Source of the DNA: an uncultured Candidatus Saccharibacteria bacterium
GTDB taxonomy: Bacteria > Patescibacteriota > Saccharimonadia > Saccharimonadales > Saccharimonadaceae
Reading direction: 5' to 3'
DNA length: 64,000 bases
Assembly (NCBI GenBank): GCA_964431025.1
Contig: CAYSIB010000001.1
Location: 9,457 to 73,456, forward strand
In this document: positions 1 through 64,000 of the stretch, piece after piece
Numbering within the stretch: position 1 is the first letter of the stretch
How the letters are laid out: each line of letters starts with the position of its first letter
Notes under the pieces: model-generated
The model's input: only the letters and a program-made list of their open reading frames with translations
Told to the model about the DNA's origin: nothing
Databases searched by the model: none
Position numbers and translations under genes: made by a program

Positions 1-1
1 C

Positions 2-808
2 GTCCAAATGCACTTTGACCATGATACTGACCCTATTTCTATCCTCGCTAGCTCTAAGACTCTTTCTGACTACGCCGAAAAACAAGCCCGCACCGAGACT
101 ATCAAGGCTCAGATTGCCGCTGGTATTGAAACGATTAAAGAACTAAAGGCAGACCTCGAAGGCCAAAAAGCTGATGTTGAACGCCTGATCGAAGAGCAAG
201 AAGGTCAACGCGCCGCTATCGCCGAAAAACGTGCCGAGCAACAGGAAATCGCCGATAAGTATCGCGACAATGCCGCCGCCTTCTCCGCTGACGCCGATGC
301 TAAGCATCAAGAAATGCTCGCCGAGGTCGAATGGATCCGTACTCAAATCCATAACGCTGGCAATATTGGTGGTCCTCGCACCACTGCCGGTTATGATACT
401 TATCCATGGCGCAACGGCTGTATGTACGAGAACCTCGGCCCATGGGCAGTTGTCAACTGGAAATCTGGTGGCTACGGTGGCCTTTACTGTCAGTGTGTAG
501 ACTATGCCGGTTGGAAAGTTTATGAATACACTCACGGTCAGGTCAACGCCGAGACTTGGGGCAACGCCAATATGTGGGGTAGCTCCGCTCGTCGCTATAG
601 TAAAATCTGGGTAGACGAAATCCCAGCCGCCAACACTGTTGCCGTCTCTGGCTACGGTGGCTACGGTCACGTCATGTGGGTGGAATCAGTCAACCCAGAC
701 GGCACTCTCAACATTTCTGAATACAACTGGTATCCATACGTTTTCTCAACTGGCGTCGTCACTAATCCATCTGGCCTACTTTATATTCACCTCGACAATT
801 ACCATTAA
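2..808 (+). CDS. Coiled-coil + CHAP domain peptidoglycan hydrolase (PcsB-like), 5'-truncated by window edge
   Basis: Heptad coiled coil followed by CHAP motifs QCVDYA, WGNANMW, GYGHVMWVE and ISEYNW; frame open to window start. Confidence 0.85.
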   Translation, partial: VQMHFDHDTDPISILASSKTLSDYAEKQARTETIKAQIAAGIETIKELKADLEGQKADVERLIEEQEGQRAAIAEKRAEQQEIADKYRDNAAAFSADADAKHQEMLAEVEWIRTQIHNAGNIGGPRTTAGYDTYPWRNGCMYENLGPWAVVNWKSGGYGGLYCQCVDYAGWKVYEYTHGQVNAETWGNANMWGSSARRYSKIWVDEIPAANTVAVSGYGGYGHVMWVESVNPDGTLNISEYNWYPYVFSTGVVTNPSGLLYIHLDNYH

Positions 809-828
809 TACTGTGGTAAAATAGAAGA

Positions 829-2010
829 ATGACAAAACCAAAAACTCGCAAAGTTAATCTTGGCGGAGCCATCGTTATTTCCGCCGTCACCTTAATCATT
901 GGTGTATTTATCGGTATCAACTGGAACAAAGTCTCTAACTCTTTCTTGCCATATCTCGGGTTTAAATCTACTACCACTACCGACTGGTCTTCGCTCGACG
1001 AAGTTTATAGCGAGTTGGTTGCTAAATATGACGGCAACGTCGACAAGAACGCCGTCATTGAGGGCGCCAAAAAGGGCATTGCCGCCTCCGTCGGCGACGT
1101 CTATACTGCCTACATGACCGCGGAAGAAGCCACCGATTTTAACAAATCCCTCCATGGTGATGTCGGCTCTGGTATCGGCGTTGTCCTTGCCAAGCGCGAC
1201 GGCTACATTAGGATTGTCCGCACCCTACCTGATAACCCTGCATCTAAAGCTGGCATTCTTTCAGGTGATATCATTTACAAAATTAACGGTGAACCAGTTT
1301 ACACCTTAGAAGCTGACGAAATCGCCACCAAACTCCGCGGCGCTTCTGGTACAGAAGTCGAGCTTACCGTTGTCCGAGACGGAGAAGAAAAGTCCTTCAA
1401 ACTCACCCGCGAAGCCATTAATAATGTCTCTGCCTACATTGACTATAATGGCAACACCGCTATCATCCATGTTACTCGCTTTGACACTGACACCGGCAGT
1501 ATCGTTCGCGATTTTACCAAAGAATTTAGTGACAAGGGAATCAATAAAGTCATTCTAGACCTCCGCGATAACGGTGGTGGCTACGTTTCCGCCGCCAAGG
1601 ACTTGCTCAGTCTTTGGATTGATAGTAAGGCCGTTCTCATCCAAAAATCCGCCAAACTTCCTGACGACACTACTTATGCCTCCCATGGTCAAGCCGTCCT
1701 CTCCGACACAAAGACTGTCGTCCTTACTAATGGCAGTACCGCCTCTGCTTCAGAAATCGTCGCTGGCGCACTCAAAGATTACAACAAAGCCACCATCATC
1801 GGCGAAAAAACCTACGGCAAAGGCGTCGTCCAACAACTAGTGAATCTCAGTGGCGGCACCCTACTTAAAGTCACTACCGCCCACTGGTACACGCCAAACG
1901 GCAATTCCATCAATGGTACTGGCATCACCCCAGACAAAGAAGTCACCCGCTCCTACGAAGACATCAATCTGAACCGCGATCCCCAGATGGACGCCGCCCT
2001 TGCTTACTAG
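829..2010 (+). CDS. ctpA: S41 family carboxyl-terminal processing protease (PDZ)
   Basis: N-terminal TM, GIGV PDZ motif, DLRDNGGG, ASASEIVAGALKD, GEKTYGKG. Confidence 0.92.
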   Translation: MTKPKTRKVNLGGAIVISAVTLIIGVFIGINWNKVSNSFLPYLGFKSTTTTDWSSLDEVYSELVAKYDGNVDKNAVIEGAKKGIAASVGDVYTAYMTAEEATDFNKSLHGDVGSGIGVVLAKRDGYIRIVRTLPDNPASKAGILSGDIIYKINGEPVYTLEADEIATKLRGASGTEVELTVVRDGEEKSFKLTREAINNVSAYIDYNGNTAIIHVTRFDTDTGSIVRDFTKEFSDKGINKVILDLRDNGGGYVSAAKDLLSLWIDSKAVLIQKSAKLPDDTTYASHGQAVLSDTKTVVLTNGSTASASEIVAGALKDYNKATIIGEKTYGKGVVQQLVNLSGGTLLKVTTAHWYTPNGNSINGTGITPDKEVTRSYEDINLNRDPQMDAALAY

Positions 2011-2046
2011 AAAAATCTTCAAATTTTGGTATAATATATATAATAT

Positions 2047-2259
2047 ATGGTTGTTAAGGTCTATTACACTAATACCTGTACCTATTGCCATGTTCTGATG
2101 GATTGGCTTGATTCACTTGGTGTGAAATATCAAGAAATTAACGCCGAGACCACAAAAGACGTCAAATCCGTCCCGCTGACGGAAATTGGCAAGCACCGTA
2201 TCACTGGCCTAGACCGCCCAGCCATCCTGAAAGCATTAAAAGAAGAGGGAATCATCTAA
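2047..2259 (+). CDS. Glutaredoxin/NrdH-like redoxin
   Basis: 70 aa, CTYC motif, SVP cis-Pro motif. Confidence 0.8.
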   Translation: MVVKVYYTNTCTYCHVLMDWLDSLGVKYQEINAETTKDVKSVPLTEIGKHRITGLDRPAILKALKEEGII

Positions 2260-2975
2260 TGAAACAGAGCATTATCTTTATGCATGGCTTCCGCGGCAGC
2301 TCACTTGGCATGGAAAAAGTCGCCGCACATTTTGATAGCAAAAAATATGACGTCTACGTTCCTGATATTCCACCCGCCGGAGACGAATCTCTCCCGGAAT
2401 ATTCTCCTCGCTTCTACGCTCGTTTCTTGGCTCGCTATATCAAAGACAATGATATCAAAAACCCTATCCTTGTTGGTCATTCCATGGGGTCTATCATTGC
2501 TGCTATTATGGCTGAGCGCTATCCTGATTTAATCAATCAGAAATTGATCCTCATGTCACCAATCTCCGCCAGGACTGGCCGATTCTTCAGGATGCTGACA
2601 CCGCTCTCTGTACTTCTATCTAATAACACTATCAGCTTTATTACGACTAAATTTCTTTTCGTCCCAAAAAACAAACGCCTCTTCAAGGAATCCTTACTTC
2701 TAACCAAACACTGTGGCGCCAACTATGTTAGTCGCTTTGACGTTTTTAAGGCTGCTAAGTTTTCTACGGAATATTCTATCGCCGACTTTTCTTTTGACAA
2801 AAAAGTCTGCATTATTGCTGGCGACAAAGACCGCCTCATCCCACATAAGAAAACCGACATTTTAGCTGCCAACCTTAATACCAAACCTATCTATATTAAA
2901 AACGCCGGGCATCTCATCAATTACGAAACACCCGGTGAAGTCGCCAAACAGATTAAGAAGTTTTTGAAGGCGTAA
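2259..2975 (+). CDS. Alpha/beta hydrolase
   Basis: HGF oxyanion motif, GHSMG nucleophile elbow, GDKD and AGH catalytic Asp/His motifs. Confidence 0.88.
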   Translation: MKQSIIFMHGFRGSSLGMEKVAAHFDSKKYDVYVPDIPPAGDESLPEYSPRFYARFLARYIKDNDIKNPILVGHSMGSIIAAIMAERYPDLINQKLILMSPISARTGRFFRMLTPLSVLLSNNTISFITTKFLFVPKNKRLFKESLLLTKHCGANYVSRFDVFKAAKFSTEYSIADFSFDKKVCIIAGDKDRLIPHKKTDILAANLNTKPIYIKNAGHLINYETPGEVAKQIKKFLKA

Positions 2976-4218
2976 GCTCGATCGCTTTCTGATAAATCTC
3001 TTCAAAGCGCGACAGGGTATGATTAATGTCGTGCTTTTTTGCGACTTCAATACTCCCAGCGCCGTATTTTTCTTGCAACGCCTTGTTTGTCAAAATCTTC
3101 ACCATTGCTCTTGCCATTTGCGCCACATTATCAGGCTTACAGAGAATACCATTTTTCTTGTTCTGACAAAGCTCCCTTACTGCCCCAGCATCTACTGCGA
3201 CAAGCGGTAATCCGGTCGCCGCCGCTTCAATCAATACGATCCCTTGTGTCTCAGTCTTGCTTGCAGTCGCAAATAGTGTCCCAGTCTTATAAATTTCCTG
3301 AAGCTCTGGCGGCATTACTCTACCTAAAAACCTCACCCTGTCGCTCAAGTTGTTTTCCGCCACCAGCTTTTCTAGCCCCGGCTTAGCAATCCCGTCCCCC
3401 ACAATCAAAAACTCCGCTTCTGGAACTTTCTTCGCCACAATGGTAAACGCTTCTACTACTTCTTCGATTGATTTTTCTGGGTCAACCCGCCCCACATACA
3501 GCACTCTAGGCCTCTTCAAATCAATCGCATATTTCTTCACTATTTCCGCCTTTGGCTTACCCGGATTAAAGGCAGAAAGATCCACTCCATTAGATAGCGC
3601 TTCCACCGACACTTTGAAATGCTTTCGATTCTTTGGTACCAAATCATTAATCGCCATCTCTGTTGGCATGGTTGCATATTCACTATGCTTTAGAAAACTC
3701 GCCATATAGGCCCGCACTGCCGCATCTACCGGCTTTTTCACCGGCTTTAGGAACTTGAATTGCCCCGTCACGTTATCTGGATAAGCATGTCCCGTTGTTA
3801 CAAGCGGCGTATTATTCTTCCTCACATAATGCATCACCGCGATTGCAATTGTCTCCGCTGTCTGAAGATGAATTACGTCCGGCTGAAAATCATCTAACGC
3901 CTTTTTTACTTCAGAAAGCGCCCGCGTAGACCACCAAATTCCGTTTTTATAGGCCAACCTTGGCATAGGCATACCCAGAAATTCTTTCTGCTTTGGCACC
4001 TCATTAATCTGATCTGGATAGAATGGGAACTTAGCCGAGGTCAAATGTACCGTCTTCACACCACATTCATTTTCGACATGATATTCGCCCTTAAAACTCG
4101 GACAAATCACCATCACCTCATGTCCGCGCTTTGCTAGTCCCAGTGCCAAATTATGAGAAAAAACCGCCACTCCGTTTGTCATTGGATAATAGATATCAGA
4201 GGCGATTGCAATTTTCAT
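2953..4218 (-). CDS. GT4 glycosyltransferase (diacylglycerol glycosyltransferase-like)
   Basis: MKIAIASDIYYPMTNGV start, YVGRVDPEK, ETQGIVLIEA donor-binding motif. Confidence 0.88.
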   Translation of the reverse strand: MKIAIASDIYYPMTNGVAVFSHNLALGLAKRGHEVMVICPSFKGEYHVENECGVKTVHLTSAKFPFYPDQINEVPKQKEFLGMPMPRLAYKNGIWWSTRALSEVKKALDDFQPDVIHLQTAETIAIAVMHYVRKNNTPLVTTGHAYPDNVTGQFKFLKPVKKPVDAAVRAYMASFLKHSEYATMPTEMAINDLVPKNRKHFKVSVEALSNGVDLSAFNPGKPKAEIVKKYAIDLKRPRVLYVGRVDPEKSIEEVVEAFTIVAKKVPEAEFLIVGDGIAKPGLEKLVAENNLSDRVRFLGRVMPPELQEIYKTGTLFATASKTETQGIVLIEAAATGLPLVAVDAGAVRELCQNKKNGILCKPDNVAQMARAMVKILTNKALQEKYGAGSIEVAKKHDINHTLSRFEEIYQKAIELTPSKTS

Positions 4219-4236
4219 GTTATAATATATTATATC
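4219..4236. promoter_or_regulatory. Back-to-back TATAAT boxes serving divergent GT4 and smpB genes
   Basis: 18-bp near-palindromic intergenic gttataatatattatatc has TATAAT on both strands. Confidence 0.55.
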
Positions 4237-4650
4237 ATGAAAAAGCCAAAGTCAGGAGACAGCGTCACCGTCAATCGCCGCGCAAGATATGATTATGCGC
4301 TAGGCGAAGAATTGTCATGCGGCATGAGTTTAACTGGCCCAGAAGTTCGTCAAATTCGTGACCATCACGTCCAGCTAAAAGGCTCTTTTGTAACGATAAG
4401 AAACGGGGAGCTATGGCTAAACAACCTCACCCTCGGTGCTGATACTGCTAGAAATATTAAGCTTCTCGTTACCAAGCGCCAACTCCGTGACCTAGCACGC
4501 GCTCGCCAAGACGGCTACGCCCTTGTCCCAGTTCGACTCCTCGGTGGAGGACGTCATATCAAACTCGTCATTGCTACCGCCAAAGGTAAAAAGAAATACG
4601 ATAAACGTGAAACTATCAAAAAACGCGACTTTGACCGCGGGAGAGCCTAA
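4237..4650 (+). CDS. smpB: SsrA-binding protein
   Basis: NRRARYDY, GMSLTGPEVRQIR, GKKKYDKRETIKKRD; start reset to ATG at 4237. Confidence 0.93.
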   Translation: MKKPKSGDSVTVNRRARYDYALGEELSCGMSLTGPEVRQIRDHHVQLKGSFVTIRNGELWLNNLTLGADTARNIKLLVTKRQLRDLARARQDGYALVPVRLLGGGRHIKLVIATAKGKKKYDKRETIKKRDFDRGRA

Positions 4651-4653
4651 ACT

Positions 4654-5460
4654 ATGTCTAGTTACAACATATTCTCATGGAATGTCAATGGCATCAGAGC
4701 GATTCTCAAGAAAGGCGCTTTCCAGAACCTAATCGAAGAAGAGCATCCTGATATTATCTGCCTCCAAGAAACTAAGGCCAAACAGGGCCAAGCCGAGGTT
4801 GATCTGCCAGATTATGAAGAAATCTGGAATGATGCCAAGCGCGCCGGCTATTCTGGCACCGCCATTTTTACCAAGACCACACCACTTCAGATTATCAAGG
4901 GCTTTTCTGAGAATATTAATAGTAGCTACAACTGGGAAGATGACCAACATGGCAGCCCTCTAGACGAAGGCCGCGTTCTTACTGCCGAATATCCAGAATT
5001 TTTCCTTGTCACTGTCTATACACCAAACAGCAAACACGAACTCACCCGGCTAAAGCTCCGCGAGCTACTCTGGGATCCAGCTTTCTTAAAATACTTAAAA
5101 GAACTAGAAAAATCAAAACCAGTCGTAGTCTGCGGTGATTTTAACGCCGCTCATACCGAAATCGACCTCGCTCGTCCAAAAGATAACGAAGAAAACGCTG
5201 GTTATACCAAGGAAGAACGCCGGGGAATCACTAATCTCATTGACGCTGGCTTCATCGACACCTTCCGTCTCTTCCATCCTGACGAAAAGAAATACACCTG
5301 GTGGACTTGGCGCGCTCGCGCTCGCGAAAGAAACATTGGCTGGCGCATCGATTATTTCTTTGTTAGCAAATCCCTCAAAAACAACCTCAAATCCGCCGAA
5401 ATCTACGATCATTTAGACGGCTCTGACCACTGCCCAATTTCCATCAGGCTAGAATTTTAG
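4654..5460 (+). CDS. xth: Exodeoxyribonuclease III / AP endonuclease
   Basis: SWNVNGIRA, LQETK, GDFNAAH, GWRIDY, SDHCP. Confidence 0.95.
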   Translation: MSSYNIFSWNVNGIRAILKKGAFQNLIEEEHPDIICLQETKAKQGQAEVDLPDYEEIWNDAKRAGYSGTAIFTKTTPLQIIKGFSENINSSYNWEDDQHGSPLDEGRVLTAEYPEFFLVTVYTPNSKHELTRLKLRELLWDPAFLKYLKELEKSKPVVVCGDFNAAHTEIDLARPKDNEENAGYTKEERRGITNLIDAGFIDTFRLFHPDEKKYTWWTWRARARERNIGWRIDYFFVSKSLKNNLKSAEIYDHLDGSDHCPISIRLEF

Positions 5461-5467
5461 GAGTAAT

Positions 5468-6259
5468 ATGGAAAAATACGATTACTGGCAAAAAAATCAA
5501 GATTTGAAGCTCTTTGCTGACCTCTCTTGGAATATTCCAGAACAAAAAACCGGCACCTTCAATATCGTCGGCGGAAACTCCGGCAGTTTTTCTACGGTCA
5601 TCCATACTGCCGAATATCTTGCTAAATCTTTCCCAATTAAAAAATTTAATATCTTGCTCCCAGACACCTTAAAAAACAAAGTCCCACCACTGCCCGACAT
5701 CACTTTTCTTCCTGCCACCGAATCTGGGTCTTTTGACAAATCTCCACTCTTAAACGAATTCGTTAGCTCTGCAGATTATTCCATCTTTGTCGGTGACTTG
5801 TCCAAAAACTCTGCCACCTGCATTGCCATTTCTGATGCCATCAAAAACAGTGAAAAACCCGTACTTCTCACTCGCGACACGATTGATTTATTACTCCCAG
5901 AGATGCCAAGCCTCTGTGAAAGGGAAGACACCGTCTTAGTCGGCTCGCTCGCACAATTCCAAAAAGTCTTCCGCGCCGTCTATTATCCTAAGGTCCTACT
6001 ACTTTCCATGCCACTTTTACCAATCGTCGAAGCGTTACACAAATTCACCCTGACTTATCCTGTCACCATCTTAACTTATTCTGGTAACCAAATTATCGTC
6101 GCATACGCTGGTCGCATCACTACTACGCCAATAGAAAAGACCAAATTCACTCCCATTACACTTTGGTCTGGCAACCTTGCCGCCGCCATTTCCGCCAATA
6201 ATTATTATTCTAAAGGCAAACCTCTAGAGGCCACAACTTTCAGTATAGACTGCGAGTAA
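5468..6259 (+). CDS. YjeF C-terminal / NAD(P)HX dehydratase-like protein (degenerate)
   Basis: N-terminal pattern (PEQKTGTFNIVGGN) resembles the carbohydrate-kinase-like YjeF_C family; recalled as typical of Saccharibacteria. Confidence 0.55.
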   Translation: MEKYDYWQKNQDLKLFADLSWNIPEQKTGTFNIVGGNSGSFSTVIHTAEYLAKSFPIKKFNILLPDTLKNKVPPLPDITFLPATESGSFDKSPLLNEFVSSADYSIFVGDLSKNSATCIAISDAIKNSEKPVLLTRDTIDLLLPEMPSLCEREDTVLVGSLAQFQKVFRAVYYPKVLLLSMPLLPIVEALHKFTLTYPVTILTYSGNQIIVAYAGRITTTPIEKTKFTPITLWSGNLAAAISANNYYSKGKPLEATTFSIDCE

Positions 6260-7462
6260 TTTTTCTATTCGAGCAGACTGCAAGATATTTTTTCTGTTTT
6301 CTAGCATCACTCGACTCATCTTTTCGATTTTTTCTGGATTTCTGGCAATGTTGTCTAGTGCTCTTGCCATCTCTCTAGGACTTGGCCCATCCGCCATTAC
6401 ATATCCGCCTTCTGGCACTGATTCTTTCATGTCTGGATCACAGAAAAACACTGGCAACCCCGTCGCTTCAGCCTCTAAAAGCGTCAACCCTTGCGTATCG
6501 AAGCCAAAAGATACCGTCGCAGAAATATGCTGCCCCAGCATCTTGTCTAACACCTCTTCGTGTGGCACCCGTCCATAAAACACGACTTTTTGTTCCATAC
6601 CATTCTTCTTCACAAATTGTTTAGCCTGAGATAAGGCGTTACCATCCCCACAGGCCGAGAAGAAATACGGAGCCTTCATCATCGACAATGCTTCTAGAAA
6701 CGGCATAATACGTTTTTCATGAGATAATCTACTATTCCAAAAAATCCGAAGCAAATCTCCTTGCTCCAGTTTCCGGATAAGGCTACCGTTCACTTTGCGT
6801 ACGCGTTTATCAATATCCGCCACCGTCTCATCCGCCACACCATTAGAAACTACCGTAATCGGCTTTTTCACGCCGTATTTTTTGAGCCTATCCGCAAAAT
6901 GCTTAGACGGTGTAATTACTCTGTCGGCATAGTTGGCATGATTTACCATCAAAGTCCACATCTTTGCGGTTGCTATAGTATCCGCCAAACCCTTATCCCG
7001 CTTCACTTTTGTAGGGTGCGGAATATAACGCCCGTGCAGGAAACATAGCACGCATCCAACTAGTGTCTTAAATGGATGTGGAATGTTCACTTTTACCGCC
7101 ATATCCTCTCTACCATGCATGGTCTGGACTAGCGAGCGAGAAAATCTCCGTGCCAATTTCATGCCAGCGATCGAACAGCTCGCTTCATAGTGCACATGTA
7201 CTACATCAAAATCAAACTTGGGATATTCAGAAAGTACATAATCTATCACCTTTTCTGGACGAAGCGACAATGGCGCACCATTAGCGCGCAAAATCTTATG
7301 GGTTGGCACAATTTTTACGTCTGCATCTTTTGTCTTAAAACCCGGCGCAAACACCGTTACTTCATGCCCCAGTTCTTTAAGGCTCTCTTTCTGAGCTGTA
7401 ATAGAAGAGGGGATCCCCCCAGGAACCTCCAAGAATACATCCGTAAAAATTGCAATTTTCAT
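6224..7462 (-). CDS. GT4 glycosyltransferase
   Basis: MKIAIFTDVFLEVPGGI start, SRLSHEKR, DTQGLTLLEA. Confidence 0.87.
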   Translation of the reverse strand: MKIAIFTDVFLEVPGGIPSSITAQKESLKELGHEVTVFAPGFKTKDADVKIVPTHKILRANGAPLSLRPEKVIDYVLSEYPKFDFDVVHVHYEASCSIAGMKLARRFSRSLVQTMHGREDMAVKVNIPHPFKTLVGCVLCFLHGRYIPHPTKVKRDKGLADTIATAKMWTLMVNHANYADRVITPSKHFADRLKKYGVKKPITVVSNGVADETVADIDKRVRKVNGSLIRKLEQGDLLRIFWNSRLSHEKRIMPFLEALSMMKAPYFFSACGDGNALSQAKQFVKKNGMEQKVVFYGRVPHEEVLDKMLGQHISATVSFGFDTQGLTLLEAEATGLPVFFCDPDMKESVPEGGYVMADGPSPREMARALDNIARNPEKIEKMSRVMLENRKNILQSARIEKLLAVYTESCGL

Positions 7463-7474
7463 TTTCCACCCCTA

Positions 7475-8236
7475 TTATACTGCCGTATAGCCTCCATCAA
7501 CCGGGAGAATTGCGCCAGTCACATATGATGCTTCTTTACTTGCTAGGAAAATCGCCGCTGCGTTTAACTCGCCTTCCTGGCCGTATCTTTGCATTGGTAC
7601 ATGTACCTTAGCAAACTGTTGGAAAGTCTCCGTATCAAGCACCGGTTGCGTCAATTCCGTATAAAAATAACCTGGGCAAATTGCATTACAAGTAATGCCA
7701 TCCGTTGCAAGCTCTGCCGCCACGGCACGCGTAAAGTTTACCACCGCGCCCTTAGAAGCATGATAGGCGATAGTCGGAATTTCTGTATTACCAACCAAGC
7801 CATACATAGAAGCAATATTGATGATACGTCCATATTTTTTCTTTTTCATGATGTTTCCAAAAGCGCGAGTCATCTTGAATACGCTTGTTTCGTCTGTCGC
7901 AATCGTAAAATCCCACTCATCATCCGCCATATCGAGGACGCCCTTATCTTTGGAAGAACCGGCACAGTTTAAGAGAATATCTACTTTACCATATTCTTTT
8001 TCAACGGCAGCCGCCGCATCATTGATGCTTTCCGTAGAGGTTACGTCACACTGTACTGGCAAGACTTTTACCTTGTATTCTTTTTCTAGTTCTTCGGCAA
8101 ATTTCTCTAGCCTATCCATGCGGCGTGCCAAAATCGCAAGATTAGCACCCTGCTTTGCAAAGCCTTTCGCCATTTGCTTACCAAGTCCAGAGCTTGCTCC
8201 AGTCACAACTGCTACCCGCCCCTTGAGATCAAACAT
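7475..8236 (-). CDS. Short-chain dehydrogenase/reductase (gluconate 5-dehydrogenase-like)
   Basis: TGASSGLG, NIAS, YHASK, NAICPG, VDGG; strong SD aaggagg. Confidence 0.92.
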   Translation of the reverse strand: MFDLKGRVAVVTGASSGLGKQMAKGFAKQGANLAILARRMDRLEKFAEELEKEYKVKVLPVQCDVTSTESINDAAAAVEKEYGKVDILLNCAGSSKDKGVLDMADDEWDFTIATDETSVFKMTRAFGNIMKKKKYGRIINIASMYGLVGNTEIPTIAYHASKGAVVNFTRAVAAELATDGITCNAICPGYFYTELTQPVLDTETFQQFAKVHVPMQRYGQEGELNAAAIFLASKEASYVTGAILPVDGGYTAV

Positions 8237-8392
8237 ACATTTCCTCCTTAAAGTTACCTTACCATTATATCATAAAACCCCGGAACATGACCGGGGCGAA
8301 ACTCAACTCTACAACCTCATCTTAGCATAAGCGGACTGACTCGTCAAGACTTTCTCCCCAAAAATCCAAAATTATGCTATAATAACTGCATT

Positions 8393-8479
8393 GGGCGAAT
8401 GGCGGAACTGGTAGACGCGCTAGACTCAAAATCTTGTGACAGCAATGTCGTGTGGGTTCAAGTCCCACTTCGCCCACCA
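8393..8479 (+). tRNA. tRNA-Leu(CAA)
   Basis: Acceptor gggcgaa/ttcgccc, anticodon loop ctCAAaa, long variable arm, GGTTCAAGTCC, encoded CCA; tgctataat upstream. Confidence 0.95.
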
Positions 8480-8507
8480 AATAACTTGACTTTGGTGGAC
8501 ACGTCCC

Positions 8508-9584
8508 GTGAAAAAAGTACAGAAAGAAAAAGAACTTCGTAAAAATAGCGTAAAAAGTTTGGTAATCAGTATTTCCTTCTTTTTAGCGCTACTTTTTTTG
8601 ACTTTTTGGCTTATCTTCAAAGACCAGGATCTTGGCAAAATTTTTGAAATTGCCGGACGCGCGAATATCTGGTGGATATTACTCGGTCTTGTTATTATGC
8701 TGGGTTACTTCTTTGTTCAATCTTGGAATGTCAAAACCATTCTTGTCTCCCTTGGGGAAAAAGTCCCCATGAAGAAGATGCTAAAATTCACCCTTATCGA
8801 ATTTTTCTTCTGCGGTATGACCCCTAGCGCCAGCGGTGGCCAACCTCTAGAAATCTACTATATGAACAAAGAGGGTATCTCCGCCCCAAAAGCTACTATG
8901 GCGATCTTTATCCAGCTCTGCGGCTATCAAATCGCCGTCATGACATTTGGCATTATCTCTGTTTTATTCTTGCCATACAAGCTCCCTCCAGGGGTCTTTA
9001 TGTTCTTTACAATTGGACTCCTGATTAACGGTATCGCCCTCCTTGTTCTATTGTCCTGCGTCTTCTTACCAAAAATTGCCCAACTAGCTGCTCATGGCCT
9101 CGTCGTAATCTTGCGCAAAACCCATTTCAAGAAAGTTGATCAAATCGAAGAAAGTCTGAACAGCGGTCTAGAGCAGTATGCTAAAAACGCTGCCTTTATT
9201 AAAGCTCACAAAAAACTTTTCGCACAGGCTGTCGCACGCGTTTTTGGACAAGTGGCGTTATATTACATCGTGCCATTCTGCGTCTACAAAGCCTTTGGAT
9301 TAACCGATCACAATCTATTTGAACTCTTTGCTATGCAATCCGTCCTCTTTATCGCTACTGCCGGTTTCCCAGTACCAGGCTCCGTCGGTTTGTCAGAAAC
9401 TGTCTTTCTCGCTCTCTATGGCTCCGTCTTTGGCGCAGAGCTCATCAGTTCTGCTATGCTACTTAACCGCGGAATTACTTTTTATCTCTTTATCATCATT
9501 AGCGCCCTTATCGTGCTTGGCAATATCGTCTTTCTCAAATTCTTCTACGACAAAGCTAAGGAACTTCCCGACAGACGCTCATGA
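8508..9584 (+). CDS. Lysylphosphatidylglycerol synthase TM / flippase-like membrane protein (UPF0104)
   Basis: Multi-TM, TPSASGGQP, PGSVGLSE, RGITFY. Confidence 0.82.
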   Translation: MKKVQKEKELRKNSVKSLVISISFFLALLFLTFWLIFKDQDLGKIFEIAGRANIWWILLGLVIMLGYFFVQSWNVKTILVSLGEKVPMKKMLKFTLIEFFFCGMTPSASGGQPLEIYYMNKEGISAPKATMAIFIQLCGYQIAVMTFGIISVLFLPYKLPPGVFMFFTIGLLINGIALLVLLSCVFLPKIAQLAAHGLVVILRKTHFKKVDQIEESLNSGLEQYAKNAAFIKAHKKLFAQAVARVFGQVALYYIVPFCVYKAFGLTDHNLFELFAMQSVLFIATAGFPVPGSVGLSETVFLALYGSVFGAELISSAMLLNRGITFYLFIIISALIVLGNIVFLKFFYDKAKELPDRRS

Positions 9585-10348
9585 AAACTGTATATTATTC
9601 CGACTATACCGACAATTTTGTTGAGACCAAGAATCAAAGCAAAACCGTCCCAGAAAACTATAAATTTATCAAGAAAAACCCGCTCTACAATTTTACTGGC
9701 GCAGGCCTTTTTATCGTCCTAAAAATTATCGCCTTTTTCTATGGCAAATTCGCTCTTGACCTAAAAATAGTAGGGAAAGATAAGTTAAAATCTTTTGTCA
9801 AATCCGAAAAGAAAGGCTACTTCCTTTACGCTAACCACACCCTTACCCTAGGGGACGTCTTCAATCCAGCACTCTATAATCCAATTCACCCCTATTATAT
9901 TTGTGATAGTTCCAACCTTGGCATCCCCGTTCTTGGGCCAATTCTTCCCATGGTTGGCGCTTTGCCAATTCCAGAATCCATCCGCGGCAAGAAACACCTT
10001 TTTGACGCTATTTCTACCCGCGCCAAACAGAAAAAGGCCATCGTCATTTATCCCGAGGCACACCTCTGGCCATATTACACTGATATCCGTCCTTTTGAAT
10101 CTTCCGCTTTTTCTCTCCCAGTCAGAGAAAAACTCCCCGTTTTTACCGCTACCACGGTCTACACTAAATGGAAAAACCACAAAAAACCGCGCGTCACCAT
10201 TTATATCGACGGCCCATTTACCGCCAACGAAAAGTTTGACAAAAAAGCTCGCTCCGCCTCTTTAGAACTTCAAGCTCGCACCGCCATGGAAGCTCGCACT
10301 AAATTATCTACCGTAAAATACATCACCTACAAAAAACGCGAAAGCTAA
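9581..10348 (+). CDS. PlsC-like lysophospholipid acyltransferase
   Basis: ANHTLTLGD (HX4-5D), IYPEAH. Confidence 0.8.
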   Translation: MKTVYYSDYTDNFVETKNQSKTVPENYKFIKKNPLYNFTGAGLFIVLKIIAFFYGKFALDLKIVGKDKLKSFVKSEKKGYFLYANHTLTLGDVFNPALYNPIHPYYICDSSNLGIPVLGPILPMVGALPIPESIRGKKHLFDAISTRAKQKKAIVIYPEAHLWPYYTDIRPFESSAFSLPVREKLPVFTATTVYTKWKNHKKPRVTIYIDGPFTANEKFDKKARSASLELQARTAMEARTKLSTVKYITYKKRES

Positions 10349-11202
10349 AGTTCGCCCCGCCAGTTAGCAATGTCACTTGGCTCAAAAGTATAATCCAATT
10401 TCTTTCCGTACGCTTTTTCGTACGCTTCTTTTTTCTGTTCGTAATCTTTTTGCATCATCTTGATACTATTTTCTCGTACCGACTTGCCCTCATCCGGATA
10501 AATTGCTGGCAACACATGCAAGATATATTTAGATTCAAAGAACTCGTCATTATCTGGTTTCTTTGTATCTAAAATTTCTACAAAACAGGGAACTATTGGC
10601 ACATCTAGCTCTGCCGCGAAATAAAACGCTCCACGCTTGTTTGGACGAGGCTTGCGATAGTTAAACCACATTTCCTCCTCCGGATAGATCAATACTGGAT
10701 GTCCGGCATTAAGCGTTTCCGCTATCTTCTCCATAAACTGCCCCCGAATATAGCTAGCACTCTTGCAAACCGGAATATGATTAAGATAGTTAAACAAATC
10801 TCCAATCATTCCTTCCGCTGCCAAATTGGTCGCCTGAATCACGATATATGGCTCATCCCTGTACGCTTTTTTAATCAGTTTTTTCACACAAAGATTGTCT
10901 AGCGGATTAAAGTGATTACTTGTCACAATAAAACGCCCCGTCCTCGGCAAATTCTCTAGCCCCTCCAGCTTAATCAGTTTATTATAGGCTAGCTGCTGAG
11001 CGCGTTCCACTTTGCGCATGGCGGCATTTTTTAACTTGAAGCTCTTTTTCTTCCGCGCTTCATAAAACCTATCAATCACCGCCCGCTCTTGCTCTTCAGT
11101 CATCACGGCGTCGCCTTCTTCTACCTTGCGGTTAAGTTCGCCATCGGCTAGAGCTAGCTTGATATTCTGAATAACCTTGACCTTGCTTCCGCCGATAATC
11201 AT
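10345..11202 (-). CDS. PlsC-like lysophospholipid acyltransferase
   Basis: SNHFNPLD (HX4D), IYPEEEM, GAFYFA. Confidence 0.82.
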   Translation of the reverse strand: MIIGGSKVKVIQNIKLALADGELNRKVEEGDAVMTEEQERAVIDRFYEARKKKSFKLKNAAMRKVERAQQLAYNKLIKLEGLENLPRTGRFIVTSNHFNPLDNLCVKKLIKKAYRDEPYIVIQATNLAAEGMIGDLFNYLNHIPVCKSASYIRGQFMEKIAETLNAGHPVLIYPEEEMWFNYRKPRPNKRGAFYFAAELDVPIVPCFVEILDTKKPDNDEFFESKYILHVLPAIYPDEGKSVRENSIKMMQKDYEQKKEAYEKAYGKKLDYTFEPSDIANWRGEL

Positions 11203-12320
11203 TTTTTATTCCTTGTCTGACGGATTATCTCTGCACTCTTTTTAACGGCTCCAGCAATTGGCTTTAGCGGCAAAAACGGAATTGACAATGTAGTTTTTAC
11301 AATATGCCAGCCCCAACCAGTCTCCACCACTACATATTCTTTGTCACTTGGCTTACCAGCACGAATCTCGTCACCACCCTCAAACACTTTTTTGAACGTC
11401 ACTTTGTGCTTGTGTGTTCTTTCGGCATGCGCCATCATCTCACCCAGGAACTTCATATCACGCTCCAGGCTATGTGGCTCTGCCTTCACTTTATTAATCT
11501 GTTTTAAGAACGGGGAATTAGCCGCATAACGCCAGAAATATACTTCATAATCAATATCATTATAAAACCATGGCTTAAAGTATAGATTATAGTGTACAAT
11601 TCCAGGCTCTTTCATCGGCTCTACATCTTTGGCCGGCATCGCGTCCCATTTTCCAGGTAAGAGCTTCACCCTTTTGTAACACATCGCGTTGAGATAATCC
11701 TGATCTGGCGCCACTGTGTCAAAATCATAGCGAACTAGGAGGTATAGGAAGTGTTCATCAAAGCGCAAACGTCTCAGCTCCGCCAGATTGAGCAGTAATA
11801 CTCCCGAGTTAAAATATTCGTCCCTAGGAATCCCTACAACTTTTTCAATGTAATCCATGAACGGCTTATTTTTCTTAATAGAAAAGTCATTCACCGCACC
11901 AAGCAAATATTTCTTACCCAAATCAACATTAAACATCTCAGAGATATCGCCTACTACCACCGTGTCAGAATCAAGATAAATACCCTTGTCGTATTGTGGG
12001 AACATCTGCGCGATAAAAATACGATAATAAATCGTGAGTGTAAACATACTAGCATTCAGCCTAGTGTTTGGTCGCTCCGTCATAAAGGAAAGCACTTCCT
12101 TCATCGGCTTGAGATGAATACGTGCATCCTTTTCTTTCAACGCCTTTAAAGTCATCAGCTTACGCAGAGTTCTTAGACTCATTTTTTCATAAACTACGTA
12201 TATTTCGTAGCGGTAATCTGGGCTAGCATTTTTAAGCAGGGAAATAATTGACACAGAAAGGTACGGCGCGTAATTATCATCTGCCGTATAGAATATTGGA
12301 ATTACTGGTTTTTTCTTCAT
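11199..12320 (-). CDS. GT8 glycosyltransferase
   Basis: DDNYAPY, YYRIFI, YLDSD, FNSGVLL, DQDYLN, HY..KPW; SD gaaggagg before ATG 12320. Confidence 0.9.
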   Translation of the reverse strand: MKKKPVIPIFYTADDNYAPYLSVSIISLLKNASPDYRYEIYVVYEKMSLRTLRKLMTLKALKEKDARIHLKPMKEVLSFMTERPNTRLNASMFTLTIYYRIFIAQMFPQYDKGIYLDSDTVVVGDISEMFNVDLGKKYLLGAVNDFSIKKNKPFMDYIEKVVGIPRDEYFNSGVLLLNLAELRRLRFDEHFLYLLVRYDFDTVAPDQDYLNAMCYKRVKLLPGKWDAMPAKDVEPMKEPGIVHYNLYFKPWFYNDIDYEVYFWRYAANSPFLKQINKVKAEPHSLERDMKFLGEMMAHAERTHKHKVTFKKVFEGGDEIRAGKPSDKEYVVVETGWGWHIVKTTLSIPFLPLKPIAGAVKKSAEIIRQTRNKK

Positions 12321-13135
12321 TTTACCTCCTTCATTTTTTTCCATTCTTCTAATATATCGTCGATTTCATAGCAATTTAATTCTCCATGCAGAGCCTTTTC
12401 ATTCCAAGGCTTAATAGAAATAACCTTAAAATACGGGAAAAACTGAAAAGTATTAGAAAAATGTCGAAACACCGTGTCTCTTGTAATTTCTTTTTGATTA
12501 TTAAACTTGGTCGGAACTATTTTCTTATAGTGCGAACAAAAGTTAAGCGCACTCTGGTCCGGCATCACCATCGGATAGCGCTTGCAAGCTCTCCGCGCCC
12601 GCTTGAATAGCCCTGTTTCTCTAATTTTCTTCAGGTTCATCAATAGTACGCCAGAATTAATATAGCGTTTCTTCCCAAATGGTACGCGGTAGATATTAGA
12701 ACCATATCTATCTAGTACACCTGCCATCTCATATCTGTCCATATTCATGTCGTACAGCTCACTTGGGTCGTTCAAGCAGACTACATCAGTATCAAGATAG
12801 AGAATCTTATCCGGCAAGCCCAATTCATCTGTGTATAATCTTAGCATACAATACGGCGTGAAATACGTTCGCATATTAGCCGTAGCCGGCTCTTTTTTGA
12901 ACTGTTCACCAATATCTAGAATTGTTAGGGAATTACGCGCGTCAGCAGCTTTTAGCTTTTTTGCTAATTCTTTTACATCTGTTTCAGTTATCTTTTGGTA
13001 ACGTTTGCGTTTATTAGCGTAATCCATTGTCAGAACAAAAATATTCAGTGGCGCTTTGGCGTTTTTAATCAGGGAAAGCGTCGCAATCGTCACCCCCTTA
13101 ACGATGCCTTTATCGCCACAAAATAAGATATTCAT
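12317..13135 (-). CDS. GT8 glycosyltransferase
   Basis: LYLDTD, INSGVLLMNL, DQSALN, KPW. Confidence 0.87.
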   Translation of the reverse strand: MNILFCGDKGIVKGVTIATLSLIKNAKAPLNIFVLTMDYANKRKRYQKITETDVKELAKKLKAADARNSLTILDIGEQFKKEPATANMRTYFTPYCMLRLYTDELGLPDKILYLDTDVVCLNDPSELYDMNMDRYEMAGVLDRYGSNIYRVPFGKKRYINSGVLLMNLKKIRETGLFKRARRACKRYPMVMPDQSALNFCSHYKKIVPTKFNNQKEITRDTVFRHFSNTFQFFPYFKVISIKPWNEKALHGELNCYEIDDILEEWKKMKEVK

Positions 13136-13149
13136 AACTATATTATAGC

Positions 13150-13380
13150 TTATTTCTGACGTTTTTCTACGTAAGCTACAATATCGCCCACGGTCTGTAA
13201 GTTTTTGAGCTCCTGATCTGGAATCTCAAAATTGTATTTATCTTCAAAGGCTGTAACTAGGTCGACTAAATCAATCGATTCTACGTTGAGGTCACGAGCC
13301 AGATCAGTATCGTCCTTTAGCTCATCTTTATCAATCTCTAGGGTCTCGGCTATTAAATCAATAACTTCTTGTTTCATCAT
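13150..13380 (-). CDS. acpP: Acyl carrier protein
   Basis: 76 aa acidic; DLNVESIDLVDL with phosphopantetheine Ser; FEIPD, TVGDIV. Confidence 0.88.
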   Translation of the reverse strand: MMKQEVIDLIAETLEIDKDELKDDTDLARDLNVESIDLVDLVTAFEDKYNFEIPDQELKNLQTVGDIVAYVEKRQK

Positions 13381-14938
13381 TTTCCTCCATGATTTTTGAA
13401 CGAATTATTTTTTGACTACTGTTTTTGATAAACTCAGTTGTACGCAAAGAAATGCGCGCAACTTTGCGATTTCTTGGCTTACTATAATTATAACGCCGAC
13501 GCAGGGTTTCGAAGTAAATTTTATCGCCAATCCGGTCTTCTTCTGGGAAAATCATCAGACAAATTTCGTCATTTTTGCCGTATGCCACTACTTCGCGCAC
13601 GCCTTTAAACTTCATAAAGTCCGACTCAATCGTTTCTGGACTAACGTTCTCGCCGTTGCTCAAAATAATCGTATTCTTAATCCTACCCGTGATAAAGATA
13701 AAACCGTCACGATTAATCTTGCCAAGGTCTCCAGTATGGAAATAGCCCTCTTGTGGCTTGATTTTACCTTTCTCATAATATCCTAACATAACGTTATCGC
13801 CCTTGGCGCAAATTTCTCCGTCAAAAATCTTCACGTCTACGCCCCGACAAGGCACACCCACACTTCCATCTTTATAGTATTTATTACGATTAACAGATAA
13901 TACCGGCGAACACTCCGTAATACCATAGCCATTTAAGATATCAATTCCAATCGTACGGAACCATTTCACATAAATCGGATCGAGGTATGCCCCTCCACAA
14001 ATAATATGCCTAAGTTCTCCACCGAATTCCTTTAAAACACTCCTTGCTACCACTCGGCGCACGTCCAAGCCAACGTGTTTTAAATTTTTAGAAATTGTCA
14101 GAATCATCTTTAGAGCCTTATCTTTGTGTTCTGTTCTAGCTTTTCGCCAAATTTGACGATAAAAAGCTTCCACAAACGCTGGCACGAGGAAAATAGTCTC
14201 TGGCTGATGCTCTTTCATGGCGTCCGTAAAGCGTTTCAAACTACTACAAATATAGGTATCACAGCCATAATATGCTGGCATCATAATCGCCGTCACTAAA
14301 CCGAAACTGTGATGGAATGGCAAAATACTCACCGTCGCACCACCCGGTTGATAAATCGACGACGCCCCATAAATATCTGCCGTAATATTTTTTTCTGATA
14401 ATGCTACGCATTTATGAGCGCCAGTAGTGCCCGAAGTAAAGAAGATTACTGCCGGGGCATCAGCCACTGGTTTGTGAGCGTTCTTGTATTTCTTGCCAAG
14501 CTTAATTTTCCGCGCTGTATCTTCTAATTTTTGCGTTTTGAACTTCAGCTCACTAGCAAACGGCAAGTATTTTTCGCTATAAAACAGTGTATCGCAATCT
14601 GCCGATTTCAATAACTTTAGAAGTAGTTTTTCGTCGCAATCTTTATCAATCGGCACCGCCACGTTTCCAGATAGCACAATCGCCATAAAAGTCACAATCC
14701 ACTCGTAGCTATTTTCGCCACAAATTGCCAAATGTTTTCCAGCGTAATTTTTATTTAAAAACCCTGCTAAACTCTTCACGTCCGCCACAAATTCAGGATA
14801 AGTCTTTTTGACTAGCTCTTCGCCACTATGGAAAGAAAACGCCACACGCTTGTGATACCGATTTTCGAGAAGATCCAAAAACTCTGCAAAGTTTTTGACT
14901 TTTTTATGCTTGTAATAAGGATAGTTTTTCTTGAGCAT
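13358..14938 (-). CDS. AMP-binding long-chain fatty acyl-CoA/acyl-ACP synthetase
   Basis: FTSGTTG, GYGITECSP, FHTGDLG, GRIKN, NGENVSPE. Confidence 0.9.
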   Translation of the reverse strand: MLKKNYPYYKHKKVKNFAEFLDLLENRYHKRVAFSFHSGEELVKKTYPEFVADVKSLAGFLNKNYAGKHLAICGENSYEWIVTFMAIVLSGNVAVPIDKDCDEKLLLKLLKSADCDTLFYSEKYLPFASELKFKTQKLEDTARKIKLGKKYKNAHKPVADAPAVIFFTSGTTGAHKCVALSEKNITADIYGASSIYQPGGATVSILPFHHSFGLVTAIMMPAYYGCDTYICSSLKRFTDAMKEHQPETIFLVPAFVEAFYRQIWRKARTEHKDKALKMILTISKNLKHVGLDVRRVVARSVLKEFGGELRHIICGGAYLDPIYVKWFRTIGIDILNGYGITECSPVLSVNRNKYYKDGSVGVPCRGVDVKIFDGEICAKGDNVMLGYYEKGKIKPQEGYFHTGDLGKINRDGFIFITGRIKNTIILSNGENVSPETIESDFMKFKGVREVVAYGKNDEICLMIFPEEDRIGDKIYFETLRRRYNYSKPRNRKVARISLRTTEFIKNSSQKIIRSKIMEENDETRSY

Positions 14939-14999
14939 TATGGGACTATTTTACCACAGTTTATTAGCGGAATAAAAAGATTGATGCTATAATTATCTT

Positions 15000-16193
15000 A
15001 TGAATCAAAAACCCGGTGGGCACCCTCTAGGCGACCAGAGTCGCAAAACCGCTACAGAAATTGTGCGCAGAAAAGTTCTTGCGGCTTATAATTCTGAAGC
15101 AAAAAACGCCCGCGCCGGTGTCCGCGACCTCGGTAAAACCGCCAGAAATCTCTATCTTGGTACTTATAAAGACACACCAATTTCTACTAACGTGGCCCAC
15201 AGAAAAGATACTGCTCCCGACTGGCAAAAATATCATAGCGCCTGGCAAAATTACTATCAGAAATATTACAGCGATTATTATTCCAAGGCTGCTAAATCTT
15301 ACCTAGAAAACGAAAAGCTAAAATCCGACCGCCGTGAACATGATGCCACCGTACTTGAGACTCCACAGCTTGCTACCAATCCAACCGATGAAGAAGAACA
15401 GGGAATTATCAGTTCCTTAAAGTCCACTATTCGGCGTCGCGCCACCTCCAAGGCCAAAGTTTCCAAACGTTTCAAAAAATTCATCCCCCTTTTTGCTGGC
15501 GCGCTCGTTGTGCTACTGATTTTATTCTTACAATATAACCGCCTGATTTTTGCACCAATCATGGCTTATGTTTCTCCGGGTAATTCCGAGGACAATGGCA
15601 TTTCTGCCATCGATCCAACTATTTCCACTGCTGTTGGCGCTGATAATCGCCTCATTATCCCAAAGCTAAATGTCGACGTACCAGTCAACTTTGGCATCGC
15701 CAATGACACTAACACTATTAATATGGCCATGGAAAACGGCGTCGCCCAGTTTTCTATTCCAGGCGCTTCCGCTATGCCGGGGGAAATTGGCAACCTCGTC
15801 ATCACTGGTCACTCCGCTGGCGACATTTATAGCAATAATCAATACAAGTTCATCTTCTCTGGCCTAGAACGCCTCACTGCCGGCGATCTCGTCTACATCG
15901 ATTATCAAGGTACTCGCTACACCTATTCTGTTACTAAAAAAGAGACCGTCGAGCCAACCGACGTCGCCGCACTAGTTTATGAGACTAGCAAGCCAATGCT
16001 CACCCTTATCACCTGTACTCCGCTTGGCACTTCTCGTTATCGCCTCCTTGTTACTGCCGAACAAGTTAACCCTGTCCCATCCGGCGCTACCCAAGCCGAA
16101 TACACTGAAGACGCCGGAGTTGGCGAGGCCATGCCAGAAAACGAACCAACCTTCTTCGAAAGAATCTGGCGCTGGTTAACTGGTCAAAACTAA
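15000..16193 (+). CDS. Sortase with long cytoplasmic N-terminal extension
   Basis: TM segment then LVITGHS, TLITCTP and catalytic Arg in SRYRLLV. Confidence 0.9.
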   Translation: MNQKPGGHPLGDQSRKTATEIVRRKVLAAYNSEAKNARAGVRDLGKTARNLYLGTYKDTPISTNVAHRKDTAPDWQKYHSAWQNYYQKYYSDYYSKAAKSYLENEKLKSDRREHDATVLETPQLATNPTDEEEQGIISSLKSTIRRRATSKAKVSKRFKKFIPLFAGALVVLLILFLQYNRLIFAPIMAYVSPGNSEDNGISAIDPTISTAVGADNRLIIPKLNVDVPVNFGIANDTNTINMAMENGVAQFSIPGASAMPGEIGNLVITGHSAGDIYSNNQYKFIFSGLERLTAGDLVYIDYQGTRYTYSVTKKETVEPTDVAALVYETSKPMLTLITCTPLGTSRYRLLVTAEQVNPVPSGATQAEYTEDAGVGEAMPENEPTFFERIWRWLTGQN

Positions 16194-16200
16194 TAATTAA

Positions 16201-17577
16201 TTATTCAATAATCTTTTCACGAGTCAGATTAGTTTTGTTTTCACTGACCGTTAAATAATATAGCCACTTATTATTACGTGTAATCATCGCTGGACCGTCC
16301 GCCTTGGTAATCTGACGTTTATTAGTACCGTCAAAGTCCATCACAATTAGATTTCCATCCACAATCTCTCCCACCATATAGCCATCCACTAGGAAGCTGT
16401 TTTCCGTGTCTAGAACGTACTGGTGAACTTTCCTAGCTTCCGCATCAAAGACCGCTACGTTTTTACCGTCGCGCGCCACAATTAGCTCATTATTACCATA
16501 AGCTTCTAGCGAGCTAGGCGTAAAACCAATCTCAATTTCCAGAGCCTTCTCCATATCGCTCAATTTGCGCTCTGCATTTGGTAGATCACCAGTATATACT
16601 GTCATCTTATTATTTTCCGTAATGATTATATATTTATTCCCAATATACTCAGAGATTGTAGTGTTAACCAAGGTGTCAGCATTATATTCCGCAACCTGCG
16701 TGACGTTATCTCCAGAAATAATACCTAGCTGCTGCTTTGTATTTAGATAAATAATGTAGTCTCCTTCGTTATTATATTTTTTAACATTTTCCGCCAAGAC
16801 TTGAGAAACAGTCTTTCCGCTAAGCGCAACCGTCCTGACATTTCCATTTTCGAGAACCGCTAGCTTGTCTCCGCTTTCTGACATAAATTTCATATCAGAA
16901 AAGTTCATCGCAAATTCCTTGGTCAGATTCACGCTCTCCTTAGGATTTTTGACATTGATAAGTAGCCATTCTGTCTCATTCTTTCGAAGAGCCTTCACTA
17001 GCAATTTTTCGCTGTTATCACTCCACACTACGCTTAAGGTATCTAAATCTTTTGTTAGCTCAGCGACATCTAACTCCGTATCTACCGCATCATCACCGCG
17101 CAAATCCAGATAATGCCAACCCGTCTGATTAATCAAAATCGCATAATCACGATTTGGTGTCGGAATAAAGAAATTCGCTATTCCGTCAAATTCTTCCATC
17201 GTTTCTGGCGTGCGGTCTTGATAAAACAGGCGCATATATTCCAGCTTCAATAGTCGCCCAGATTCGCTGGTAATAGTCTTTTCCCAGCTATCGTAGCCGT
17301 CCTTAGTCAATTTAATAGTATGGTCGCCCGCCGAGAGCATCCGAGAAGCCGTAGTACGCGGCAAAATCGTATCGCCATCAATCGTAATACTTGCGCCCGA
17401 CGGAAAACTCCGGAGCTGTACCAAGCCCGACTGACCCAGTTCACCATTTTTGTCCAGGTTATAGCCCATAGCCACAAAAGTCAAAATCACCGCTGTGACG
17501 ATGATTACCATTACCATAATTGTTTCTGTGATAAGTAAGCGCACGGTCTCCATGTGCTTTTTGTGTTCGCGATCCAT
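16201..17577 (-). CDS. PEGA-domain membrane-anchored protein
   Basis: N-terminal TM, GLVQLRSFPSGASITIDG...KDGYDSWEK PEGA pattern, beta-rich remainder; start set by -10/N6/ATG. Confidence 0.75.
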   Translation of the reverse strand: MDREHKKHMETVRLLITETIMVMVIIVTAVILTFVAMGYNLDKNGELGQSGLVQLRSFPSGASITIDGDTILPRTTASRMLSAGDHTIKLTKDGYDSWEKTITSESGRLLKLEYMRLFYQDRTPETMEEFDGIANFFIPTPNRDYAILINQTGWHYLDLRGDDAVDTELDVAELTKDLDTLSVVWSDNSEKLLVKALRKNETEWLLINVKNPKESVNLTKEFAMNFSDMKFMSESGDKLAVLENGNVRTVALSGKTVSQVLAENVKKYNNEGDYIIYLNTKQQLGIISGDNVTQVAEYNADTLVNTTISEYIGNKYIIITENNKMTVYTGDLPNAERKLSDMEKALEIEIGFTPSSLEAYGNNELIVARDGKNVAVFDAEARKVHQYVLDTENSFLVDGYMVGEIVDGNLIVMDFDGTNKRQITKADGPAMITRNNKWLYYLTVSENKTNLTREKIIE

Positions 17578-17678
17578 AACATTATTATACAATATTAATT
17601 TTGTATAAAAAAGTTATTGCTTTTTTATTGCGCCTGCGGTTATAATAAGAATAACCTATTTGTGGAGTGTAATAAGAG

Positions 17679-18578
17679 ATGACAAAAATTCAAATTGATG
17701 ATGGTAAGGATGATTCGGCAAAAAAAGCTTCTGCTAAATCTACCCCAGCCAAAAAGGTGAAGAAAATCACCGTTACTGATGCGCCATCTGTTCATTCTAC
17801 TGTCCAGAAATCGACTACTCTTTCTCGTCGCTACGTCAAAAAACCAGTCGCCAGAAAGAAGACCGAGACAGTCAAGAAGCCAGAGGCAGTCAAGAAGCCA
17901 GAGCCAGCCAAAAAAGCTATTTCCGTTAAAAAGGCCAGACTCGCCCAGATAAAGGCAGAGAAAGCTGCTGCCAAAGCCGCCAAAAAGGCCGTCAAAGTCG
18001 CTAAAAAGGCTAGCAAGAACGACCGTGCTATCAGGTCCGCTTCAACTGTTATTTCTAAAATGGCCGATGAACCTGTCAAAAAAGCTCCAAAAATGGAGCG
18101 CGAGTTCAAGAAGAAAAACAAAGCTGGCCGTATTTTCTTGGCCCTAATCTGTTCTGGCGCCACTGTTGCCGCGCTGGTCGCTTTTGTCCATTTTAGTATC
18201 CCAGATCTGTCTGTCCGCGTCGCCGCTATCCAAACTGGCATCGATGCCGCCTACCCTACCTTCGTTCCTAGAAATTACAGCTTATCCAACGTCACTTCCG
18301 ACAAAGAAGGCGTCGTCATTATGACCTTTAACGGTCCAGAAGGCGCTTCTTTCACCTTATCAGAAGAAAAATCCACCTGGGATAGCACCGCGCTTCTTAA
18401 TAACTACGTCAAGAAAAATTATCCAAATGATTTCACTACCCTCCGTGAACAGGGCATCACTATCTATGTCCGCGGCGAAAAGGCTTCTTGGGTCTCCGGC
18501 GGTCTGCTTTACAAGATTGACGCTACCGGCAAATATCTTACCAAAGAGCAAATCCGAAATATTGCTACATCTCTGTAA
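17679..18578 (+). CDS. Hypothetical membrane protein, Lys/Ala-rich N-terminus, C-terminal extracellular domain (DUF4367-like)
   Basis: Low-complexity basic N-half, single TM, YPTFVPRNY motif. Confidence 0.6.
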   Translation: MTKIQIDDGKDDSAKKASAKSTPAKKVKKITVTDAPSVHSTVQKSTTLSRRYVKKPVARKKTETVKKPEAVKKPEPAKKAISVKKARLAQIKAEKAAAKAAKKAVKVAKKASKNDRAIRSASTVISKMADEPVKKAPKMEREFKKKNKAGRIFLALICSGATVAALVAFVHFSIPDLSVRVAAIQTGIDAAYPTFVPRNYSLSNVTSDKEGVVIMTFNGPEGASFTLSEEKSTWDSTALLNNYVKKNYPNDFTTLREQGITIYVRGEKASWVSGGLLYKIDATGKYLTKEQIRNIATSL

Positions 18579-18596
18579 AAGTGTTATAATTCTTGC

Positions 18597-20114
18597 ATGA
18601 ATATCACTCGTTTTGCGCCTAGTCCAACTGGCTATATTCACCTTGGTAACGTGCGCAGTGCAATCTACCCATATTTAATTGCCAAACAATCTGACGGTGG
18701 CAAGTTTATTTTGCGTATCGAAGATACTGACCAAGCTCGTTATGTTGCTGGTGCTACTGATCTAATTTTGGAAACTCTAACCTGGCTCGGACTAGATTGG
18801 GACGAGGGTGTCGCCAAAGGCGGTGACCATGGCCCTTATTATCAGAGCGAGCGTCGTGACATTTACCACGAATACGCCAGGAAGCTCATCGCCGCTGGCC
18901 GTGCTTATGCTGACCCTACTCCATCCGAAACTATCGACGAGTATCGTAAGGCCGACAACGCTGCCAAGATTCCTTATCTATACCGCAACCACCGCCCAGA
19001 CATGAATACTGCTTGGGAGCCAGGCATCCCACTTCGTTTCAAATCTGAACCAAAAACCGTTTCATGGCACGACGAAGTCATGGGCGATCTTTCTACTGGA
19101 CCAGAAGTCATGGACGATATCATCTTAATTAAAAAAGACGGTCTCCCAACCTATAACTTTGCTCATATCGTAGATGATCTCGAGATGGGCGTCACTCACA
19201 TCGTCCGCGGCGTAGAATATCTTTCTAGCATGCCAAATTATCTCGCGCTCTATGAAGCCCTCGGTATTGAGCATCCAAAATTCGTTTCACTCCCTCACGT
19301 TCTTGCTCCACAAGGGAATAAGAAACTTTCCAAACGCGACGGCGCCAAATCTGTCATTGATTACAAAGATGAGGGTATCTTGCCAGAAGCCATGCTAAAC
19401 TATCTTGCTTGCCTTGGCTGGAACGACGGTACTGAACAAGAAATTTACTCAAAAGCCGACCTATTAAAATCCTTTAGCATTGATCGCATTCAGAACTCTG
19501 GCGCACGCTTCGACGAAGTAAAACTCCTCTGGCAAAACGGCCAATGGATTCGCAAAATCTTTGACGAACAGGGTGTAGACAAACTTTATTCCCGTACCAT
19601 TTCCACCGATAAGGCCTCAATTGATAGCAATAACATTAACCCTACCAGAAATTCTCTGATTAATTTCTGGCCAGAATCTGCCGATAGCTATCCAGAAGAA
19701 TATAAAAAGGCCGTTCTTTCTATTATCTATGACCGCCTCAAAACCCTCTCTGATCTAAAGACCTTTACTACTTATTTCTTCGAAGAACCACAGATTAACC
19801 TTGAGTTTTTGCAGGGAAATAAATTTATCAAGAAGCTTTCCGAAACCGAGCAGCGTGATTTGTTAACCGCTACCATCGAAAAACTCCAGTCAATCTCAGA
19901 AGAAAACTGGAACAAGGACAATCTCCAAACTGCCTTTAATGAACTTCTAGAAGAAACGGGTCAAAAGCCTGCTCAGCTCTTCTCACTCGTCCGAATTGCC
20001 ATTTCTTTTGCTGACTTCTCTCCAGCCCTACATCTTACCTGCGAAGTGCTTGGACGCGACCGCACGCTTGCTCGCCTGAACGCTACTCGCTCTGCTGTAG
20101 TTAACGATTTATAA
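18597..20114 (+). CDS. gltX: Glutamate--tRNA ligase
   Basis: RFAPSPTG, HLGN, RIEDTD, KLSKR. Confidence 0.96.
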   Translation: MNITRFAPSPTGYIHLGNVRSAIYPYLIAKQSDGGKFILRIEDTDQARYVAGATDLILETLTWLGLDWDEGVAKGGDHGPYYQSERRDIYHEYARKLIAAGRAYADPTPSETIDEYRKADNAAKIPYLYRNHRPDMNTAWEPGIPLRFKSEPKTVSWHDEVMGDLSTGPEVMDDIILIKKDGLPTYNFAHIVDDLEMGVTHIVRGVEYLSSMPNYLALYEALGIEHPKFVSLPHVLAPQGNKKLSKRDGAKSVIDYKDEGILPEAMLNYLACLGWNDGTEQEIYSKADLLKSFSIDRIQNSGARFDEVKLLWQNGQWIRKIFDEQGVDKLYSRTISTDKASIDSNNINPTRNSLINFWPESADSYPEEYKKAVLSIIYDRLKTLSDLKTFTTYFFEEPQINLEFLQGNKFIKKLSETEQRDLLTATIEKLQSISEENWNKDNLQTAFNELLEETGQKPAQLFSLVRIAISFADFSPALHLTCEVLGRDRTLARLNATRSAVVNDL

Positions 20115-20161
20115 ACCACTCAAAATTCGCCAAATCTTTCTGCTTATGCTAAACTAGTACT

Positions 20162-21454
20162 ATGAGTAAGAAGAGCGTGAAACTGGCTCCACAGCCGGAA
20201 GAAATTCCGGATGTTTCTGGTGCCGAAAAAGAAATCAAAATCAAACCTCCTAAAAATTCTAAGGCAGGGAAACGCAAAAAAGCTATCATTATTACCATAG
20301 TTGTCATTTTAATTTTGGCAGCCCTAGGCGGTGGCGGTGCGGCACTTTATTTCCTAGTGTTTAACAAACCAAAAGACGAAGCACCTGCACAAGAAGAACA
20401 GCCAAAAGAACCAGAAAAGCCAAAATATTACAGTAAACTCACTGGCCTCGAAATTGCTTCCGAAGAAGAAAATTCTTTGCCACTTTACTGTATGCAAATT
20501 CCAAACGGCGCCGATGGTCCACGCCCTCAGACCGGCCTAGATGAAGCTGGCGTAGTCTTTGAAGCTATTGCCGAAGCCGGCATCACCCGTTTTGCCGCTG
20601 TCTTCCAGAATCCAAAGAGCAAGACTCTTGGCCCAATCCGCTCGTTGCGTTCTTACTATCTAGATTGGGATACGCCATTTGACTGTGCCATTGTTCACGC
20701 TGGTGGCTCTGACGACGCCGTGGCCGCCGTCCGCTCTGGTGGTTACCACGATTTAACCGAGTCCGTCGTCTACATGTGGCGTGATTACGGTTCCTACTGG
20801 GCACCAAACAACCTCATGACTTCACCATCTCTCCTAGCTGACTTTGCCAAGGATAACGGTTATACTACTGCTAACCCTCAGACCTTCCCACGCTTGTCCG
20901 CCCAAGAAGTTACCGACGCCATCGCCAAAACCAAAGCTCCAGAAAACACCGAAATAAATTGCGAAGGCCAAGAGGGGACCAACTGCGAAACTCCAGCCTC
21001 CGAGCTACCGTTCGTCCCACAAGTCGCCATCAACTTCGGCTCCGTCGCAACCTTTAACACGATTTACCAATACGACGTCGAGACCAATACCTATCGCCGC
21101 TCCTACGCTACTGGAGAAGAACACCTGGTCTACAACTGTGCCGATGCCGAAGTGTCCGAGCCTTCTCCTAAGAAAGACTGTGGTCTCGCCAAACAGCTTG
21201 CTCCGTCTGCCGTAGCCGTCATGATGGTCGACGAACGTCTTGATTCTGATAACTATCACCACGTCATCCAAACCATTGGTACTGGCACCGCCTACGTCTT
21301 CCAGAACGGCACCGCTGTTAAGGGCACTTGGAAGAAAACTACCAAGGCCTCCCAAATCATCTTTGAAGATGAATCTGGCAACGTCATTTCCTTCACCCCA
21401 GGTCAGCTCTGGATCGCCGCCATCCCAAATTACGGTGGCTCCGTCCAATTCTAG
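20162..21454 (+). CDS. DUF3048 domain protein
   Basis: RPQTGL, EAGITRF, GPIRSLR, PNN motifs. Confidence 0.82.
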   Translation: MSKKSVKLAPQPEEIPDVSGAEKEIKIKPPKNSKAGKRKKAIIITIVVILILAALGGGGAALYFLVFNKPKDEAPAQEEQPKEPEKPKYYSKLTGLEIASEEENSLPLYCMQIPNGADGPRPQTGLDEAGVVFEAIAEAGITRFAAVFQNPKSKTLGPIRSLRSYYLDWDTPFDCAIVHAGGSDDAVAAVRSGGYHDLTESVVYMWRDYGSYWAPNNLMTSPSLLADFAKDNGYTTANPQTFPRLSAQEVTDAIAKTKAPENTEINCEGQEGTNCETPASELPFVPQVAINFGSVATFNTIYQYDVETNTYRRSYATGEEHLVYNCADAEVSEPSPKKDCGLAKQLAPSAVAVMMVDERLDSDNYHHVIQTIGTGTAYVFQNGTAVKGTWKKTTKASQIIFEDESGNVISFTPGQLWIAAIPNYGGSVQF

Positions 21455-21495
21455 CAGGGCATAAAAATGGACCGTGAAATTCACGGTCCTTTTTC

Positions 21496-22035
21496 TTATT
21501 CTGCATTTTCTGCGTCTTCGCCTTCTTCGACAAGTTTAATCTTCTTAACAAAGAAAGTCACGCTCTTGATTGCGGCCATGATGTCCGCGTCAGATCCAGT
21601 CTTAAGGAGCTTATTTACCGCTCTGACATATGGATCCTTAGGATCTATCTCTTTAACCTCATATGCTGTTTTCTCCAGCATATACCTGGTGTCCTCGATA
21701 TCTCCTTCAATCAAACCCTTAATATTAGGGTCGATTCGATCAGTAGCATTGCACAATGCATCCAGCAACTGTTGGCGTCCAGAAGGACGAGTCAATGAGA
21801 AAACATGGTTGACTTTGACGTAAGGAATTGTGTCCTTACTGTCAGCCTTTTGATAAAACACGTAAGCTCTGTCGTCATCAGTTACACGAATAATCATCGT
21901 GTCACCGCGCTTCATGACATCGCTATACAGTATATCCATAAGCTCCATGACTCGCTGACCTGTACAGGCATTGATATCCATCTCCTCCTCTCCAGGACGC
22001 ACATCCAGGTGAATCTTAATCCATAACTTACCCAT
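21496..22035 (-). CDS. Hypothetical protein
   Basis: 179-aa ORF with SD ggaggt, fills the gap before tRNA-Glu. Confidence 0.7.
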   Translation of the reverse strand: MGKLWIKIHLDVRPGEEEMDINACTGQRVMELMDILYSDVMKRGDTMIIRVTDDDRAYVFYQKADSKDTIPYVKVNHVFSLTRPSGRQQLLDALCNATDRIDPNIKGLIEGDIEDTRYMLEKTAYEVKEIDPKDPYVRAVNKLLKTGSDADIMAAIKSVTFFVKKIKLVEEGEDAENAE

Positions 22036-22198
22036 ACTAATTTACCTCCATCTATATTCTCGGGTTTACGGTATTTTCTGGTAACTGCAGAATTTTAATG
22101 TACCATCTTTTCATTATAGCACACTTTAGCAATAAAGTCAAGGCTTGAGGCTCTAAACCCCTTGAAATATAGTCATTTTCGTGCTAAAATAGCGACAT

Positions 22199-22275
22199 GG
22201 TTCCGTCGTCTAGTGGTCTAGGACGTCTGGTTCTCATCCAGAAAATCGCGGGTTCGACTCCCGCCGGAATCACCA
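22199..22275 (+). tRNA. tRNA-Glu(CTC)
   Basis: Acceptor ggttccg/cggaatc, anticodon arm tctgg-ttCTCat-ccaga, GGTTCGACTCC, encoded CCA. Confidence 0.95.
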
Positions 22276-22281
22276 TTATTT

Positions 22282-23733
22282 ATGAAATCTTTACCTATTG
22301 TTGCATTAATCGGGCAAACCAACGCTGGCAAATCTAGCTTGCTCAACCGTTTCGCCCACAAAAACATCGCTATCGTTGCACGCGAAGAGGGAACTACCAG
22401 AGATAATGTCGTGGCACGAATCGATGATTCTTTTTTGTTAATTGATACTGCTGGATTAAAAGCGCCAACTGATGATTTTGAAGCTGGAATTCAAGATCAA
22501 ATTGCTGACGCCATCGACTCCGCAAACATCATCTTACTAACCCTTGATAGCACTAAATATTTTGACCACCGCGACAAAAACATCGCCAAAATGGCACTCC
22601 GCTCTAAGAAACCGATTTTTCTCGTCTTGAACAAATCTGACCGTGGCGAAGCTCTAGATATTAACGAATTCCGCGCCCTCGGCATCGATGAAAGCAGAAT
22701 TTTCCGCACCAGCGCCACCACCGGAGCTGGCATCCACGAACTAAAAGAAGCGATTGTACGAGAATTATCAGAACACGAATTCTCGGGGCACCGGCTGCGC
22801 GGCCCGTCGTCACGGGCGCTACGCCTATCGCCACGCTCGACGAAAGTCGCGGAGATCCCCGAGAATTGTGTTTCTAATAATTCTCCCCTAAAGATTGCTC
22901 TCATTGGTCGCCCAAACGTCGGCAAATCGTCCTTGTTTAATTCCTTAGCCAAAAAGCAGCAAGCTCTAGTTTCTTCCCGCCAGGGTACTACTCGCGATGT
23001 CAACCGCGTCGAGGTAAAATACAAGGATAGAACCCTAGAAATCCTTGATACTGCCGGTTTACGCAAGCCGGGCAAACGCGAAGTTGGCATTGAAAAGTTT
23101 TCCGCTATCCGTACTCTTGCCGCCATCGAGGAAGCCGATATTTGCGCGCTGCTCGTTGACTCCACCGAACCTCACAGTAAACTCGATCAGAGTCTCGCTG
23201 GCCAAATTGTCGAAGCCGGTAAGGGAATCATCATGGTCGTTACCAAATCTGACCTCTTAGAAAACGCCGAGCCAACTAATTATTTTGGCGAAGAAAACAT
23301 CAAAAATCGAACGTCCGCCGATTTCTTGCTCGACCAACTAGAACATGATTTTGACTTCCTGCCTTACGCTCCTGTGCTTTTCACCAGCAGCGAAACAGGG
23401 AAGAATGTCACCAAACTCTTTGACCTCGCCCTTGATATTGACGAAGCCCGCCACCACGAAATTAAGACTTCCGATCTAAATCACATTCTTCGCACTGCCA
23501 TGAGCGAGCATCTCCCAGCCGGCCTCAAAAACACCCATCCAAAGCCAAAATACATCGTCCAGACCGACACTTGTCCGCCTTGGTTCGTGATTCATGGCCA
23601 TGAGCTAGAACTATTACACTGGTCTTATAAGCGTTTCTTAGAGAGAAAAATCCGCGAATTCTACCCATATCTTGGCACCCCAATTATGTTCTCTTTTAGA
23701 AACGACAAGAACGACAAGAAAACCGCCGACTAA
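22282..23733 (+). CDS. der: Ribosome biogenesis GTPase Der
   Basis: Two G-domains (GQTNAGKS/DTAG/NKSD and GRPNVGKS/DTAG/TKSD) plus KH-like C-terminus. Confidence 0.95.
   Translation: MKSLPIVALIGQTNAGKSSLLNRFAHKNIAIVAREEGTTRDNVVARIDDSFLLIDTAGLKAPTDDFEAGIQDQIADAIDSANIILLTLDSTKYFDHRDKNIAKMALRSKKPIFLVLNKSDRGEALDINEFRALGIDESRIFRTSATTGAGIHELKEAIVRELSEHEFSGHRLRGPSSRALRLSPRSTKVAEIPENCVSNNSPLKIALIGRPNVGKSSLFNSLAKKQQALVSSRQGTTRDVNRVEVKYKDRTLEILDTAGLRKPGKREVGIEKFSAIRTLAAIEEADICALLVDSTEPHSKLDQSLAGQIVEAGKGIIMVVTKSDLLENAEPTNYFGEENIKNRTSADFLLDQLEHDFDFLPYAPVLFTSSETGKNVTKLFDLALDIDEARHHEIKTSDLNHILRTAMSEHLPAGLKNTHPKPKYIVQTDTCPPWFVIHGHELELLHWSYKRFLERKIREFYPYLGTPIMFSFRNDKNDKKTAD
22760..22885. repeat. 126-bp in-frame palindromic element within the der inter-domain linker
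   Basis: 29-bp imperfect inverted arms gagaattatcagaacacgaattctcgggg / ccccgagaattgtgtttctaataattctc around a GC-rich core. Confidence 0.75.
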
Positions 23734-23819
23734 TCCCCAAACCATGTTATAATAACGCCATGTGGGCGCTCTGCCCACTTTTGCGCATTGTGCATGTTCT
23801 TTAAGAAGGAGGTGTTATT

Positions 23820-25361
23820 ATGTCTCATTACCATAACTACATTGTTGCGGCTATGGATATGTTGGTTGGAGACCCAGACGTAATTGACCCAGATGAGATT
23901 AAGCCTGACACTAAGAAAAAGGCTGACTTTCTCTGCATTCCAATCCAATATCTGGATAAACTTGGTGAATGGCGCCACGAGCTCAGTTCTCGTGGTGAAG
24001 CTTCTAAGCGTTTGATAAATTCTATGGGCGGCATGTTATCTTATCTTAACAATAACCCAAATTCTGAAAACGCTTTTACTCTTGCAAACGGCATGAAAGT
24101 GGTTTTTCGCGAAGTGCCACATAGCATTGAGGCGCACAGCACTCAGCTAGCTATCTCACTTGGCCAAGAACTCAAAAACAAGCTTGCCAATAAGAAAGGG
24201 TCCGTTGCCATCATGACTGGTAGCGATTGGATGGTAGCCAAAGCTTCGGCTGCACATATTGACGTTGCACGTATCAATCCAGAAATTTATACTGGTCGCA
24301 CCAAGGTTAAGCTGCCACTTGACGCTGCATCGCTTTGGACCAAAAACCGCCACATCTCTGATACGGAGTGGCATGATCTCTTTCCAAATAAACAAATTCA
24401 CTTCAATGAGTTTGTGGAATTTGAAATCGAGAACTTTGGCCAGACCAACAGCGGCTACGACAATATTGGACGTTGTACATTTGACGAGCATGGCAATCCA
24501 GCGATTATCCCGCTAAAGTACGTCAAATTTGCCTCGCCATCTTACCGCAACATCCGCCCTATCACCAATGTTCAAGCTATGTACATGGAGGCTTTACTTG
24601 CTCCAGTTGACGAGATCCCTATTGTGGTTTTCTCCGGCATCTTTGGCACTGGTAAAACATTCTTGGCCGTGGCCGCCGGACTAAACGGCGTTGGCTATCA
24701 CACCACTAAGCCAAACGTTCCATACGATCGTGTCTTCATCTGCCCACGCGATTCCGCGCTTGGCAAAGATGTCGGCTTCTTGCCAGGAGGCCTACCAGAC
24801 AAAACCATGCCTATGGCCATGCCCATCATCGACAACATCTATGATGTTATGAAAATCATCCGCGACACTGCCGGAACCGCCAAATATCCCGCAGTCGAGG
24901 AAAAGCCAAAAGATGATAACGGCTACAATAGCTCCAAGAAGCGCAATCGCAAGCATGCTAAGCCCCAAAATAATGACATTGCTATGGTTAGGAAAACTAG
25001 CTCTGGCACCATCAGCAAGGAAGTACTCGACATCGCAAACGAGTATTTTGAATTCCAACCCCTGGTTTATATGGGTGGACGTTCAATTTCCAATGCACTG
25101 ATCTACTACGATGAGTTCCAGGACGTAGAACGTTTCCAAGCTAGGGAATTAGTCAGTCGTCTCGGCAACGGCAGTAAAATGGTCATCACCGGCGATCCGT
25201 CTCAGCTTTCCAATCCTCATCTCAACCGCACTAGTAACGGCTTAAACTACATTGGCACCAAACTGGCCGACAAGCCTTATGCCGCCATCATTGGTCGCAC
25301 CGACGAAGATGAGATCGTTCGTCATTGGGTATTGCGCGAAGTGGCCAAGGCACTTAAATGA
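23820..25361 (+). CDS. PhoH-family ATPase with degenerate N-terminal PIN-like domain
   Basis: GIFGTGKT, GFLPG, GRSI, DEFQD, SRLGNGSKMVITGDPSQ. Confidence 0.85.
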   Translation: MSHYHNYIVAAMDMLVGDPDVIDPDEIKPDTKKKADFLCIPIQYLDKLGEWRHELSSRGEASKRLINSMGGMLSYLNNNPNSENAFTLANGMKVVFREVPHSIEAHSTQLAISLGQELKNKLANKKGSVAIMTGSDWMVAKASAAHIDVARINPEIYTGRTKVKLPLDAASLWTKNRHISDTEWHDLFPNKQIHFNEFVEFEIENFGQTNSGYDNIGRCTFDEHGNPAIIPLKYVKFASPSYRNIRPITNVQAMYMEALLAPVDEIPIVVFSGIFGTGKTFLAVAAGLNGVGYHTTKPNVPYDRVFICPRDSALGKDVGFLPGGLPDKTMPMAMPIIDNIYDVMKIIRDTAGTAKYPAVEEKPKDDNGYNSSKKRNRKHAKPQNNDIAMVRKTSSGTISKEVLDIANEYFEFQPLVYMGGRSISNALIYYDEFQDVERFQARELVSRLGNGSKMVITGDPSQLSNPHLNRTSNGLNYIGTKLADKPYAAIIGRTDEDEIVRHWVLREVAKALK

Positions 25362-25393
25362 CTAAGGCAAAACGCGTTACCATACCTCCTCCC

Positions 25394-25423
25394 AAAGCCC
25401 CCACTCCATCGTGGGGGCTTTTT
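25394..25423 (+). terminator. Intrinsic terminator after PhoH gene
   Basis: aaagcccccac-tccatc-gtgggggcttttt. Confidence 0.7.
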
Positions 25424-25449
25424 CATGCCTCCTATGGTATAATTGGGGC

Positions 25450-26007
25450 ATGAAATTAGTCGTTGGTTTTGGTAATCCAGAGAATAAATACAATTTTACT
25501 CGCCATAACACCGGATTTTTGGCGCTGGATTTTTATGCCAAGGTCAAAGGCCTAGACTGGGAGAGTGCGCCCAAATTCAACGCCACCTGGCTTAAATCCG
25601 ACGACGCTATTTTTATCAAGCCTCTGACTTATTACAACGACGTCGGCGACGCCATTTCCGCTTTTGCCAAGTTTTATAAGATTCCTACCTCTGATATTTT
25701 AATCGTTTGCGACGACTTTAACCTTGATTTTGGTAAAACCAGATTCCGTACCTCTGGCTCCGCCGGAGGAAACAATGGCCTCAAATCTACTATTGAGAAA
25801 CTCAGCACCGAAGATTTCCCAAGACTCCGCATCGGCACAGATAATGCTATGCGCATCGGCTCTAACCTCAAAACCGGCGAACCTACCGATGGCAAGATTT
25901 CCGATATCGACTTCGTCCTCAGTAAATTCACTCCTGAAGAGAAAGAAAAACTACCAGCTCTTCTTCGCGACATCGTCTCCCAGATTGACAATTGGCTAAC
26001 AATTTGA
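25450..26007 (+). CDS. pth: Peptidyl-tRNA hydrolase
   Basis: GFGNP, TRHNTG, CDD, GGNNG, RLRIG. Confidence 0.95.
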   Translation: MKLVVGFGNPENKYNFTRHNTGFLALDFYAKVKGLDWESAPKFNATWLKSDDAIFIKPLTYYNDVGDAISAFAKFYKIPTSDILIVCDDFNLDFGKTRFRTSGSAGGNNGLKSTIEKLSTEDFPRLRIGTDNAMRIGSNLKTGEPTDGKISDIDFVLSKFTPEEKEKLPALLRDIVSQIDNWLTI

Positions 26008-26011
26008 TAAA

Positions 26012-26080
26012 CTACAGACATAGGAGAACCCACCGAAAAGTGTCCGGATGGACAGCTGCGATTATGCTAGGTGGACCCTT
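26012..26080 (-). ncRNA. Putative structured RNA directly downstream of DUF3800 gene
   Basis: gggtccacc...ggtgggttc closing stem with internal tgtcc/ggaca hairpin, a few nt after the stop; position matches the described DUF3800-associated RNA motifs. Confidence 0.5.
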
Positions 26081-26082
26081 TT

Positions 26083-26676
26083 TTATTTGATCTCATCTAC
26101 TAATTTAATTTTGTCTTTGATTAATTGAAACAGATTCAAGTCGTCCCTCTTTTCAGAATAACGCCTATGTATTATGCCAGATATAATATCAGCAAGCTGA
26201 AGCCCATTGTATGATTTTGAATTTCCATATTTAAAATTACGCAAAGGATATTTTAGGGCTGTCCTTAAAAATGTTCTAATCTTCCTTTGATGCTCTTGTC
26301 CGAAAGAACCATCCACAAGCACCCTCAAATCTTTTTGCTTTATTAGATTCAACAAGCGCGCCAACATATAGTTGTATACGGAAGCAGAATTATCAATCTG
26401 AAAAGTTCTATCTTTTCTCAAAATCAAACAGTAAATCTCGAAATTATATTTACTAACCCCTAACAATAGATCGCGCAATACCTGTTTTCTTGTCTTTACA
26501 AACTTAAACTCAGCATCGCTCGACCAGTTAATACCTCTCTTAAAACCATCCATATAACTATCTAGCTTCAAATATTCTTCTTCACTCAGAATCACGACTG
26601 CAATCATGACGAATTCGCCTTGCTCATTTTTTATTCCAGGATTTCCAGATTCATCTATAAAAACTAACTTTTTCAT
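26083..26676 (-). CDS. DUF3800 domain protein
   Basis: VFIDESG at N-terminus, LQLADIISG near C-terminus. Confidence 0.87.
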   Translation of the reverse strand: MKKLVFIDESGNPGIKNEQGEFVMIAVVILSEEEYLKLDSYMDGFKRGINWSSDAEFKFVKTRKQVLRDLLLGVSKYNFEIYCLILRKDRTFQIDNSASVYNYMLARLLNLIKQKDLRVLVDGSFGQEHQRKIRTFLRTALKYPLRNFKYGNSKSYNGLQLADIISGIIHRRYSEKRDDLNLFQLIKDKIKLVDEIK

Positions 26677-26678
26677 CT

Positions 26679-27575
26679 TTAACCCTTCATCATCCATTTG
26701 TTCATGCCAAGACTCATTACTAATCCCTTAATTTCCAATATCGTAATCGCCTGAGAGAACTCCGTCGCCGACATCTTTAGCTTCTGAATAATTTCATCTC
26801 CATCTTGTACACCTTCAAAAATCAGCGTCAAAATCGCCTTTTCCACCTCTGTTTCCGCCTTCAAAAGTAGCTTATTTAGCAGCTTTTTTGAGCGCCTTTT
26901 TACGATTCTCTCAGGGAAGAGCAAATCAAGCAGATCATCCGGCTCCGTATAGGGAATCGCTCCCTGTTTTAACAACTTATTACATCCAACAGAGGTAGGC
27001 TTAGTAATATCTCCCGGAGCCACCAAGAGGTCCACCCCCATATCTAGCGCATGCACTGCCGTATTGAGCGTACCGCTATGATCCGCCGCCTCTGCAATTA
27101 GCACCGCATCGGATAGCCCCGCAATAATCCGATTCCGCGCCAGAAACCGCGCTTTTATATCCGGAAGACCTAGAGGAGTGTCGTTTGGCCCATATTCCGA
27201 TATCACCGCTCCACCACTGCTCACAATCTCCTCTGCCAACCTCTTGTGGCATCTCGGATATATCTCTGTTATTGGTGTACCCAGCACCGCTATCGTCACT
27301 CCACCCGCATCTAATGCCGCCCGGTGTGCCACCGAATCTATCCCATAGGCCAGTCCAGATACTACCACCGCCCCAGCTTTTGCCGCCTCATAGGCCGCCC
27401 TATATGCCACATCATAACCATATTGCGTATTCCGTCTTGACCCCACAATTGCCACGGTTTTTTGCCGAAAATCCGGCAAATTTCCGTAATAATACAACAT
27501 TTTTACATTAAGCACAAGCCTTTTTAACACCTCTGTAAAATCACTCTCCAGAGGTCGAATTTGTTTGATTTCCAT
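26679..27575 (-). CDS. dprA: DNA-processing protein DprA
   Basis: AIVGSR, VSGLAYGID, RNRIIAG, SGTLNT, winged-helix C-terminus. Confidence 0.95.
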   Translation of the reverse strand: MEIKQIRPLESDFTEVLKRLVLNVKMLYYYGNLPDFRQKTVAIVGSRRNTQYGYDVAYRAAYEAAKAGAVVVSGLAYGIDSVAHRAALDAGGVTIAVLGTPITEIYPRCHKRLAEEIVSSGGAVISEYGPNDTPLGLPDIKARFLARNRIIAGLSDAVLIAEAADHSGTLNTAVHALDMGVDLLVAPGDITKPTSVGCNKLLKQGAIPYTEPDDLLDLLFPERIVKRRSKKLLNKLLLKAETEVEKAILTLIFEGVQDGDEIIQKLKMSATEFSQAITILEIKGLVMSLGMNKWMMKG

Positions 27576-27594
27576 AAAAAATATGAAAAAAGTA

Positions 27595-27623
27595 TTGACT
27601 TATTTTTTTAAGTGTGATATACT
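27595..27623 (+). promoter_or_regulatory. Near-consensus sigma70 promoter with no adjacent credible ORF
   Basis: TTGACT-17 nt-TATACT with extended -10 TG. Confidence 0.65.
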
Positions 27624-27813
27624 AAAAACAGTTAGGGCCTAAAACCCTAAACTGCACCTAAATAAATCATAATTTCTACTTTCATTTTAGCATATTTTGC
27701 TAAAAAGAAAGAGAAGTTGCGTGTTCTTAAAAACTTTCGGGTTTATGATTTCTCTTTACGGTCATAAACTTTTAAGTATTACCTCCACTTTGAAAGCCTT
27801 TAAGGACATAGCA

Positions 27814-27973
27814 ACCCCCATAACCGGCGGGCCCCAATTGTGTGAGGTGGGTCGCGCTTCCGGGGCTTCCCCGGTATCTGGAAAAGAAGCGTTATGGGGT
27901 ACCCAAAGAACCTCTAGACGGGATTAGGTGATGCCCACCCTTACCTAATCCCATCCAGAGGTTTTTTGGTGCC
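27814..27973. other. Two adjacent GC-rich stem-loop structures upstream of topA
   Basis: ccccataac/gttatgggg closing a branched fold, then a roughly 75-nt long hairpin (gggattaggt/acctaatccc, aacctct/agaggtt). Confidence 0.5.
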
Positions 27974-28022
27974 TTTCTTCTGTCAAAATGCTCATGCTTG
28001 ACACGTGTGCTACAATTAAGTT

Positions 28023-30380
28023 ATGTCAAAAAACTTAGTCATCGTCGAGTCTCCAGCCAAAGCTAAAACCATTGAAAAATACTTAGGGCGTGATTTTAAG
28101 GTCATGTCCTCTGTCGGACACATTAGAAAAGACACCAAAGTAGATGTCGATCATGGTTTTGCTGTCACCTATGAAATCGACGAAGGCCACAAAAAAATCG
28201 TCTCTGACCTCAAAAAAGCCGCCACAAATGCCGAAACTATCTGGCTCGCAACCGATGAAGACCGCGAGGGAGAATCGATTTCTTGGCATCTAATGGAGGT
28301 ACTTAAACTCCCTAAATCTACCAATCGTATCACTTTCCATGAGATTACTAAGCCCGCTCTAGAGGAGGCCGTCAAACACCCGCGCCGTGTCGACATGAGT
28401 ATGGTATCTTCTCAGCAGGCTCGCCAGACCTTGGATATGCTTGTCGGTTACGATTTATCAGGGGTAGTCCGCAAAAAAGTTCCAGGTGCCATTTCTGCCG
28501 GTCGCGTCCAGAGTCCAGCTCTCCGCCTCGTCGTCGAAAAAGAGCGTGAAATTGAGAAATTTAACGCCAAATCTAGCTTCAAAGTGACTGGCGAGTTTCT
28601 AAAATGTGACCTAAAATATGCCAAAAAACCGGCTAAAACGCCGTTTCTAGCCACTTTGGACGGAAAAAGCCCGGACACACCGCTTAAGGCTAAAAAGCTC
28701 TTAGAGAGCCTTGTGGGAGCCAAATACGAAGTAATCTCCACCGAGAAGACCGAAGCTTTAAAGCCTAACCCTGTGCCTTTTGCTACTGCCGCCCTCCAGA
28801 TTGAGGCTAACGCCAGACTCGGTTTTTCCTCCTCTACCACCATGCGCGCTGCTCAAGGATTATATCAGTCCGGTCACATCACTTACCACCGTACCGACTC
28901 CCTAAACCTCTCCAATCAAGCTCTCGCCGCTATGGCCGCCTATATCAAAGAAAATTACGGGGAAAAATACCTTAAAGTTCGTCATTTTAAGACCAAATCC
29001 GCCGGCGCTCAAGAGGCTCACGAAGCTATCCGTCCTACTCACATAGAAACAGAGGTAGCAGGGAACAATGAATACGAAAAGAAGCTCTACCGCCTCATCC
29101 GCTCTCGTACTCTCGCCACCCAGATGGCCAACGCCGTCGTCGACCGCACCACGGTGAAACTAAAAGCCGATACTACACCTGTTACCTTTATTGCTAAAGG
29201 CGAAGTGGTCATCTTCGACGGCTTTCTCAAGGTCTACGGCAAAAGCAAAGATCTCGACCTCCCTGACCTAGAAAAAGGCGACCTCTGTGAAGCTACCTCT
29301 GTTACCGCCAAAGAAACCTTTGATCGTCCACCTGCCCGCTATACCGAGGGTTCTCTAGTCAAAAAGCTCGAAGAGCTCGGCATTGGCCGTCCATCCACCT
29401 ATGCGTCTATCATGTCTGCCATTCAGGCGCGTGGTTACGTTATCAGGGGAGAATCCGAAGGTACTCCGCGTGAAGTGACTATTTTCACTCTCAAAGACAA
29501 GAAAATTTCCGAGGAAAAAACTGAAGAAAAAACCGGAAGTCAAAAAGGCAAACTCATTCCTACCCCTGTTGGAGAGCTAGTTTCTGACTTCTTAACCGAT
29601 CATTTTGACCAGATTGTCGACTACGGTTTTACCGCTGATGTAGAGCAAAAACTCGACAAAATCGCCGAGGACAAGCTCGAAAAAGTCAAAATGCTCCGCG
29701 ATTTCTACACACCTTTCTCCAAACTAGTCGGAAAATCCAGCGACATCGCCCGTTACAACAACAGCAACTCCCTAGGTAAAGATCCAAAAACTGGGAAAAA
29801 TATCTATGCCAAGATTGGTAAAAACGGTGGCTTTATCCAACTCGGAGAAAACGAGAAAGAATCCGGCGAGAAACCTCGTTTTGCACCTCTTCCAGAGGGA
29901 GAAACCGTCAAAACCGTCACCTTAAAGCAGGCCTTGAAGCAGCTCGCCCTTCCTGCTCTTCCACGCTCCCTAGGTCAAGCCAAAGACGGCACCGAGATTA
30001 TCGCCGCCGCCGGTCCATTTGGCCCGTATCTTAAAGCTGGCGCCTATAACGTCCCAATCAAAGATTACGACCCTTATACCATCACCTTAAAAGAAGCCGA
30101 GCCACTCTACCAGGCCAAAATCGACTCCATCATTGCCGACTGGGGCGATATCATGATTATCAACGGCGCCTACGGTCCTTATGTCAAAGGCCCAGGCCGC
30201 AGGAATAACGCCAAAATCCCTAAAGATATTAACCCAAAGAAACTAACTCGCGAAGAAGCCGAGAAAATCTTAAAAGAAAAGCCAAAATCCGCTCGTCATG
30301 CCCCTCGTCGCCGCGCCAAAGCCACCAAAACAGGGAAGACTGCCAAGAAAACCACTCGGAAAACCGCCAAAAAAGCGTAA
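28023..30380 (+). CDS. topA: DNA topoisomerase I
   Basis: VESPAKAKTI, ATDEDREGE, GRVQSP, ITYHRTDS, GIGRPSTY, C-terminal repeats and basic tail. Confidence 0.97.
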   Translation: MSKNLVIVESPAKAKTIEKYLGRDFKVMSSVGHIRKDTKVDVDHGFAVTYEIDEGHKKIVSDLKKAATNAETIWLATDEDREGESISWHLMEVLKLPKSTNRITFHEITKPALEEAVKHPRRVDMSMVSSQQARQTLDMLVGYDLSGVVRKKVPGAISAGRVQSPALRLVVEKEREIEKFNAKSSFKVTGEFLKCDLKYAKKPAKTPFLATLDGKSPDTPLKAKKLLESLVGAKYEVISTEKTEALKPNPVPFATAALQIEANARLGFSSSTTMRAAQGLYQSGHITYHRTDSLNLSNQALAAMAAYIKENYGEKYLKVRHFKTKSAGAQEAHEAIRPTHIETEVAGNNEYEKKLYRLIRSRTLATQMANAVVDRTTVKLKADTTPVTFIAKGEVVIFDGFLKVYGKSKDLDLPDLEKGDLCEATSVTAKETFDRPPARYTEGSLVKKLEELGIGRPSTYASIMSAIQARGYVIRGESEGTPREVTIFTLKDKKISEEKTEEKTGSQKGKLIPTPVGELVSDFLTDHFDQIVDYGFTADVEQKLDKIAEDKLEKVKMLRDFYTPFSKLVGKSSDIARYNNSNSLGKDPKTGKNIYAKIGKNGGFIQLGENEKESGEKPRFAPLPEGETVKTVTLKQALKQLALPALPRSLGQAKDGTEIIAAAGPFGPYLKAGAYNVPIKDYDPYTITLKEAEPLYQAKIDSIIADWGDIMIINGAYGPYVKGPGRRNNAKIPKDINPKKLTREEAEKILKEKPKSARHAPRRRAKATKTGKTAKKTTRKTAKKA

Positions 30381-30451
30381 GCCGTATTGACTTTTTGGGT
30401 CATCTGTGCTATAATAAGAAAATGGGGTGTTCTTTTATAGGAGGTGTCTAA

Positions 30452-30958
30452 ATGGACAGAACAACAGATTATTCAGATAATTTTTATTTTGATGTTTCAG
30501 TTAACGACGATATTGACTACAACCATTATCTCAAGGGTCGAACCAAGCTTTCCGAAATGGCTAAGCAGGCATTCTTCTCCCCTCATTGGGAAAGTGTCGC
30601 CAATCTTGCGCCAAGTTGCCTTGAGAAACAAATCAAATTAAAGCGATCAAGTTATTCCGACGTCCGCAGAAATTACAAGTCAACCATAGTACTCAGGATA
30701 TGCATTTTTGCCGCCACCGTGCTCCATCTTGCTGGCATCATTGCCTGCATCGTGGCACTGATCATCACAGGAGATCGCACGGCATTATATATCTTAATCG
30801 GATTACTTACCCTGGCAGGATTACTCATCCCAGTAATGAACAAGACTGGCCGAGAAATCGCCAAAGCCAGAGCAGCACTAATCAACGAAAAGGCAGTTTT
30901 AGACTATCTAGAACTCGCCGATAGAGTATTAAAATTTACCACCCCCATACCAAATTAA
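30452..30958 (+). CDS. Hypothetical membrane protein
   Basis: Two TM segments, SD ggaggt, own promoter (ttgact...tataat) and terminator. Confidence 0.7.
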   Translation: MDRTTDYSDNFYFDVSVNDDIDYNHYLKGRTKLSEMAKQAFFSPHWESVANLAPSCLEKQIKLKRSSYSDVRRNYKSTIVLRICIFAATVLHLAGIIACIVALIITGDRTALYILIGLLTLAGLLIPVMNKTGREIAKARAALINEKAVLDYLELADRVLKFTTPIPN

Positions 30959-31162
30959 GAAGACAAGGCTCCATCCGGGGCCTTTTTTCTTGCCACATTC
31001 TGCTTATTTTTAAACTTGAGCGTAATAAATTGTTGACATTGTAAAAAATGTGATAAAATAGAACATAGAAAGTCATAAAATATAAGTTGACATTTAGTAC
31101 AAAATATGCTATCATAAGCAAAACGAATAATATTAACTGGGGTGGAATAAAGGAATAAATTC

Positions 31163-32191
31163 ATGGACCAAAATGCGGATGCGATTGCGCAGGCAATCAA
31201 AGGCAGCCTAAAAGTTATCGAACAAGATCGTGAAAGAGAGATCATTTCGCGTCGTTTTGGGCTGAATGGCCAAAAAGAAACACTTGAACAAATCGGCGAC
31301 ATGTTGTCTATTACGCGTGAACGTGTGCGCCAACTTGAAAAGGCCATTTTAATCCGCCTCCGTGTTTGTTCCGAAGAAGGAAACATCGCCGAGCTAGCCG
31401 CCGCAGAAAAGATTATCATCCGCAATCTTACTGAAATGGGCCGCGTTGCTCGCGTTTCCACCCTTGCCGACAAAATTTATGGCAAAAAGACTTCCGCTGC
31501 CGAACGCGCCGGTCTTGCTTTCCTTGGAAATATTTCTTCCAGCCTCACTACTATTGATGAAAACGATCAATATTTTGGTGCTATTGGTATTGCCGAATAC
31601 GGTGACACTGCCAAGCTAAAGAAGAAAGCCGAAGAAATCGTTTCTCTCATTAAGAGCAACAAAAAACCTTTGACTCTAGATGAGCTTGACAACAAGCTAT
31701 CTTATGAGCACCCATCCCATATTGAGGCAATTGCTTCTATTTCCAAGCAACTTGCTACCCTAAATGGTCTCTGGGGTCTTGCTAAATGGCCAACTGTCAA
31801 CCCTAAAAACATCCGCGACAAAATTTTTGTGGTCCTAGAAAGCAAGAAAGAGCCAATGCACTTTGCCGATATTGCTGAAGCTATTTCCGCTTCCGAATTC
31901 AAGAGAAAAAATGTCACCATTCAGGCTATTCACAACGAGCTTATCAAAGATCCACGCTTCGTTTTAATTGGTCGTGGTATCTACGCTCTAGATTCTTGGG
32001 GCTACAAAAAGGGAACTGTTTCCGACATTATTGCTGACATCTTGAAAAAAGCTGGCAAACCTCTCACTCGTGAAGAAATCGTCCGCGAAGTTTTGCACGC
32101 TCGCAAAGTCAAGGAAACCACCATCCTCTTGAATCTCCAGAACAAGAAACTCTTCAAAAAAGCTGACAAAAACTCTTACACTATCGCTTAA
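31163..32191 (+). CDS. Sigma70 region-4 HTH fused to RNAP-delta/HARE-HTH-like winged helices
   Basis: REREIISRRFGL, TLEQIG, ITRERVRQLE; C-terminal TIQAIHNELIKDPRFVLIGRGIYALDSW. Confidence 0.8.
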   Translation: MDQNADAIAQAIKGSLKVIEQDREREIISRRFGLNGQKETLEQIGDMLSITRERVRQLEKAILIRLRVCSEEGNIAELAAAEKIIIRNLTEMGRVARVSTLADKIYGKKTSAAERAGLAFLGNISSSLTTIDENDQYFGAIGIAEYGDTAKLKKKAEEIVSLIKSNKKPLTLDELDNKLSYEHPSHIEAIASISKQLATLNGLWGLAKWPTVNPKNIRDKIFVVLESKKEPMHFADIAEAISASEFKRKNVTIQAIHNELIKDPRFVLIGRGIYALDSWGYKKGTVSDIIADILKKAGKPLTREEIVREVLHARKVKETTILLNLQNKKLFKKADKNSYTIA

Positions 32192-32241
32192 AGATTAGTA
32201 TCTTTTTGAAAACTTTTATGATAAAATAAAAGTTGTAAAAT

Positions 32242-34980
32242 ATGCTAGCAAACATTATTCACTTTATTTTAATGCCTATTGTTTGGATGCCTATCGTCGG
32301 TGTCCTGGGCTTTTTAACCTATAGAAATTACAAAAAAATCAACCGCCTCAAGGTCTTAAACGTCGACTCTGTACTTTTGATGCTCGAGATTCCGCGCACC
32401 AACGACAAAAAAGAGCTCGCCGCGGAACAGCTTTTTGCTAGTCTTCACGGTATTCTAAGAGACAAAACCGAACTCAAAAATTCTGGCGGCATCCAGGAGC
32501 ATCTGAGCTTCGAAATCGTTTCCACCGGCGGTCAAATCCGCTTCTACGTCTGGACACCAAAGGTATTGCAGAGTTTCGTAGAAGGCCAAATTTACGCTCA
32601 ATATCCTTCTGTCCAGATTTATAAGGTAAAAGAAGACTACGTCGAAAAAGGGAAGGACTATCCAGTAGTCTATTCTAGCGAAATCGCCTTGACCGAAAAC
32701 GAAGTTTTACCAATTAAGACCTTCGAAAACTTCGAAGTTGACCCACTGGCCGGTATTACAGGTACCCTTGCTAAGCTTAACCCAGACAAGAACGAAGAGC
32801 TCTGGATCCAGATCCTCACTCGCCCTATCCCTGATGACTGGCACAAATCCACTACCGACAAATGGGTCAAAGCTGTCAAATCCGGCAAGCGCATCGGTCT
32901 CTTTGGGATTGACTGGACCTGGCTAATTACCGCCCTAGGCGCACTCTTTCGCCCACCAGAAGGTGGTACCGTCACACCTGTTACCGTAGAACTTTCCGAG
33001 CGCGCCAAAACTCAGGTCGAGAAAGCCGAAGAAAAAGCCACTAAGCTTGGCTACGAAGTCAAAATCCGCTTGGTCTATCTTGGCTCTGACCAGATGGATG
33101 CCAAACTTAATATGCAGGCCCTCGTTGGTACATTTAAACAGTACAATTCTACCAATCTGAACGGCTTCAAGAGCATTGGCGGCACTTTTGACAAAAACGC
33201 GCTCGAAGCCTATCGCTTGCGCCGCTTTACTTCCCGCGGATTTATTCTCAATATTTCCGAGCTCGCATCGGTCTATCACCTCCCTCACACCTCCGTAGAA
33301 ACCCCAAACATCGTCTGGGCGACTTCTAAGACCGCCGAGCCTCCCGCCCAGCTTCCACTTATCACTGGTAACGCCGCGCACGACGAAAACATTTCTGCTT
33401 TTGGTCTTACCAATTTCCGCGGCATTAACCACCAGTTCGGTATGCTCCGTCGCGACCGTTCTCGTCACGTTTATATCATCGGTCAAACTGGCGCCGGTAA
33501 ATCTGGTATGCTTGAGCTCTTTGCCCTCTCCGATATTTTCTACGACCAAGGTTATTGTATTATCGATCCACACGGTGATTTCGCCATTAACAACCTCCGC
33601 TTCGTCCCAGAAAAACGCATCAAAGACGTAGTTTATTTCAACCCTGCCGATACCCAATTCCCAGTCGCCTTTAACCCGCTAGAACTTTCCGACCCAAGCC
33701 GCAAACCTAACGTCACTTCCGAAGTCATCGGCGTGCTAAAACGTATGTTTGGCGACTCCTGGGGTCCTCGCCTCGAGCATATTTTGCGCTACACTCTGCT
33801 TGCCCTACTAGACCGTCCAGAAACCACCTTACTTGATATTTCTCGTATGCTTACGGATAAGGATTTTAGAAAGGAAACACTTGATTATTGTAAAGACGTC
33901 ACCGTGCTTCAATTCTGGAAACACGAATTTGGCCAGTGGAATGACAAGCAGGTCAACGAATCTATCGCCCCAGTCTTAAATAAGGTCGGTGCCTTTACCG
34001 CCAACCCAATCATCAGAAACATCATCGGTCAACCAAAGTCTAGCTTTGACGTTCGTCGCATTATGGACGAAGGAAAAATCCTCGTTGTCAACTTGTCCAA
34101 GGGTCTAATCGGCGAAGACAATGCCGGTATTCTTGGCGCCTTCCTCGTCACTAAAGTTCAGCTCGCTGCGATGTCCCGCTCCGATATTCCAGATGTCGCC
34201 GACCGCCGTCCGTTCTATCTCTACGTCGATGAGTTCCAGAACTTCGCCACCGATTCCTTTGCGGTCATCCTGTCAGAGGCACGCAAATACGGTCTCAATC
34301 TCACCGTCGCCAACCAGTACATTTCCCAGATGACTGACAACGTTCGCGATGCTGTCTTTGGTAACGTCGGTACCACTATTTCTTTCCGTGTCTCTGCTGA
34401 TGACGCCCCACTCCTTTCCAAGCAATTTGAGCCAACCTTTGAAGCCCAAGATTTACTTTCCCTCAACAACCGCAACTTCGTTATCTCCATGATCATTAAC
34501 GGTGAAAAAGTTCCAGCCTTCTCCGCCACCACCCTCTCTATTCCAACTACGCCAAAAGACAATTTTGACGCGATTATCGCCTCCTCTCGCGAGAAATACT
34601 CTCGTCCTCGCGCCGTCGTCGAGGCAGAAATCAAAGAGACTATCGAACAAAGCGAAAAGTACAAGAAAGAGCTTTCCGATTCTGGTCGCGCCGCCGGAGA
34701 AATTGGCGCCATGATGAACCCGCAGAATGGACAGGGAACTATCGCCAAAAAAGGCTTCGTCTACCAACCTTCCCCTAAGGCCGATTTTAAGAAACTCAAA
34801 CTTTCTCCAGACATGGCCGAAGGTAAAACTGATCGTCCGGGCCTAAAAGATCTTGGCAAGTTGCTTGAACAAAATCAAACTAATCTACCAGAAAAGCAGC
34901 TCGAACAGGGAAACGCACCACAAAAATCCCACAATAATCACCATAAGCCACGCCACAAAAATAACTCCAAAAAGCATTAG
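32242..34980 (+). CDS. T4CP/VirB4/HerA-like ATPase (TraD/DUF87-type), membrane-anchored
   Basis: HVYIIGQTGAGKS, IIDPHGD, YVDEFQNF, SEARKYGL, ANQY. Confidence 0.85.
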   Translation: MLANIIHFILMPIVWMPIVGVLGFLTYRNYKKINRLKVLNVDSVLLMLEIPRTNDKKELAAEQLFASLHGILRDKTELKNSGGIQEHLSFEIVSTGGQIRFYVWTPKVLQSFVEGQIYAQYPSVQIYKVKEDYVEKGKDYPVVYSSEIALTENEVLPIKTFENFEVDPLAGITGTLAKLNPDKNEELWIQILTRPIPDDWHKSTTDKWVKAVKSGKRIGLFGIDWTWLITALGALFRPPEGGTVTPVTVELSERAKTQVEKAEEKATKLGYEVKIRLVYLGSDQMDAKLNMQALVGTFKQYNSTNLNGFKSIGGTFDKNALEAYRLRRFTSRGFILNISELASVYHLPHTSVETPNIVWATSKTAEPPAQLPLITGNAAHDENISAFGLTNFRGINHQFGMLRRDRSRHVYIIGQTGAGKSGMLELFALSDIFYDQGYCIIDPHGDFAINNLRFVPEKRIKDVVYFNPADTQFPVAFNPLELSDPSRKPNVTSEVIGVLKRMFGDSWGPRLEHILRYTLLALLDRPETTLLDISRMLTDKDFRKETLDYCKDVTVLQFWKHEFGQWNDKQVNESIAPVLNKVGAFTANPIIRNIIGQPKSSFDVRRIMDEGKILVVNLSKGLIGEDNAGILGAFLVTKVQLAAMSRSDIPDVADRRPFYLYVDEFQNFATDSFAVILSEARKYGLNLTVANQYISQMTDNVRDAVFGNVGTTISFRVSADDAPLLSKQFEPTFEAQDLLSLNNRNFVISMIINGEKVPAFSATTLSIPTTPKDNFDAIIASSREKYSRPRAVVEAEIKETIEQSEKYKKELSDSGRAAGEIGAMMNPQNGQGTIAKKGFVYQPSPKADFKKLKLSPDMAEGKTDRPGLKDLGKLLEQNQTNLPEKQLEQGNAPQKSHNNHHKPRHKNNSKKH

Positions 34981-35053
34981 AGGTATTGATTTTTTCACCA
35001 TTTTGTGCTATAATAAGAAAAGTAACTATTGTTATGCATCTTAGGAGGTATCT

Positions 35054-35647
35054 ATGGGTAGAAAAGTTTTTTACCAAGCCTGGGTTAGCGGTCGTAGCGG
35101 AAAATTACGCAAACTCACCCCTGACCAGATTATGTCTGATCTTAAAAAAGATATTGAACTGGGTCGGGAATGGTCAATCGATCCAAAAGAACTTATCGAG
35201 ATAATCTCGAAACCAGAGTTCTCGGAGTACAAATCAAACGAAATCAAGACCATCATCCTCAATTACTGCGCCGATTTATTAACTGGAGACGTAGTTCTAG
35301 GAGAAGAGCCGCTTGATATTCGCATTATCACCTACTGTTATCATACGTCCTACGGGGATGATGCGGTTGCCGCAAAACTCCATTATAAGCAGAGCGTCTT
35401 AAGCTCCACAATCGACCACTATCTGGCAAAACACAGCGACGCAGTCGCCAACATCGGTGATTCCGACCTCAAAAATTGGCGGAAAAACTGGGAAGCCACT
35501 GCAATCAAAAATTTCTGCAGATTCTTTGGCCCAGAGCTTACACGCTGGGAACTAAAAATCCGCAAAAAGTCCAGAAACGACTTCGAGAAATTTTTCGCAA
35601 ACGAACCCACTCCAGAACCCACTCCACTTCAAGAAACAGGGAATTAA
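35054..35647 (+). CDS. Hypothetical protein (orphan cassette A)
   Basis: 197-aa ORF, SD aggaggt, own -10; stop lies inside palindrome P1. Confidence 0.7.
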   Translation: MGRKVFYQAWVSGRSGKLRKLTPDQIMSDLKKDIELGREWSIDPKELIEIISKPEFSEYKSNEIKTIILNYCADLLTGDVVLGEEPLDIRIITYCYHTSYGDDAVAAKLHYKQSVLSSTIDHYLAKHSDAVANIGDSDLKNWRKNWEATAIKNFCRFFGPELTRWELKIRKKSRNDFEKFFANEPTPEPTPLQETGN

Positions 35648-35660
35648 GCTTCCCTGTTTT
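35634..35660. repeat. Palindrome P1 (AAACAGGGAA-ttaagc-TTCCCTGTTT)
   Basis: Perfect inverted repeat; near-identical copies at 36429 and 37141. Confidence 0.85.
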
Positions 35661-35744
35661 TCTGTCTTACGCCTCTATCCGTATGCTATAATTAACCTGT
35701 AACCTGCGTTTGTTCTTTAAAGTTTTGTGGAGGTGATGTTGTTT

Positions 35745-36443
35745 ATGAAGATACAAAGAGTTAACCAACAACTAATATTTACCCCTCTAAATAGGTGTGA
35801 TCCGACAGAAACAGAAATATCAGTCTCAAAATTTATCAAGGAAACCAAGGTCAAAAGCAAAAATCCCGAGACTTCTCTAATTATGACTTTAACTCCGGGA
35901 GTAGTTTTTAATACTTTGCCGTTCCTTTCTACCCGTAGACAAAAAGCTGAAGTCTGTGCCAACTTACTTGATTACTTATCGTTTCGCTTGGAGAAATACA
36001 CCGCGCAAATCGTCAAAGGGGAGACGCCGGCTAGCGTTTTCGTCATCGCAAGCTACTGTCTAAATCACATCTGGGGAACCTATAGCCCCAATAAGACATC
36101 TTGGCCCTCACCCTATTATGCTTCAGCAAACCGTTTTTGCTCGAGCCTGGTTAAGACCGCCGCGGAGGCTCATAGCGTGACGAATCTCGGACAAACTGTT
36201 TCCGATCTTTTCATGATAAATCCAACCTTTCGTCCGCCCAGAAAAACCACTTTTAAGCCCTGGTACGACAACGAATCTGGTACCGCCAAAGAATCTGCCA
36301 TCAGAAACAACGTTTACAAAATTATTCGTAGCGACCCCCTCACGTGGATAGAAGAACTAGGTTTTTTTCTAATCTGGCTTTCAAAAGCCACCATTGTAAG
36401 AGATGTCCATTCCTCCAAAAAGCGTAGCAAAACAGGGAATTAG
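35745..36443 (+). CDS. Hypothetical protein (orphan cassette B)
   Basis: About 232-aa ORF, SD ggaggtg; stop lies inside palindrome P2. Confidence 0.68.
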   Translation: MKIQRVNQQLIFTPLNRCDPTETEISVSKFIKETKVKSKNPETSLIMTLTPGVVFNTLPFLSTRRQKAEVCANLLDYLSFRLEKYTAQIVKGETPASVFVIASYCLNHIWGTYSPNKTSWPSPYYASANRFCSSLVKTAAEAHSVTNLGQTVSDLFMINPTFRPPRKTTFKPWYDNESGTAKESAIRNNVYKIIRSDPLTWIEELGFFLIWLSKATIVRDVHSSKKRSKTGN

Positions 36444-36455
36444 CTTCCCTGTTTT
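36429..36455. repeat. Palindrome P2
   Basis: aaaacagggaa-ttagc-ttccctgtttt. Confidence 0.85.
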
Positions 36456-36457
36456 TC

Positions 36458-36793
36458 CTATTTTACGCTCATCATCGCAAACTGATCGTAATACTTTTGC
36501 ATCTGTTTAGGGTCTGTCTGGAAATAGTTTTCACCAAAAAAGTAATCACAAAACTCCTCCCTCGCCCTACATATCTCCCTAAGCTTAGCCGAATCCTTGT
36601 TGAACTTCATCGAAAGGTCAAATAGTTCTAGTGCTCTGTCAATTGCTGCGTTCATCCGTCGCTCGTTTCTTCCTTGCCATTTTAGCGACCTAGACACTTC
36701 GCTACCAATATTTCCCATTTGCATATTGAAGGGTAACTCGCCCCATCTACCCTCAGCCAGCTCTTGATGCTGATAGCCTACTCCGTTATCCAC
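36458..36793 (-). CDS. Small helical hypothetical protein coupled to DUF5674 gene
   Basis: HQELAEGRW..LPF..QMGNIGSEVSR motif; overlaps upstream gene stop. Confidence 0.75.
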   Translation of the reverse strand: MDNGVGYQHQELAEGRWGELPFNMQMGNIGSEVSRSLKWQGRNERRMNAAIDRALELFDLSMKFNKDSAKLREICRAREEFCDYFFGENYFQTDPKQMQKYYDQFAMMSVK

Positions 36794-37122
36794 CTCTGTA
36801 CTACCTCTGTTATTTTCCGCCTAATTTCAGGATCTTCTACGCCCCTAGAGCGGTTATTTTGTCTTGGACGAATATTAATCATGGAATCAAATTCGATAAA
36901 ATCTTCCGGAGCATCATCTGGATAAAGGTTTATACCCCAAAGAGACTCCTGCAGGGAATCATTCTCCAAAAATAGCTGTTCCAAGTCTGCATGAAGCTGC
37001 GCATCAACGGCAAGCAATCCTTTATCAACGTCCACCACACCCTTTACCATACATTCATCAAAGACGACCTCTGAATTTTTTAGTAAATCATTTTTATTAA
37101 TTGGTGACTTTATTATTTTCAT
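36778..37122 (-). CDS. DUF5674-like protein
   Basis: KGVVDV, HAD, LWGINLYP, IEFDSMINIRP, NRSRGVED; -10/N6/ATG start. Confidence 0.78.
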   Translation of the reverse strand: MKIIKSPINKNDLLKNSEVVFDECMVKGVVDVDKGLLAVDAQLHADLEQLFLENDSLQESLWGINLYPDDAPEDFIEFDSMINIRPRQNNRSRGVEDPEIRRKITEVVQRWITE

Positions 37123-37140
37123 ATCTATATTTTACCATAG

Positions 37141-37169
37141 AAAAACAGGGAATTAACTTCCCTGTTTTT
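37141..37169. repeat. Palindrome P3
   Basis: aaaaacagggaa-ttaac-ttccctgttttt, on the promoter side of the DUF5674 gene. Confidence 0.85.
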
Positions 37170-37547
37170 TCTACCTCACCCCTGTTATAACGCTTCCCCA
37201 CCCCTGTTAGTTCTCTGTTCTGCCTCTGTTAGAACCAAAGCCTTACCATAGCAATCACTTTACCGCCCCTGTTTTATCTCTGTTAAATCCACCCGAGGCC
37301 CTAAGAGCCGCTAAAACGCTTTGAAAAGTCAAAGACGCTATTACAGTCGTCCACGAGCACCAAACGGCCTAGAATCGCACGAGAATGGGGAAATACGACA
37401 AAAATAAGCACAAGCACTACAAAACACGGCAAAATCGACCTACAAAAGACGTATGGACAATCGTCTTTTTCCCAAATCTCCAATGTCGCACAATATATCT
37501 TTTACGACATTAACCCTAGGACAATATGGACGATAGAGTTATGTGTT

Positions 37548-37718
37548 AATAGCCAATAGAAACCTATCTATAGGTCCATAAAGGCGGATTTCACCTTAGA
37601 AGAATGAGGAGCAAACACCTAACGAGCACGATTTAGACCGGCGCAGTTAGGGTTTGCGAGTCATTCGGATAAGGCTGAAACCAAGAGGACCTATAGATAG
37701 GTTTTTATTGGCGCTATT
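37548..37718. repeat. Rod-like palindromic element copy 1 (117-bp core 37574-37690)
   Basis: Core identical to 41328-41444; about 30-bp inverted arms. Confidence 0.9.
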
Positions 37719-38002
37719 CAGGCTCTTCTGACCTCTCTCAGAATCGCTTTTTCACCCCCACCCCTGTTACATCGCGTTTTTTGGCCAATTTTGATCCAAA
37801 TTTGCCCAAATTTTTCAATTTGACTTTTCCCTGCATTTATTTTGTTTTGAGTAGTTCTCCCCTGTTATTCCCTCCCCCACCCGCCAAAATCGAGCCATTT
37901 TCCAACTTTAATTTCTCGTTCAATTCCCCACTAATTCCAAAAACCGAACAAAAACCGAACTTAAGATTTCCCCTGTTTTAGCCCCTGTTGTATAATATAT
38001 CC

Positions 38003-38680
38003 ATGTACAAAGAGTTCAAATCCGAGCTTGTTTCCCTTGCCGACGACGAGTATCGTGACTTTTCCATGCGCGGCATTCCCTGTGACCGCCCTTTCATTGG
38101 TGTTCGCATCCCATTAATTAGGAAATTAACGAATAAAATCCCTGCTTCCGTCTTTCCTGAATTCCTTAGCGCAAAACCAATTGCTATAGAAGAAGTCATC
38201 GCCCGGGGTTTTATTATCGCACGCCTCCCGTATGAAGAAATGCTAAAATATTTTGATTCCCAAATACAATTCCTAGATAACTGGTGCACCGTTGACGTCT
38301 TTTGCTCCGCACTAAGAAAGCCCGTGAAAGGCCACGAAGAAGGCTTTCTTCCAAAAATCGAAGAACTTCTCCAATCTAAAGACGAATTTTCCGTTCGTGC
38401 TGGACTCGTGCTTTTGTTGGACTTGTATGTTAAACCAGAATATTTGCAGCTGGTTTTTGATCGCATCGAATCCTTACGCAATCGTGATGAATATTATGTC
38501 AAAATGGCGCTCGCCTGGCTCCTCGCCGAATGTTTTATCAAATATCCAGACATTACATACGACTATCTAAACAGTTCCAAACTCGGAAAATGGACTTTCA
38601 ATAAAGCCATCTCCAAGATTTGCGATTCTTATCGCGTCACTCCCGAGGTCAAATCCGAACTCAAACTCCTCCGCAAGTAA
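38003..38680 (+). CDS. DNA alkylation repair protein (AlkD-like HEAT repeat)
   Basis: IGVRIP, LDNWCTVD, EFSVR, YYVKMALAWLLAE. Confidence 0.88.
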   Translation: MYKEFKSELVSLADDEYRDFSMRGIPCDRPFIGVRIPLIRKLTNKIPASVFPEFLSAKPIAIEEVIARGFIIARLPYEEMLKYFDSQIQFLDNWCTVDVFCSALRKPVKGHEEGFLPKIEELLQSKDEFSVRAGLVLLLDLYVKPEYLQLVFDRIESLRNRDEYYVKMALAWLLAECFIKYPDITYDYLNSSKLGKWTFNKAISKICDSYRVTPEVKSELKLLRK

Positions 38681-38687
38681 TTCTCTT

Positions 38688-38984
38688 GAGCTACTTCTCT
38701 TCCGCGAAGCCTATCATTTTATTGAGAGTGGAAAAGGAAATATCTATGGGACCACCGGCCTTAGTACTATTCTAAATGAATTCCCTCTCGACATGGTCTA
38801 CGCAGGCAACATCTATTTTGGTGATGGTACGAGATATGATAACGAAACTGGCGGCGTAAACTGGTCACAATATGCTCTGCCCGACAATCAAGCATCTGCG
38901 GTCAACTTCAGCGACGTCTACGTTGGCCCCAATCACGGCAATCAAAGAAGATATGGCTTCTCCGTCCGCTGTGTAGCGAAATAA
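38688..38984 (+). pseudogene. Silent FISUMP-like C-terminal cassette C1
   Basis: ELLLFREAYHFIESG...FPLDMVYAG...NWSQ...RRYGFSVRCVAK*; no N-terminal part or own promoter. Confidence 0.8.
38696..38735 (+). repeat. 40-bp cassette-start repeat R1
   Basis: tctcttccgcgaagcctatcattttattgagagtggaaaa; copies at 39265, 40151, 41008. Confidence 0.95.
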
Positions 38985-39251
38985 CTCGGCGGCTCCGGAG
39001 AGAACCGCACCGATACTACTCAAAGGAATAAGTTCATTAATTCACCATATAACTTCCCCTACTCCGGGTTCTACAATTACGGAGGCGGGGTCGGCGGTCA
39101 GGGCTCGGACGGGCACTGGTGGTCTCGTAGTGCCACAACTCAGGCCGGCCAAGCCTACCACTTCGACCTGGATACCAATGGCCGCGTGTACCCGCAGAAC
39201 AACTACTCTAGCGTTGGGTACGGGTTCGCAGTCCGCTGCATGGCTGAGTAG
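38985..39251 (+). pseudogene. Silent FISUMP-like C-terminal cassette C2
   Basis: Starts right after C1 stop; SPYNFPYSG...WWSRS...AYHF...GYGFAVRCMAE*; no start codon. Confidence 0.85.
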
Positions 39252-39264
39252 CTATTGGCTATAT

Positions 39265-39304
39265 TCTCTTCCGCGAAGCCTATCATTTTATTGAAAGTGG
39301 AGAA
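39265..39304 (+). repeat. 40-bp cassette-start repeat R2
   Basis: One mismatch to consensus (gaaagt). Confidence 0.95.
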
Positions 39305-39541
39305 ACGACTGCTGGCACAAATTCTGGTGGCCCAGCAGCTAGCGCAGCCATCAAACAATACCCATTCTCCTATACGTATTCTGGACGCGTCATTGGCGGT
39401 AACATTCAATACATTGGTGAATATGGATTTCTATGGACAATCAGAACCGAAACGGATACTGATGCAAATACGCTTAGATTCTACGAGCCAGTCGTATCGG
39501 TAACAAATTCCTTCAATAGAAGACAAGGTTTTCCCGTCCGC
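39266..39541 (+). pseudogene. Silent FISUMP-like C-terminal cassette C3 (ends at GFPVR)
   Basis: LFREAYHFIESGE...YPFSYTYSG...LWT...RRQGFPVR, then runs into the fic stop codon. Confidence 0.78.
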
Positions 39542-40101
39542 TACAAATTATGCACGTCGTATTCAGATTGCTCTTCGTATTCGTAAGAAGATTGTATCCC
39601 CTTCATATACACTTCACGATCATTGATATCGGAAGTCAATGCAGACTCGAGCAGAGTCTTTATTTCCAAATCATTTATCGGCGAACGCTCCATCGCAGAA
39701 AGATATTCTTCCTTCCCTATCTTTGACCAATCTACACATTTTCCAAGTCTCTTCTTCAAAATCTGATCTAGCCAAATTCTCGTTGCCCGACCATTTCCTT
39801 CACGGAACGGATGTGCCACGTTCATTTCTACATATTTTTTTACAATTTCATCAAAAGTATTTTCCGGAAGATTATCGATGGTTTTTAAAGTATCTTCAAG
39901 ATAAATTGCCGGCGCAAACCGAAAATTCCCCTTAGAGAGATCCACGTCACGAATCTTCCCTGCAAAGTCAAAAACGTCCTGGAATAAATAACGATGTATC
40001 TGTTTTAGCCCCTCAGTCGTACCGACCTCAAACTCGTCGATTTTTCCAGTATCATATAATTCAATAGCTCGTTTTTTACTAGCTAATTCTTCATTCTGCA
40101 T
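39541..40101 (-). CDS. fic: Class III-type Fic protein adenylyltransferase
   Basis: HPFREGNGRATR, C-terminal GIQSSYEYEE; tggtataat-N6-ATG at 40101. Confidence 0.92.
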   Translation of the reverse strand: MQNEELASKKRAIELYDTGKIDEFEVGTTEGLKQIHRYLFQDVFDFAGKIRDVDLSKGNFRFAPAIYLEDTLKTIDNLPENTFDEIVKKYVEMNVAHPFREGNGRATRIWLDQILKKRLGKCVDWSKIGKEEYLSAMERSPINDLEIKTLLESALTSDINDREVYMKGIQSSYEYEEQSEYDVHNL

Positions 40102-40150
40102 ACTACTATTATACCATGAAAACCGCACCTCTTTAAGCTCTTAAGCTACT

Positions 40151-40190
40151 TCTCTTCCGCGAAGCCTATCATTTTATTGAGAGTGGAGAA
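40151..40190 (+). repeat. 40-bp cassette-start repeat R3
   Basis: Consensus copy. Confidence 0.95.
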
Positions 40191-40448
40191 ACAAGTACGT
40201 GGTCTGAAGGACCGAGCATTAGCATCACCCTTTTCCCTTTCTCGCAAACTTATGCAGGTGGCATAGGAGACAATGGAACTGGCGGTGGATTAGATGACGG
40301 AACAGATCTAGAATATGGACTATACCACACGATGAGAGCACTATCATCCGATCATGCAAACTACTTCGATTCTCATCAAGGAAGTTATATTATACCTCAA
40401 AACAACGGGCCAAGAAAATGGGGTATGCCCGTCCCGCTTTACAAATAA
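40152..40448 (+). pseudogene. Silent FISUMP-like C-terminal cassette C4 (3' end altered)
   Basis: LFREAYHFIESGE...FPFSQTYAG...PQNNGPRKWGMPV-PLYK*. Confidence 0.72.
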
Positions 40449-40472
40449 ACATAAGTGTGATAGCATAAGAAC

Positions 40473-40543
40473 ATAAAGGAAGTGGCCCAGAATTCCACTT
40501 CCGAATGTTAGGTTTAGCTCGTCGCTTTAGCGGCGGGCTTTTT
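40473..40543 (+). ncRNA. Putative antisense sRNA (type I antitoxin-like)
   Basis: TGa-TAGCAT -10 at 40458-40466, hairpin ggaagtgg/ccacttcc, terminator agctcgtcgc/gcggcgggct+T5 whose G-U pairs favour the + strand. Confidence 0.45.
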
Positions 40544-40595
40544 TGAGAACAAACGATACATTGTATTTTCCAATATGTATTGTGATTCCAAGCAT
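40527..40595 (-). CDS. 22-aa small peptide MLGITIHIGKYKCIVCSQKARR (type I toxin-like candidate)
   Basis: SD aaaggag upstream; stop sits in the loop region of the opposite-strand terminator. Confidence 0.45.
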   Translation of the reverse strand: MLGITIHIGKYNVSFVLKKARR

Positions 40596-40748
40596 ACGTC
40601 CCACTCCTTTCCCAAAAATGCCGGCGGGTTTATCTGGTTCACCTACCTCGCAGTTAGCATTTCTGTAACTTACGCTGTAGCCAAAACCCCACACCCAGTT
40701 TTACTGTCTCAAATTATTCCGCTAATTGCAAGCGCTAGCATAATGATT

Positions 40749-40994
40749 AACCGCACCAATGCTGCTCAAAGGGATAAGTTCATTAGTTCACCATATAACT
40801 TCCCCTACTCCGGGTACTACGATTACGGAAGCGGGGTCAACAATCAGGGCTCGGACGGGTACTGGTGGTCTAGAAGCAGCTTCACTGCGGCCGGCCAAGC
40901 CTACAACTTCCGCCCGTATACCGATGGCCGCGTGAACCCGCAGAACAACAATGACGTTGGGTACGGGTTCGCGGTCCGCTGCGTAGTTGAGTAG
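40749..40994 (+). pseudogene. Silent FISUMP-like C-terminal cassette C5 (paralog of C2)
   Basis: NRT..QRDKFISSPYNFPYSG...WWSRS...GYGFAVRCVVE*; about 85% nt identical to C2. Confidence 0.85.
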
Positions 40995-41007
40995 CTATTG
41001 AGCTTTA

Positions 41008-41047
41008 TCTCTTCCGCGAAGCCTATCATTTTATTGAGAGTGGAGAA
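41008..41047 (+). repeat. 40-bp cassette-start repeat R4
   Basis: Consensus copy. Confidence 0.95.
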
Positions 41048-41314
41048 ACCAGCACAGTAGAAATGACGATAATTGAAACTGCACTCTCATATCCAACAGA
41101 ACTCCAATACTCTGGATATACAGACGGATCAAGGGGGACAATTGGTGGCAGAGATTCGGGTGGCTGGTTTTGGGTGCCACGGGCCATAAGCAGCATTGCC
41201 GCAAACGGATTAGATATCAGAGCAGCCGGGTTCAACCCGCAGACATTCACAAGTAAGAAAACGGGATATGACGTCCGCTGTGTAGCCAAGGCGTACCTAG
41301 ATTGGCAAGTTTAA
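41009..41314 (+). pseudogene. Silent FISUMP-like C-terminal cassette C6
   Basis: LFREAYHFIESGE...YPTELQYSG...WFW...KKTGYDVRCVAK. Confidence 0.78.
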
Positions 41315-41466
41315 TTCTATTTCTCAAGTCCATAAAGGCGGATTTCACCTTAGAAGAATGAGGAGCAAACACCTAACGAGCACGATTTAGACCGGCGCAG
41401 TTAGGGTTTGCGAGTCATTCGGATAAGGCTGAAACCAAGAGGACTTGAAAATAGAATTAAGCTTGC
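41304..41466. repeat. Rod-like palindromic element copy 2 (117-bp core 41328-41444)
   Basis: Identical core, different roughly 25-bp inverted arms. Confidence 0.9.
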
Positions 41467-41492
41467 TAACCACAAGCACAAATTAGCCTCTA

Positions 41493-42029
41493 CTACTTGT
41501 AATACCCCTTCCCTTTCACCCTCACATCCACATACTGCGGATGAAGGTCGTTCTCAGTCAAATACTTCAGCATTGTCTTCGTATCCTCTGCGCTCACCGC
41601 CGTACCCCTATCTACGCTCAACTTAAAATACGTCTCATTCCCATCTAGGTAAATATCGATTTCTCGAGTTTTCCCTGCCGGCACCACCGCTCTATTAAGT
41701 GACAATCCAATGTCAGAAAGATCGATCTCCAGCTGCCCCACATACTCCTTAATTTTACTAGTGATTCCCTGCCCTGATTCGTCAATAATTTCCACTGTCG
41801 GCTGAGGAATGTATTTTGACATCTCAATCTTTTTACGATTCGTCATCCAAGTTGTCACTTCCATCACGATGATGATAGCGATAATCGCAAGAATCGCCAC
41901 TAGTGCCAGCACCTTAAAAATCTTCTTGTTTTTCTCTTTTTTCCTAGCAGCCAGACGCTCCGATTCAGACTCTTGCCTCTCCCATTCCTGGGCAATCGTC
42001 CGCCCGACTCTTACATCATTCTTTCTCAT
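41493..42029 (-). CDS. Bitopic membrane protein, FtsQ/DivIB-like C-terminal domain
   Basis: Follows murG, single TM, ends YVDVRVKGKGYYK. Confidence 0.6.
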   Translation of the reverse strand: MRKNDVRVGRTIAQEWERQESESERLAARKKEKNKKIFKVLALVAILAIIAIIIVMEVTTWMTNRKKIEMSKYIPQPTVEIIDESGQGITSKIKEYVGQLEIDLSDIGLSLNRAVVPAGKTREIDIYLDGNETYFKLSVDRGTAVSAEDTKTMLKYLTENDLHPQYVDVRVKGKGYYK

Positions 42030-43278
42030 CCAGACCACCCGTATCATTCGCTAATTTTATCAAAATATCCGCAAGATCTTTTGCTGCCTTTGGCTTATAC
42101 GTCTCATGCAATTTCGCCGCTAAATCTTTTCTAACTTTTGGACTTCTTACCAGTCTTTGTACTTCTTCTAGCAAAATCCCAGGTTGGTTAACCATGCGCC
42201 CATCTTTCACCATCACTACCGCCCCAAGACTCAGCAGCCTCTCTGCATTTTTTACTTGGTGACTACCAGGAAGTTGTTCAAACGGCACTAGTATTACCGC
42301 TTTTGCGAGCGCTGCCAACTCTGCAATTGTGGTTGCTCCGGCACGAGAAACTACTACGTCCGCCGCACCCATCAGCTCATTCATCGCCGAGTTAAACGCC
42401 CACATTCTAAAATTAGACTTGAGCTTAGCTTTATCCCAATCTTCATATTTTTTAAGGTCAACCATCTCTTCATAACGGCTGCGTCCAGCTACCAGCCCCA
42501 CACTAGTAAACTTCAACATCTCTGGCAAAATTTCACGCACCGCTTCATTAATGTGCTGCGCGCCCTGGCTTCCGCCCGTGATCACTACTAGTGGTTTTTC
42601 TTCATCAAACCCAAACGCTTTTTTAAGCTGCTTCTGCTTAGTCTCACTAACCCTCTTAAACTCCGGCGCCACCGGCACCCCAGTAAGCACCACTTTTGGA
42701 TCAGGCTCTACTCCGTCAATTTCTTCCACCGGCAAACTTGTTGCCACTTTTGTCGCGTGCTTCACTAGAAGCCTATTCGCTAACCCCGGCGTCGCATCAC
42801 TCTCATGAATCACATACGGAATCTTATAAAATCTCGCCACAATCCCCACCGGCAAGCCCACAAATCCCCCTTTCAAGAAAATCACATCTGGGCGATTCTT
42901 TTTTAGAAGCATCCGGAAGAAGCTTTGGAATATCCCACCCATAAATCCAATCAATCCGCCAATATTTCCAAATATTAAATCTTTTAGCGTAGTGTCCCAG
43001 TTTTTAAAATAATCCGCCAAACTCCATCCAGCATAGCGTCTAAATTTTCCCGCCGCAACTTTTCTTACCTGAATATACTGTCTTTTTCCCGAAACACGCG
43101 ACTCTTCACCCCATGCCACCCCTATTTCTGTTGTAATTTTTACAACATTTTTGTAATATTTCTTATCAGTCCAGAATTCTACTCTGGCTCTCGGTTTTTC
43201 TTCTAAAATCTCACGGACGACCGCGACGGCTGGCGTAATGTGTCCCCCCGAGCCCCCGCCTACTACTAATACTTTCAT
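42016..43278 (-). CDS. murG: UDP-GlcNAc:lipid I GlcNAc transferase
   Basis: GGGSGGHITP, KGGFVG, HESD, TGGSQGA, SRAGATT. Confidence 0.95.
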   Translation of the reverse strand: MKVLVVGGGSGGHITPAVAVVREILEEKPRARVEFWTDKKYYKNVVKITTEIGVAWGEESRVSGKRQYIQVRKVAAGKFRRYAGWSLADYFKNWDTTLKDLIFGNIGGLIGFMGGIFQSFFRMLLKKNRPDVIFLKGGFVGLPVGIVARFYKIPYVIHESDATPGLANRLLVKHATKVATSLPVEEIDGVEPDPKVVLTGVPVAPEFKRVSETKQKQLKKAFGFDEEKPLVVITGGSQGAQHINEAVREILPEMLKFTSVGLVAGRSRYEEMVDLKKYEDWDKAKLKSNFRMWAFNSAMNELMGAADVVVSRAGATTIAELAALAKAVILVPFEQLPGSHQVKNAERLLSLGAVVMVKDGRMVNQPGILLEEVQRLVRSPKVRKDLAAKLHETYKPKAAKDLADILIKLANDTGGLDEKE

Positions 43279-44410
43279 TTTTTACCTCCCTTCCAGTATA
43301 ACACGAAAGTTGACAAACCAATCCAAGTGAGAAAGCGATAAATATCATACTCGTACCACCATAAGAAAGCAGTGGCAAAGTGATACCCGTCAACGGCACC
43401 AATCCCGTCATCGCCGCGATATTTACCACCACTTGCGCCGCAATCCAGGCAAACACTCCTACTACCACTAAACTTTCTTCCGTACTACTCTTAGTCGCGA
43501 CTTTCAAGATTCGCATTAGCAAGAAAGTAAACGCAATCACTACCGCAGAAAGCCCCACAAAACCAAATGTCTCGCCCATCACCGCAAAGACCGAGTCGTT
43601 AATTGACTCCGGCAGGTATCCCGTCGCCTGCACGCTATTCCCTATTCCAACCCCCAAGAGTCCACCCGTACCAATCGCCATTTTAGCATTGTCGATATGA
43701 TAAGTTTCATCCGAACTTCCGCTTCCAGAAAAGGTCGTCATACGCTCCAAGCGATGCGGAGAACTCACGATCGCCACCACTCCACCAACCAGTGCGAGCG
43801 CCACAATTACCGCAAACACGCTTATTTTTATTCCGCCCATATACATGATCGCAAGCACTATTGCTAGCACTGCTAGACCCGTACCCAGATCCTTCTGCAA
43901 AATCACTACAAAGAACAGTGCTAGAAGCGCCACAATCGCGTATGGCTGCAAATAATCACGCGACTCTAGCTTTCCTTCTTTCTTCCACTTCGCCGTCAGT
44001 TGTGCAAGATATAGCACTAACCCCAGCTTCAAAAATTCTGCCGGCTGAAAACTTACCGCCCCAAGGTTAAACCACCTACATCCACCTAACTCACACTTCG
44101 CAAGCGAACTCCCAATCAATGAAAGCAATGCTAACGCCGCGCAAAGCCCCAGCCCCACAAATACCAAAATCTTCGAATAAGTTTTCAGCTTTTCAAATGG
44201 AAATTTAAACGCTACGATAAACGCCGCTACAGATAATCCTACCGACAAAAGCTGATGCAAGAAAAAATAATTCGAACTATAATCTGTTCCGTACGCCGAA
44301 TTCATAAAATTAGCCCTTTGCGGCCCAATCGCATAAATCACCACCAGCCCCACAGCCAGTAGCACAAAGGTAATAATTGCAATCAATCGATCACTCTTAT
44401 GCTTTCTCAT
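43211..44410 (-). CDS. ftsW: SEDS peptidoglycan glycosyltransferase
   Basis: FQPAEFLK, QKDLGT, LPESINDSVF, LPLLSYGG; dcw context. Confidence 0.9.
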   Translation of the reverse strand: MRKHKSDRLIAIITFVLLAVGLVVIYAIGPQRANFMNSAYGTDYSSNYFFLHQLLSVGLSVAAFIVAFKFPFEKLKTYSKILVFVGLGLCAALALLSLIGSSLAKCELGGCRWFNLGAVSFQPAEFLKLGLVLYLAQLTAKWKKEGKLESRDYLQPYAIVALLALFFVVILQKDLGTGLAVLAIVLAIMYMGGIKISVFAVIVALALVGGVVAIVSSPHRLERMTTFSGSGSSDETYHIDNAKMAIGTGGLLGVGIGNSVQATGYLPESINDSVFAVMGETFGFVGLSAVVIAFTFLLMRILKVATKSSTEESLVVVGVFAWIAAQVVVNIAAMTGLVPLTGITLPLLSYGGTSMIFIAFSLGLVCQLSCYTGREVKNESISSRRGLGGTHYASRRGRP

Positions 44411-44512
44411 ACATTTATTATATCATGAGAAAGTCAGGACATGCGCCTGACTTTCTCATCACACTAGGTTCTTTTCGTTGGGACATTTCTTCCAAGAAAA
44501 GTCCCATTTGCG

Positions 44513-45547
44513 CTAAGCGATACCGCTTGCTGCCGCGATGAATACGCCGATAAGCGCTAGCACCCCCGCAATCACCCAAAACCGCATCACAATCTTTGCT
44601 TCTCCCCAACCCTTTGCTTCCAGATGATGATGAATCGGTGCAGAAATAAACAATTTATGCTTAAACACCTTCTTCCAAATAATCTGAAGTAGTGACGAGC
44701 CAGCCTCTACTACTAGAAGTCCACCGATAATCGGTAGTAGGAAGAACGAGTCCGTCATCATTGCTACTACACCCAGCCCCGCGCCTAGCGCAAACGAGCC
44801 AACATCGCCCATCATAAATCTGGCTGGCGGCACGTTGAACCAAACATAGGATAGTAACCAGCCCACTACCGTGAGACAGAATCCAAACAACATCCAGTTT
44901 CCCTGGAAAAGTGCAATAATTCCAAACGCCCCATAGGCTATCATTGAAAGACCACCTGCGAGTCCGTCCAGTCCATCAGAAATATTCACCGCATTAGATG
45001 TTGCCACTACTGCAAAAGCAAATACTGCCGTCATCAGCCACCAAGGTAGTTGCCACACTCCTAGAAACGGCACATGAATTGCGCTCCAGCCTAGCTTCAC
45101 CGAGAAGAACCAACCAAGTGCCAACCCCACTGCCGTAATCATCGCAAATTTCACTGGCGCCCTTAGGCCTGCTGCGCCATGCCCATCACCAAAGACGTTG
45201 ATGAGGTCATCAATTAGTCCTACTAGACTACCGCCAAGAAAACCAAACAGTGGTAACCAGGTCTGTCCTCTGTCCCAGTTGCACGCAATCGTCACAATTG
45301 CTACCGTCGCTACACCAATCACTCCAGCCATCGTCGGGAAATGTCTACCATTCGCAAACTTGTGCGCGTGAAGCTTCGTCATTACTGGCAAAGCCTTACC
45401 ATCTACTGCAGTCTTCTTTTGCTTTTTCCAAAACTTATATTTGTATGCAAAATGCGTATAAATCGGCGTGAGGAACATCGCTAATAGAAATGAACCTAGC
45501 GAGAGTAATAGTCCATAAAACATTTCGCTACTAATTTGAAAATGCAT
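44513..45547 (-). CDS. mraY: Phospho-MurNAc-pentapeptide transferase
   Basis: PTMAG, GLIDD, NAVNISDGLDGL, FMMGDVG, APIHHH. Confidence 0.95.
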   Translation of the reverse strand: MHFQISSEMFYGLLLSLGSFLLAMFLTPIYTHFAYKYKFWKKQKKTAVDGKALPVMTKLHAHKFANGRHFPTMAGVIGVATVAIVTIACNWDRGQTWLPLFGFLGGSLVGLIDDLINVFGDGHGAAGLRAPVKFAMITAVGLALGWFFSVKLGWSAIHVPFLGVWQLPWWLMTAVFAFAVVATSNAVNISDGLDGLAGGLSMIAYGAFGIIALFQGNWMLFGFCLTVVGWLLSYVWFNVPPARFMMGDVGSFALGAGLGVVAMMTDSFFLLPIIGGLLVVEAGSSLLQIIWKKVFKHKLFISAPIHHHLEAKGWGEAKIVMRFWVIAGVLALIGVFIAAASGIA

Positions 45548-45549
45548 TT

Positions 45550-47277
45550 TTATTCTCCTGCTTTTATTTTTAGATAATTAATCATATAATCATTCATTTC
45601 ATTAAAGATCGGCATGGCGTCTTTTTCGCCTTCCATCTTTAGCCCCTCTCCCCATATTTTAACCATAATTACGTATTCTGGCAACTCCCCTTCCGCCCCA
45701 CCAAATCCAACATAGTTACCAATTGTCTCGTCAAACGTATAAGCTCCGTCTTTAATTCCCTGGCTCGTACCAGTCTTTCCGCCAATATAATATCCCGCTC
45801 TATCTTCTCCTCTTAGTCTATTACCGACCCTCACTCCATAGAGCATCTCCCGCATCGTTGCAGAAGTCTCCTTGGAAATAACTTGCCTCACCGGTTCTGG
45901 AGAATCTTGGTATTTAAATTCCCCACTTTCCGTCACCTCACCCGCCACAATCGTCGGTTTATAATAATCTCCGCCATTTATCACAGAAGAAAACGCCGCC
46001 GCAATTTGCATCATTGTCACATTTAGACCCTGACCAAACGTCATGTTGGCATAGCGCGAATTATAAGCATCTTCGTCATCTGGCTTTGTCACATAGCCCG
46101 GCGACTCAAATAATTCAATTCCCGTGTACTGTCCTAACCCAAATCTATCGTGATAGTATTCATACAACAATTCCTTACCACGTTGCGTGATCCGGCTCGA
46201 ATCTCCGCCAAGCAGCATCAATGCCGTCATCGAACTAGTATTAAGAGAATAGTTTAGACCCGTCTGCATCGTAATCGTACCAAGCTGTCCCTTGTACGCA
46301 TTAGAAATTGTCCAGTTGTCAATTATCAGATATCCTGCGTTATTATACGTTGTCTCCGGCGTCATCTTTCCCTGATCAATCGCCGCCGCAAAAGAAAATG
46401 TCTTGCACATTGATCCAGGCTCATACGCCGACTCTAGTGGCACATTCACAAACACCGACGCATCTTCCACCTCTGCGTAATTTGTTGCATCATATGTTGG
46501 CAAATTCGCCATCGCCCAAACTTCACCATTATTTGGATCCATCACAATCCCTGCCGCATGTGTCGTTCCGGACCTTTCTATGCCGTTTTGCAGTACTTTC
46601 TCCAACTGATATTGGACATTTTTATCAATCGATAGCACTACGTTTTTTCCATTTTTGGCTGGCACCCGCACGTTATCATTTCCGATACTAAGCGCTACAT
46701 TATTCACATCCGTCACAGTCTTTAGTACACCGTCTTCGCCAGCCAGCTCCTCGTCAAGCGCCCCTTCCACGCCATATTGCCCCTCGCCATCCGCATTCAC
46801 GAATCCAAGCAGTGACGAAGCCATCTGCCCTTCCGCATAGACCCGAGCGTTATTCTTGCTATACCACACTCCAGCTAGTTCAGCCTCTTTAATTTTTTGC
46901 ACCGCATCGCGCTTTACGCCCTTTGCTACAACATAATACCGTCTAGTTTTATCCGCAAATACATCTTTCCAATCTGCTACTTTTTTATCTTTTGCTACTG
47001 CATCAATCGTTTCAGAAACTTTCTTCTCATCCGCCACCATCGGATCTACTACCACCGTCCACACCGTCTCATTCATCACCGCGATACTTGGTTCATCCCC
47101 ATCCATCATATAAATTTCACCGCGCGTTGCCTTGATTTTACTCTGTACGATGTGTTCTTCTTCAGCCCGCGCTACCCAAGAATCGTGTTCTATTATCTGT
47201 ATCACAAAAAGCCGCGCCAAAATTACGGTCACGGCTATCATTAGTCCGATCCTCAAAAATTTAGCGCGTTTATTCAT
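45550..47277 (-). CDS. ftsI: Class B penicillin-binding protein
   Basis: RGEIY, EPGSMCK, SLN, GKTGTSQ. Confidence 0.88.
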   Translation of the reverse strand: MNKRAKFLRIGLMIAVTVILARLFVIQIIEHDSWVARAEEEHIVQSKIKATRGEIYMMDGDEPSIAVMNETVWTVVVDPMVADEKKVSETIDAVAKDKKVADWKDVFADKTRRYYVVAKGVKRDAVQKIKEAELAGVWYSKNNARVYAEGQMASSLLGFVNADGEGQYGVEGALDEELAGEDGVLKTVTDVNNVALSIGNDNVRVPAKNGKNVVLSIDKNVQYQLEKVLQNGIERSGTTHAAGIVMDPNNGEVWAMANLPTYDATNYAEVEDASVFVNVPLESAYEPGSMCKTFSFAAAIDQGKMTPETTYNNAGYLIIDNWTISNAYKGQLGTITMQTGLNYSLNTSSMTALMLLGGDSSRITQRGKELLYEYYHDRFGLGQYTGIELFESPGYVTKPDDEDAYNSRYANMTFGQGLNVTMMQIAAAFSSVINGGDYYKPTIVAGEVTESGEFKYQDSPEPVRQVISKETSATMREMLYGVRVGNRLRGEDRAGYYIGGKTGTSQGIKDGAYTFDETIGNYVGFGGAEGELPEYVIMVKIWGEGLKMEGEKDAMPIFNEMNDYMINYLKIKAGE

Positions 47278-47293
47278 TCTCTAATTATAACAT

Positions 47294-47683
47294 TTAATTG
47301 CTGGCATAACCAGAAGCGTTTCCGTCCTGCATCCTTGCTGCAACTTGTGAATTTTCACTTGCAGCGATTGATGTCAGTCTCGCTCGCTCCACTGCCAAAT
47401 CTTCTTTTTTGGCCTGCAAATCAGAAATCTCATCCTCAATACTAGAAAGTTCATAATCATACCCAGTAGCCTTCACACCCTGAGTAGCATAAATCAGACC
47501 CACGATCAGGACCATCAAGCCAAAAATTGCTGTCAGACTGAGATTCCCCAGCTTCTTGCCAGAATGTCTCACCGTATTCTGATTACGCGACCAAGAATTC
47601 GTCACCACTCCTCGCCTCGTTACGTATTCGTTTCGCATTCTTTCCTTTCGTGTTTCCTTTTTATTTTTTTCGTACAAAATCAT
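47294..47683 (-). CDS. FtsL-like TM + coiled-coil protein
   Basis: Single TM then coiled coil; located between rsmH and ftsI. Confidence 0.65.
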   Translation of the reverse strand: MILYEKNKKETRKERMRNEYVTRRGVVTNSWSRNQNTVRHSGKKLGNLSLTAIFGLMVLIVGLIYATQGVKATGYDYELSSIEDEISDLQAKKEDLAVERARLTSIAASENSQVAARMQDGNASGYASN

Positions 47684-47865
47684 TAGTCTCCCAAGATTTC
47701 CCTTGTTCGACTCACATAGACTAGAGCGGCCACCGCATGCAGAGCTATAAGTGTATACGGCTCCGCTCTAGGAAGGTCATATATTATTTATAAACACCAA
47801 CCCAGGATTCTCCACAACCTGGGACGGAGGTTTCCCTCCATATAAGCCCCGAAGGGCTATAAAAT

Positions 47866-47931
47866 CTAGCGGAAGTTGACTTTGATCTTCTGTGCGCGAG
47901 ATTTGTTCATTACAGTGATTTGACGTGGCAT
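47866..47931 (-). CDS. 21-aa small ORF MPRQITVMNKSRAQKIKVNFR
   Basis: SD aaggagg 5 nt upstream, followed by hairpin tatagccc-ttcg-gggcttata. Confidence 0.35.
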   Translation of the reverse strand: MPRQITVMNKSRAQKIKVNFR

Positions 47932-47976
47932 ATTTGCCTCCTTTTTATTTGTTGTTTTTATTTTTAACAACCACGT

Positions 47977-48843
47977 CTATCGGCGCTTCATTGCGGCGCG
48001 CAATTTCGCGGAGCGAGAACGTGGGTTGTTAACTAACTCCAATTTCTCCGCAGTGATTGGTTTTTTGTTAATTAATTTAAATTCCGACTCTTCACCAAGA
48101 TGTGACTCTTTTGCAAAGTATTCTTTCACCAACCTATCTTCTAGACTGTGAAAAGTAATAATCGCTACTCTGCCCTTTGGATTTAAAAGTTTCGGAATCA
48201 GTGGTAACGTCTTTTCAATAAGAGAAAGTTCATCATTCACTACAATTCGAATCGCCTGAAAAACTTGTGCTCGTTTTTCACGCGAAATTAAATCCGCTAG
48301 CTCCTTAGTAGTTGCAAACTTCTTTTCTTTCCTTGCAGAAATTATTAGGCTTGCTACTTTTCTTGCCGAACCAGGACTTAACTCTCCATATCGTTCAAAA
48401 ATATCTGCTAGTTCACGATCCGAATAAGTGTTTACAATTGTCGAAGCCGTTAGCTCCTGGCTCTTATCCATACGCATATCTAGCGGACCATCAGACGAAA
48501 AAGAGAATCCCCGTTCAGCTATGTCTAGTTGCGGAGAAGACACCCCAAAATCAGCAAGTATCAAATCAAAAGTTTTTCCACACTGTAAAAGTTGTAACGC
48601 TGCATCATAAAAGTCCATATGCAAAATTTCTACCGATTCACTTGCGTACTTCTCGGACAAAATTTTCACCGCATAGTCGTCGCGATCAACTAAGGTCGCG
48701 TTTTTATAATTCTGCGTCACATCCAAAATTGCGCTCGCGTGACCCGCATATCCGGCCGTGAGATCTAGATAGCTCTCACCAGGATTCGGTGCCAACACTT
48801 GCAAAACTTCTGATAATAACACTGGTTTGTGGTGTTCTTCCAT
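47977..48843 (-). CDS. rsmH: 16S rRNA m4C1402 methyltransferase
   Basis: HKPVLL, DLTAGYAGH, DFGVSSPQLD, PLDMRMD, FHSLEDR, NPRSRSAKLR. Confidence 0.96.
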   Translation of the reverse strand: MEEHHKPVLLSEVLQVLAPNPGESYLDLTAGYAGHASAILDVTQNYKNATLVDRDDYAVKILSEKYASESVEILHMDFYDAALQLLQCGKTFDLILADFGVSSPQLDIAERGFSFSSDGPLDMRMDKSQELTASTIVNTYSDRELADIFERYGELSPGSARKVASLIISARKEKKFATTKELADLISREKRAQVFQAIRIVVNDELSLIEKTLPLIPKLLNPKGRVAIITFHSLEDRLVKEYFAKESHLGEESEFKLINKKPITAEKLELVNNPRSRSAKLRAAMKRR

Positions 48844-49424
48844 ACATATATTTTAACATATATGCATAGCGACGTTTGAGATCGCCCAACTAGAAATTTT
48901 CGCGTGTTTGTTTTTGTATAGTTTTTGTTAGAACACACTTAAATTTTCACCACGGACAGAGTCCGTAGTCGTTGAGAGACTTAATGTGTGATTGGTTGTT
49001 TATTAGAGTTAATTGGGAGGTGTTTATTTAGATGTACCCATGGTTTTGATTTCGCGTATCCTAAACGCGCGCCAAAACTCCTAGTTGGCCAATCTCAAAC
49101 TTTTTTAATGTACTTTTTTATTTGGTGGTTTTTATTTTATGTATTCCACTTGTCCTTAGTTTAACCAACTATTTTCAAAAAATCAAGACCTTTTTTGGCC
49201 AATTTTTGCCCTTTTTTGTTTTCCACCGCCCCTGTGGAAAACAGTTCCTTGACTTCACACCCACCTGTGTTATAACTACCGTACATTTCCGGAAAATTCC
49301 AAGTCCAGTTTTGTTCGGTTTTTACGCCTTGACAAATCCAAGCGTTTATTTCAATTAATTTTATTCTTCAACTCCCTTTTGTGCTATAATTAGGGGCAGT
49401 TACAGCTAACAAAAAAGGAGTTTT

Positions 49425-49955
49425 ATGGCTGATTTTAATAAAATTTTAGATGCCGGAGATTACAAGAATGGCGAAATCAACGTCGTCGTAGAGATTCCTA
49501 CCGGCTCAAACCACAAGATTGAATGGGATAGAAAAAACGCCTGCTTCATGCTTGACCGCGTCGAACCTATGGCCTTTGCCAAACCTTGCAACTATGGCTT
49601 CATCCCTCAGACTATCGACGAGGACGGCGACGAGCTAGACGCTCTTATCATCACCGACCAACCTCTTACTACTGGTATTTATATGACCGCCAAAGTTCTC
49701 GGTGTCATGAAATTCGTTGATGACGGCGAGGTCGACGACAAGATTATCTGTGTCCCTGCCGACGATCGTAATAATGGCGACGCTTACAACACCCTAGAAG
49801 ACCTTCCAAAGCGCCTGATTGAACAAATCGAGTTCCACTTCAACCACTACAAGGATTTGAAGAAGCCAGGCACCACCAAGGTAGAAAAATTCGGAGATAC
49901 AGAAGAAGCTAAGCAGGTCATCGCCGACGCTATTAAGCGCTGGAACGACCAGTAA
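49425..49955 (+). CDS. ppa: Family I inorganic pyrophosphatase
   Basis: EIPTG, NYGFIPQT, DGDELD, DDGEVDDK. Confidence 0.95.
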   Translation: MADFNKILDAGDYKNGEINVVVEIPTGSNHKIEWDRKNACFMLDRVEPMAFAKPCNYGFIPQTIDEDGDELDALIITDQPLTTGIYMTAKVLGVMKFVDDGEVDDKIICVPADDRNNGDAYNTLEDLPKRLIEQIEFHFNHYKDLKKPGTTKVEKFGDTEEAKQVIADAIKRWNDQ

Positions 49956-49972
49956 TTAAACTCCAATTTTTA

Positions 49973-50005
49973 AGTCAAGGCTCACCTAAGAACCTTGACT
50001 TTTTT
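49973..50005 (+). terminator. Intrinsic terminator after ppa
   Basis: aagtcaagg...ccttgactt followed by T-run. Confidence 0.65.
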
Positions 50006-50061
50006 GATGTAAAATGATATAATCTACCTGGGTTATTTGTTCTTTAAAAGGAGGTGTTCTT

Positions 50062-51114
50062 TTGGTTCTTACAATAACAAGAATCGTAATACTACTTTTT
50101 ATCTCAACTATCATGATGCTACTAGCTGCTCATTCTACTACGGCTAAAGCCCGTATTAAGCGTACCAGTTTCGTCTACGCGTTAGTTGCAGGCTTTCTCA
50201 TTACATCTGATGGTAAGTTAATACTTGGAGTAATCGAAGCTGCTATTTTTCTGGTAATAACAGTCTTCTCTGCCATTTCTTGTCTTTATGCTTACGCTGA
50301 TATAGAAATTCAGCAGAAAAAATCAGCCGATAAAGAATTAGCCAACGAAGAATGTACCGCGCTCGTCGTAGTACCGCTCAAAAAGACTGAGGCTGAAGTT
50401 ACTCAGGAGACAGTTAATATGATGGTTAACCTAGCTTTTGCCATTATTTGTGCTTGTTTGGCAGCGCTAATGGTCATTCGACCAACTCTACTTTTTCCGT
50501 TCTACGGAAAAAATCCAGTTCTCTTCATCATATCGCTTACTATTATAATAATTAACTTTTTGATCGCCTCAGCCTGCGGCAGCACATCAACTCGCGCCGC
50601 AGAAAATATGGACTCTTCTGACGGGGAAGCCATTTTTCTCATAGTAATAATAGCTCTGGTCATCTACGGCGTCATTCAGTTATTTGCATTCTTTGCCTAT
50701 GACTCCGCTAATGACAAGGCGAAAGAAGCCGCTACCATGAACGGAATCCCGCGATCATATGGTAAAATGTTACCATTAAACGAACTCTACCATCTTGAGC
50801 TTCCTAGTTACATGGCGCACGACTGGCCGGAGATTAACAGCAAGCTGGATGACGGAATCTACCTCATAGAAGATACTTATGCTAGATCTTCCGGCAACAA
50901 TTACTATTGCAATCTCTATGGTCTTGATTCCTACTTAATTAAAGACAATCTAGACGATTGCGAGGTAGTTATCCACCTCTTAGAAGAAGACGATGAGACG
51001 ACACCCTATATGGATATCTACGACAGCTACTATATCAACCCAAGAGGCGAAGAAGATATCGCCAGTACATTATATTCAATTTATATTAAAAAAGAACAAA
51101 TCCTAACCTACTAA
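50062..51114 (+). CDS. Hypothetical multi-pass membrane protein
   Basis: Several TMs plus acidic C-terminal domain; TTG start with SD aaggaggt. Confidence 0.68.
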   Translation: MVLTITRIVILLFISTIMMLLAAHSTTAKARIKRTSFVYALVAGFLITSDGKLILGVIEAAIFLVITVFSAISCLYAYADIEIQQKKSADKELANEECTALVVVPLKKTEAEVTQETVNMMVNLAFAIICACLAALMVIRPTLLFPFYGKNPVLFIISLTIIIINFLIASACGSTSTRAAENMDSSDGEAIFLIVIIALVIYGVIQLFAFFAYDSANDKAKEAATMNGIPRSYGKMLPLNELYHLELPSYMAHDWPEINSKLDDGIYLIEDTYARSSGNNYYCNLYGLDSYLIKDNLDDCEVVIHLLEEDDETTPYMDIYDSYYINPRGEEDIASTLYSIYIKKEQILTY

Positions 51115-51115
51115 A

Positions 51116-51144
51116 AATCCCCGGCTTAAGGCCGGGGCTTTTTC
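51116..51144. terminator. Bidirectional terminator
   Basis: aaaaatccccggc-ttaag-gccggggctttt between convergent genes. Confidence 0.7.
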
Positions 51145-51159
51145 ATGCAACTTGACTAG

Positions 51160-52482
51160 CTACAACTCTTCTGGTTTCATGCGTACCTGCGTTGCCGTAT
51201 CCCTATCACGCATCGTCACCGTGCCGTCTTCTAGTGTGTCAAAATCAATTACTACGCATTTTGGCGTGCCAATCTCATCCTGCTTACGATAGCGTTTGCC
51301 GATGTTTCCAGAATCATCCCAAGTTACATTACCGTATTTCTCACGGAGCATAGCGTAAACATCCTTGGCTTTTGTCACCAATTCTTCCTTGTTTTTGAGT
51401 AGTGGTGATACACAAAATCTACACGGAGCAAGTCCTTCAGGCAGTCTCAAAACCGTGCGCTTGCTTCCGCCTACTTCATCTTCTGCATAGGCGCAAGTTA
51501 GAACGGCGAGGATTAATCTCTCTACCCCGATTGATGGTTCAATCACGTGCGGCACAAATGTTTCCCCTGTTACCTTGTCACGATATTCCATATTTTTACC
51601 GCTCTCACGTGCAATATTGTCTAGATCAAAGCTCCCGCGATAAGCAATCCCCATCAACTCTTCCTTACCGTTTGGATAATCGAACTCGATATCCACCGTT
51701 CGCTTCGAATAGTGCGCTCTATCTTCTGCTGGTACTTCATATTCGTGAATAAAATCTTTGTTCAACCCAATCACACTCTCTAAGAATTCGTGTTGTAGTC
51801 CAAGCATTTTCTCAAAAGCATCTTCCCACTTATCCGGATGCACAAAATACTCAATTTCCATCTGAGAACATTCGCGGTCTCTCAAGATGAAGTCACGTGG
51901 ACTAATCTCATTTCTAAAAGCTTTTCCCTGTTGTGCAATTCCAAACGGCACATCCGGATAAATCGTATCAACTACGTTCTTATAATTCGTAAAAATACCC
52001 TGCGCCGTTTCTGGACGAAGATAAGCAATCGAGGAGTCGTCATCCACTGGCCCTACGTGCGTCGTAAACATCATATTAAACTGACGAATCTCACCCCAAT
52101 CCGTCTTCCCACAAGTTGGACATTTTACATTCAGCGCCTTGAATTCTTCCGTCGTGACACTCTCGCTGATTCCGTCTGCAATTTTATCCGCGCGGAATCT
52201 ACCATGACAAGCCTTACATTCTACTAGTGGATCAGAAAAGGTCGCCGTATGCCCCGATGCCACCCAAGTTCTTGGATTCATAATAATCGCTGCATCCACC
52301 CCAAAAATATCTTCGCGCTTCTCAACAAAATAGTCCCACCAAAGGTCCATAATTTTCTTTTTCAGTGCCACGCCTAAAGGACCAAAATCCCACGTTCCAG
52401 CCATTCCGCCGTACACGTCGCTTCCCTGAAAAATAAATCCCCTGCGTTTACATAGACTAACAATATCTTCTATTTTGCTCAT
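51160..52482 (-). CDS. glyQS: Glycine--tRNA ligase, homodimeric (alpha2) type
   Basis: LCKRRGF, YLRPETAQG, FRNEISPR, VIEPSIG, SGNIGKRYRKQDEIGTP. Confidence 0.95.
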   Translation of the reverse strand: MSKIEDIVSLCKRRGFIFQGSDVYGGMAGTWDFGPLGVALKKKIMDLWWDYFVEKREDIFGVDAAIIMNPRTWVASGHTATFSDPLVECKACHGRFRADKIADGISESVTTEEFKALNVKCPTCGKTDWGEIRQFNMMFTTHVGPVDDDSSIAYLRPETAQGIFTNYKNVVDTIYPDVPFGIAQQGKAFRNEISPRDFILRDRECSQMEIEYFVHPDKWEDAFEKMLGLQHEFLESVIGLNKDFIHEYEVPAEDRAHYSKRTVDIEFDYPNGKEELMGIAYRGSFDLDNIARESGKNMEYRDKVTGETFVPHVIEPSIGVERLILAVLTCAYAEDEVGGSKRTVLRLPEGLAPCRFCVSPLLKNKEELVTKAKDVYAMLREKYGNVTWDDSGNIGKRYRKQDEIGTPKCVVIDFDTLEDGTVTMRDRDTATQVRMKPEEL

Positions 52483-52499
52483 AGAGATATTATATCATA

Positions 52500-53171
52500 T
52501 TAGAGCTGATTTAGCGTCTTTGCGATGTAGAGTAGCTCCGGCATCATTTCTTCAGCACCCCTCACTTTTAACACTAAATTTAGTTTTGCCGCCAGCATCA
52601 GTCTTAACATTTTTATTTCATTACCAGAAATTTTCCCGTTTTTATCTTTTCTCATCGCCCCTTCCGTATAATCCCAAACATACTGCTCATCTTCTTTTAA
52701 TGCTTCTCCGCTGGAATCAAAGTGCAGATTCATCTCCCCGCCACTAGCTTTCATAATATTCAGATAAAACCACGCAAGTACCGTCTCCGTATCTGCCCCG
52801 TTATTTAGCGTCTCTAAACACTGTCTAGTAATTTCAAAATACTCCTCATTATCAACCAACTCCGACACCTTCATTGTGCGTTTTATTATTTCCGAAGCTA
52901 CTTCGAGTCTTGCAAAATCTTTTAGCAAATTACTATAGAATTTCTTACATTTTGCACCCGTCACAACCAAGAGCTCGCCTCTTCCCTCGTGTAAATTTAG
53001 TTCTGTCAAAGAAAATGGCTCTACCGCGCCAGCAAGTTTTGACTTTTCTTTCCTGACGCCTTTAGCTAGCGCCGACTTTTTTCCAAGAGGTGTAATAATG
53101 GCCAAAATCCTGTCCGTCTCGCCATAATTCGTACGCTTTAAAACAATCGCTTCCGTTTTTAGCTCTCTCAT
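52500..53171 (-). CDS. recO: DNA repair protein RecO
   Basis: AIVLKRTNYGETDRI, AKGVRK. Confidence 0.9.
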   Translation of the reverse strand: MRELKTEAIVLKRTNYGETDRILAIITPLGKKSALAKGVRKEKSKLAGAVEPFSLTELNLHEGRGELLVVTGAKCKKFYSNLLKDFARLEVASEIIKRTMKVSELVDNEEYFEITRQCLETLNNGADTETVLAWFYLNIMKASGGEMNLHFDSSGEALKEDEQYVWDYTEGAMRKDKNGKISGNEIKMLRLMLAAKLNLVLKVRGAEEMMPELLYIAKTLNQL

Positions 53172-53537
53172 TTAGACATCCTCCCCTGTGTACTTTTCTA
53201 CGATTTCTCTCAAATCCATCGGCGTCATTTCCGCCTTATCAAGCACTCCCACCACGCCATAGTTTTTCAGCTTCTTCGCATTCAGTTTCAAAGACGACAT
53301 CACCACCACTGGAATTTTCTCCGTATCAGAATACGACATCAGCTCATTCAAAAATGTAAATCCATCCGGCCCATCTAGCAAAATATCTAGCAAAATTAAT
53401 TTTGGCACTTCCTCGTCTATTGCCGAAATTGCCTCAATCCCATTACTAAAAATCTCTACTTTTTCGTCACAAAATGCTCGCACTTGTCGCGCTATACATT
53501 CAGCAAATTCTCTATCGTCATCCACTATAAAAATCAT
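53172..53537 (-). CDS. Single-domain response regulator
   Basis: IVDDD, LLDILLD, VMSS, K motif. Confidence 0.88.
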   Translation of the reverse strand: MIFIVDDDREFAECIARQVRAFCDEKVEIFSNGIEAISAIDEEVPKLILLDILLDGPDGFTFLNELMSYSDTEKIPVVVMSSLKLNAKKLKNYGVVGVLDKAEMTPMDLREIVEKYTGEDV

Positions 53538-54223
53538 CAGAATAAGCTCATCTGCCGAGACGGCATTAATTCTACAAAAAAGCTCGTCCCATCCCTATGC
53601 CTAACCGCTCCCACTTCTGCATTCATATACTGCGAAAATTTTGAAGCAATATAAAGTCCTAATCCTGAGCTTCCCGGCCGCATCGCGATACTAGTTGGCT
53701 TCTCCACCCAACCTTTTTTTAGTGTGCGCCATACGTCCATCGGCAGTGCCGGTCCAAAATCCCGCACGTCCAGCCTTACCTTTCCATCTCTATCAGAAAG
53801 CGTCAATTCACTCCTTGTCTCTTCGTCCGAATAATGCATCGCATTCAGACAAAAATTATAGACAATGCTATAAAGCAGTTCCCTATTTGCCGAAACTAAC
53901 CTCGTCTTATTCCGGTAATTAATCTCAAGGTTCCGATGATTAAATCTGAACAAGGTTCTGAGTTCTTCCGTCACGTCATCACACACCGCCCTCACCGCTA
54001 CCGGCTCCATTTCAAACAGCCCATCATCTAGCCGTGCAATTTTTGTCAAATCTTGCACCTGTCTCAGTGCTCTATCCGACACATTAATCATCTTACTTTG
54101 GATATCTTTAATATCATTCTCGTCTTCAGCAAAATCGAGTGAAAAAGCTAACTGTCTTAGCAGATTGATCGGCGCTTTTAGCTCATGCGCCGCCACCAAA
54201 ATACCATTAACCTCACTCTCCAT
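53537..54223 (-). CDS. Histidine kinase lacking a sensor domain
   Basis: AHELKAP H-box, NFCLNA, DFGP, SGLGLY. Confidence 0.85.
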   Translation of the reverse strand: MESEVNGILVAAHELKAPINLLRQLAFSLDFAEDENDIKDIQSKMINVSDRALRQVQDLTKIARLDDGLFEMEPVAVRAVCDDVTEELRTLFRFNHRNLEINYRNKTRLVSANRELLYSIVYNFCLNAMHYSDEETRSELTLSDRDGKVRLDVRDFGPALPMDVWRTLKKGWVEKPTSIAMRPGSSGLGLYIASKFSQYMNAEVGAVRHRDGTSFFVELMPSRQMSLF

Positions 54224-54262
54224 ACCCCCATTCTAACACACCGAAGTTAAATTCCCGTGATT

Positions 54263-55039
54263 TTACTGGTTAAATTGTACGGAATCAAGAATCTTATAGT
54301 AATCATCAGAAAATAGCATTGCATCCGTTTGGATTATCGCGGTCTTATCGCGAATCTTAAACACTGCCGCAATTCCTTGAAAATCATTAGTATCAGGCAG
54401 TTGACCAGTGTAGACGTTAGCATTCTCGCCACCTATCGGCCTTACCGCCACAGTCATTTTACCTTCCTTGGTCAAGTTGTCATATTCTTGAATCACCGTA
54501 TCATACGACTGATTCTTGATATAAACTCTTAGAGAGTCAATCGTATCTGAACCCACTTGATACACTCTGTCTGGATTAAAATACGCTTCAAAATCACCGC
54601 CTTCCGTAGCACTCTTAGCTTCATAAACACTCCAAGTCTTTGGATATTGCAAGGTCAACTCACCATAATCCGCCGGGCCAGTAAAAATCCGGTATGGCAT
54701 CTTCTCGCGCTCGGTAAATTGATCTTCCAATTCCTCGGCCTTCTCATTTACCGCCTCAGCCACTGCGGTATTAATCTTGCTATCTACGTCTTCCTGTGCC
54801 GTACTCCACTGTGAATACATCCAAATAAACAGTCCAATAAACGTCACCGCCACTAGCCCGCCAACAATAGCAAGCACCATGAATATCGTGGTCTTGGTCT
54901 CATTTTTTACCGCCGCTGTCGGCACAAGCCTAGCCGTAGGCGTAGGGTTCGTCTGCATCGTAGGAGCAGGCTGCTGCCCTGCAGGAGGCGTAGAATAAAC
55001 TGGTTGTTGACCAAAAGGTTGATAAGGCTGATTATCCAT
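54263..55039 (-). CDS. Hypothetical bitopic membrane protein (Pro/Gln-rich N-terminus)
   Basis: Single TM; extracellular domain with LQYPKTWSVY. Confidence 0.72.
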   Translation of the reverse strand: MDNQPYQPFGQQPVYSTPPAGQQPAPTMQTNPTPTARLVPTAAVKNETKTTIFMVLAIVGGLVAVTFIGLFIWMYSQWSTAQEDVDSKINTAVAEAVNEKAEELEDQFTEREKMPYRIFTGPADYGELTLQYPKTWSVYEAKSATEGGDFEAYFNPDRVYQVGSDTIDSLRVYIKNQSYDTVIQEYDNLTKEGKMTVAVRPIGGENANVYTGQLPDTNDFQGIAAVFKIRDKTAIIQTDAMLFSDDYYKILDSVQFNQ

Positions 55040-55057
55040 GCCCTTATTATATCGCGG

Positions 55058-55261
55058 TTACGCTTCTTTTGTAAAGTCTTGTTCGATTACTTCAATCTTA
55101 TTTTTAAGCTCGGCAAGATCTTTTTCAATCTCCTTGGCAAGTTTCGTTGCAGCTTTATATTTTTCTGCCGCCTCATCTAACTTAAAATCGTCCGAATAAA
55201 ACCAGCTCGTCGCCTCGTCCAACTCTTTAATTTTTTCCGAAATCGTCTTTTCTTTTGCCAT
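55058..55261 (-). CDS. xseB: Exodeoxyribonuclease VII small subunit
   Basis: 67-aa helical hairpin directly after xseA. Confidence 0.82.
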   Translation of the reverse strand: MAKEKTISEKIKELDEATSWFYSDDFKLDEAAEKYKAATKLAKEIEKDLAELKNKIEVIEQDFTKEA

Positions 55262-55263
55262 TT

Positions 55264-56358
55264 TTACTTCCTTTCTTTAGTTTTAACAATTTTAGCCTCT
55301 GCCTCATTCTTAAATGTTGTAATTTTTACAACATTTCCCTCTGTTAAATCACCTGATATTATCGCATATCCTCTTTTCAGGGTTAAATCCGGATCGACAC
55401 TTTCAAGCAACTTTATTTTTGCTTTCACGGCTTCTTCCATACTACTAAAACGCTGATTCGTAATGCGCCTCATCTCGGCAAATTTGTTCGTAATCCCCTC
55501 TTTTACCCCTGTTATTTCCTGAACAATTTTATTACTCAACCTACTTATTTCCCCCTTTATCTTCATGATTTCTGCCTGCTTATCTGGCGTTAGCATTTCC
55601 GCTACATTTGACGGCGTCGACGCCCTAATATCTGCCGCCAGGTCCGCCAAACTCTCATCTACCTCATGTCCAATCCCCGTAATCACTGGTATCCGACTTG
55701 CTGCAATCGCCCGCGTTAATTCCTCATCATTAAATACTGCCAAGTCGTCTGCGCTGCCGCCACCTCTGATGATAGCAATAATATCAACTTCTGCTTTTTC
55801 GTTAAAATATTTTAGTGCTCTGATAATCTGATCCGCTGCCGCCATTCCCTGTACCTGCGTATGCGCGGTTAGAATTTCAAGTCCACCCCACCTCGCATTA
55901 ATAATCTTACAAAAGTCCGCGTATCCTGCCGCCTGTACGGAAGAAATCACGCCAATTTTCTTGAGATCCCCCGGAATCCCCCTCTTTCTCGCCGAATCAA
56001 ATAGTCCTTCCGCCGTGAGCTTCTTCTTTAAGAGCTCAAAATTCTTCTTGATACTTCCCTCCCCCACCGGCATCATTTGTTTTACTGTCAGAGAAAACTT
56101 CCCCCACTTTGTCACTTTTGGCACGCCTTTTACGACTATTTTCATCCCGTCTTCAAGTTCCATCCGGAGTGAAAACAGTGGCATAAAACAAGAGACAGAA
56201 CTTTCCTCGTCCTTCAGGTCAAAGAATACCCACTTGCCTTGGTTAATCTTAAATCCCGATACCTCGCCCTCAATTACCACGGACGAGTACGCGTATTCCA
56301 ATGTCTGATTGACTGACGCCAAAAACTCCGAAACCGAAAACTTTACTTCGTTTTCCAT
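55264..56358 (-). CDS. xseA: Exodeoxyribonuclease VII large subunit
   Basis: GEVSGF, IRGGGS, GIGHEVD, ASTPS. Confidence 0.95.
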   Translation of the reverse strand: MENEVKFSVSEFLASVNQTLEYAYSSVVIEGEVSGFKINQGKWVFFDLKDEESSVSCFMPLFSLRMELEDGMKIVVKGVPKVTKWGKFSLTVKQMMPVGEGSIKKNFELLKKKLTAEGLFDSARKRGIPGDLKKIGVISSVQAAGYADFCKIINARWGGLEILTAHTQVQGMAAADQIIRALKYFNEKAEVDIIAIIRGGGSADDLAVFNDEELTRAIAASRIPVITGIGHEVDESLADLAADIRASTPSNVAEMLTPDKQAEIMKIKGEISRLSNKIVQEITGVKEGITNKFAEMRRITNQRFSSMEEAVKAKIKLLESVDPDLTLKRGYAIISGDLTEGNVVKITTFKNEAEAKIVKTKERK

Positions 56359-57444
56359 CTACAATCCTCTTTTATTTAACTTCTTAATTTCTTCTTTTTC
56401 TTCCTTGCCAATCTTAGCAATTGCGTGTTGATAGAATCCGTATCCAGACACAATTGTACCGACTAAGACAATCACTCTCGTCGTCACCACTACAGCCGTG
56501 GCTAGGCCAAAATCTACACCCAGCGCCCACATCACGCCTGCCATAGAAGCCTCATATCCACCTGCTCCACCAGGTGTTGGAATAACAGCGCCAAGCACCG
56601 ATCCAACCGCCTCAGCCACCATAATTTGCGGCAAAAGCTCTGGATGACCCATCGATATTGCTACCACCCAATACGTCGCCACCTCTAAAAAGCTATACAG
56701 AATCCCCCAGAAAATTGGTTTTTTGATAATCTTTTTATTGCGTCTGGCCTCCGCAAAATCTTCGTGGATTTCATTACAAAACCTATCCACCACCTCTTGT
56801 TTCAAGGCATCTTTCTTCTTCCCAAACGTCACCACCTTCACCACAAAATTGGCGACCTTCGTAAATGTCCTAGAAGCCCAGTTGAGCGCTTTTTTGTTAC
56901 TTGCAATCAGTGATCCGCCAATCACCATTCCAATCACCGCTACAGAAATCAAACCTACTACTAGCAGAGTATATTGACTCTTCTCCTCGATATTTCCCAT
57001 AATGAGAATCATCGCTATCGCAATCAGCGTTTGCGCCTGATTGGCGAATGTCGTCACCGCATATCTTAAGACATACATGAAGCTAGCTTGCGCTGGCGAG
57101 GCCCCATATGGCTTCAGCCTCCACGCCACATAACCTAGTCCCGATACGCCTCCGCTTGGTACAGCGTGGTTCATAAAGTTCAGTTCTAGAGAAATTCGCA
57201 TCAGATTCCACCGCGAAATCTTCTTGGCATCTTTCTTCGCCTCCATATACGAGAAAAAGATTTTCCCGCAACAATAGTACATGAATAGCTGCTCTGGAAT
57301 AAGTAACAAAATAATCAAAACATTTGTATGCGCCAGATAATTGACCGCTTTTACAACTTCTTCTCTAGCGTTCCAAAGAACGACCGCAATCAGAATAAAC
57401 GTTACTACGCTTAAAACCTGTCTGAACGTTATTCTTATCTTCAT
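56359..57444 (-). CDS. Lysylphosphatidylglycerol synthase TM / flippase-like protein
   Basis: NHAVPSGG, PTPGGAGGYE, multi-TM. Confidence 0.82.
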   Translation of the reverse strand: MKIRITFRQVLSVVTFILIAVVLWNAREEVVKAVNYLAHTNVLIILLLIPEQLFMYYCCGKIFFSYMEAKKDAKKISRWNLMRISLELNFMNHAVPSGGVSGLGYVAWRLKPYGASPAQASFMYVLRYAVTTFANQAQTLIAIAMILIMGNIEEKSQYTLLVVGLISVAVIGMVIGGSLIASNKKALNWASRTFTKVANFVVKVVTFGKKKDALKQEVVDRFCNEIHEDFAEARRNKKIIKKPIFWGILYSFLEVATYWVVAISMGHPELLPQIMVAEAVGSVLGAVIPTPGGAGGYEASMAGVMWALGVDFGLATAVVVTTRVIVLVGTIVSGYGFYQHAIAKIGKEEKEEIKKLNKRGL

Positions 57445-57455
57445 CTAAGCCCGCC

Positions 57456-58430
57456 CTAGCCTCTTGGTGGCTCCCCCTCAGCATCCTCTAATAGCTTCTT
57501 GGATTTAATCTCATATCTCTTACCGTTTACTGGCGAAACATAATAATCTTCATTCACCAGGTTCACAAACATCGTCAAATCTTTGTCATCCATGATAATA
57601 ATCGAGCCATCATCATCCGTCATCAGTTCCAGCTCCATCTTATCGGCATAATCAACCAAATCCTTCTGGCTCATTTCCTTCTCGATATCAAAAGCCTGCA
57701 CCTTCTTTAAGAGTGGCTTTCTATCTTGAAGTAGCGCATTGAGGGTTAGTCCTTCGGAAAAACTTAGTTTGTACTTTTCCTGTAGTTCCTTAGCTTTTTC
57801 TTCCGCAATCACTTGTGCCTTGTAATCATATTGGAAGAGCGTTTCAAACTTTGGCTGATTAAAGATTACCACTGTTCCATCTACGATCGCCACTTGATTA
57901 TCAGCTGGCATCTTAATCGCTACTTCTGCCGAGAACGGCTCAAAGCTTTCACCATTTAGCTCCCAGCTCTGTGCGCCCTTAATCGCCGAACTTGCCGCAA
58001 TTCCTTTAGCGATATAGAATGTCTTCGTTCCGTCATCCCCACCAGGATAGGTAAACTTCGCAATAATACCTTTTATCTTCTTGAATTCGTATTCATTATC
58101 AGAGAAATAATCAATGTCCTTATATTCATTCTCAATCAAATGAATCAGCGTCTCCGCTCTTCCTACCTTAGAAAGCTCAGTCCGATATACTACCTTGTCT
58201 TCCCCGTCCGACAGCTCATAGTCGCGACATTCTAGACCTTTGTCAGCCTCTTCAATTACGTACTTAAGCGCCGCATTTAGAAACATCTCCTTGACGTTCC
58301 CCGTGAGCGAATCCGAATATCTTACCTTGTACGGAGTATAGTTCTTGTTAAAAAGAAACAACTCTACCGAAACATTATTCTTAATTTCATCAACTTCATT
58401 CGCCCACTGAAAAACATCAAACTTTTCCAT
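57456..58430 (-). CDS. DUF4868 / KwaB-like protein
   Basis: Pattern recall (FETLFQYDY; C-terminal FVNLVNEDYYVSPVNGKRY); not verified by search. Confidence 0.6.
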   Translation of the reverse strand: MEKFDVFQWANEVDEIKNNVSVELFLFNKNYTPYKVRYSDSLTGNVKEMFLNAALKYVIEEADKGLECRDYELSDGEDKVVYRTELSKVGRAETLIHLIENEYKDIDYFSDNEYEFKKIKGIIAKFTYPGGDDGTKTFYIAKGIAASSAIKGAQSWELNGESFEPFSAEVAIKMPADNQVAIVDGTVVIFNQPKFETLFQYDYKAQVIAEEKAKELQEKYKLSFSEGLTLNALLQDRKPLLKKVQAFDIEKEMSQKDLVDYADKMELELMTDDDGSIIIMDDKDLTMFVNLVNEDYYVSPVNGKRYEIKSKKLLEDAEGEPPRG

Positions 58431-58440
58431 TTTACCTCAC

Positions 58441-59007
58441 TTATTTGTTGTTCATTATAGCATTTTTCTGCAGCATCTCAAAGTAAGATTCTTGAGATAT
58501 ATTTTCACTACCAAGGTGGAATAACTTTAACGTACGTTTAAGGTCCGCCATCACCTCACTTACCTTATCCCCATCATCCAAAGCCGTCTCAATCTTGAGA
58601 TATGGATTTTTCAGTCCATCCACCGTATCGTAATATATTCTCGATGTTTCAGACAGTTTAATCCTCTTTCTCCTCCGACTCACCTCGCTAGCTAGCACAA
58701 ATCCTAGCTGAGAAATCATGTTCACTATCTCGGTATAGTCTCTAATTACCGATCTGTCAGTAATCTCAATTCCACTATCTTCAATGTGTCTTTTCATGAT
58801 TAGCTTATATACCGCTGGCTTATCTACCGCCGTCATTTCTGTCCGCATTACAAATCGTGGCAGATTCTTACCCCTTTCATATCCTCTGGGTACGTAGACT
58901 CGATCATGCTGATAGAGTACTGGCTCGAATTCCAGGCTAATTTCCTTCATTCTCTGCTCGAGTTCTTTAGGGTTCTTTACCTCAACTTTTACTGTAACTC
59001 TTTTCAT
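58441..59007 (-). CDS. CYTH-domain protein (degenerate)
   Basis: YQHDRVY, RTE, LKIE, SYFEML layout of the CYTH tunnel fold. Confidence 0.7.
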   Translation of the reverse strand: MKRVTVKVEVKNPKELEQRMKEISLEFEPVLYQHDRVYVPRGYERGKNLPRFVMRTEMTAVDKPAVYKLIMKRHIEDSGIEITDRSVIRDYTEIVNMISQLGFVLASEVSRRRKRIKLSETSRIYYDTVDGLKNPYLKIETALDDGDKVSEVMADLKRTLKLFHLGSENISQESYFEMLQKNAIMNNK

Positions 59008-59420
59008 AACGTCGCTCCTTCTCTTGCCTTATTTGCCCATTCGTCCGCCACCTCATTCATTTTTGTACCAACATGCCCCCTGGTCCATTTCAGTTTGACA
59101 TTACCTATCTTATAGAGCATATAAGCTTTCTTCACTAGGTCCAGATTTTTAATTTCACCACTCTTCTTTGTCCACTCGTTTTTCTCCCAAGCTGGGGCCC
59201 ATTTCGTTAGCACATTTACCCAGAATTCAGAATCTGTCACCACCGTCCCTTCTTTTCCAGCCAAAATCTCCATTGCTGCGATTAAAGCTGATCCCTCCAT
59301 TCGAATATTAGAAGATTTTACCTCGCTCCCAAGAGCCACCGGAACACCGTCTTCTATCACAGCAAAACCTCCGGGGCCGGGATTTGGGGATGCGCTCCCA
59401 TCTGTCCATAGTGTTCTCAT
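59004..59420 (-). CDS. rnhA: Ribonuclease HI
   Basis: WTDGSASPNPGPGG, NIRME, TDSEF, RGH, NEVAD. Confidence 0.95.
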   Translation of the reverse strand: MRTLWTDGSASPNPGPGGFAVIEDGVPVALGSEVKSSNIRMEGSALIAAMEILAGKEGTVVTDSEFWVNVLTKWAPAWEKNEWTKKSGEIKNLDLVKKAYMLYKIGNVKLKWTRGHVGTKMNEVADEWANKAREGATL

Positions 59421-59461
59421 ATTACCCTTATTATACTACAAATCTGCGCTATAATAAAGGT

Positions 59462-60892
59462 ATGACTAAGGATAACAAACGGGTAAAAGCCGCCATCAAA
59501 CTCGCCACCGAGGCTCATGAGGGTCAATTTCGGCGCTCTGGCGATCCTTACATTTCTCACCCCTTAGCCGTCATGAAAATTGTGGAGGATTGGGGTATGG
59601 ACGAAGACACTATTATTGCCGCCGTCCTTCACGACACTGTCGAAGATACCTCTGTCACCCTGCAACAGATCAAAGACCAATTTGGCGACCAGGTTGCTTT
59701 CCTAGTTGATGGTGTCACTAAGCTCGGTAACGCTCGCTCTGGTATGCGCGATCTTGATACCTATCTCCCTCAGACCAAGGACAATCTCTTACGTCTTTTA
59801 GTTGCTACTGGTGCCGACATTCGCGTTCTTATTATTAAACTCGCTGACCGTCTCCATAATCTTCGCACTCTTTCCGCCCTTCCTCCTGACAAACAGAAGA
59901 AAATCGCCAAAGAATCCCTAGAAGTTTTCGCCCCTCTAGCCGACCGTCTCAACATGGGTCGTCTCCGCGTTGAGATGGCTGATATCTCTTTCTCTTATGT
60001 CAATCCCAAGCGCTACCGTGAGCTCGCTGACATTATCGAAAAATACAATATCTCCGCCGAAAAAACCATGCAAAAAATCCAGAAAGAGGTTTCCGAAGCC
60101 CTTGGTCGCGAAAAGATTAAATTCCAGATTTCTGGTCGCGTCAAATCGGTGTATTCCCTACACAAAAAACTCATCAAACACAATCAAAACATGGGTGAAA
60201 TTTATGACCTTACCGCCCTTCGTATTATCGTTAATGACATTACCGATTGCTATCTTACCCTTGGCGTCATTCATTCCCTCTATATGCCGATGAGTGGCCG
60301 TATCAAAGATTATATTGCCATGCCAAAGCAAAACGGTTACCAATCTCTTCACACCACCGTTATTACCAAGGACAAACGTATCGTCGAATTCCAAATTCGT
60401 ACTCACGAGATGCACGAATACGCCGAACGCGGTCTTGCCGCCAGCTTCTATTACAACGAGCAAAAACTGACCGAAAACTACAAAACCGGCAAAATCCAGC
60501 ACCTTCCGACTAACCTCCTCTGGATTACTGAGCTCCAAGAGACCGCCGCCAGGCTCCGCGCTGGCAAAAAAGTCGACATCAAAAAGCTCCGCCTTAACCT
60601 CTTCGCCGACAAAATCTTTGTCTATACTCCAAAAGGCGATATCATTGATCTCCCTAATGGTTCCCTACCTCTTGATTTTGCTTACCGCCTCCATTCTGAA
60701 ATCGGTGAACATGTCACCGGCGTCAAAATTAATGGCAAAATGAGCAGCCTCACCACCAAGCTAAAGCACGGCGACGTCGTAGAAATCTTGACTTCCAAAA
60801 ACAAGACAGCCAAAGCCTCCTGGCTGCTTGATAAAATCTTCACCTCTCACGCCCGTCAAAAACTTCGCGCCCAACTTAGCCGCAAACAATAG
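59462..60892 (+). CDS. rel: RelA/SpoT homolog (HD + synthetase + TGS, no ACT)
   Basis: HPLAV, LHDTVED, KLADRLHN, GRVKS, YQSLHT, EFQIRT, FVYTPKGD. Confidence 0.93.
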   Translation: MTKDNKRVKAAIKLATEAHEGQFRRSGDPYISHPLAVMKIVEDWGMDEDTIIAAVLHDTVEDTSVTLQQIKDQFGDQVAFLVDGVTKLGNARSGMRDLDTYLPQTKDNLLRLLVATGADIRVLIIKLADRLHNLRTLSALPPDKQKKIAKESLEVFAPLADRLNMGRLRVEMADISFSYVNPKRYRELADIIEKYNISAEKTMQKIQKEVSEALGREKIKFQISGRVKSVYSLHKKLIKHNQNMGEIYDLTALRIIVNDITDCYLTLGVIHSLYMPMSGRIKDYIAMPKQNGYQSLHTTVITKDKRIVEFQIRTHEMHEYAERGLAASFYYNEQKLTENYKTGKIQHLPTNLLWITELQETAARLRAGKKVDIKKLRLNLFADKIFVYTPKGDIIDLPNGSLPLDFAYRLHSEIGEHVTGVKINGKMSSLTTKLKHGDVVEILTSKNKTAKASWLLDKIFTSHARQKLRAQLSRKQ

Positions 60893-60898
60893 CTGTTT

Positions 60899-61747
60899 TT
60901 AAGCTAAACTATCTAATAATTTTTTCAATTCTTTTTCGTCGCGCACACTAAAGGTGATACTTTTTACGCCAATTCTAACCTTGGAATTATATTTCTTGGA
61001 AAGCGCTTCTTCTCTCTTCATATAATCAGAAGCTTTCACTGCCTTAGCGGAGCTATTCTTCTTCACACTAGCTAGATATCTCTGTACCTGGCGCACCGTC
61101 CAGCCCTCATCTACCACTCTTGGAATCACTTTTTCAATTACTTTTTCATCAACTGCCACAAGCGGTCTCATCACACCCTCAGATAGTTTGTGTTCACGCA
61201 TCGCCTTCTTGGCAAAATCTGGCAAGTTAAGTAGTCTCAGTGTATTCTCAACCGAGGCCTTCTTCTTTCCTACGCGCTTTGCAATCTCTTCTTCCGACAG
61301 ATTAAATTGTGTCTTTAGCTTCGCATATGCTGTCGCTAGCTCAATCGCCGACAAATCTTCACGCTGGGCATTCTCAATAATCGATAGCTCTAGTCGATTT
61401 TGCGCATCAAGCGTCCTTACAATCGCCGGCACTTTAGATAATCCAGCAATCTTTGCTGCCCTCCACCTACGCTCACCTGCTACAATCTTGTACTTATCTT
61501 CTTCTTTCACCACCACAATCGGCGACAAAATTCCATGTTCACGGATAGAATCCGCCAGCGCATTCAGGGCCTCGACATCAAAATCCTTCCTTGGCTGCTC
61601 TTCATCTCGGATAATCTCTGTTATATCAATTTCTTGCAATTTCTGCCCAGTCTCTTCTTCTACATCCACTGTCGGATCGAATTCTTCATCCACCAAATCT
61701 GTTGGAATCAAACTTTCAAATCCCCTGCCTAGTCCATGTTTTGCCAT
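60899..61747 (-). CDS. parB: Chromosome partitioning protein ParB
   Basis: GLGRG, QPRKDF, VAGERRWRAA, ENAQREDL. Confidence 0.95.
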   Translation of the reverse strand: MAKHGLGRGFESLIPTDLVDEEFDPTVDVEEETGQKLQEIDITEIIRDEEQPRKDFDVEALNALADSIREHGILSPIVVVKEEDKYKIVAGERRWRAAKIAGLSKVPAIVRTLDAQNRLELSIIENAQREDLSAIELATAYAKLKTQFNLSEEEIAKRVGKKKASVENTLRLLNLPDFAKKAMREHKLSEGVMRPLVAVDEKVIEKVIPRVVDEGWTVRQVQRYLASVKKNSSAKAVKASDYMKREEALSKKYNSKVRIGVKSITFSVRDEKELKKLLDSLA

Positions 61748-61759
61748 CTTTTCTCCTTT

Positions 61760-62533
61760 TTATTTTCTCTTTCCAGTTCTTTTCTCTACCTCGCGCGCCA
61801 AATCTTTGTATGCCTTCGCCCCCTTAGAAAACTTATCATAATTTCCTACCGGCACACCGTGACTTGGGGCTTCCGCAACACGCACGTTCCTCGGAATCGT
61901 CGTGTTAAACACCTTATCCTTAAAATATCGTTTCACTTCCGCCAACACTTCCACGGAAAGCGATGTTCTCTTGTCGTACATTGTCGCGAGCACCCCAAGT
62001 AGTTTCAAACTTGGGTTCATTGCCTTCTTTACTAGTTTCATACTGTCTAGAAGTTGTGCTACGCCCTCTAGCGCGTAAAATTCCGTCTGTACTGGCAGGA
62101 GCAGATAATTTGCCGCAATCATCCCATTCACGGTCAGCAGCGATAGTGACGGTGGAGAATCAATAATCACATAATCATATTCCGCGCTCACGCTTTCGAT
62201 CACATTTTTTAGTTTGGCAAACTTACCTCTAGCATTCGCAATTTCTACCTCTGCATTAGCCAGCTCCGGCGTCGTCGGAGCAATACTCAGATTCTTATGC
62301 TTCGTCTCAACAATCACATCTTTAAGCTTTGCATCCCCAGTCAAGACCTCTGTCATAGTCGCTTTAAGTTTTGCCTTGTTTACTCCCAGTCCCGAAGTCG
62401 CATTTCCCTGCGGATCAAAATCTACGATTAATGTCTTAAACTTATCTTTTGCCAAAAAATAGCCCAGGTTCACCGCTGTTGTGGTTTTACCTACACCTCC
62501 TTTTTGGTTAGTTATACAAATAACCGTAGCCAT
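61760..62533 (-). CDS. parA: Chromosome partitioning ATPase ParA/Soj
   Basis: NQKGGVGKTT, DPQGNATSG, DSPPSL, IPRNVRVAEAPSHG. Confidence 0.95.
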   Translation of the reverse strand: MATVICITNQKGGVGKTTTAVNLGYFLAKDKFKTLIVDFDPQGNATSGLGVNKAKLKATMTEVLTGDAKLKDVIVETKHKNLSIAPTTPELANAEVEIANARGKFAKLKNVIESVSAEYDYVIIDSPPSLSLLTVNGMIAANYLLLPVQTEFYALEGVAQLLDSMKLVKKAMNPSLKLLGVLATMYDKRTSLSVEVLAEVKRYFKDKVFNTTIPRNVRVAEAPSHGVPVGNYDKFSKGAKAYKDLAREVEKRTGKRK

Positions 62534-62569
62534 AATCAAATTATAGCATAAATTTTTTATACAACCAAA

Positions 62570-62596
62570 AATCCCCCATCTTCTGGGGGATTTTCT
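62570..62596 (-). terminator. Terminator after rplU
   Basis: aaaatccccca-tcttc-tgggggatttt. Confidence 0.65.
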
Positions 62597-62607
62597 AGAG
62601 ATTTTCC

Positions 62608-62916
62608 TTATTTGATAGAGGTAATCTCGATGAGAGAGTATTTCTGGCGGTGTCCAGTCTCTTTATGCACACGCTTCTTGGAGTGATAGCGGATGACGCG
62701 AACTTTGTCGCCAGCAACTTTTTCTTCTACAACTTTTGCCGAAACCTTCACGCCTTTCACTTCAGGTGTACCAACCGTAGTTTTGTCACCGTCAATTACA
62801 AGGAGAGCAGATGTTTCGAGCTCTTTGGTGCCTGCCGGGAGGAGGTCCACCCGTAGGGTCTCTTTCTCTTCGGCAAGATATTGCTTCCCGCCAACGAGGA
62901 TAACTGCTTTCTTCAT
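62608..62916 (-). CDS. rplU: 50S ribosomal protein L21
   Basis: AVILVGGKQY, GHRQKYS. Confidence 0.95.
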   Translation of the reverse strand: MKKAVILVGGKQYLAEEKETLRVDLLPAGTKELETSALLVIDGDKTTVGTPEVKGVKVSAKVVEEKVAGDKVRVIRYHSKKRVHKETGHRQKYSLIEITSIK

Positions 62917-62974
62917 ATTATTCCTTTGATTAACTAGGAATAATTGTAGCACACTTCCGCGTTTTTGACAAGTC

Positions 62975-64000
62975 TTACTGCTTGTCTGAGGTGTCGTTTC
63001 TGATTCCCTCAATCACCGTCTTGCTAGATTCGGAGCTAAACGTATCTGGTGCGCCACCTGCGGATACCTTCTTTAGCATCTTAGAAGACTTATAGAAGTA
63101 GAATCCGCCACCACCGATAGTGAGGATAACTACGACTAGAAGGATAATCTCAGTTGGACCAGTCGTTGGGAGCTGGGATGGAGTAGTTGGTGTAGCACAG
63201 GTTTTGTTCACCGTAGTCTTCGTACGATCGTATTCTGAACCATTTGCTGTCTGAATAGTAGCATCGTTATAGAATTCGTTTGCACCACAATTTAACTTAT
63301 CAGCAGAGGTCACCTTAGCTTGATAGGTAATAGTCGCTTCCTCGCCAGGTTGGAAATCGCCGATAATCAGGCCATTCGTATCGCTACCATTAAACAGTTT
63401 TTCTTCCTGAGTAGTCGAAAGTGTCACTGTTCCAGCCGGCGTAGTTACCTTCACAGAGCCAGAGACATAGCTTAGTCCTTCTGGAAGTTCATCATGTGCC
63501 ACCACATCAATCTGGTTGGTTGTACCAGTATTTTTGTAGCTAATCTTATAATCCAGCACATCGCCAGAGTTAGCTTCAAGTTCTGCTACGTAAGCGTTCT
63601 TGCCGGTAGGAGACACTGTTTTTTCCATCCAGAAAGCTGGTTGATCAGCGCGCACGCGATAAGTTACATACCCAGCATATTCATTACAGCCAGGGATAGT
63701 ACCCCAGAGATTATCTGCATTATAACAAGCAATCATTGCACCAACGCTGTCGGTTTGTTTTAATACGTCTTCATCGCTTGCAAACAGCGCATCTGCAGAA
63801 AGAATCGTTCCGTCCGTTGTCTTACAGTTATCACTTGAATGTAATACTGCAGTATTTGCGATATAGCTCAGATAAATCGTCTGATCCGCCTTGAAGAATG
63901 CGGTATCCCATACCTTGACTGGATCAGCATTACTTGCCGAAACAGAACCACGAATCACGCCAGAATCACCGGCCACCAGCTTAGTTGGAAAACTCGATAC
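62975..64000 (-). CDS. DUF11-type Ig-like surface protein with LPTTG sorting signal, 5'-truncated by window edge
   Basis: KTVSP...YKISYKNTG...DELPEGLSYVSGS; LPTTG + TM + basic tail. Confidence 0.85.
   Translation of the reverse strand, partial: VSSFPTKLVAGDSGVIRGSVSASNADPVKVWDTAFFKADQTIYLSYIANTAVLHSSDNCKTTDGTILSADALFASDEDVLKQTDSVGAMIACYNADNLWGTIPGCNEYAGYVTYRVRADQPAFWMEKTVSPTGKNAYVAELEANSGDVLDYKISYKNTGTTNQIDVVAHDELPEGLSYVSGSVKVTTPAGTVTLSTTQEEKLFNGSDTNGLIIGDFQPGEEATITYQAKVTSADKLNCGANEFYNDATIQTANGSEYDRTKTTVNKTCATPTTPSQLPTTGPTEIILLVVVILTIGGGGFYFYKSSKMLKKVSAGGAPDTFSSESSKTVIEGIRNDTSDKQ

Follow-up and report, generated by a model that had tools for sequence, protein, structure and literature searches.

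A directly repeated 117-bp sequence of a Saccharibacteria genome as the likely core of nested palindromic intergenic repeats that form a lineage-specific family

What is a non-coding sequence that occurs twice, without a single difference, on both sides of a tract of genes? We met this question in a 64,000-nucleotide stretch of DNA from an uncultured Candidatus Saccharibacteria bacterium (GCA_964431025.1 CAYSIB010000001.1:9457-73456), which as a whole is called the window here. A first-pass annotation, made from the sequence alone, had proposed that the repeat keeps its folded structure independently of its sequence, and that it is either a non-coding RNA of 160–170 nt or a non-autonomous element which targets or creates palindromes and may mobilise the tract.

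The two cores agree over 117 nt at 100% identity in direct orientation (Table 1), and they flank alkD (37988–38680, Pfam DNA_alkylation) and the cassette array, as had been described. A 22-mer of the core has just these two sites in the window, where 0 are expected by chance. In the repeat search the match can be extended to 127 nt at 97%, and the part beyond the 117-nt core is a chance similarity at the starts of the arms. Each core is enclosed by its own left and right arms of ~25 bp, which pair with each other and, as also noticed at first, are unrelated between the copies (z 1.4–1.6, not significant). According to the inverted-repeat search, the arms of copy 1 (37552–37577 and 37687–37712) are 96% complementary over 26 nt, and those of copy 2 (41302–41322 and 41449–41469) 90% over 21 nt, or ~26 nt with one bulge. 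The left arm of copy 1 does not resemble any arm of copy 2, of the type-B copies described below, or of the orthologous element in the sister species G046. At copy 2, the left arm overlaps the end of the last cassette ORF (41063–41314), and the right arm ends 23 nt short of the stop codon of a convergent ftsQ-like gene (41493–42047, - strand).

The fold of the whole of copy 1 has an energy of -84.8 kcal/mol (z = -13.1) for the + strand, compared with -79.9 kcal/mol (z = -11.9) for the - strand. The helices named by the first-pass annotation, together with the 3x3 purine-rich internal loops, are recovered in the predicted fold. The core of copy 1 consists of a 4-bp closing stem (GUCC/GGAC), followed by a junction loop (5' AUAAAGGC / 3' AAGAG), a rod with the 3x3 purine loops, and the apical module.

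Table 1 Features of the two copies and of the locus around them (window coordinates).
Feature	Position	Strand	Basis
Copy 1 (E1), left outer arm, site-specific	37548..37573	+	inverted repeat I2; paired in MFE fold
Copy 1, core, type A	37574..37690	+	100% identical to 41328-41444
Copy 1, apical module: P3 CCUAAC/GUUAGG, internal loop GAGCA/GCGCA, P4 and loop	37618..37651	+	
Copy 1, right outer arm, with T-run GGTTTTTATTGG inside	37691..37712	+	inverted repeat I2, fold
Conserved non-coding block r1 (CCCCTGTTA motifs, CCGAACAAAAACCGAAC)	37713..37964	.	alignment with G046
Lineage-specific 3.5-kb insertion relative to G046	37965..41492	.	BLAST of locus L005, Pfam
Copy 2 (E2), left outer arm	41302..41327	+	inverted repeat I4
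Copy 2, core, identical to copy 1 core	41328..41444	+	
Copy 2, right outer arm	41445..41469	+	inverted-repeat search

Genome-wide and cross-genome searches, as proposed by the first-pass annotation, uncover a multi-copy family and not just the two copies of the window. The source genome (G000, 0.70 Mb) holds four copies in two types, A and B, and relatives are found in G003, G046, G049, G022, and G440. A covariance model of the apical module matches 26 of the 201 genomes of the genus, with 1–19 copies each, while the family is missing from most of its species. Copy bursts are seen in G003 and G571; bursts reach 10–19 near-identical copies and break assemblies, and many copies lie at contig ends in G003, G571, and G499. 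In a sample of the taxonomic family (400 genomes, 95 genera) there is no match outside the genus Nanosyncoccus, and in a collection of species-representative genomes the apical motif occurs in Nanosyncoccus/Saccharibacteria MAGs only. Most of the checked carriers also cluster by the identity of their ftsQ-like protein (79% for G046; 56–62% for G049, G003, G022, G009, and G032; less than 47% for all remaining genomes), and outside this group there are a few weaker matches of the apical model, in G013, G019, and G056. Overall, it seems rather probable to us that the sequence repeated over 117 bp forms the conserved centre of nested palindromic intergenic repeats, a lineage-specific family that belongs to one subclade of Ca. 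Nanosyncoccus (Saccharibacteria). Full-text searches of a paper library for palindromic, REP or MITE repeats of Saccharibacteria, Patescibacteria or Nanosyncoccus listed no description of such elements, and the family apparently has not been described so far.

The members share a layered architecture. From outside inward, there are site-specific arms forming an almost perfect outer stem of 20–45 bp, unique per site; a junction loop that is conserved and asymmetric; a rod that varies, with covariation between its two sides; and a nearly invariant apical module in which helix P3 is followed by a 5x5 internal loop (5'-GAGYA/5'-GCRCA) and by a P4 hairpin, either short or long. This module is the best-conserved segment in all subfamilies. 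The core of copy 1 is 72–76% identical to its type-B, G046, and G003 relatives, with compensatory changes present. In the apical domain (P3 and P4) 98.6% of cells are paired, and 27 double-compensated cases are counted against 5.6 in shuffles, none of 500 shuffles reaching 27; in the full alignment, compensatory changes occur at 12 of 32 pairs. These counts bear out the proposal that structure is kept independently of sequence. In addition, since the unpaired nucleotides of the junction loop and of the 5x5 apical loop are invariant, specific recognition by a protein, or a specific fold, is implied; passive recombination alone leaves them unexplained.

The elements are tightly fitted between gene ends and fill stop-to-stop gaps, in the position that is taken by an ordinary bidirectional terminator hairpin in related species. 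The site behind ppa illustrates this: most species have a plain terminator there, and in G022 and G440 an element extends from stop codon to stop codon, with the native ppa end AAGCAGTAA in its left arm and the inverted copy TTACTGCTT in the right one. Such an element probably doubles as the gene-end hairpin of its host, with a putative terminator function. The flanks of the arms tend to prolong the palindrome by an A-run on the left and a T-run on the right, and no direct target-site duplication is seen beside the arms in G000, G003, and G571. Both core orientations occur, between species and between loci: the core is inverted between the orthologous sites L017 and L019, the slot of copy 1 holds a family copy with a flipped core in G003, and L169 and L170 of G532 have the same asymmetric arm pair around cores of opposite orientation. 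Many full copies are trailed by a 5'-truncated remnant made of the junction motif and an old right arm, a pattern for which gene conversion alone gives no clean derivation.

The slot of copy 1 is an old hot spot that follows the ftsQ-like gene and the block r1. In G046, G022, G049, G003, G009, and G020, r1 lies directly downstream of this gene and adjoins its stop codon; the layout of gene, r1, and slot is ancestral in six species, and the slot holds a family member in G000, G046, G003, and G440. In the BLAST comparison, positions 303–1940 of L005 correspond to 36394–37964 of the window and 1956–3111 to 41493–42645, and the sister species G046 is without the intervening segment, which comprises the alkD-like gene, Fib_succ/DGR-VR-like cassettes, a Fic gene, and copy 2. 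On its left, this indel begins ~250 bp beyond copy 1, and it includes copy 2 at its far end. This observation bears directly on whether the two copies are attL/attR-like or composite-transposon-like ends of a unit carrying alkD and the cassette array. The tract is indeed bracketed by direct repeats, but copy 1 and the 250 bp of conserved r1 stay outside the segment missing from G046 while copy 2 is within it, the surrounding layout is ancestral, each copy has arms that pair with each other, and the alkD of G003 is in an unrelated context with no element beside it. We regard such ends as extremely unlikely and already largely refuted, and the idea that the pair mobilises the tract could not be upheld. 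Empty sites of copy 1 and copy 2 were looked for and none was found, so gain or loss there is not directly seen.

It is also necessary to ask whether the cores work as RNA, e.g., as a 3'-end or terminator module acting in cis, as an RNA that binds a protein, or as a new small ribozyme, the outer arms then being no more than the closing helix (P1), which is variable in many RNA families. The very strong covariation and the invariant loop nucleotides favour a functional structured RNA, as does the location at gene ends, where read-through transcripts exist and where convergent genes lead to transcription of both strands between them. This position also fits a bidirectional terminator, and T- or A-runs flank or sit in many arms. 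On the other hand, the Rfam covariance search of 35000–44000 gives no match at E<=1, and that of nine related loci nothing relevant at E<=0.1. No convincing promoter-like site is placed for the + strand core, and the consensus scan calls no terminator, as the stems exceed its model. The orientation to tandem flanking genes is mixed (~3 sense, ~5 antisense), in addition to the flips at orthologous sites. Three arm mismatches are G-T on the + strand, in line with the G-U pairs of the first-pass annotation, but 21 members of the family have no consistent strand asymmetry (G-U 57 on the sense strand, 80 on the antisense strand), and the sense strand has no surplus of G-U. The absence of the family from most species of the genus and the bursts also count against an RNA function, as do unrelated hairpins with the same layout of a core in unique arms. 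A stand-alone ncRNA gene of 160–170 nt is therefore not borne out, and a functional structured RNA in general seems unlikely to us. The genome further has a diversity-generating retroelement (DGR), with two reverse transcriptases, a template repeat beside the one on contig C10, and at least 13 VR-like copies; three of the four copies in G000 come after cassette ends, and L003 begins ~20 nt past a VR end. It could thus be supposed that the elements are accessory cruciforms which mark variable-repeat ends for mutagenic homing. We find this very improbable, as copy 1 and most copies in other genomes come after unrelated genes, e.g., ppa, aminoacyl-tRNA synthetase genes or the ftsQ-like gene, and reverse transcriptases also occur in species without the element. 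Known DGR target hairpins differ as well, having short GC-rich stems and 4-nt loops. The reverse transcriptases (C1:1894–2580 and C10:25308–26030) are distant from all four copies; this distance, the DGR template repeat next to the C10 enzyme, and the lack of an Rfam retron match speak against a retron msr-msd.

The other initial suggestion, a non-autonomous repeat tied to palindromes, is supported: the family is multi-copy, confined to one clade, and expanded by bursts in G003 and G571, two genomes have identical cores within unrelated arms, and one arm can carry an inverted native gene end. The arms of copy 2 resemble those of type B (left, z = 3.3, p ~0.002; right, z = 3.2), a modest likeness in which left and right arms are not independent tests; the arms of copy 1 show no such resemblance. 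As copy 2 has type-B-like arms, its core has probably been replaced by that of copy 1, or the other way round. The two type-B copies of G000 come after cassette ends. In G532, the cores of L171 and L172 are 1 nt apart inside unrelated perfect arms, and in G003 a single arm family surrounds two different cores plus a third, unrelated rod. On contig C17 of the source genome, another hairpin family has an ~80-nt core that is 100% identical, inverted, and inside unrelated arms.

The family may be viewed, as a proposal, as non-autonomous, transposase-less repeat DNA whose modules would be copied or swapped between hairpins, with outer arms made from, or shared with, local sequence. A recent non-reciprocal replacement of the core between the copies 3.7 kb apart would be the most likely event, either by gene conversion of a short patch, with the conserved ~20-nt end motifs as anchors, or by a template switch across the folded hairpin; both the copying mechanism and the direction of conversion are putative. 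The search for a transposase covered the Y1/RAYT family (PF01797) and gave 0 matches in 12 genomes (8 carriers, 4 non-carriers) with positive control genomes; a DDE, serine or tyrosine enzyme may act in trans. It is possible, if on the unlikely side, that the true mobile unit is the core itself (with or without a short inner stem), inserting into the apical loops of already existing DNA hairpins or cruciforms by a trans-acting enzyme or template switching, after which a polymerase folding back on the new hairpin would copy the left flank and so create or extend the site-specific arms. The inverted native ppa codons in the right arm are consistent with this, and at a paralogous gene end in G003 there is a short and 'empty' hairpin (AGCAGAATT-loop-AATTCTGCT), whereas other G003 paralogs have a full element there in which the former loop has become paired; this hairpin may equally be a deletion derivative. 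The Russian-doll nesting, in which one apical module occurs in three junction types and one junction and arm set around different inner rods, and the identical cores in unrelated arms, seen in two genomes and two families, point in the same direction. Nevertheless, the arms are unlike native terminator stems (the GC-rich inner stem is absent), neither a target-site duplication nor an enzyme has been found, and the likeness of copy 2 to type-B arms fits core replacement in an existing element better than fresh insertion.

Several known systems share features with the family. REP, BIME and REPIN sequences are likewise intergenic, multi-copy, palindromic, lineage-specific, found after stop codons in both orientations, and able to act as RNA 3'-end hairpins or terminators, but REPs are 20–40 nt long with a conserved stem sequence, whereas here the centre and loops are conserved and the long outer stems are site-unique. 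With unrelated outer stems and no RAYT gene in the 12 genomes, we rejected a REP/REPIN assignment. Palindromic MITE-like repeats (ERIC/IRU, YPAL, Correia/NEMIS, RUP, Rickettsia RPE) are also non-coding, 100–200 bp long, and form long RNA or DNA hairpins in transcribed intergenic regions, with bursts in some genomes. MITEs, however, keep their terminal inverted repeats constant from copy to copy and make direct target-site duplications, whereas here type-A copies share no arm sequence, no such duplication was seen, and an arm can be the inverted end of the flanking gene, all of which speaks against this class too. Shared terminal arms exist only in the sub-bursts of G003, of G571, and of type B, where the upstream flanks are often paralogous too, and searching G003 by arm pattern yielded only elements, remnants, and one short hairpin, with no larger IS. 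Integron attC sites resemble the family in keeping structure over sequence, conserving unpaired bases, standing at the 3' ends of cassette-like genes, and being thought to work as folded single strands. Their layout is the opposite, with conserved outer boxes (RYYYAAC/GTTRRRY) and a variable centre; our elements have unique ends and no R''/R' boxes, and follow housekeeping genes too, which sets them apart from this class. Invertons and flip-flop terminal hairpins such as parvoviral ITRs share an asymmetric centre between inverted arms and both orientations at the same site, but here no invertase or Rep-type (Y1/HUH) nickase was detected (PF01797 only), and the arms are not shared recognition sites.

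For the origin of the arms, one parallel is quasipalindrome template switching and fold-back inverted duplication, known from the Ripley model and from fold-back priming in yeast (PMC10622511). Such a mechanism would account for arms that pair perfectly, for arm changes that are compensated from one species to another, and for a native flank that reappears inverted in the arm on the other side. It is known for few-base mutations or gross rearrangements, not as the propagation of a conserved repeat family, and its link to the nested repeats is putative. More speculatively, and rather unlikely in our judgement, DNA could propagate without a transposase in the ultra-small Saccharibacteria, very stable cores with a conserved recognition loop copying themselves into the apexes of other hairpins, or being copied by template switching while replisome fold-back writes a site-specific palindromic arm from the adjoining sequence, or else the invariant 5x5 apical loop could mark a new protein-binding or catalytic nucleic-acid motif. 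Russian-doll hairpins taking over ordinary terminators would be the outcome of such propagation.

Bacterial palindromic repeats such as REP, ERIC, and MITEs are defined by their conserved ends. The nested repeats reverse this logic, as a constrained and conserved centre is set in unique, near-perfect arms, and the layout of a core in unrelated arms recurs with several unrelated cores in the same 0.7-Mb genome. In genomes so reduced, any tolerated repeat is noteworthy, and these repeats sit where housekeeping genes have their terminators and show turnover at fixed slots. If template switching or apex-targeted insertion is true, it would be a new route for the spread of non-coding DNA and the remodelling of gene ends in CPR bacteria, and it would also explain many assembly breaks in CPR MAGs.

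We have compared the two copies of the repeat in the window, E1 (core 37574-37690) and E2 (core 41328-41444). Their cores are 100% identical over 117 nt and in direct orientation, and the arms that enclose them show no similarity between the two copies. With its arms, E1 folds at -84.8 kcal/mol on the + strand (z = -13.1), the - strand being almost as stable, and a 22-mer of the core has just two occurrences in the window, i.e., E1 and E2. The first-pass annotation has thus described the pair correctly, down to each copy having its own arms. Its argument from G-U pairing, on the other hand, is not general: a strand-specific folding test of G-U versus A-C pairs shows no asymmetry, and with 57 G-U pairs on the 'sense' strand versus 80 on the other there is no 'sense' enrichment. 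The coordinates of the features are collected in the table, in which the names ftsQ-like, murG and ftsW were given by eye, on translations and gene order, and are backed by no family match.

Coordinates of the features discussed (window positions unless a contig, C, or an extracted locus, L, is named)
Feature	Location	Remarks
E1 arms	37552-37577 / 37687-37712	26 nt, 96% complementary
E2 arms	41302-41322 / 41449-41469	90% complementary; differ from those of E1
DUF5674 gene	36778-37122	- strand
AlkD-like gene	37988-38680	Pfam DNA_alkylation
VR-like cassette segments	39003-39260, 40749-41000	
Fic/DOC-family gene	39541-40128	intact, inside cassette tract; - strand, opposite to cassettes
ftsQ-like gene	41493-42047	- strand; then murG, ftsW
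22-bp inverted repeat around 187 nt	48872-49102 (genome C1:58328-58558)	just upstream of ppa
DGR template copy	C10:24874-25074	outside window
RT	C10:25308-26030	outside window
C17 nested-hairpin pair	C17:3662-3790, C17:5617-5745	opposite orientation; arms 23-25 bp
Other nested-hairpin families, same genome	C9:17718-17808, C19:587-677; C4:20780-20901	
Element + remnant	L111, L112, L113, L117, L123; L005 1640-1680; L035	G003; G046; G440
ppa-slot palindromes	L055, L056, L057, L064, L065, L067	G020, G003, G009, G038, G052, G016

The assembly that holds the window (702 kb, 25 contigs, 94% complete) carries two more copies on contigs C11 and C5 (type B, 72% identical; the window cores are type A), which have arms in common and both follow cassette-type gene ends. 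Relatives were also found in the genomes G003, G046 and G049, and further ones, G022 and G440, in a sample of 400 genomes from 95 genera of the taxonomic family; BLAST and two covariance models detected none outside this genus. With a covariance model of the apical part, 26 of 201 genomes of the genus are positive, with 1-19 copies each, many at contig ends; the highest numbers are in G003 (19) and G571 (10), and most of the genus is without the family. Those relatives in which the apical motif recurs are MAGs under the names Candidatus Nanosyncoccus or Saccharibacteria, several of them from goat gut. Identity of the ftsQ-like protein is 79% for G046, 56-62% for G049, G003, G022, G009 and G032, and below 47% for all others. 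As this measure groups most of the checked carriers together, the family belongs mainly to one subclade; G013, G019 and G056, outside the carrier group, give a few weaker matches to the apical model. Exact-pattern searches gave 0 matches in JGI metagenome contigs, both for a type-A 23-mer and for the apical motif, and 0 in viral contigs. A full-text literature search listed no paper on such elements, and the family has apparently been described nowhere before.

Comparison of 21 distinct copies reveals an element of four layers. The outer arms, of 20-45 bp, are nearly perfect and unlike from site to site. Inside them is a junction internal loop whose sequence sets the subfamily: 5' AUAAARGCGGAUUUCACC / 3' GGCUGAAACCAAG in types A and B, G003 and G049; 5' UUAAGGAGUUUUC / 3' GAAAACGACUA in part of G022 and G440; and 5' UUGACGAACC / 3' UGACGUGAGGAAAC in 'type C'. 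Then follows a rod whose sequence varies freely among copies with its pairing kept, and which in type A has purine-rich internal loops. The innermost layer, an apical module common to almost all copies, is made up of the P3 helix, an internal loop of 5x5 (5'-GAGYA / 5'-GCRCA) and P4; the last takes one of two forms, CCG-UUUAGU-CGG or a longer stem that carries a CUGUAA-type loop. The modules are separable, since a 'mini' form in G049 keeps the junction motif and has only a simple hairpin where the apical module would be.

The proposal that structure is conserved independently of sequence is borne out by this comparison. P3 has at least 10 different sequences, all fully compensated. In a gap-free alignment of 16 sequences, 98.6% of cells are paired and 27 show changes on both sides, compared with 5.6 in shuffles, none of 500 shuffles attaining 27; all slid registers collapse. 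In the first nine sequences, RNAalifold finds compensatory changes in 12 of 32 pairs.

We then consider the position of the two copies. Apart from 37965-41492, which has no counterpart there, the window is collinear with locus L005 of G046: 36394-37964 corresponds to L005 303-1940 (match at 73%) and 41493-42645 to L005 1956-3111 (match at 75%). In G046, G022, G049, G003, G009 and G020, the ftsQ-like gene is directly followed by r1, a conserved non-coding block (37713-37964 in the window), then by a variable 'slot' and a second conserved non-coding block. Judged by these alignments, alkD, the cassettes and E2 were inserted between r1 and the ftsQ-like gene in the lineage of this genome. E1 lies outside the insertion and E2 within it, therefore the repeats are not the ends of the inserted tract; the suggestion that the pair mobilises it is not upheld, and, on the edges of the indel, attL/attR sites or a composite transposon are rejected. 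An empty site for E2 was not found, the only alkD homologs of the relatives sitting in unrelated contexts. The slot itself holds a family member in this genome (E1), in G046, in G003 (inverted relative to E1) and in G440 (of a different junction type), and other palindromes in G049 and G020. Between E1 and the G046 element, flank identity exceeds 80% and core identity is about 74-76%, but the arms have nothing in common. G046 retains, just right of its element, a remnant like the 3' junction motif of E1 with its outer right arm, which indicates that the slot changed by replacement rather than by drift in place.

Other sequences nearby are conserved as well. A non-coding block at 37300-37545, probably on the - strand, is conserved in the subclade and beyond (the same six species), with small hairpins (GTCGTAAAAGATACATTGTGCGAC, AGACGAT...CGTCT), the motif TATTTCCCCAYTC and no Rfam match; it may be a conserved small RNA or regulatory region beside the hot-spot slot. 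Dense repeats of CCCCTGTTA / AACAGGGG, together with CCGAACAAAAACCGAAC, occupy r1 and 37140-37290; their conservation downstream of the ftsQ-like gene extends to six species. This motif also stands ahead of alkD (CCCCTGTTGTATAATAT), and might be a promoter or regulator-binding motif specific to the lineage.

The first-pass annotation had also proposed, as one possibility, an ncRNA of 160-170 nt. The evidence weighs against a housekeeping RNA gene: with a permissive threshold, Rfam gave nothing relevant for the region and related loci, no convincing promoter-like site placed to drive the + strand core was found and no terminator was called, G-U pairs give no support, the elements stand in either orientation relative to tandem flanking genes and are flipped at orthologous sites, and most of the genus is without the family. 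By-eye inspection for hammerhead, k-turn, sarcin-ricin and SRP-like motifs found none conserved across subtypes. As for enzymes, a Y1/RAYT (IS200) transposase gene, the sole transposase family covered, was absent in 12 genomes. A link to reverse transcriptase (RT) was dropped, since carriers and non-carriers both have RTs, which are part of a diversity-generating retroelement (DGR).

The template repeat of this DGR adjoins the RT on contig C10. Its VR-like copies number at least 13, of which two fall in the window; the Fib_succ_major-like C-terminal fragments in the window end ...VRCV. The C-terminal cassette segment, about 255 nt, has at least 13 genome copies at 81-99% identity, and the mismatches of the AAC/AAT-rich one beside the RT favour its adenines (A 256 versus T 101, G 101 and C 142, with noisy alignment ends). 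The system is a DGR whose set of variable-repeat cassettes is unusually large, and many of the cassettes seem to be silent fragments.

A role as a gene-end (terminator) hairpin is likely, as predicted from position. The elements fit tightly between gene ends, frequently of convergent pairs. The stretch that follows ppa was compared across 30 species. Most have a plain terminator (A-run, GC-stem, T-run), several have different long rod-like palindromes, and in G022 and G440 an element spans from stop codon to stop codon. In the latter two, the left arm takes in the native ppa end AAGCAGTAA, whose WNKQ* ending is also conserved where species have no element, and the right arm carries an inverted copy, TTACTGCTT, abutting the stop codon of a convergent aminoacyl-tRNA synthetase gene. 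Since the right arm inverts the native end, the arm seems to be templated, at least in part, on local sequence. Insertion of the core into the loop of a native terminator is rejected as the sole model, the arms being without the GC-rich inner stem and A/T-run design of this genome's terminators. In different species (see table), the terminator position after ppa is taken by at least five more rod-like palindromes, unrelated to one another and none fitting an Rfam family; in G003 and G052, the outer arms cover the stop codon and last codons of a C-terminally extended ppa. The inverted repeat upstream of ppa may be another large palindromic insert.

The identical cores in different arms most likely result from a recent replacement of one core by the other, the two resident hairpins being 3.7 kb apart. 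The arms of E2 resemble those of type B (z = 3.3 and 3.2, p about 0.002) and those of E1 do not; E2 and the type-B copies alike follow cassette ends. The cores of A, B, G046 and G003 are only ~73% identical to each other, compared with 100% for E1 and E2. E2 would then be a former B-lineage hairpin whose core was recently overwritten by E1 sequence, or the reverse, possibly by short-patch conversion with homology supplied by the 20-nt conserved motifs at both core ends; the identity tract ends where homology ends.

Comparable combinations occur elsewhere. In G532, two cores 1 base apart lie inside unrelated perfect arms (L171/L172), and one asymmetric arm pair encloses a core in both orientations (L169/L170). 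In G003, one arm family surrounds two different cores; in L120 it surrounds an unrelated rod, which that genome also has downstream of ppa. On C17 of the present genome, an unrelated hairpin of ~80 nt has two inverted, 100% identical copies with unrelated arms. Accordingly, a conserved centre with unique arms is a general property of this lineage's hairpins, not of one core.

Whole units have spread, too. G003 and G571 contain many near-identical units including arms, at which their assemblies are broken. Many of these copies come after one and the same paralogous gene end, so in part they have spread by hitch-hiking as gene ends were duplicated. One G003 paralog has only a short hairpin, AGCAGAATT-loop-AATTCTGCT, and other paralogs have the full element with the former loop now paired; the short form represents an empty site or else the product of a deletion. 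Full copies are repeatedly trailed, 4-10 nt on, by a 5'-truncated remnant with a diverged right arm, always truncated at the 3' junction motif (CTGAAACCAAG or TGACGTGAGAAAGC). L112 joins the left arm of one variant to the core and right arm of another, and the pattern may point to one-sided copying from a donor, running out through the donor's right arm. Propagation might proceed by gene conversion, apex insertion or fold-back template switching.

Overall, the element belongs to a family of nested palindromic repeats that is restricted to a clade; its core is under structural constraint and its arms are specific to the site. The invariant unpaired bases and clean covariation show that a folded single strand and particular loop nucleotides are under selection, as would be expected of a recognition site, in DNA or RNA.

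Follow-up and report, generated by a model that had tools for sequence, protein, structure and literature searches.

The locus considered here raises the question of why a reduced Saccharibacteria genome would keep a row of gene fragments that have neither a start nor the first half of the domain they encode. The window, i.e. the whole stretch of 64,000 nucleotides that was analyzed, comes from a gut Saccharibacteria MAG of 702 kb in 25 contigs, and since this assembly breaks at the repeats in question, the copy numbers and linkages given below are incomplete. Six co-oriented, FISUMP-like C-terminal halves, with open but start-less frames, occupy positions 38688-41314. Further arrays exist, and the orphan half-domains scattered over the genome number about 28. 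The best reading, to which we would give a probability of about 0.55, is that of a silent store of cassettes, of the pilS kind, coupled with DGRs and with an inversion switch.

The array follows an AlkD-like DNA-alkylation-repair gene (38003..38680, + strand, PF08713), which is its unique left anchor and whose stop lies 16 nt before the key of the first cassette. Four cassettes on the + strand make up class 1: C1 (38697..38984; key at 38697-38741, tip ending in GFSVRCVAK, then TAA), C3 (39266..39586; tip ending in GFPVRYK, with a tail that overlaps the 3' end of the next gene), C4 (40152..40448; degenerate end GMPVPLYK) and C6 (41009..41314; tip ending in GYDVRCVAK...). In each of them, the in-frame reading of the key is LFREAYHFIESG, after which come some 85 open codons that end in G(F/Y/M)xV(R/P)(C/Y/L). 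The two class-2 cassettes, C2 (38985..39251, +) and C5 (40747..40994, start approximate, +), are 85% identical over 300 nt and begin at AACCGCACC, from 39003 in C2 and from 40749 in C5; for the C5 region, gene callers give a 139-aa ORF at 40575-40994. The classes are interleaved and the cassettes packed head to tail with no spacers. A Fic-domain gene of 186 aa (39541..40101, - strand, PF02661) lies between C3 and C4, and such a gene adjoins orphan tips in the relative L023 too. Next to it, the segment 40121..40151 (+), made of the first 9 nt of AACCGCACC and the 3' tail-like AGCTCTTAAGCT, abuts the C4 key and is the leftover of a deleted class-2 cassette. Comparison of the sequence families also brings out a junction motif at 39238..39265 (+), GAGTAGCTATTG plus a degenerate (A/G)GCT.T.T, in which the class-2 3' tail that is common with the DGR#2 template is fused straight to a class-1 key, and which recurs at 40982-41008 and on contig 3. 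Directly 3' of C6 stands a rod-like hairpin element (41302..41469, +; fold energy -78.5 kcal/mol, z=-11.4), another copy of which is found at 37548..37715 (+), the 117-127-nt cores being 97-100% identical; relatives of this element (72%) also close class-1 arrays on contigs 5 and 11. An Rfam scan of 30000-50000 at E<=1 returned nothing relevant.

Immediately 5' of all six cassettes is either an in-frame stop or unrelated sequence, which shows that the N-terminal half is absent, and a weak scan of the + strand for sigma-70-like sites upstream of C1, C2, C3, and C6 found none. The preliminary description of co-oriented, promoterless C-terminal halves is supported. In-place translation was rejected, there being no in-frame start save a chance ATG before C5, as was a recoding of TGA that would lengthen the frames, all three kinds of stop bounding the cassettes.

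The domain assignment made in that description is recovered in part by profile searches. Against PF09603 (cut-off 33.9 bits) and TIGR02145 (cut-off 41.65 bits), the matches of the cassettes are sub-threshold, with at most 19.6 bits versus 33.9, and fall on the C-terminal profile positions 110-186: C3 matches with E=0.005 (114-185), C5 with E=0.001 (123-186) and C1 with E=0.08, while C2, C4, and C6 match neither the Pfam nor the TIGR FISUMP profile. The homology is better seen in two genes located elsewhere, namely geneA, whose tip is that of C1 (24.4 bits with Pfam over 40-186 of 187; 33.1 bits with TIGR), and geneB (35.7 bits with Pfam in a six-frame search, just over the cut-off). A PF09603 match is also present in the orthologues P0017 and P0021, and the geneB variant P0016 gives no FISUMP match at E<=0.01. 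A custom profile of the tips places them at residues 604-700 in geneB (a 702-codon frame, 687-aa protein) and at 117-210 in the geneA fragment, and the key comes after a CPxxWxLP motif. The domain would be a divergent FISUMP-like one, and the cassettes correspond to its C-terminal half only. The proteins bearing the domain at their end are membrane-anchored surface proteins of about 690 aa. Structure prediction for geneA, from a 16-sequence alignment, was unusable (mean pLDDT 50) and a PDB sequence search gave no match; other DGR targets have a C-type-lectin fold, and on this parallel the C-terminal half is assumed to bind ligand. FISUMP domains have been reported among DGR targets (PMC11661182).

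The repeat opening C1, C3, C4, and C6, initially described as 40 bp, is indeed present in frame, but the common key measures 36-45 nt rather than a fixed 40, as that of C1 departs after nt 36 (GGAAAAGG versus GGAGAAAC). Its 29-mer CTCTTCCGCGAAGCCTATCATTTTATTGA is exact at 38697, 39266, 40152, and 41009, always on the + strand, with 0 matches expected by chance (100 shuffles). Genome-wide, as the preliminary description had anticipated, the repeat recurs: the key is found at 10 sites in the 702-kb genome (chance expectation 0), one of them in frame in geneA, and its copies in the window, like those within each array, are direct repeats. The nine orphan class-1 keys, geneA being left out, are 99% identical pairwise over 38 nt versus 30-36% in both flanks, and the tips behind them share just 27-39% protein identity with C1 and about 30% DNA identity with one another, the fold motifs being kept in all. 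The key is unaltered in a divergent strain that is elsewhere 93-96% identical; it is absent from 60 relatives, and none was found in GTDB species genomes and JGI metagenome contigs. P0030, a relative's locus where a full-length gene contains a key-like peptide, was discarded, no cassettes lying within 6 kb.

A full-length surface-protein acceptor had been expected elsewhere in the genome, and geneA, the sole key acceptor found, corresponds to it in part: it has the in-frame key and the tip of C1 but is a beheaded copy of 308 codons without its own promoter or N-terminus. It belongs to a second, active DGR locus (DGR#1), 9 kb upstream of the window and 48 kb away from the window array. Its tip (contig1:349-627) and C1 (38697-38975) are identical at 279/279 nt; this identity begins at the first key base and stops in the VRC motif, and the flanks are unrelated. 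In the same locus, geneB is the full-length DGR#1 target with a signal peptide, and it shares with geneA a perfect 355-bp inverted repeat, at the edge of which protein identity between the two falls from 100% to about 42%. Between the DGR#1 template and variable repeat, 13/13 mismatches in the variable part are at adenines, and the variable repeat of geneB is different in every assembly (all six versions seen). In the relatives L022 and L023, the gene order is prfB - target - accessory gene - RT - template - Bro-N; compared to them, the accessory-RT-template block is inverted here, exactly between the 355-bp repeats. GeneA could reach a promoter and a signal peptide solely through a flip with geneB between the inverted repeats. 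As to the machinery, recA is present, and a crude motif search detected only one Xer-like recombinase, on contig 4, far from the arrays. The earlier preference for gene conversion over inversion therefore stands: with no dedicated recombinase nearby, homologous gene conversion fits the cassettes better than site-specific inversion.

C2 and C5 had been set apart as a second class starting at its own sequence, and they are a separate class, but more than a class of keys, since they are DGR variable-repeat copies whose template is on contig 10. This DGR#2 template (contig10:~24870-25080) is Asn/AAC-rich and lies beside an RT (contig10:25125-26351) that matches RVT_1 and contains the motifs IGNLTSQ and YVDDF; both RTs, of DGR#1 and DGR#2, carry IGNL(S/T)SQ and YVDDF. 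The homologous part spans 39054-39257 in C2, where 20 mismatches are at template adenines and 7 elsewhere, plus a 3-nt indel, and 40800-41000 in C5, where the corresponding mismatches number 14 and 9. As adenine makes up 26% of the template, the bias is strong in both, though not exclusive, and the non-A differences define class-2 subfamilies. C2 is 98.8% identical to a copy on contig 14 and 95.8% to one on contig 6, and its adenine-substitution pattern recurs there, for which independent mutagenesis cannot account. Besides, 21 contigs from other assemblies all have the same C5 variable part. Whereas the true DGR#2 variable repeat has 27 nt of post-stop homology to the template and then a GC hairpin, the class-2 orphans have just 12 nt and no hairpin. 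C2 and C5 have stops or unrelated sequence in place of a gene body, as part of about 12 bodiless DGR#2 variable-repeat copies with one 5' truncation point, some 50 nt upstream of the template homology. Since they reach 50 nt past the 5' end of the template, an origin as DGR cDNA insertions was rejected. Lacking a gene body, the full homing end, and the hairpin, they are variable-repeat-derived copies rather than canonical targets and would no longer be rewritten; we read them as archived DGR#2 variants, not live targets. A full-length gene with a class-2 key does exist (contig 5 start joined to contig 10 end), and a protein query with the class-2 tip against the genome contigs gave no confirmed locus. 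The relative L022 also has orphan DGR-type tips with a 5' extension; its three orphans vary at template adenines, one (o3) retaining the full 3' flank of the true variable repeat.

Comparison between strains gives a view of how the array changes. Four other assemblies have the window locus at 99.99-100% identity, but they may all stem from one strain or cohort. The cassettes do differ in L016, a divergent strain, which agrees with the preliminary description: there AlkD is followed by a key and the C3 tip, an exact recombination from one key to another that amounts to 569 bp. The contig (k=141) covers the unique sequence flanking it, with AlkD as the anchor, and the breakpoints of this indel fall inside the key. 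In the same strain, C4 has a 121-nt deletion and another 1-nt deletion. Being degenerate in the window and frameshifted in L016, C4 looks to be decaying, so that some cassettes are on their way out. Across 21 cassettes, however, there are 0 stops in 1818 codons of the cassette frame versus 65 and 120 in the other frames, and C3 has 10 synonymous and 7 non-synonymous changes between strains, which gives a pN/pS of 0.21 (p=0.002), the overall range being 0.21-0.27 (p=0.002-0.013) in a test of 15-17 substitutions in one cassette, indicating purifying selection. The Fic gene has 9 synonymous and 0 non-synonymous changes. The array as a whole sits in a strain-variable island (joint 37964>41518).

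Switched forms were sought in public data. GeneA bears the C1 tip in every assembly found, C3, C4, or C6 is joined to a long gene in none of the public assemblies, and six other class-1 tips, used as a concatenated probe against 5.8 billion proteins, occur in no protein of about 270-870 aa; ongoing switching is thus something that we infer. The sole contig coding a fused full-length form, from L018 (P0094), was set aside as a possible assembly chimera, since it was assembled at k=141 across both the 355-bp and the 279-bp repeat and its end is a mosaic class-2 sequence, and the seemingly switched forms of L019 and L020, ambiguous in the same way, were treated likewise. In the Logan contigs (k=31) of runs X1-X4, the unitigs end in the key, so that junctions cannot be phased, and the idea of a single-copy C1 tip in X2-X4 was rejected, Logan depth being a contig-wide mean.

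Silent-cassette gene conversion operates in Neisseria pilE/pilS, Borrelia vlsE/vls, the Treponema pallidum tprK donor sites, and Mycoplasma genitalium MgPa/MgPar. As in these systems, the present donors are many, promoterless, and 5'-truncated copies of a surface protein's variable part, arranged head to tail at several loci with short conserved flanks and open frames, in a small host-dependent genome that has recA. They differ in that each donor supplies one half of a lectin-like domain, that a single 38-45-bp key is common to acceptor and donors, that the acceptor is silent and needs an inversion, that the store is partly DGR-mutated, and that the system is known from sequence comparison, not from population-level switching. 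The G segment of phage Mu and the C segment of P1, which switch tail fibres, and the R64 pilV shufflon are inversion switches of C-terminal ends, while the Campylobacter fetus sap locus inverts in a RecA-dependent manner. The DGR#1 locus likewise has a constant promoter-proximal part that could be combined with one or another C-terminal part when the DNA between inverted repeats flips, and it resembles sap in that its repeats are long (355 bp) and no invertase is present. In contrast to these switches, its block also carries a DGR accessory gene, RT, and template, no Gin-, Rci-, or Hin-type gene is found, and the inversion is deduced from the gene order of relatives and perfect repeats rather than from reads. 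The array keys, unlike shufflon sites, are direct and not inverted, and a motif search found no Rci-type recombinase near the arrays. Finally, concerning multi-target and remote-target DGRs, that of Treponema denticola has seven non-adjacent targets (PMC5758913), and the present genome is comparable in its two RT/template sets, its largely adenine-specific differences between template and variable repeat, the position of the latter at the C-terminal end of a FISUMP/CLec-like domain, and its scattered copies. What departs from known DGRs is that the roughly 12 DGR#2 copies are bodiless, commonly truncated in 5', incomplete at the homing end, and static between samples; the literature searched contains no description of such orphan variable-repeat arrays.

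In the proposed model, the 28 or so promoterless halves would form a genome-wide store, in which class 2 would hold archived DGR#2 variable-repeat copies with their adenine fingerprint and class 1 unrelated tips behind a key that is identical at the DNA level. Non-reciprocal recombination of the RecA type would carry tips between store and acceptor, using homology in the key on the 5' side and in the conserved G-F-x-V-R-C/stop region on the 3' side. The class-1 acceptor would be geneA, and the 355-bp inverted repeat would then allow the intervening block to flip, so that geneB would have its promoter, signal peptide, and stalk joined either to its own DGR-mutated tip or to the cassette-derived tip of geneA. 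Segmental transfer is indirectly suggested by the 279-nt identical tract, the same class-2 variants at three loci, and the key-bounded indel. It can be remarked that, for a conversion mediated by RecA, anchors of 38 bp in 5' and about 20 bp in 3' are short. We infer that transfers and flips still go on, in which direction they run, and that they affect host attachment. Since some cassettes are DGR products and others key-tagged, the organism probably varies one adhesin family by cassette swapping, DNA inversion, and DGR mutagenesis together. A more elaborate version, in which the DGR invents tips, recombination archives and recalls them as silent non-mutable cassettes, and a RecA-driven flip of the DGR core picks either the mutable tip or a stored one for display, is put forward tentatively, as a possibility about which we have more doubt than confidence.

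Several of these observations could also be read otherwise. The cassettes could be non-functional leftovers of duplications and deletions of FISUMP paralogues, the key being a recombination-prone, repeatedly homogenized stretch: C4 is degenerate here and broken in L016, the class-2 cassette before it has been reduced by deletion to 9 nt, long genes show no alternative tip, the array lies within a strain-variable island, and a deletion of the L016 type between 45-bp direct repeats requires no dedicated system. We nevertheless regard such debris as unlikely, given the frames free of stops, the C3 pN/pS of about 0.2, the 5' truncation points identical within each class, and the spacer-free packing; moreover, neutral decay would not keep the fold motifs in tips so divergent, and a reduced genome of 0.7 Mb would hardly retain about 10 kb of junk. 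An origin by C-terminal displacement, in which horizontally acquired tips recombine at the key of an expressed gene and the displaced ones accumulate, would account for the layout of conserved key and unrelated tip, co-oriented and in tandem, known from Rhs, CDI, and MafB orphan modules, and for class-1 tips having no close relatives in long database proteins, which fits a foreign or fast-turnover origin. It appears improbable, as the arrays are not 3' of a full-length gene, that of the window following AlkD 48 kb from geneA, as the two classes are interleaved, as immunity-like partner genes are absent, and as the key is species-specific, which means that foreign tips would come without it. 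The cassettes also differ from the Rhs, CDI, and MafB modules in not being toxins.

In the light of the adenine bias (20/27 in C2 and 14/23 in C5, versus 26% A in the template), of the known action of DGRs on remote targets, and of the three variable L022 orphans, including the one with a full 3' flank, C2, C5, and perhaps all cassettes might instead be live targets diversified in place, with the missing gene body incidental. This is more improbable still: C5 stays the same where the geneB variable repeat always differs, in the orphans of the window the post-stop homology is down to 12 nt and the hairpin is missing, identical variants occur at several loci, and class-1 tips match no template. 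A site-specific system of the shufflon, integron, or vsa kind, in which the key is the site of a recombinase excising and inserting cassettes, would explain the conserved key with its sharp edges, the precision of the L016 recombinant, and the hairpins closing three arrays. It is the least credible explanation, because all window keys are direct repeats, no recombinase gene was found beside any array by the crude motif search that located the Xer-like gene, and the C1/geneA tract ends in 3' within a merely conserved coding motif rather than at a second site. The silent store coupled to DGRs and inversion is accordingly preferred.

For Saccharibacteria, which are attached to bacterial hosts, the locus bears on the recognition and change of hosts, in that it indicates a surface-protein family with a binding end that is probably varied in three ways. 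The key and the 355-bp repeat provide concrete junctions that PCR or long reads can trace in co-cultures or gut samples. For annotators, many hypothetical ORFs of 80-140 aa and contig breaks in Saccharibacteria MAGs would come from such cassettes. More generally, DGR output is normally overwritten at each round, and the testable idea arising here is that it may be kept as immobile copies and reused; if the three-layer version were true, an ultra-small epibiont would have a DGR whose past variants are kept as a heritable 'memory'.

The 29-mer CTCTTCCGCGAAGCCTATCATTTTATTGA occurs in four exact copies on the + strand of the window, at 38697, 39266, 40152 and 41009, as against a count of 0 in shuffled sequence. 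The class-1 key to which it belongs, shared by the cassettes C1, C3, C4 and C6, is translated as LFREAYHFIESG in each of the four window copies and is followed by ~85 open codons with the terminal motif G(F/Y/M)xV(R/P)(C/Y/L). The two class-2 cassettes, C2 (38985-39251) and C5 (about 40747-40994), have AACCGCACC as first bases, and on the 5' side of all six cassettes there is either an in-frame stop or unrelated DNA. The array of six cassettes with a repeated in-frame key that had been put forward in the preliminary description is thereby borne out, in terms of both open frames and the two classes. As for their assignment to the C-terminal half of the FISUMP domain, the region of the profile is the expected one, the matches being located on its last 70-75 positions, but the scores of the isolated cassettes remain below threshold with both Pfam and NCBIfam. 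Upstream of C5 (40455-40620) there are a strong intrinsic terminator-like hairpin (40516-40539, +) and a conserved stretch of ~150 nt, of which 72% copies precede other class-2 cassettes on contigs 2 and 5.

A Fic-domain gene (39541-40101, - strand) lies among the orphan tips and shows 9 synonymous and 0 non-synonymous changes, reflecting strong purifying selection; such a gene is also found among orphan tips in the DGR locus of a related species (L023:11658-12218). The AlkD-like gene and the array are bracketed by two copies, 100% identical over 117 nt, of a perfect rod-like hairpin element of ~170 nt (37548-37715 and 41302-41469; -78.5 kcal/mol, z=-11.4). Related copies (72%) at contig11:24358-24476 and contig5:45741-45859 close the class-1 arrays there. 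This element, without a match in Rfam, is possibly MITE-like, or else it could mark the boundary of an array or act as a terminator. In addition, since a TraG/VirD4-like coupling protein of 912 aa (window ~33500-35000; L013:11122-12561) and several orphan ORFs alongside it are located just upstream, the array lies on the border of what is probably a mobile or variable region. In two of the metagenome runs (X3, X4), 37964 is connected with 41518 by way of 40 other letters in a contig at ~1/3 of the main depth, the matching side being only 30 nt; this joint may weakly hint that the AlkD-cassette-Fic island is wholly absent from a co-resident relative.

The window corresponds to contig1:9457-73456 of a 702-kb genome in 25 contigs, for which protein hits indicate Candidatus Saccharibacteria, and its array is one part of a genome-wide cassette store. 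The class-1 key is present in 10 copies in the genome (five on contig 1, two each on contigs 3 and 5, one on contig 11), and its nine orphan copies share 99% pairwise identity over 38 nt, while the 30 nt before them and the sequence after them are near random (30-36% identity). With a profile built from the tips, 38 tip-like frames were recovered in the genome: 8 in ORFs whose FISUMP-like domain is complete, 2 DGR templates and about 28 orphan halves. These halves comprise nine of class 1 (the geneA tip being extra), about 12 of class 2, and a third class on contig 3 whose key, SWRLPTGGSGGEY, begins about 12 codons closer to the N-terminus of the domain. All three classes are mixed in a dense array of about 10 cassettes at the end of that contig (contig3:60879-63931). 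Further, beheaded "whole-domain" copies of 200-260 codons (contig6:53792-55525, contig17:1493-2131, contig12:5428-6102 and contig14:1339-1854), which begin near ...TLSDTRD.NTY.VRKLADGNCWM, suggest a longer tier of cassettes whose key would be the family's most conserved stretch. The class-1 key is absent from 60/60 relatives, among them 36 species of the same genus, and was not found in two public collections; the runs holding the window are gut metagenomes.

The existence of an in-frame key within a long surface-protein gene, as the preliminary description had it, finds partial support in geneA (contig1:2-643), where the key is in frame at contig1:350, downstream of an N-terminal FISUMP half, and is followed by a tip identical to C1 over 279/279 nt, beginning with the key's first base and running to the VRC motif. 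However, geneA is beheaded: in the assemblies where it is complete (L011, L012), it counts 308 codons, begins at an internal Met of geneB-type sequence and immediately follows a Bro-N gene's terminator hairpin; neither a coding part upstream nor a start signal belonging to geneA itself could be seen. Since the flanks of the stretch common to geneA and C1 are unrelated on both sides, this stretch is, judged from its sequence, evidently a transfer tract, bounded as had been predicted. The comparison of cassette order among strains gave a sign of recombination at the key: in L016, a contig of a 93-96% identical strain, the order is AlkD, C1's own 5' flank, key and C3 tip, a key-bounded loss of 569 nt corresponding to the C1 tip and C2. 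Because this contig extends into unique sequence on either side and was assembled with k=141, which exceeds the key length, it is taken as a real key-to-key recombinant. In terms of selection, 0 in-frame stops were counted in the 1818 codons of 21 cassettes, versus 65 and 120 in the other two frames, and C3 shows 10 synonymous and 7 non-synonymous changes between strains (pN/pS 0.21, p=0.002); C4 is decaying. The genome contains recA, and a crude motif search yielded one Xer-like recombinase, located near none of the arrays.

GeneB is the target of DGR#1 (contig1:1-5433), located 4-9 kb upstream of the window, and codes for 687 aa with a hydrophobic anchor at the N-terminus and a FISUMP-like domain (35.7 bits). 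The reverse transcriptase (RT) of DGR#1 has the IGNLSSQ and YVDDF motifs and an RVT_1 match; between its template (contig1:2802-3021) and the variable repeat at the end of geneB (contig1:3309-3528), 13/13 mismatches of the variable part fall at template adenines. As this repeat differs in each assembly recovered (P0016, P0097-P0099, P0003, P0004), DGR#1 is active. The ORFs in the Avd position of DGR#1 (contig1:869-1693, 269 aa) and DGR#2 (contig10:26276-27160, 294 aa) are twice the usual Avd size, and neither matches anything in Pfam or NCBIfam. Template and RT have opposite orientations in both DGRs, as they also do in relatives. Between geneB and prfB lies a 130-aa ORF with a CdiA_C (PF18451) match (L011:15884-16276, i.e. 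contig1:~5570-5992), missing at the same place in the relatives L022 and L023. GeneA and geneB share a perfect inverted repeat of 355 bp, within which the proteins are identical (113/113) and at whose edge identity falls to about 42%. These repeats enclose tip A, the accessory gene, the RT, the template and tip B. Compared to two related species, in which the syntenic order is prfB, target, accessory, RT, template and Bro-N, the accessory-RT-template block is inverted here exactly between the repeats; an inversion has thus taken place.

DGR#2 consists of an RT (contig10:25125-26351), the accessory ORF and an Asn-rich template (contig10:~24870-25080); the 3' end of its variable repeat is at the end of contig 10, followed by a GC-rich hairpin. 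The matching full-length gene, in which the class-2 key is in frame (...ALGGTGVNRTDTTQRNKFINSPYN), is truncated by the start of contig 5. When aligned with this template and ten other orphan copies, C2 and C5 appear as copies of the DGR#2 variable repeat: 20 differences at template A and 7 others for C2, 14 and 9 for C5, for a template with 26% A. Their direct insertion as cDNA is ruled out, as both extend for ~50 nt on the 5' side of the template homology, and all copies share this extension, the class-2 key, unchanged. Besides, C2 and C5 keep only 12 of the 27 post-stop nt common to the true variable repeat and the template, no hairpin follows them, 21 contigs of other assemblies carry the variable part of C5 without any change, and copies with the adenine pattern of C2 are present on contigs 14 (98.8%) and 6 (95.8%). 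From these features we conclude that C2 and C5 are, by all appearances, frozen, copied variants rather than live DGR targets. In the same line, a related species has three tandem open orphan copies of its own DGR variable repeat (L022:4417-5644), which precede the target gene by 2-4 kb. All three continue for 65 nt beyond the 5' end of the template homology, and one retains the full 3' flank of the true repeat.

Regarding switching itself, the geneA tip is C1 in all assemblies found, with no alternative tip there, and no protein of about 270-870 aa bears C3, C4, C6 or three other class-1 tips; Logan unitigs do not cross the class-1 key. One 2.3-kb contig (P0094, L018) encodes a 665-aa protein joining the geneB N-terminus, geneA and the C1 tip, but it was not counted because it threads three repeats and ends in mosaic class-2 sequence; L019 and L020 are ambiguous for the same reasons and were set aside as well.

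The likeness to the R64 shufflon initially drawn does not hold, the key repeats being direct and no Rci-type gene having been found; neither does that to Rhs/CDI orphan modules, the array not being downstream of a main gene and having no immunity genes. It was already known that FISUMP domains serve as DGR targets and that DGRs occur in Patescibacteria (PMC11661182, PMC8144416, PMC5758913). In its way of working, the store most resembles the donor cassettes of pilS, vls and tprK, with two additions: some of the stored cassettes are DGR products, and the acceptor lies inside an invertible DGR core, neither of which was found described in the literature searched. While the descriptive parts of the finding are held with high confidence, the cassette-exchange mechanism is given a probability of slightly above one half (about 0.55). 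The other flip state of the core would provide an anchored full-length protein bearing the key and tip A.

Follow-up and report, generated by a model that had tools for sequence, protein, structure and literature searches.

Probable frozen products of a DGR in a silent-cassette array of a Saccharibacteria genome

Cassettes C2 and C5, two C-terminal lectin half-domains in a silent array of a Saccharibacteria genome, are quite likely frozen products of a DGR whose live target gene, located elsewhere in the genome, is still being rewritten. That the two cassettes are archived DGR products had been suggested in an earlier note, and this reading is supported: there is no gene body, neither the 3′ extension nor the hairpin found at the live variable region (VR) is present, the differences from the template extend beyond adenines, and the cassettes are invariant between samples. 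In the usual description, a DGR overwrites its target, and each new variant erases the previous one. Here, a dozen earlier DGR outputs would be kept as stable, gene-less copies beside an active writer in a 0.7-Mb genome. Moreover, the reverse transcriptase (RT), template repeat (TR), live VR, full-length gene and orphan copies are all identifiable in one genome and can be compared across samples.

Two orphan VRs in a cassette array

The analysed window is a 64,000-nt stretch of the 702-kb genome. Its array consists of start-less 3′ fragments of surface protein genes, among which C2 and C5 are the two VR cassettes; contigs of the genome carry similar labels, and labels with coordinates, such as C10:24874-25068, always stand for contigs. 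The features of the array are as follows.

37574..37690, + strand: 117-nt element, copy 1, identical to 41328-41444
38697..38984, + strand: type-A silent cassette C1, opening with the exact 29-nt junction repeat LFREAYHFIESG
39003..39251, + strand: orphan VR cassette C2, the 82-codon C-terminal half of a FISUMP/CLec domain (NRTDTTQRNKF...GYGFAVRCMAE*), without a start codon
39054..39251, + strand: part of C2 homologous to the DGR-2 template (C10:24874-25068)
39266..39550, + strand: type-A silent cassette C3, the junction repeat followed by an unrelated C-terminal half-domain
39541..40128, − strand: Fic/DOC family gene inserted in the array (PF02661, E = 8e-14)
40152..40448, + strand: type-A silent cassette C4
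40575..40994, + strand: 139-aa ORF annotated by gene callers around cassette C5, without a Pfam match
40726..40748, + strand: motif TTGCAAGCGCTAGCATAATGATT directly 5′ of cassette C5, from the upstream alignment
40749..40994, + strand: orphan VR cassette C5, an 81-codon C-terminal half-domain (NRTNAAQRDKF...GYGFAVRCVVE*)
41009..41314, + strand: type-A silent cassette C6, enclosing a gene-caller ORF of 83 aa (41063-41314)
41328..41444, + strand: 117-nt element, copy 2, directly 3′ of the last cassette

A gap of 18 nt separates the stop codon of the preceding cassette from C2. Cassette C1 shows 98% identity to the 3′ end of an expressed FISUMP gene (genome contig C1:337-634). The ORF annotated around C5 is probably not a functional lectin, since it has no Pfam match and misses the N-terminal half of the lectin domain. 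A version of the motif upstream of C5, TGCAAGCKCTAGCATRAT, is common to 6 of the 12 orphan VR copies in the genome (see below), showing that these orphans spread as a unit slightly longer than the coding part.

Together with a DNA-alkylation-repair gene, the array is bracketed by the two identical copies of the 117-nt element, diverged copies of which (∼73% identity) also lie behind cassettes on contigs C11 and C5. A scan of positions 34000-44000 gave no Rfam match for this element (E ≤ 0.1). The neighbours of the array encode MurG, FtsW, MraY, a PBP, the DNA-alkylation-repair protein and a VirD4-like ATPase; there is no site-specific recombinase among them.

Differences between C2 and C5 concentrate at template adenines

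Aligning C2 with C5 by MAFFT (window 39003-39251 against 40749-40994), we counted 37 substitutions and one 3-nt indel over 246 aligned positions. The substitutions split 21/11/5 over the three codon positions, such that 32 of the 37 fall at positions 1 and 2, and 28 of them have an A in one copy. Only 3 of the 26 changed codons are synonymous, with 2 further codons touching the indel. The earlier note had given ∼38 substitutions, ∼32 at positions 1 and 2, ∼28 with an A, and ∼3 of ∼27 changed codons as synonymous, all of which the recount reproduces almost exactly. It was also right in taking neither copy for the pure template of its partner; the true template is carried by a different contig (C10:24874-25068). 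Over the 195 nt homologous to this template, differences between C2 and C5 affect 19 of its 51 adenines and 13 of the 144 remaining positions (Fisher p = 1.2e-5), which rules out chance for the pattern.

An excess of changes at codon positions 1 and 2, most of them non-synonymous, would by itself also fit diversifying selection on the lectin tip, in which case no retroelement need be involved; an assembly artefact would be another way of doing without one. We give these explanations next to no weight. The changes are clearly adenine-specific relative to the TR, the genome contains both TR and RT, and the array is reproduced exactly in independent megahit and scaffold assemblies of other samples. 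These observations refute both positive selection alone and misassembly.

A DGR-type RT beside the template

A DGR-type RT in the genome, and a template that matches C2 and C5 mostly except at its adenines, had both been predicted for a retroelement origin, and both were found, the template directly beside the RT. This template also matches 10 further copies. The RT belongs to DGR-2, one of two DGRs of the genome.

C10:24874-25068, + strand: DGR-2 TR, adjoining the RT and convergent with it; reads ...SGNYNYGGGVNNQGSNGNWW...NFNLNTNGNVNPQNNNNVGNGFAVRCVAE
C10:25122-26306, − strand: DGR-2 RT, with a PF00078 match at C10:25308-26030
C1:1894-2580: PF00078 match of the DGR-1 RT

Both RTs score above the PF00078 cut-off, and all NCBIfam group II, retron and Drt models remained far below theirs. 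The motifs GIVIGNLTSQ (DGR-2, with IGNLTSQ as its core) and GIVIGNLSSQ (DGR-1), each combined with YVDD, place them in the DGR clade as defined by motif 4 [I/L]GxxxSQ and YxDD. For the RT with IGNLTSQ, the only relative in the PDB is 8ub7_A (E = 8e-19), in an alignment that covers IGSLTSQ. Each RT is directly preceded and overlapped by an accessory ORF, of 294 aa in DGR-2 and 269 aa in DGR-1, for neither of which Pfam, NCBIfam or PDB searches returned a sequence match. Nearly all variable sites of the TR are AAY codons (AAC/AAT).

The live target gene is still being rewritten

The target of DGR-2 is a full-length FISUMP/C-type-lectin surface protein of ∼596 aa, whose gene runs from contig C5 (−) into contig C10 (−) and whose 3′ end is the live VR. 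One assembled contig from another sample, L030, spans C5:446-1, the VR and C10:27289 onward with flanks that are 100% identical, therefore confirming that the two contig ends join through the VR. The C terminus of the target protein (P0008, 596 aa) matches PF09603 and TIGR02145 Fib_succ_major. The VR is thus, as predicted from these matches, at the 3′ end of a coding target with a C-type-lectin-type fold.

Compared with the TR, the canonical VR in L030 has 17 mismatches at A sites and none elsewhere over 195 nt, and VR-b in L034 has 21 and none over 187 nt. Other A-only variants of the RT-proximal VR are seen in L031, L032 and L056, and the TR is identical in L030 and L031. TR and VR are hence a pair that differs (almost) only at template adenines while the TR itself stays invariant. 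DGR-1 served as a positive control for live VR variation across assemblies. Its VR occurs in four variants among 9 other assemblies, whereas its TR is invariant, and in the six assemblies with a differing VR, all 15-21 differences over 3.8-5.2 kb lie inside C1:3359-3504; here, too, the VR changes between samples at template adenines only. Flanks of the varying live VRs are 99.9-100% identical between assemblies. Live VRs are being diversified between near-identical genomes.

An orphan family with an adenine-biased but not adenine-confined pattern

The final ∼82 codons of the target gene recur as a 12-member family of copies, of which C2 and C5 are two. All are 5′-truncated, at a start point identical to the nucleotide, and the N-terminal half-domain was found in the frame of none of the 12. 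They share a 66-nt 5′ arm, the first 51 nt of which lie beyond the TR (the conserved 5′ arm of C2, outside TR coverage), and a GC-rich 3′ arm of ∼45 nt, both conserved at the DNA level. There are no frameshifts or stops inside the 12 frames. Among the 13 aligned copies, the copy on contig C10 has adenine at the variable sites and is no longer homologous upstream of TTCCCCTACTCC.

Measured against the TR, each copy has 9-22 mismatches at the 51 template-A positions and 3-13 at the 144 others, with C2 showing 20 and 6 and C5 showing 14 and 8. The excess at adenines is strong in these two cassettes without being exclusive, so their mismatches are not confined to adenines as in an active target. 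The non-adenine differences of the orphans fall mainly in one central patch with three haplotypes. The present TR could not have given rise to two of these, H1 and H2, and neither the genome nor the cluster of TR-ORF proteins yielded a second TR allele to explain them.

In the family, 46% of cells are changed where the adenine belongs to an AAY codon, versus 8.5% at other adenines. Scaffold adenines are never changed in orphans, and codon 55 encodes Tyr in 8 of 9 independent patterns, like in functional targets. The synonymous adenine in GGA is likewise invariant, which is why the AAY preference could partly be a property of the enzyme instead of selection.

C2 and C5 do not behave as active targets

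A DGR can act on remote targets, as in Treponema denticola, and C2 and C5 might accordingly be ordinary targets that are still rewritten in place. About 70% of their mismatches to the TR fall at adenines, and they keep the GC-rich 3′ arm GGGTTCGCGGTCCGCTGCGTAG common to TR and live VR. We nevertheless regard this alternative as highly improbable, given the 6 and 8 non-adenine mismatches against 0 in live VRs and three further lines of evidence.

First, neither cassette has a gene body. The open frames span 88 codons for C2 and 158 codons for C5, that of C2 has no start codon before the VR, and neither constitutes an intact target gene. Second, the live VR is followed by a 20-nt extension, CTCTCTGTCCTCCA, and a GC hairpin, which are missing behind C2 and C5 despite the retained GC-rich arm. 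GC hairpins are found only behind the canonical VRs (z = −3.2 and −6.1); 9 of the 12 orphans have none, including C2 (z = −0.5) and C5 (z = 0.0). In phage BPP-1, the IMH region and a downstream hairpin have been defined as recognition elements (PMC3240598); C2 and C5 lack such a set of 3′ elements.

Third, the cassettes do not vary between samples. L027, L036, L037 and L042 carry C2 without any change, as do L026 and L038-L040 from position 39089 onward. For C5, an unchanged VR part was seen in L036-L044 and on the 21 public contigs that carry P0001 and P0002; L036-L044 match the window save for one SNP at 40792, outside the TR-homologous part. Overall, in an assembly-level comparison, C2 and C5 are unchanged in at least 9 independent same-strain assemblies in which live VRs differ.

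Probable recombination through conserved arms and the possible fate of the orphans

How might DGR-written sequence have reached the orphan sites? One and the same mutated tract is found in C2, C14:2181-1933 and C6:7711-7462 with differing flanks and arms, albeit in short-read assemblies, and the tract at C6:54596 equals that at C17:2377. The full-length VR gene, for its part, has two alternative 3′ junctions; in two samples, the other junction occurs with a fixed VR. Identical tracts in different flanks and the alternative junctions of the target gene together point to recombination via the conserved arms, at least as judged from the assembled sequences. RecA is encoded on contig C2 (C2:49604-50386, E = 8e-141). 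The 66-nt and ∼45-nt arms of the orphans are also present in the full-length gene, flanking the variable part as expected of silent cassettes. Similarly, the 29-nt type-A junction is 29/29 identical in ten copies, one of them in an expressed gene, while the cassette bodies are unrelated.

We therefore envisage the following sequence of events for C2 and C5 as frozen DGR products. An orphan tract would first have been written by adenine-mutagenic retrohoming into an expressed gene, as suggested by the unchanged scaffold adenines and the tyrosine at codon 55. RecA-type recombination via the conserved arms would then have moved or copied it to a promoterless site, where the DGR would no longer rewrite it. 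The outcome might be either a bank of preselected tips able to recombine back or a fossil record of past tips.

The first outcome would amount to a two-tier system, in which the DGR writes at one RT-proximal site and recombination banks selected tips out of reach of the retroelement, with swap-back possible. We hold this to be possible, if rather doubtful. The earlier note had gone as far as inferring a coupling of DGR hypermutation to a cassette library; beyond the archived tips themselves and the signs of recombination among copies, re-use in an expressed gene would be a further step. The type-A1 gene (contig C1:2-643), the one expressed gene that is comparable across assemblies, shows no cassette switching and is identical wherever covered in 9 other assemblies. 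Nor did we find an expression-site VR carrying the sequence of an orphan. Two short contigs, L035 and P0136, look recombinant and are possibly chimeras.

A rival view takes the orphans for non-functional debris: 3′ leftovers of duplication, rearrangement and C-terminal displacement in a fast-recombining surface-protein family, which document earlier DGR activity and are never re-used. The lack of switching at the type-A1 gene is in line with this view, as are the absence of start codons and promoters and the presence of ordinary mutations and old haplotypes in the orphans. The alternative 3′ junction with a fixed VR, too, resembles rearrangement more than programmed switching. On the other hand, a reduced genome of 0.7 Mb retains 12 VR orphans, 10 type-A cassettes and further type-C and type-D cassettes; the 12 frames have stayed open; and the array is conserved base for base between samples. 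The common start nucleotide of the VR orphans, the DNA-level conservation of their arms and the ten perfect type-A junctions likewise speak against mere leftovers. We give debris a sizeable chance, somewhat short of even.

Re-use would, for the first time, connect hypermutation by a retroelement with antigenic variation of the cassette type, and would account for the way in which ultra-small bacteria that depend on a host keep useful adhesin specificities; in a two-tier system, a tiny epibiont would combine a random generator with a heritable memory of useful binding specificities. Were the orphans fossils only, they would constitute a rare dated record of DGR outputs and past template alleles, and would define the 3′ elements that separate a live from a dead VR.

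Relation to known systems

In several respects, the system resembles cellular DGRs with CLec targets. These have an IGxxxSQ RT, an AAY-rich TR and adenine-specific mutagenesis, and their VR forms the very 3′ end of a gene for a CLec/FISUMP surface protein, followed by a GC hairpin. One TR with many matching copies dispersed over the genome is also known: the Treponema denticola DGR has seven non-adjacent targets and the Stenotrophomonas DGR eight tandem ones (compiled in Wu et al. 2018, PMC5758913). CPR DGRs fall in clade 2 of Roux et al. 2021 (PMC8144416). Differing activity of VRs under one TR has been reported before (PMC10907252), and in Pelodictyon one of four VRs is non-coding (PMC3521204); in the searchable literature, non-coding VRs are single cases mentioned in passing. 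What sets the present genome apart is that, of 13 matching copies, 12 are start-less C-terminal half-domains among non-DGR cassettes rather than target genes. In addition, these copies differ from the TR at non-adenines as well, and the pair followed across samples, C2 and C5, does not vary there. The 294-aa accessory protein shows no sequence match to an Avd or HRDC family, and the TR is convergent with the RT.

Antigenic variation by gene conversion from silent cassettes is known from Neisseria pilE/pilS, Borrelia vlsE/vls and Mycoplasma genitalium MgPa/MgPar. As in these systems, the partial copies described here are promoterless, contain only the variable part of a surface protein and share conserved borders with the expressed gene, and the arrays reside in a small host-associated genome with RecA. 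In contrast, the variable content here comes from a retroelement, not from accumulated point mutation; no transfer into an expression site was observed, and no G4 or other initiating element was identified.

A third parallel is offered by rhs and cdiA genes, downstream of which orphan C-terminal toxin modules form C-terminal displacement arrays. Displaced 3′ fragments are common to both, as are an in-frame junction motif with which every fragment starts and which full-length genes share (here LFREAYHFIESG, NRTDTTQR or WRLPTGGSGGEY) and unrelated cargo between fragments, here the Fic gene. Different from those arrays, the modules are lectin half-domains rather than toxins, there are no immunity genes, and some modules are DGR-written.

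Orphan truncation in related genomes

Allowing up to 3 mismatches, none of 60 other species of the genus has the 29-nt type-A junction repeat. The 28-nt VR 5′ arm had no match in JGI metagenome contigs. Searching 40 relatives with the TR gave weak matches alone, of at most 80% identity and from different species. Eight relatives have 1-2 close VRs per TR. The extra copies fetched in four relatives (G069, G015, G022 and G003) are all part of long open frames in which the CPxGWRLP half is present; truncation is thus not the rule in those relatives.

Cassettes C2 and C5 are of DGR origin

Over 246 aligned positions, cassettes C2 (window 39003-39251) and C5 (40749-40994) differ by 37 substitutions and one 3-nt gap, with 21, 11 and 5 substitutions at codon positions 1, 2 and 3. 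At 28/37 of these sites one of the two cassettes has an A, and only 3 of the 26 changed codons are synonymous. The counts of the earlier note, which had read the cassettes as two DGR variable regions (VRs) from one template, archived as a cassette library, were thus essentially exact.

BLAST of both cassettes against the genome (702 kb, 25 contigs, the window being C1:9457-73456; homologues carry the name Candidatus Saccharibacteria) returned 12 near-full copies: two on contig C1 (the cassettes themselves), one each on contigs C14, C2, C3, C23 and C11, two on C6 and three on C17. The same search found a thirteenth copy at C10:24874-25068, plus short 3' or 5' VR pieces where two contigs end (C10:27289-27259 and C5:53-1). 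In the family alignment, the C10 copy (SGNYNYGGGVNNQGSNGNWW...NFNLNTNGNVNPQNNNNVGNGF) has A at almost every column that varies in the other copies, and its homology ends completely upstream of TTCCCCTACTCCGGG, both as expected of a DGR template repeat (TR). Of the 195 positions homologous to the TR, 51 are A in the template and 144 are not; each of the 12 copies mismatches at 9-22 of the former and 3-13 of the latter. In nine independent mutation patterns, A in positions 1-2 of AAY codons was changed in 46% of cells, as compared to 8.5% for all remaining adenines. Cassettes C2 and C5 themselves differ at 19/51 template-A sites and 13/144 other sites (p = 1.2e-5). This adenine-site excess, seen both against the TR and between the cassettes, shows the DGR inference to be correct.

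Two DGRs in the genome

Absence of a reverse transcriptase (RT) or template had been named as grounds for abandoning a DGR origin; a search found both, and live VR and target gene were identified in the genome as well.

C1:880-5427, upstream of the window: DGR-1, with 269-aa accessory ORF, RT, convergent TR and VR
C1:1894-2580 (+): RT, PF00078
C10, minus-strand order: DGR-2, with VR end, GC hairpin, 294-aa ORF, RT and convergent TR
C10:25308-26030 (-): RT, PF00078

Both RTs contain the DGR-specific IGNL(T/S)SQ motif and YVDD. The sole solved relative, 8ub7_A (E = 8e-19), is the 328-aa DGR reverse transcriptase of a Bordetella phage. DGR-1 matches DGR-2 in layout (accessory-RT-convergent TR), and its own VR ends a 700-aa FISUMP protein; the accessory ORFs of both had no family match. 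The RT type is present in 45/61 searched genomes of the genus, including the present one, and the VR-accessory-RT-TR order is the same in the relatives inspected.

The orphan copies are not target genes

No copy (0/12) has the N-terminal FISUMP half-domain in its frame. Their open frames span 81-168 codons, except for the C6:7711 copy, whose frame shifts just ahead of the stop. All 12 orphans share a common first nucleotide (AAYCGCACC / TGCCGCACC), directly preceded in six by a TGCAAGCKCTAGCATRAT motif. Neither cassette C2 nor cassette C5 is a target gene. The full-length gene encodes an ~596-aa protein on contig C5 (-), which ends 53 nt into the VR; L030, a public contig from another assembly of the same strain, runs from C5:446-1 through the VR into C10 from position 27289, its flanks being 100% identical. 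Extra VR copies examined in four relatives all lie in long open frames including the CPxGWRLP half, making truncation special to the present species among those inspected.

Cassettes C2 and C5 are no longer rewritten

Past the stop codon, the live VR and TR have 20 nt more in common (CTATTGCTCTCTGTCCTCCA), and GC-rich hairpins follow the live VR; a 10-bp GC stem likewise lies downstream of the DGR-1 VR. In phage BPP-1, homing needs the IMH region and a downstream cruciform (PMC3240598). Cassettes C2 and C5 retain the GC-rich coding arm only, and what lies downstream of them is no more prone to fold than shuffled sequence (z = -0.5 for C2, 0.0 for C5).

The non-adenine differences of the orphans cluster in a central patch with three haplotypes (WWSRS-AYTT / -ATTQ / -SFTA), and live VRs always carry the TR haplotype, indicating that the present TR has not overwritten the orphans. 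The patch occupies VR-family alignment columns 125-142 (window about 39125-39142 and 40871-40888). TR and live VRs read CGTAGCGCCTATACTACG here; H1 occurs in six orphans including cassette C2, and H2 in five including cassette C5. The haplotypes differ at non-adenine bases, each being paired with several A-site patterns on both sides. Such combinations require former TR alleles or short-patch recombination; neither a TR allele nor a recombination event explaining the haplotypes was found.

Further assemblies of the same strain were recovered by exact-protein look-ups (ENA ERZ280190xx, ERZ28654xxx/ERZ286550xx and ERZ272567xx; Logan SRR125290xx runs; NCBI GCA_017432435.1). The RT-proximal VR in L030 differs from the TR by 17 A-site and 0 non-A mismatches, and different A-only variants occur in samples ERZ28654927 (L056 plus L032) and ERZ28019072 (L031); the TR is unchanged between L030 and L031, the two contigs spanning it. 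DGR-1, our positive control for VR variation, occurred with four different VRs across 9 other assemblies; six of these differ from the present genome, and in each the 15-21 differences over 3.8-5.2 kb all fell inside C1:3359-3504, the VR. By contrast, the window array in nine assemblies (L036-L044) showed a single SNP within cassettes, 40792 (C>T), and two singleton differences outside them; the cassette C5 ORF was found on 21 contigs, its VR identical in all. Samples ERZ28019011 and ERZ28019072 belong to both the live-VR and orphan sets. As live VRs differ between samples and the VRs of cassettes C2 and C5 do not, the DGRs are active in the population and these two cassettes are not being rewritten. 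Three findings support the "archived" part of the earlier reading: invariance across samples, divergence from the TR at non-adenine sites and the lack of cis elements.

SNP 40792 (Pro>Leu) lies in the 5' arm of cassette C5, beyond the TR-homologous part. It is the sole recurrent array polymorphism across assemblies and marks two strain lineages with identical orphan VRs.

DGRs serving multiple or remote targets have been described, with as many as eight targets in tandem and seven that are non-adjacent (PMC5758913). Differential VR activity is likewise known (PMC10907252), and one paper mentions a single VR that is non-coding (PMC3521204). A full-text literature search turned up no report of VR sets that are orphan, truncated or archived.

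Evidence for recombination and past selection of orphan tracts

One mutated tract (~20 identical A-site changes) recurs in cassette C2, C14:2181-1933 and C6:7711-7462 with differing upstream motifs, 5'-arm variants and downstream sequence; likewise, the C6:54596 tract equals that at C17:2377. Judging from these alignments, independent mutagenesis cannot produce tracts repeated at different loci. RecA is present in the genome. Two samples have the full-length gene ending in another variant, VR-b (21 A-site, 0 non-A mismatches), with a different 3' flank after CGCTGCGTAG; being the same in both samples, VR-b in this context appears detached and fixed. We hypothesize that the orphan archive could be re-used in an expressed gene.

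After CGCTGCGTAG, the target gene has two 3' contexts in different samples, the accessory-RT locus (L030/L032/L056) and a sequence absent from the present genome's assembly (L055/L057; ERZ28019011, ERZ28654617). Two short contigs, L035 (561 nt; C3-locus upstream sequence joined to the VR of window cassette C5) and P0136 (547 nt; sequence from upstream of the TR, running into the 3' portion of an orphan that resembles the one at contig position C2:47646), may be real recombinants or assembly chimeras.

Scaffold adenines in four TAC and two CAG codons, plus CAA, AGC, ACT and ACC, are unchanged in 9/9 patterns, and 8/9 have TAC for the AAC that the TR carries at codon 55, creating a G-Y-G-F-x-V-R-C motif also found in functional targets of relatives. 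The live VR-b has one scaffold A changed (TAC>TGC), so the enzyme is able to mutate such sites. Together, these codon patterns argue that the orphan tracts passed protein-level selection, with the caveat that a synonymous A in GGA never changed either.

Array context and other cassettes

The window array reads A1 - C2 - A3 - Fic(-) - A4 - C5 - A6, where A denotes type-A silent cassettes. These open with a 29-nt repeat of which the genome has 10 exact copies, one of them inside the expressed gene C1:2-643, whose 3' end is 98% identical to A1. No cassette switching was seen at this gene, which is identical wherever covered (9 other assemblies). Neighboring and related features are as follows.

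Window 37574-37690 and 41328-41444: identical 117-nt elements flanking a DNA-alkylation-repair gene and the cassette array (no Rfam match); contigs C11 and C5 have diverged copies behind cassettes
Window 39541-40128 (-): Fic/DOC family gene, on the opposite strand within the array
C3:60879-63931: tandem array of at least six more C-terminal half-domain cassettes, each with an in-frame junction of its own, (S/G)WRLPTGGSGGEY; one VR orphan and two type-A cassettes lie among them
C14:1333-1932, C17:1493-2131, C6:53792-54568 and C6:54911-55525: whole-domain FISUMP copies, starting at a common TLYDTRDGNSYVVRKLADGNCWM-type junction without signal peptide or N-terminal region, each directly adjoining a VR orphan
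Window 32242-34980: 912-aa VirD4/TraG-type coupling ATPase, shortly before the region of orphan genes and cassettes; it may mark a mobile or conjugative island
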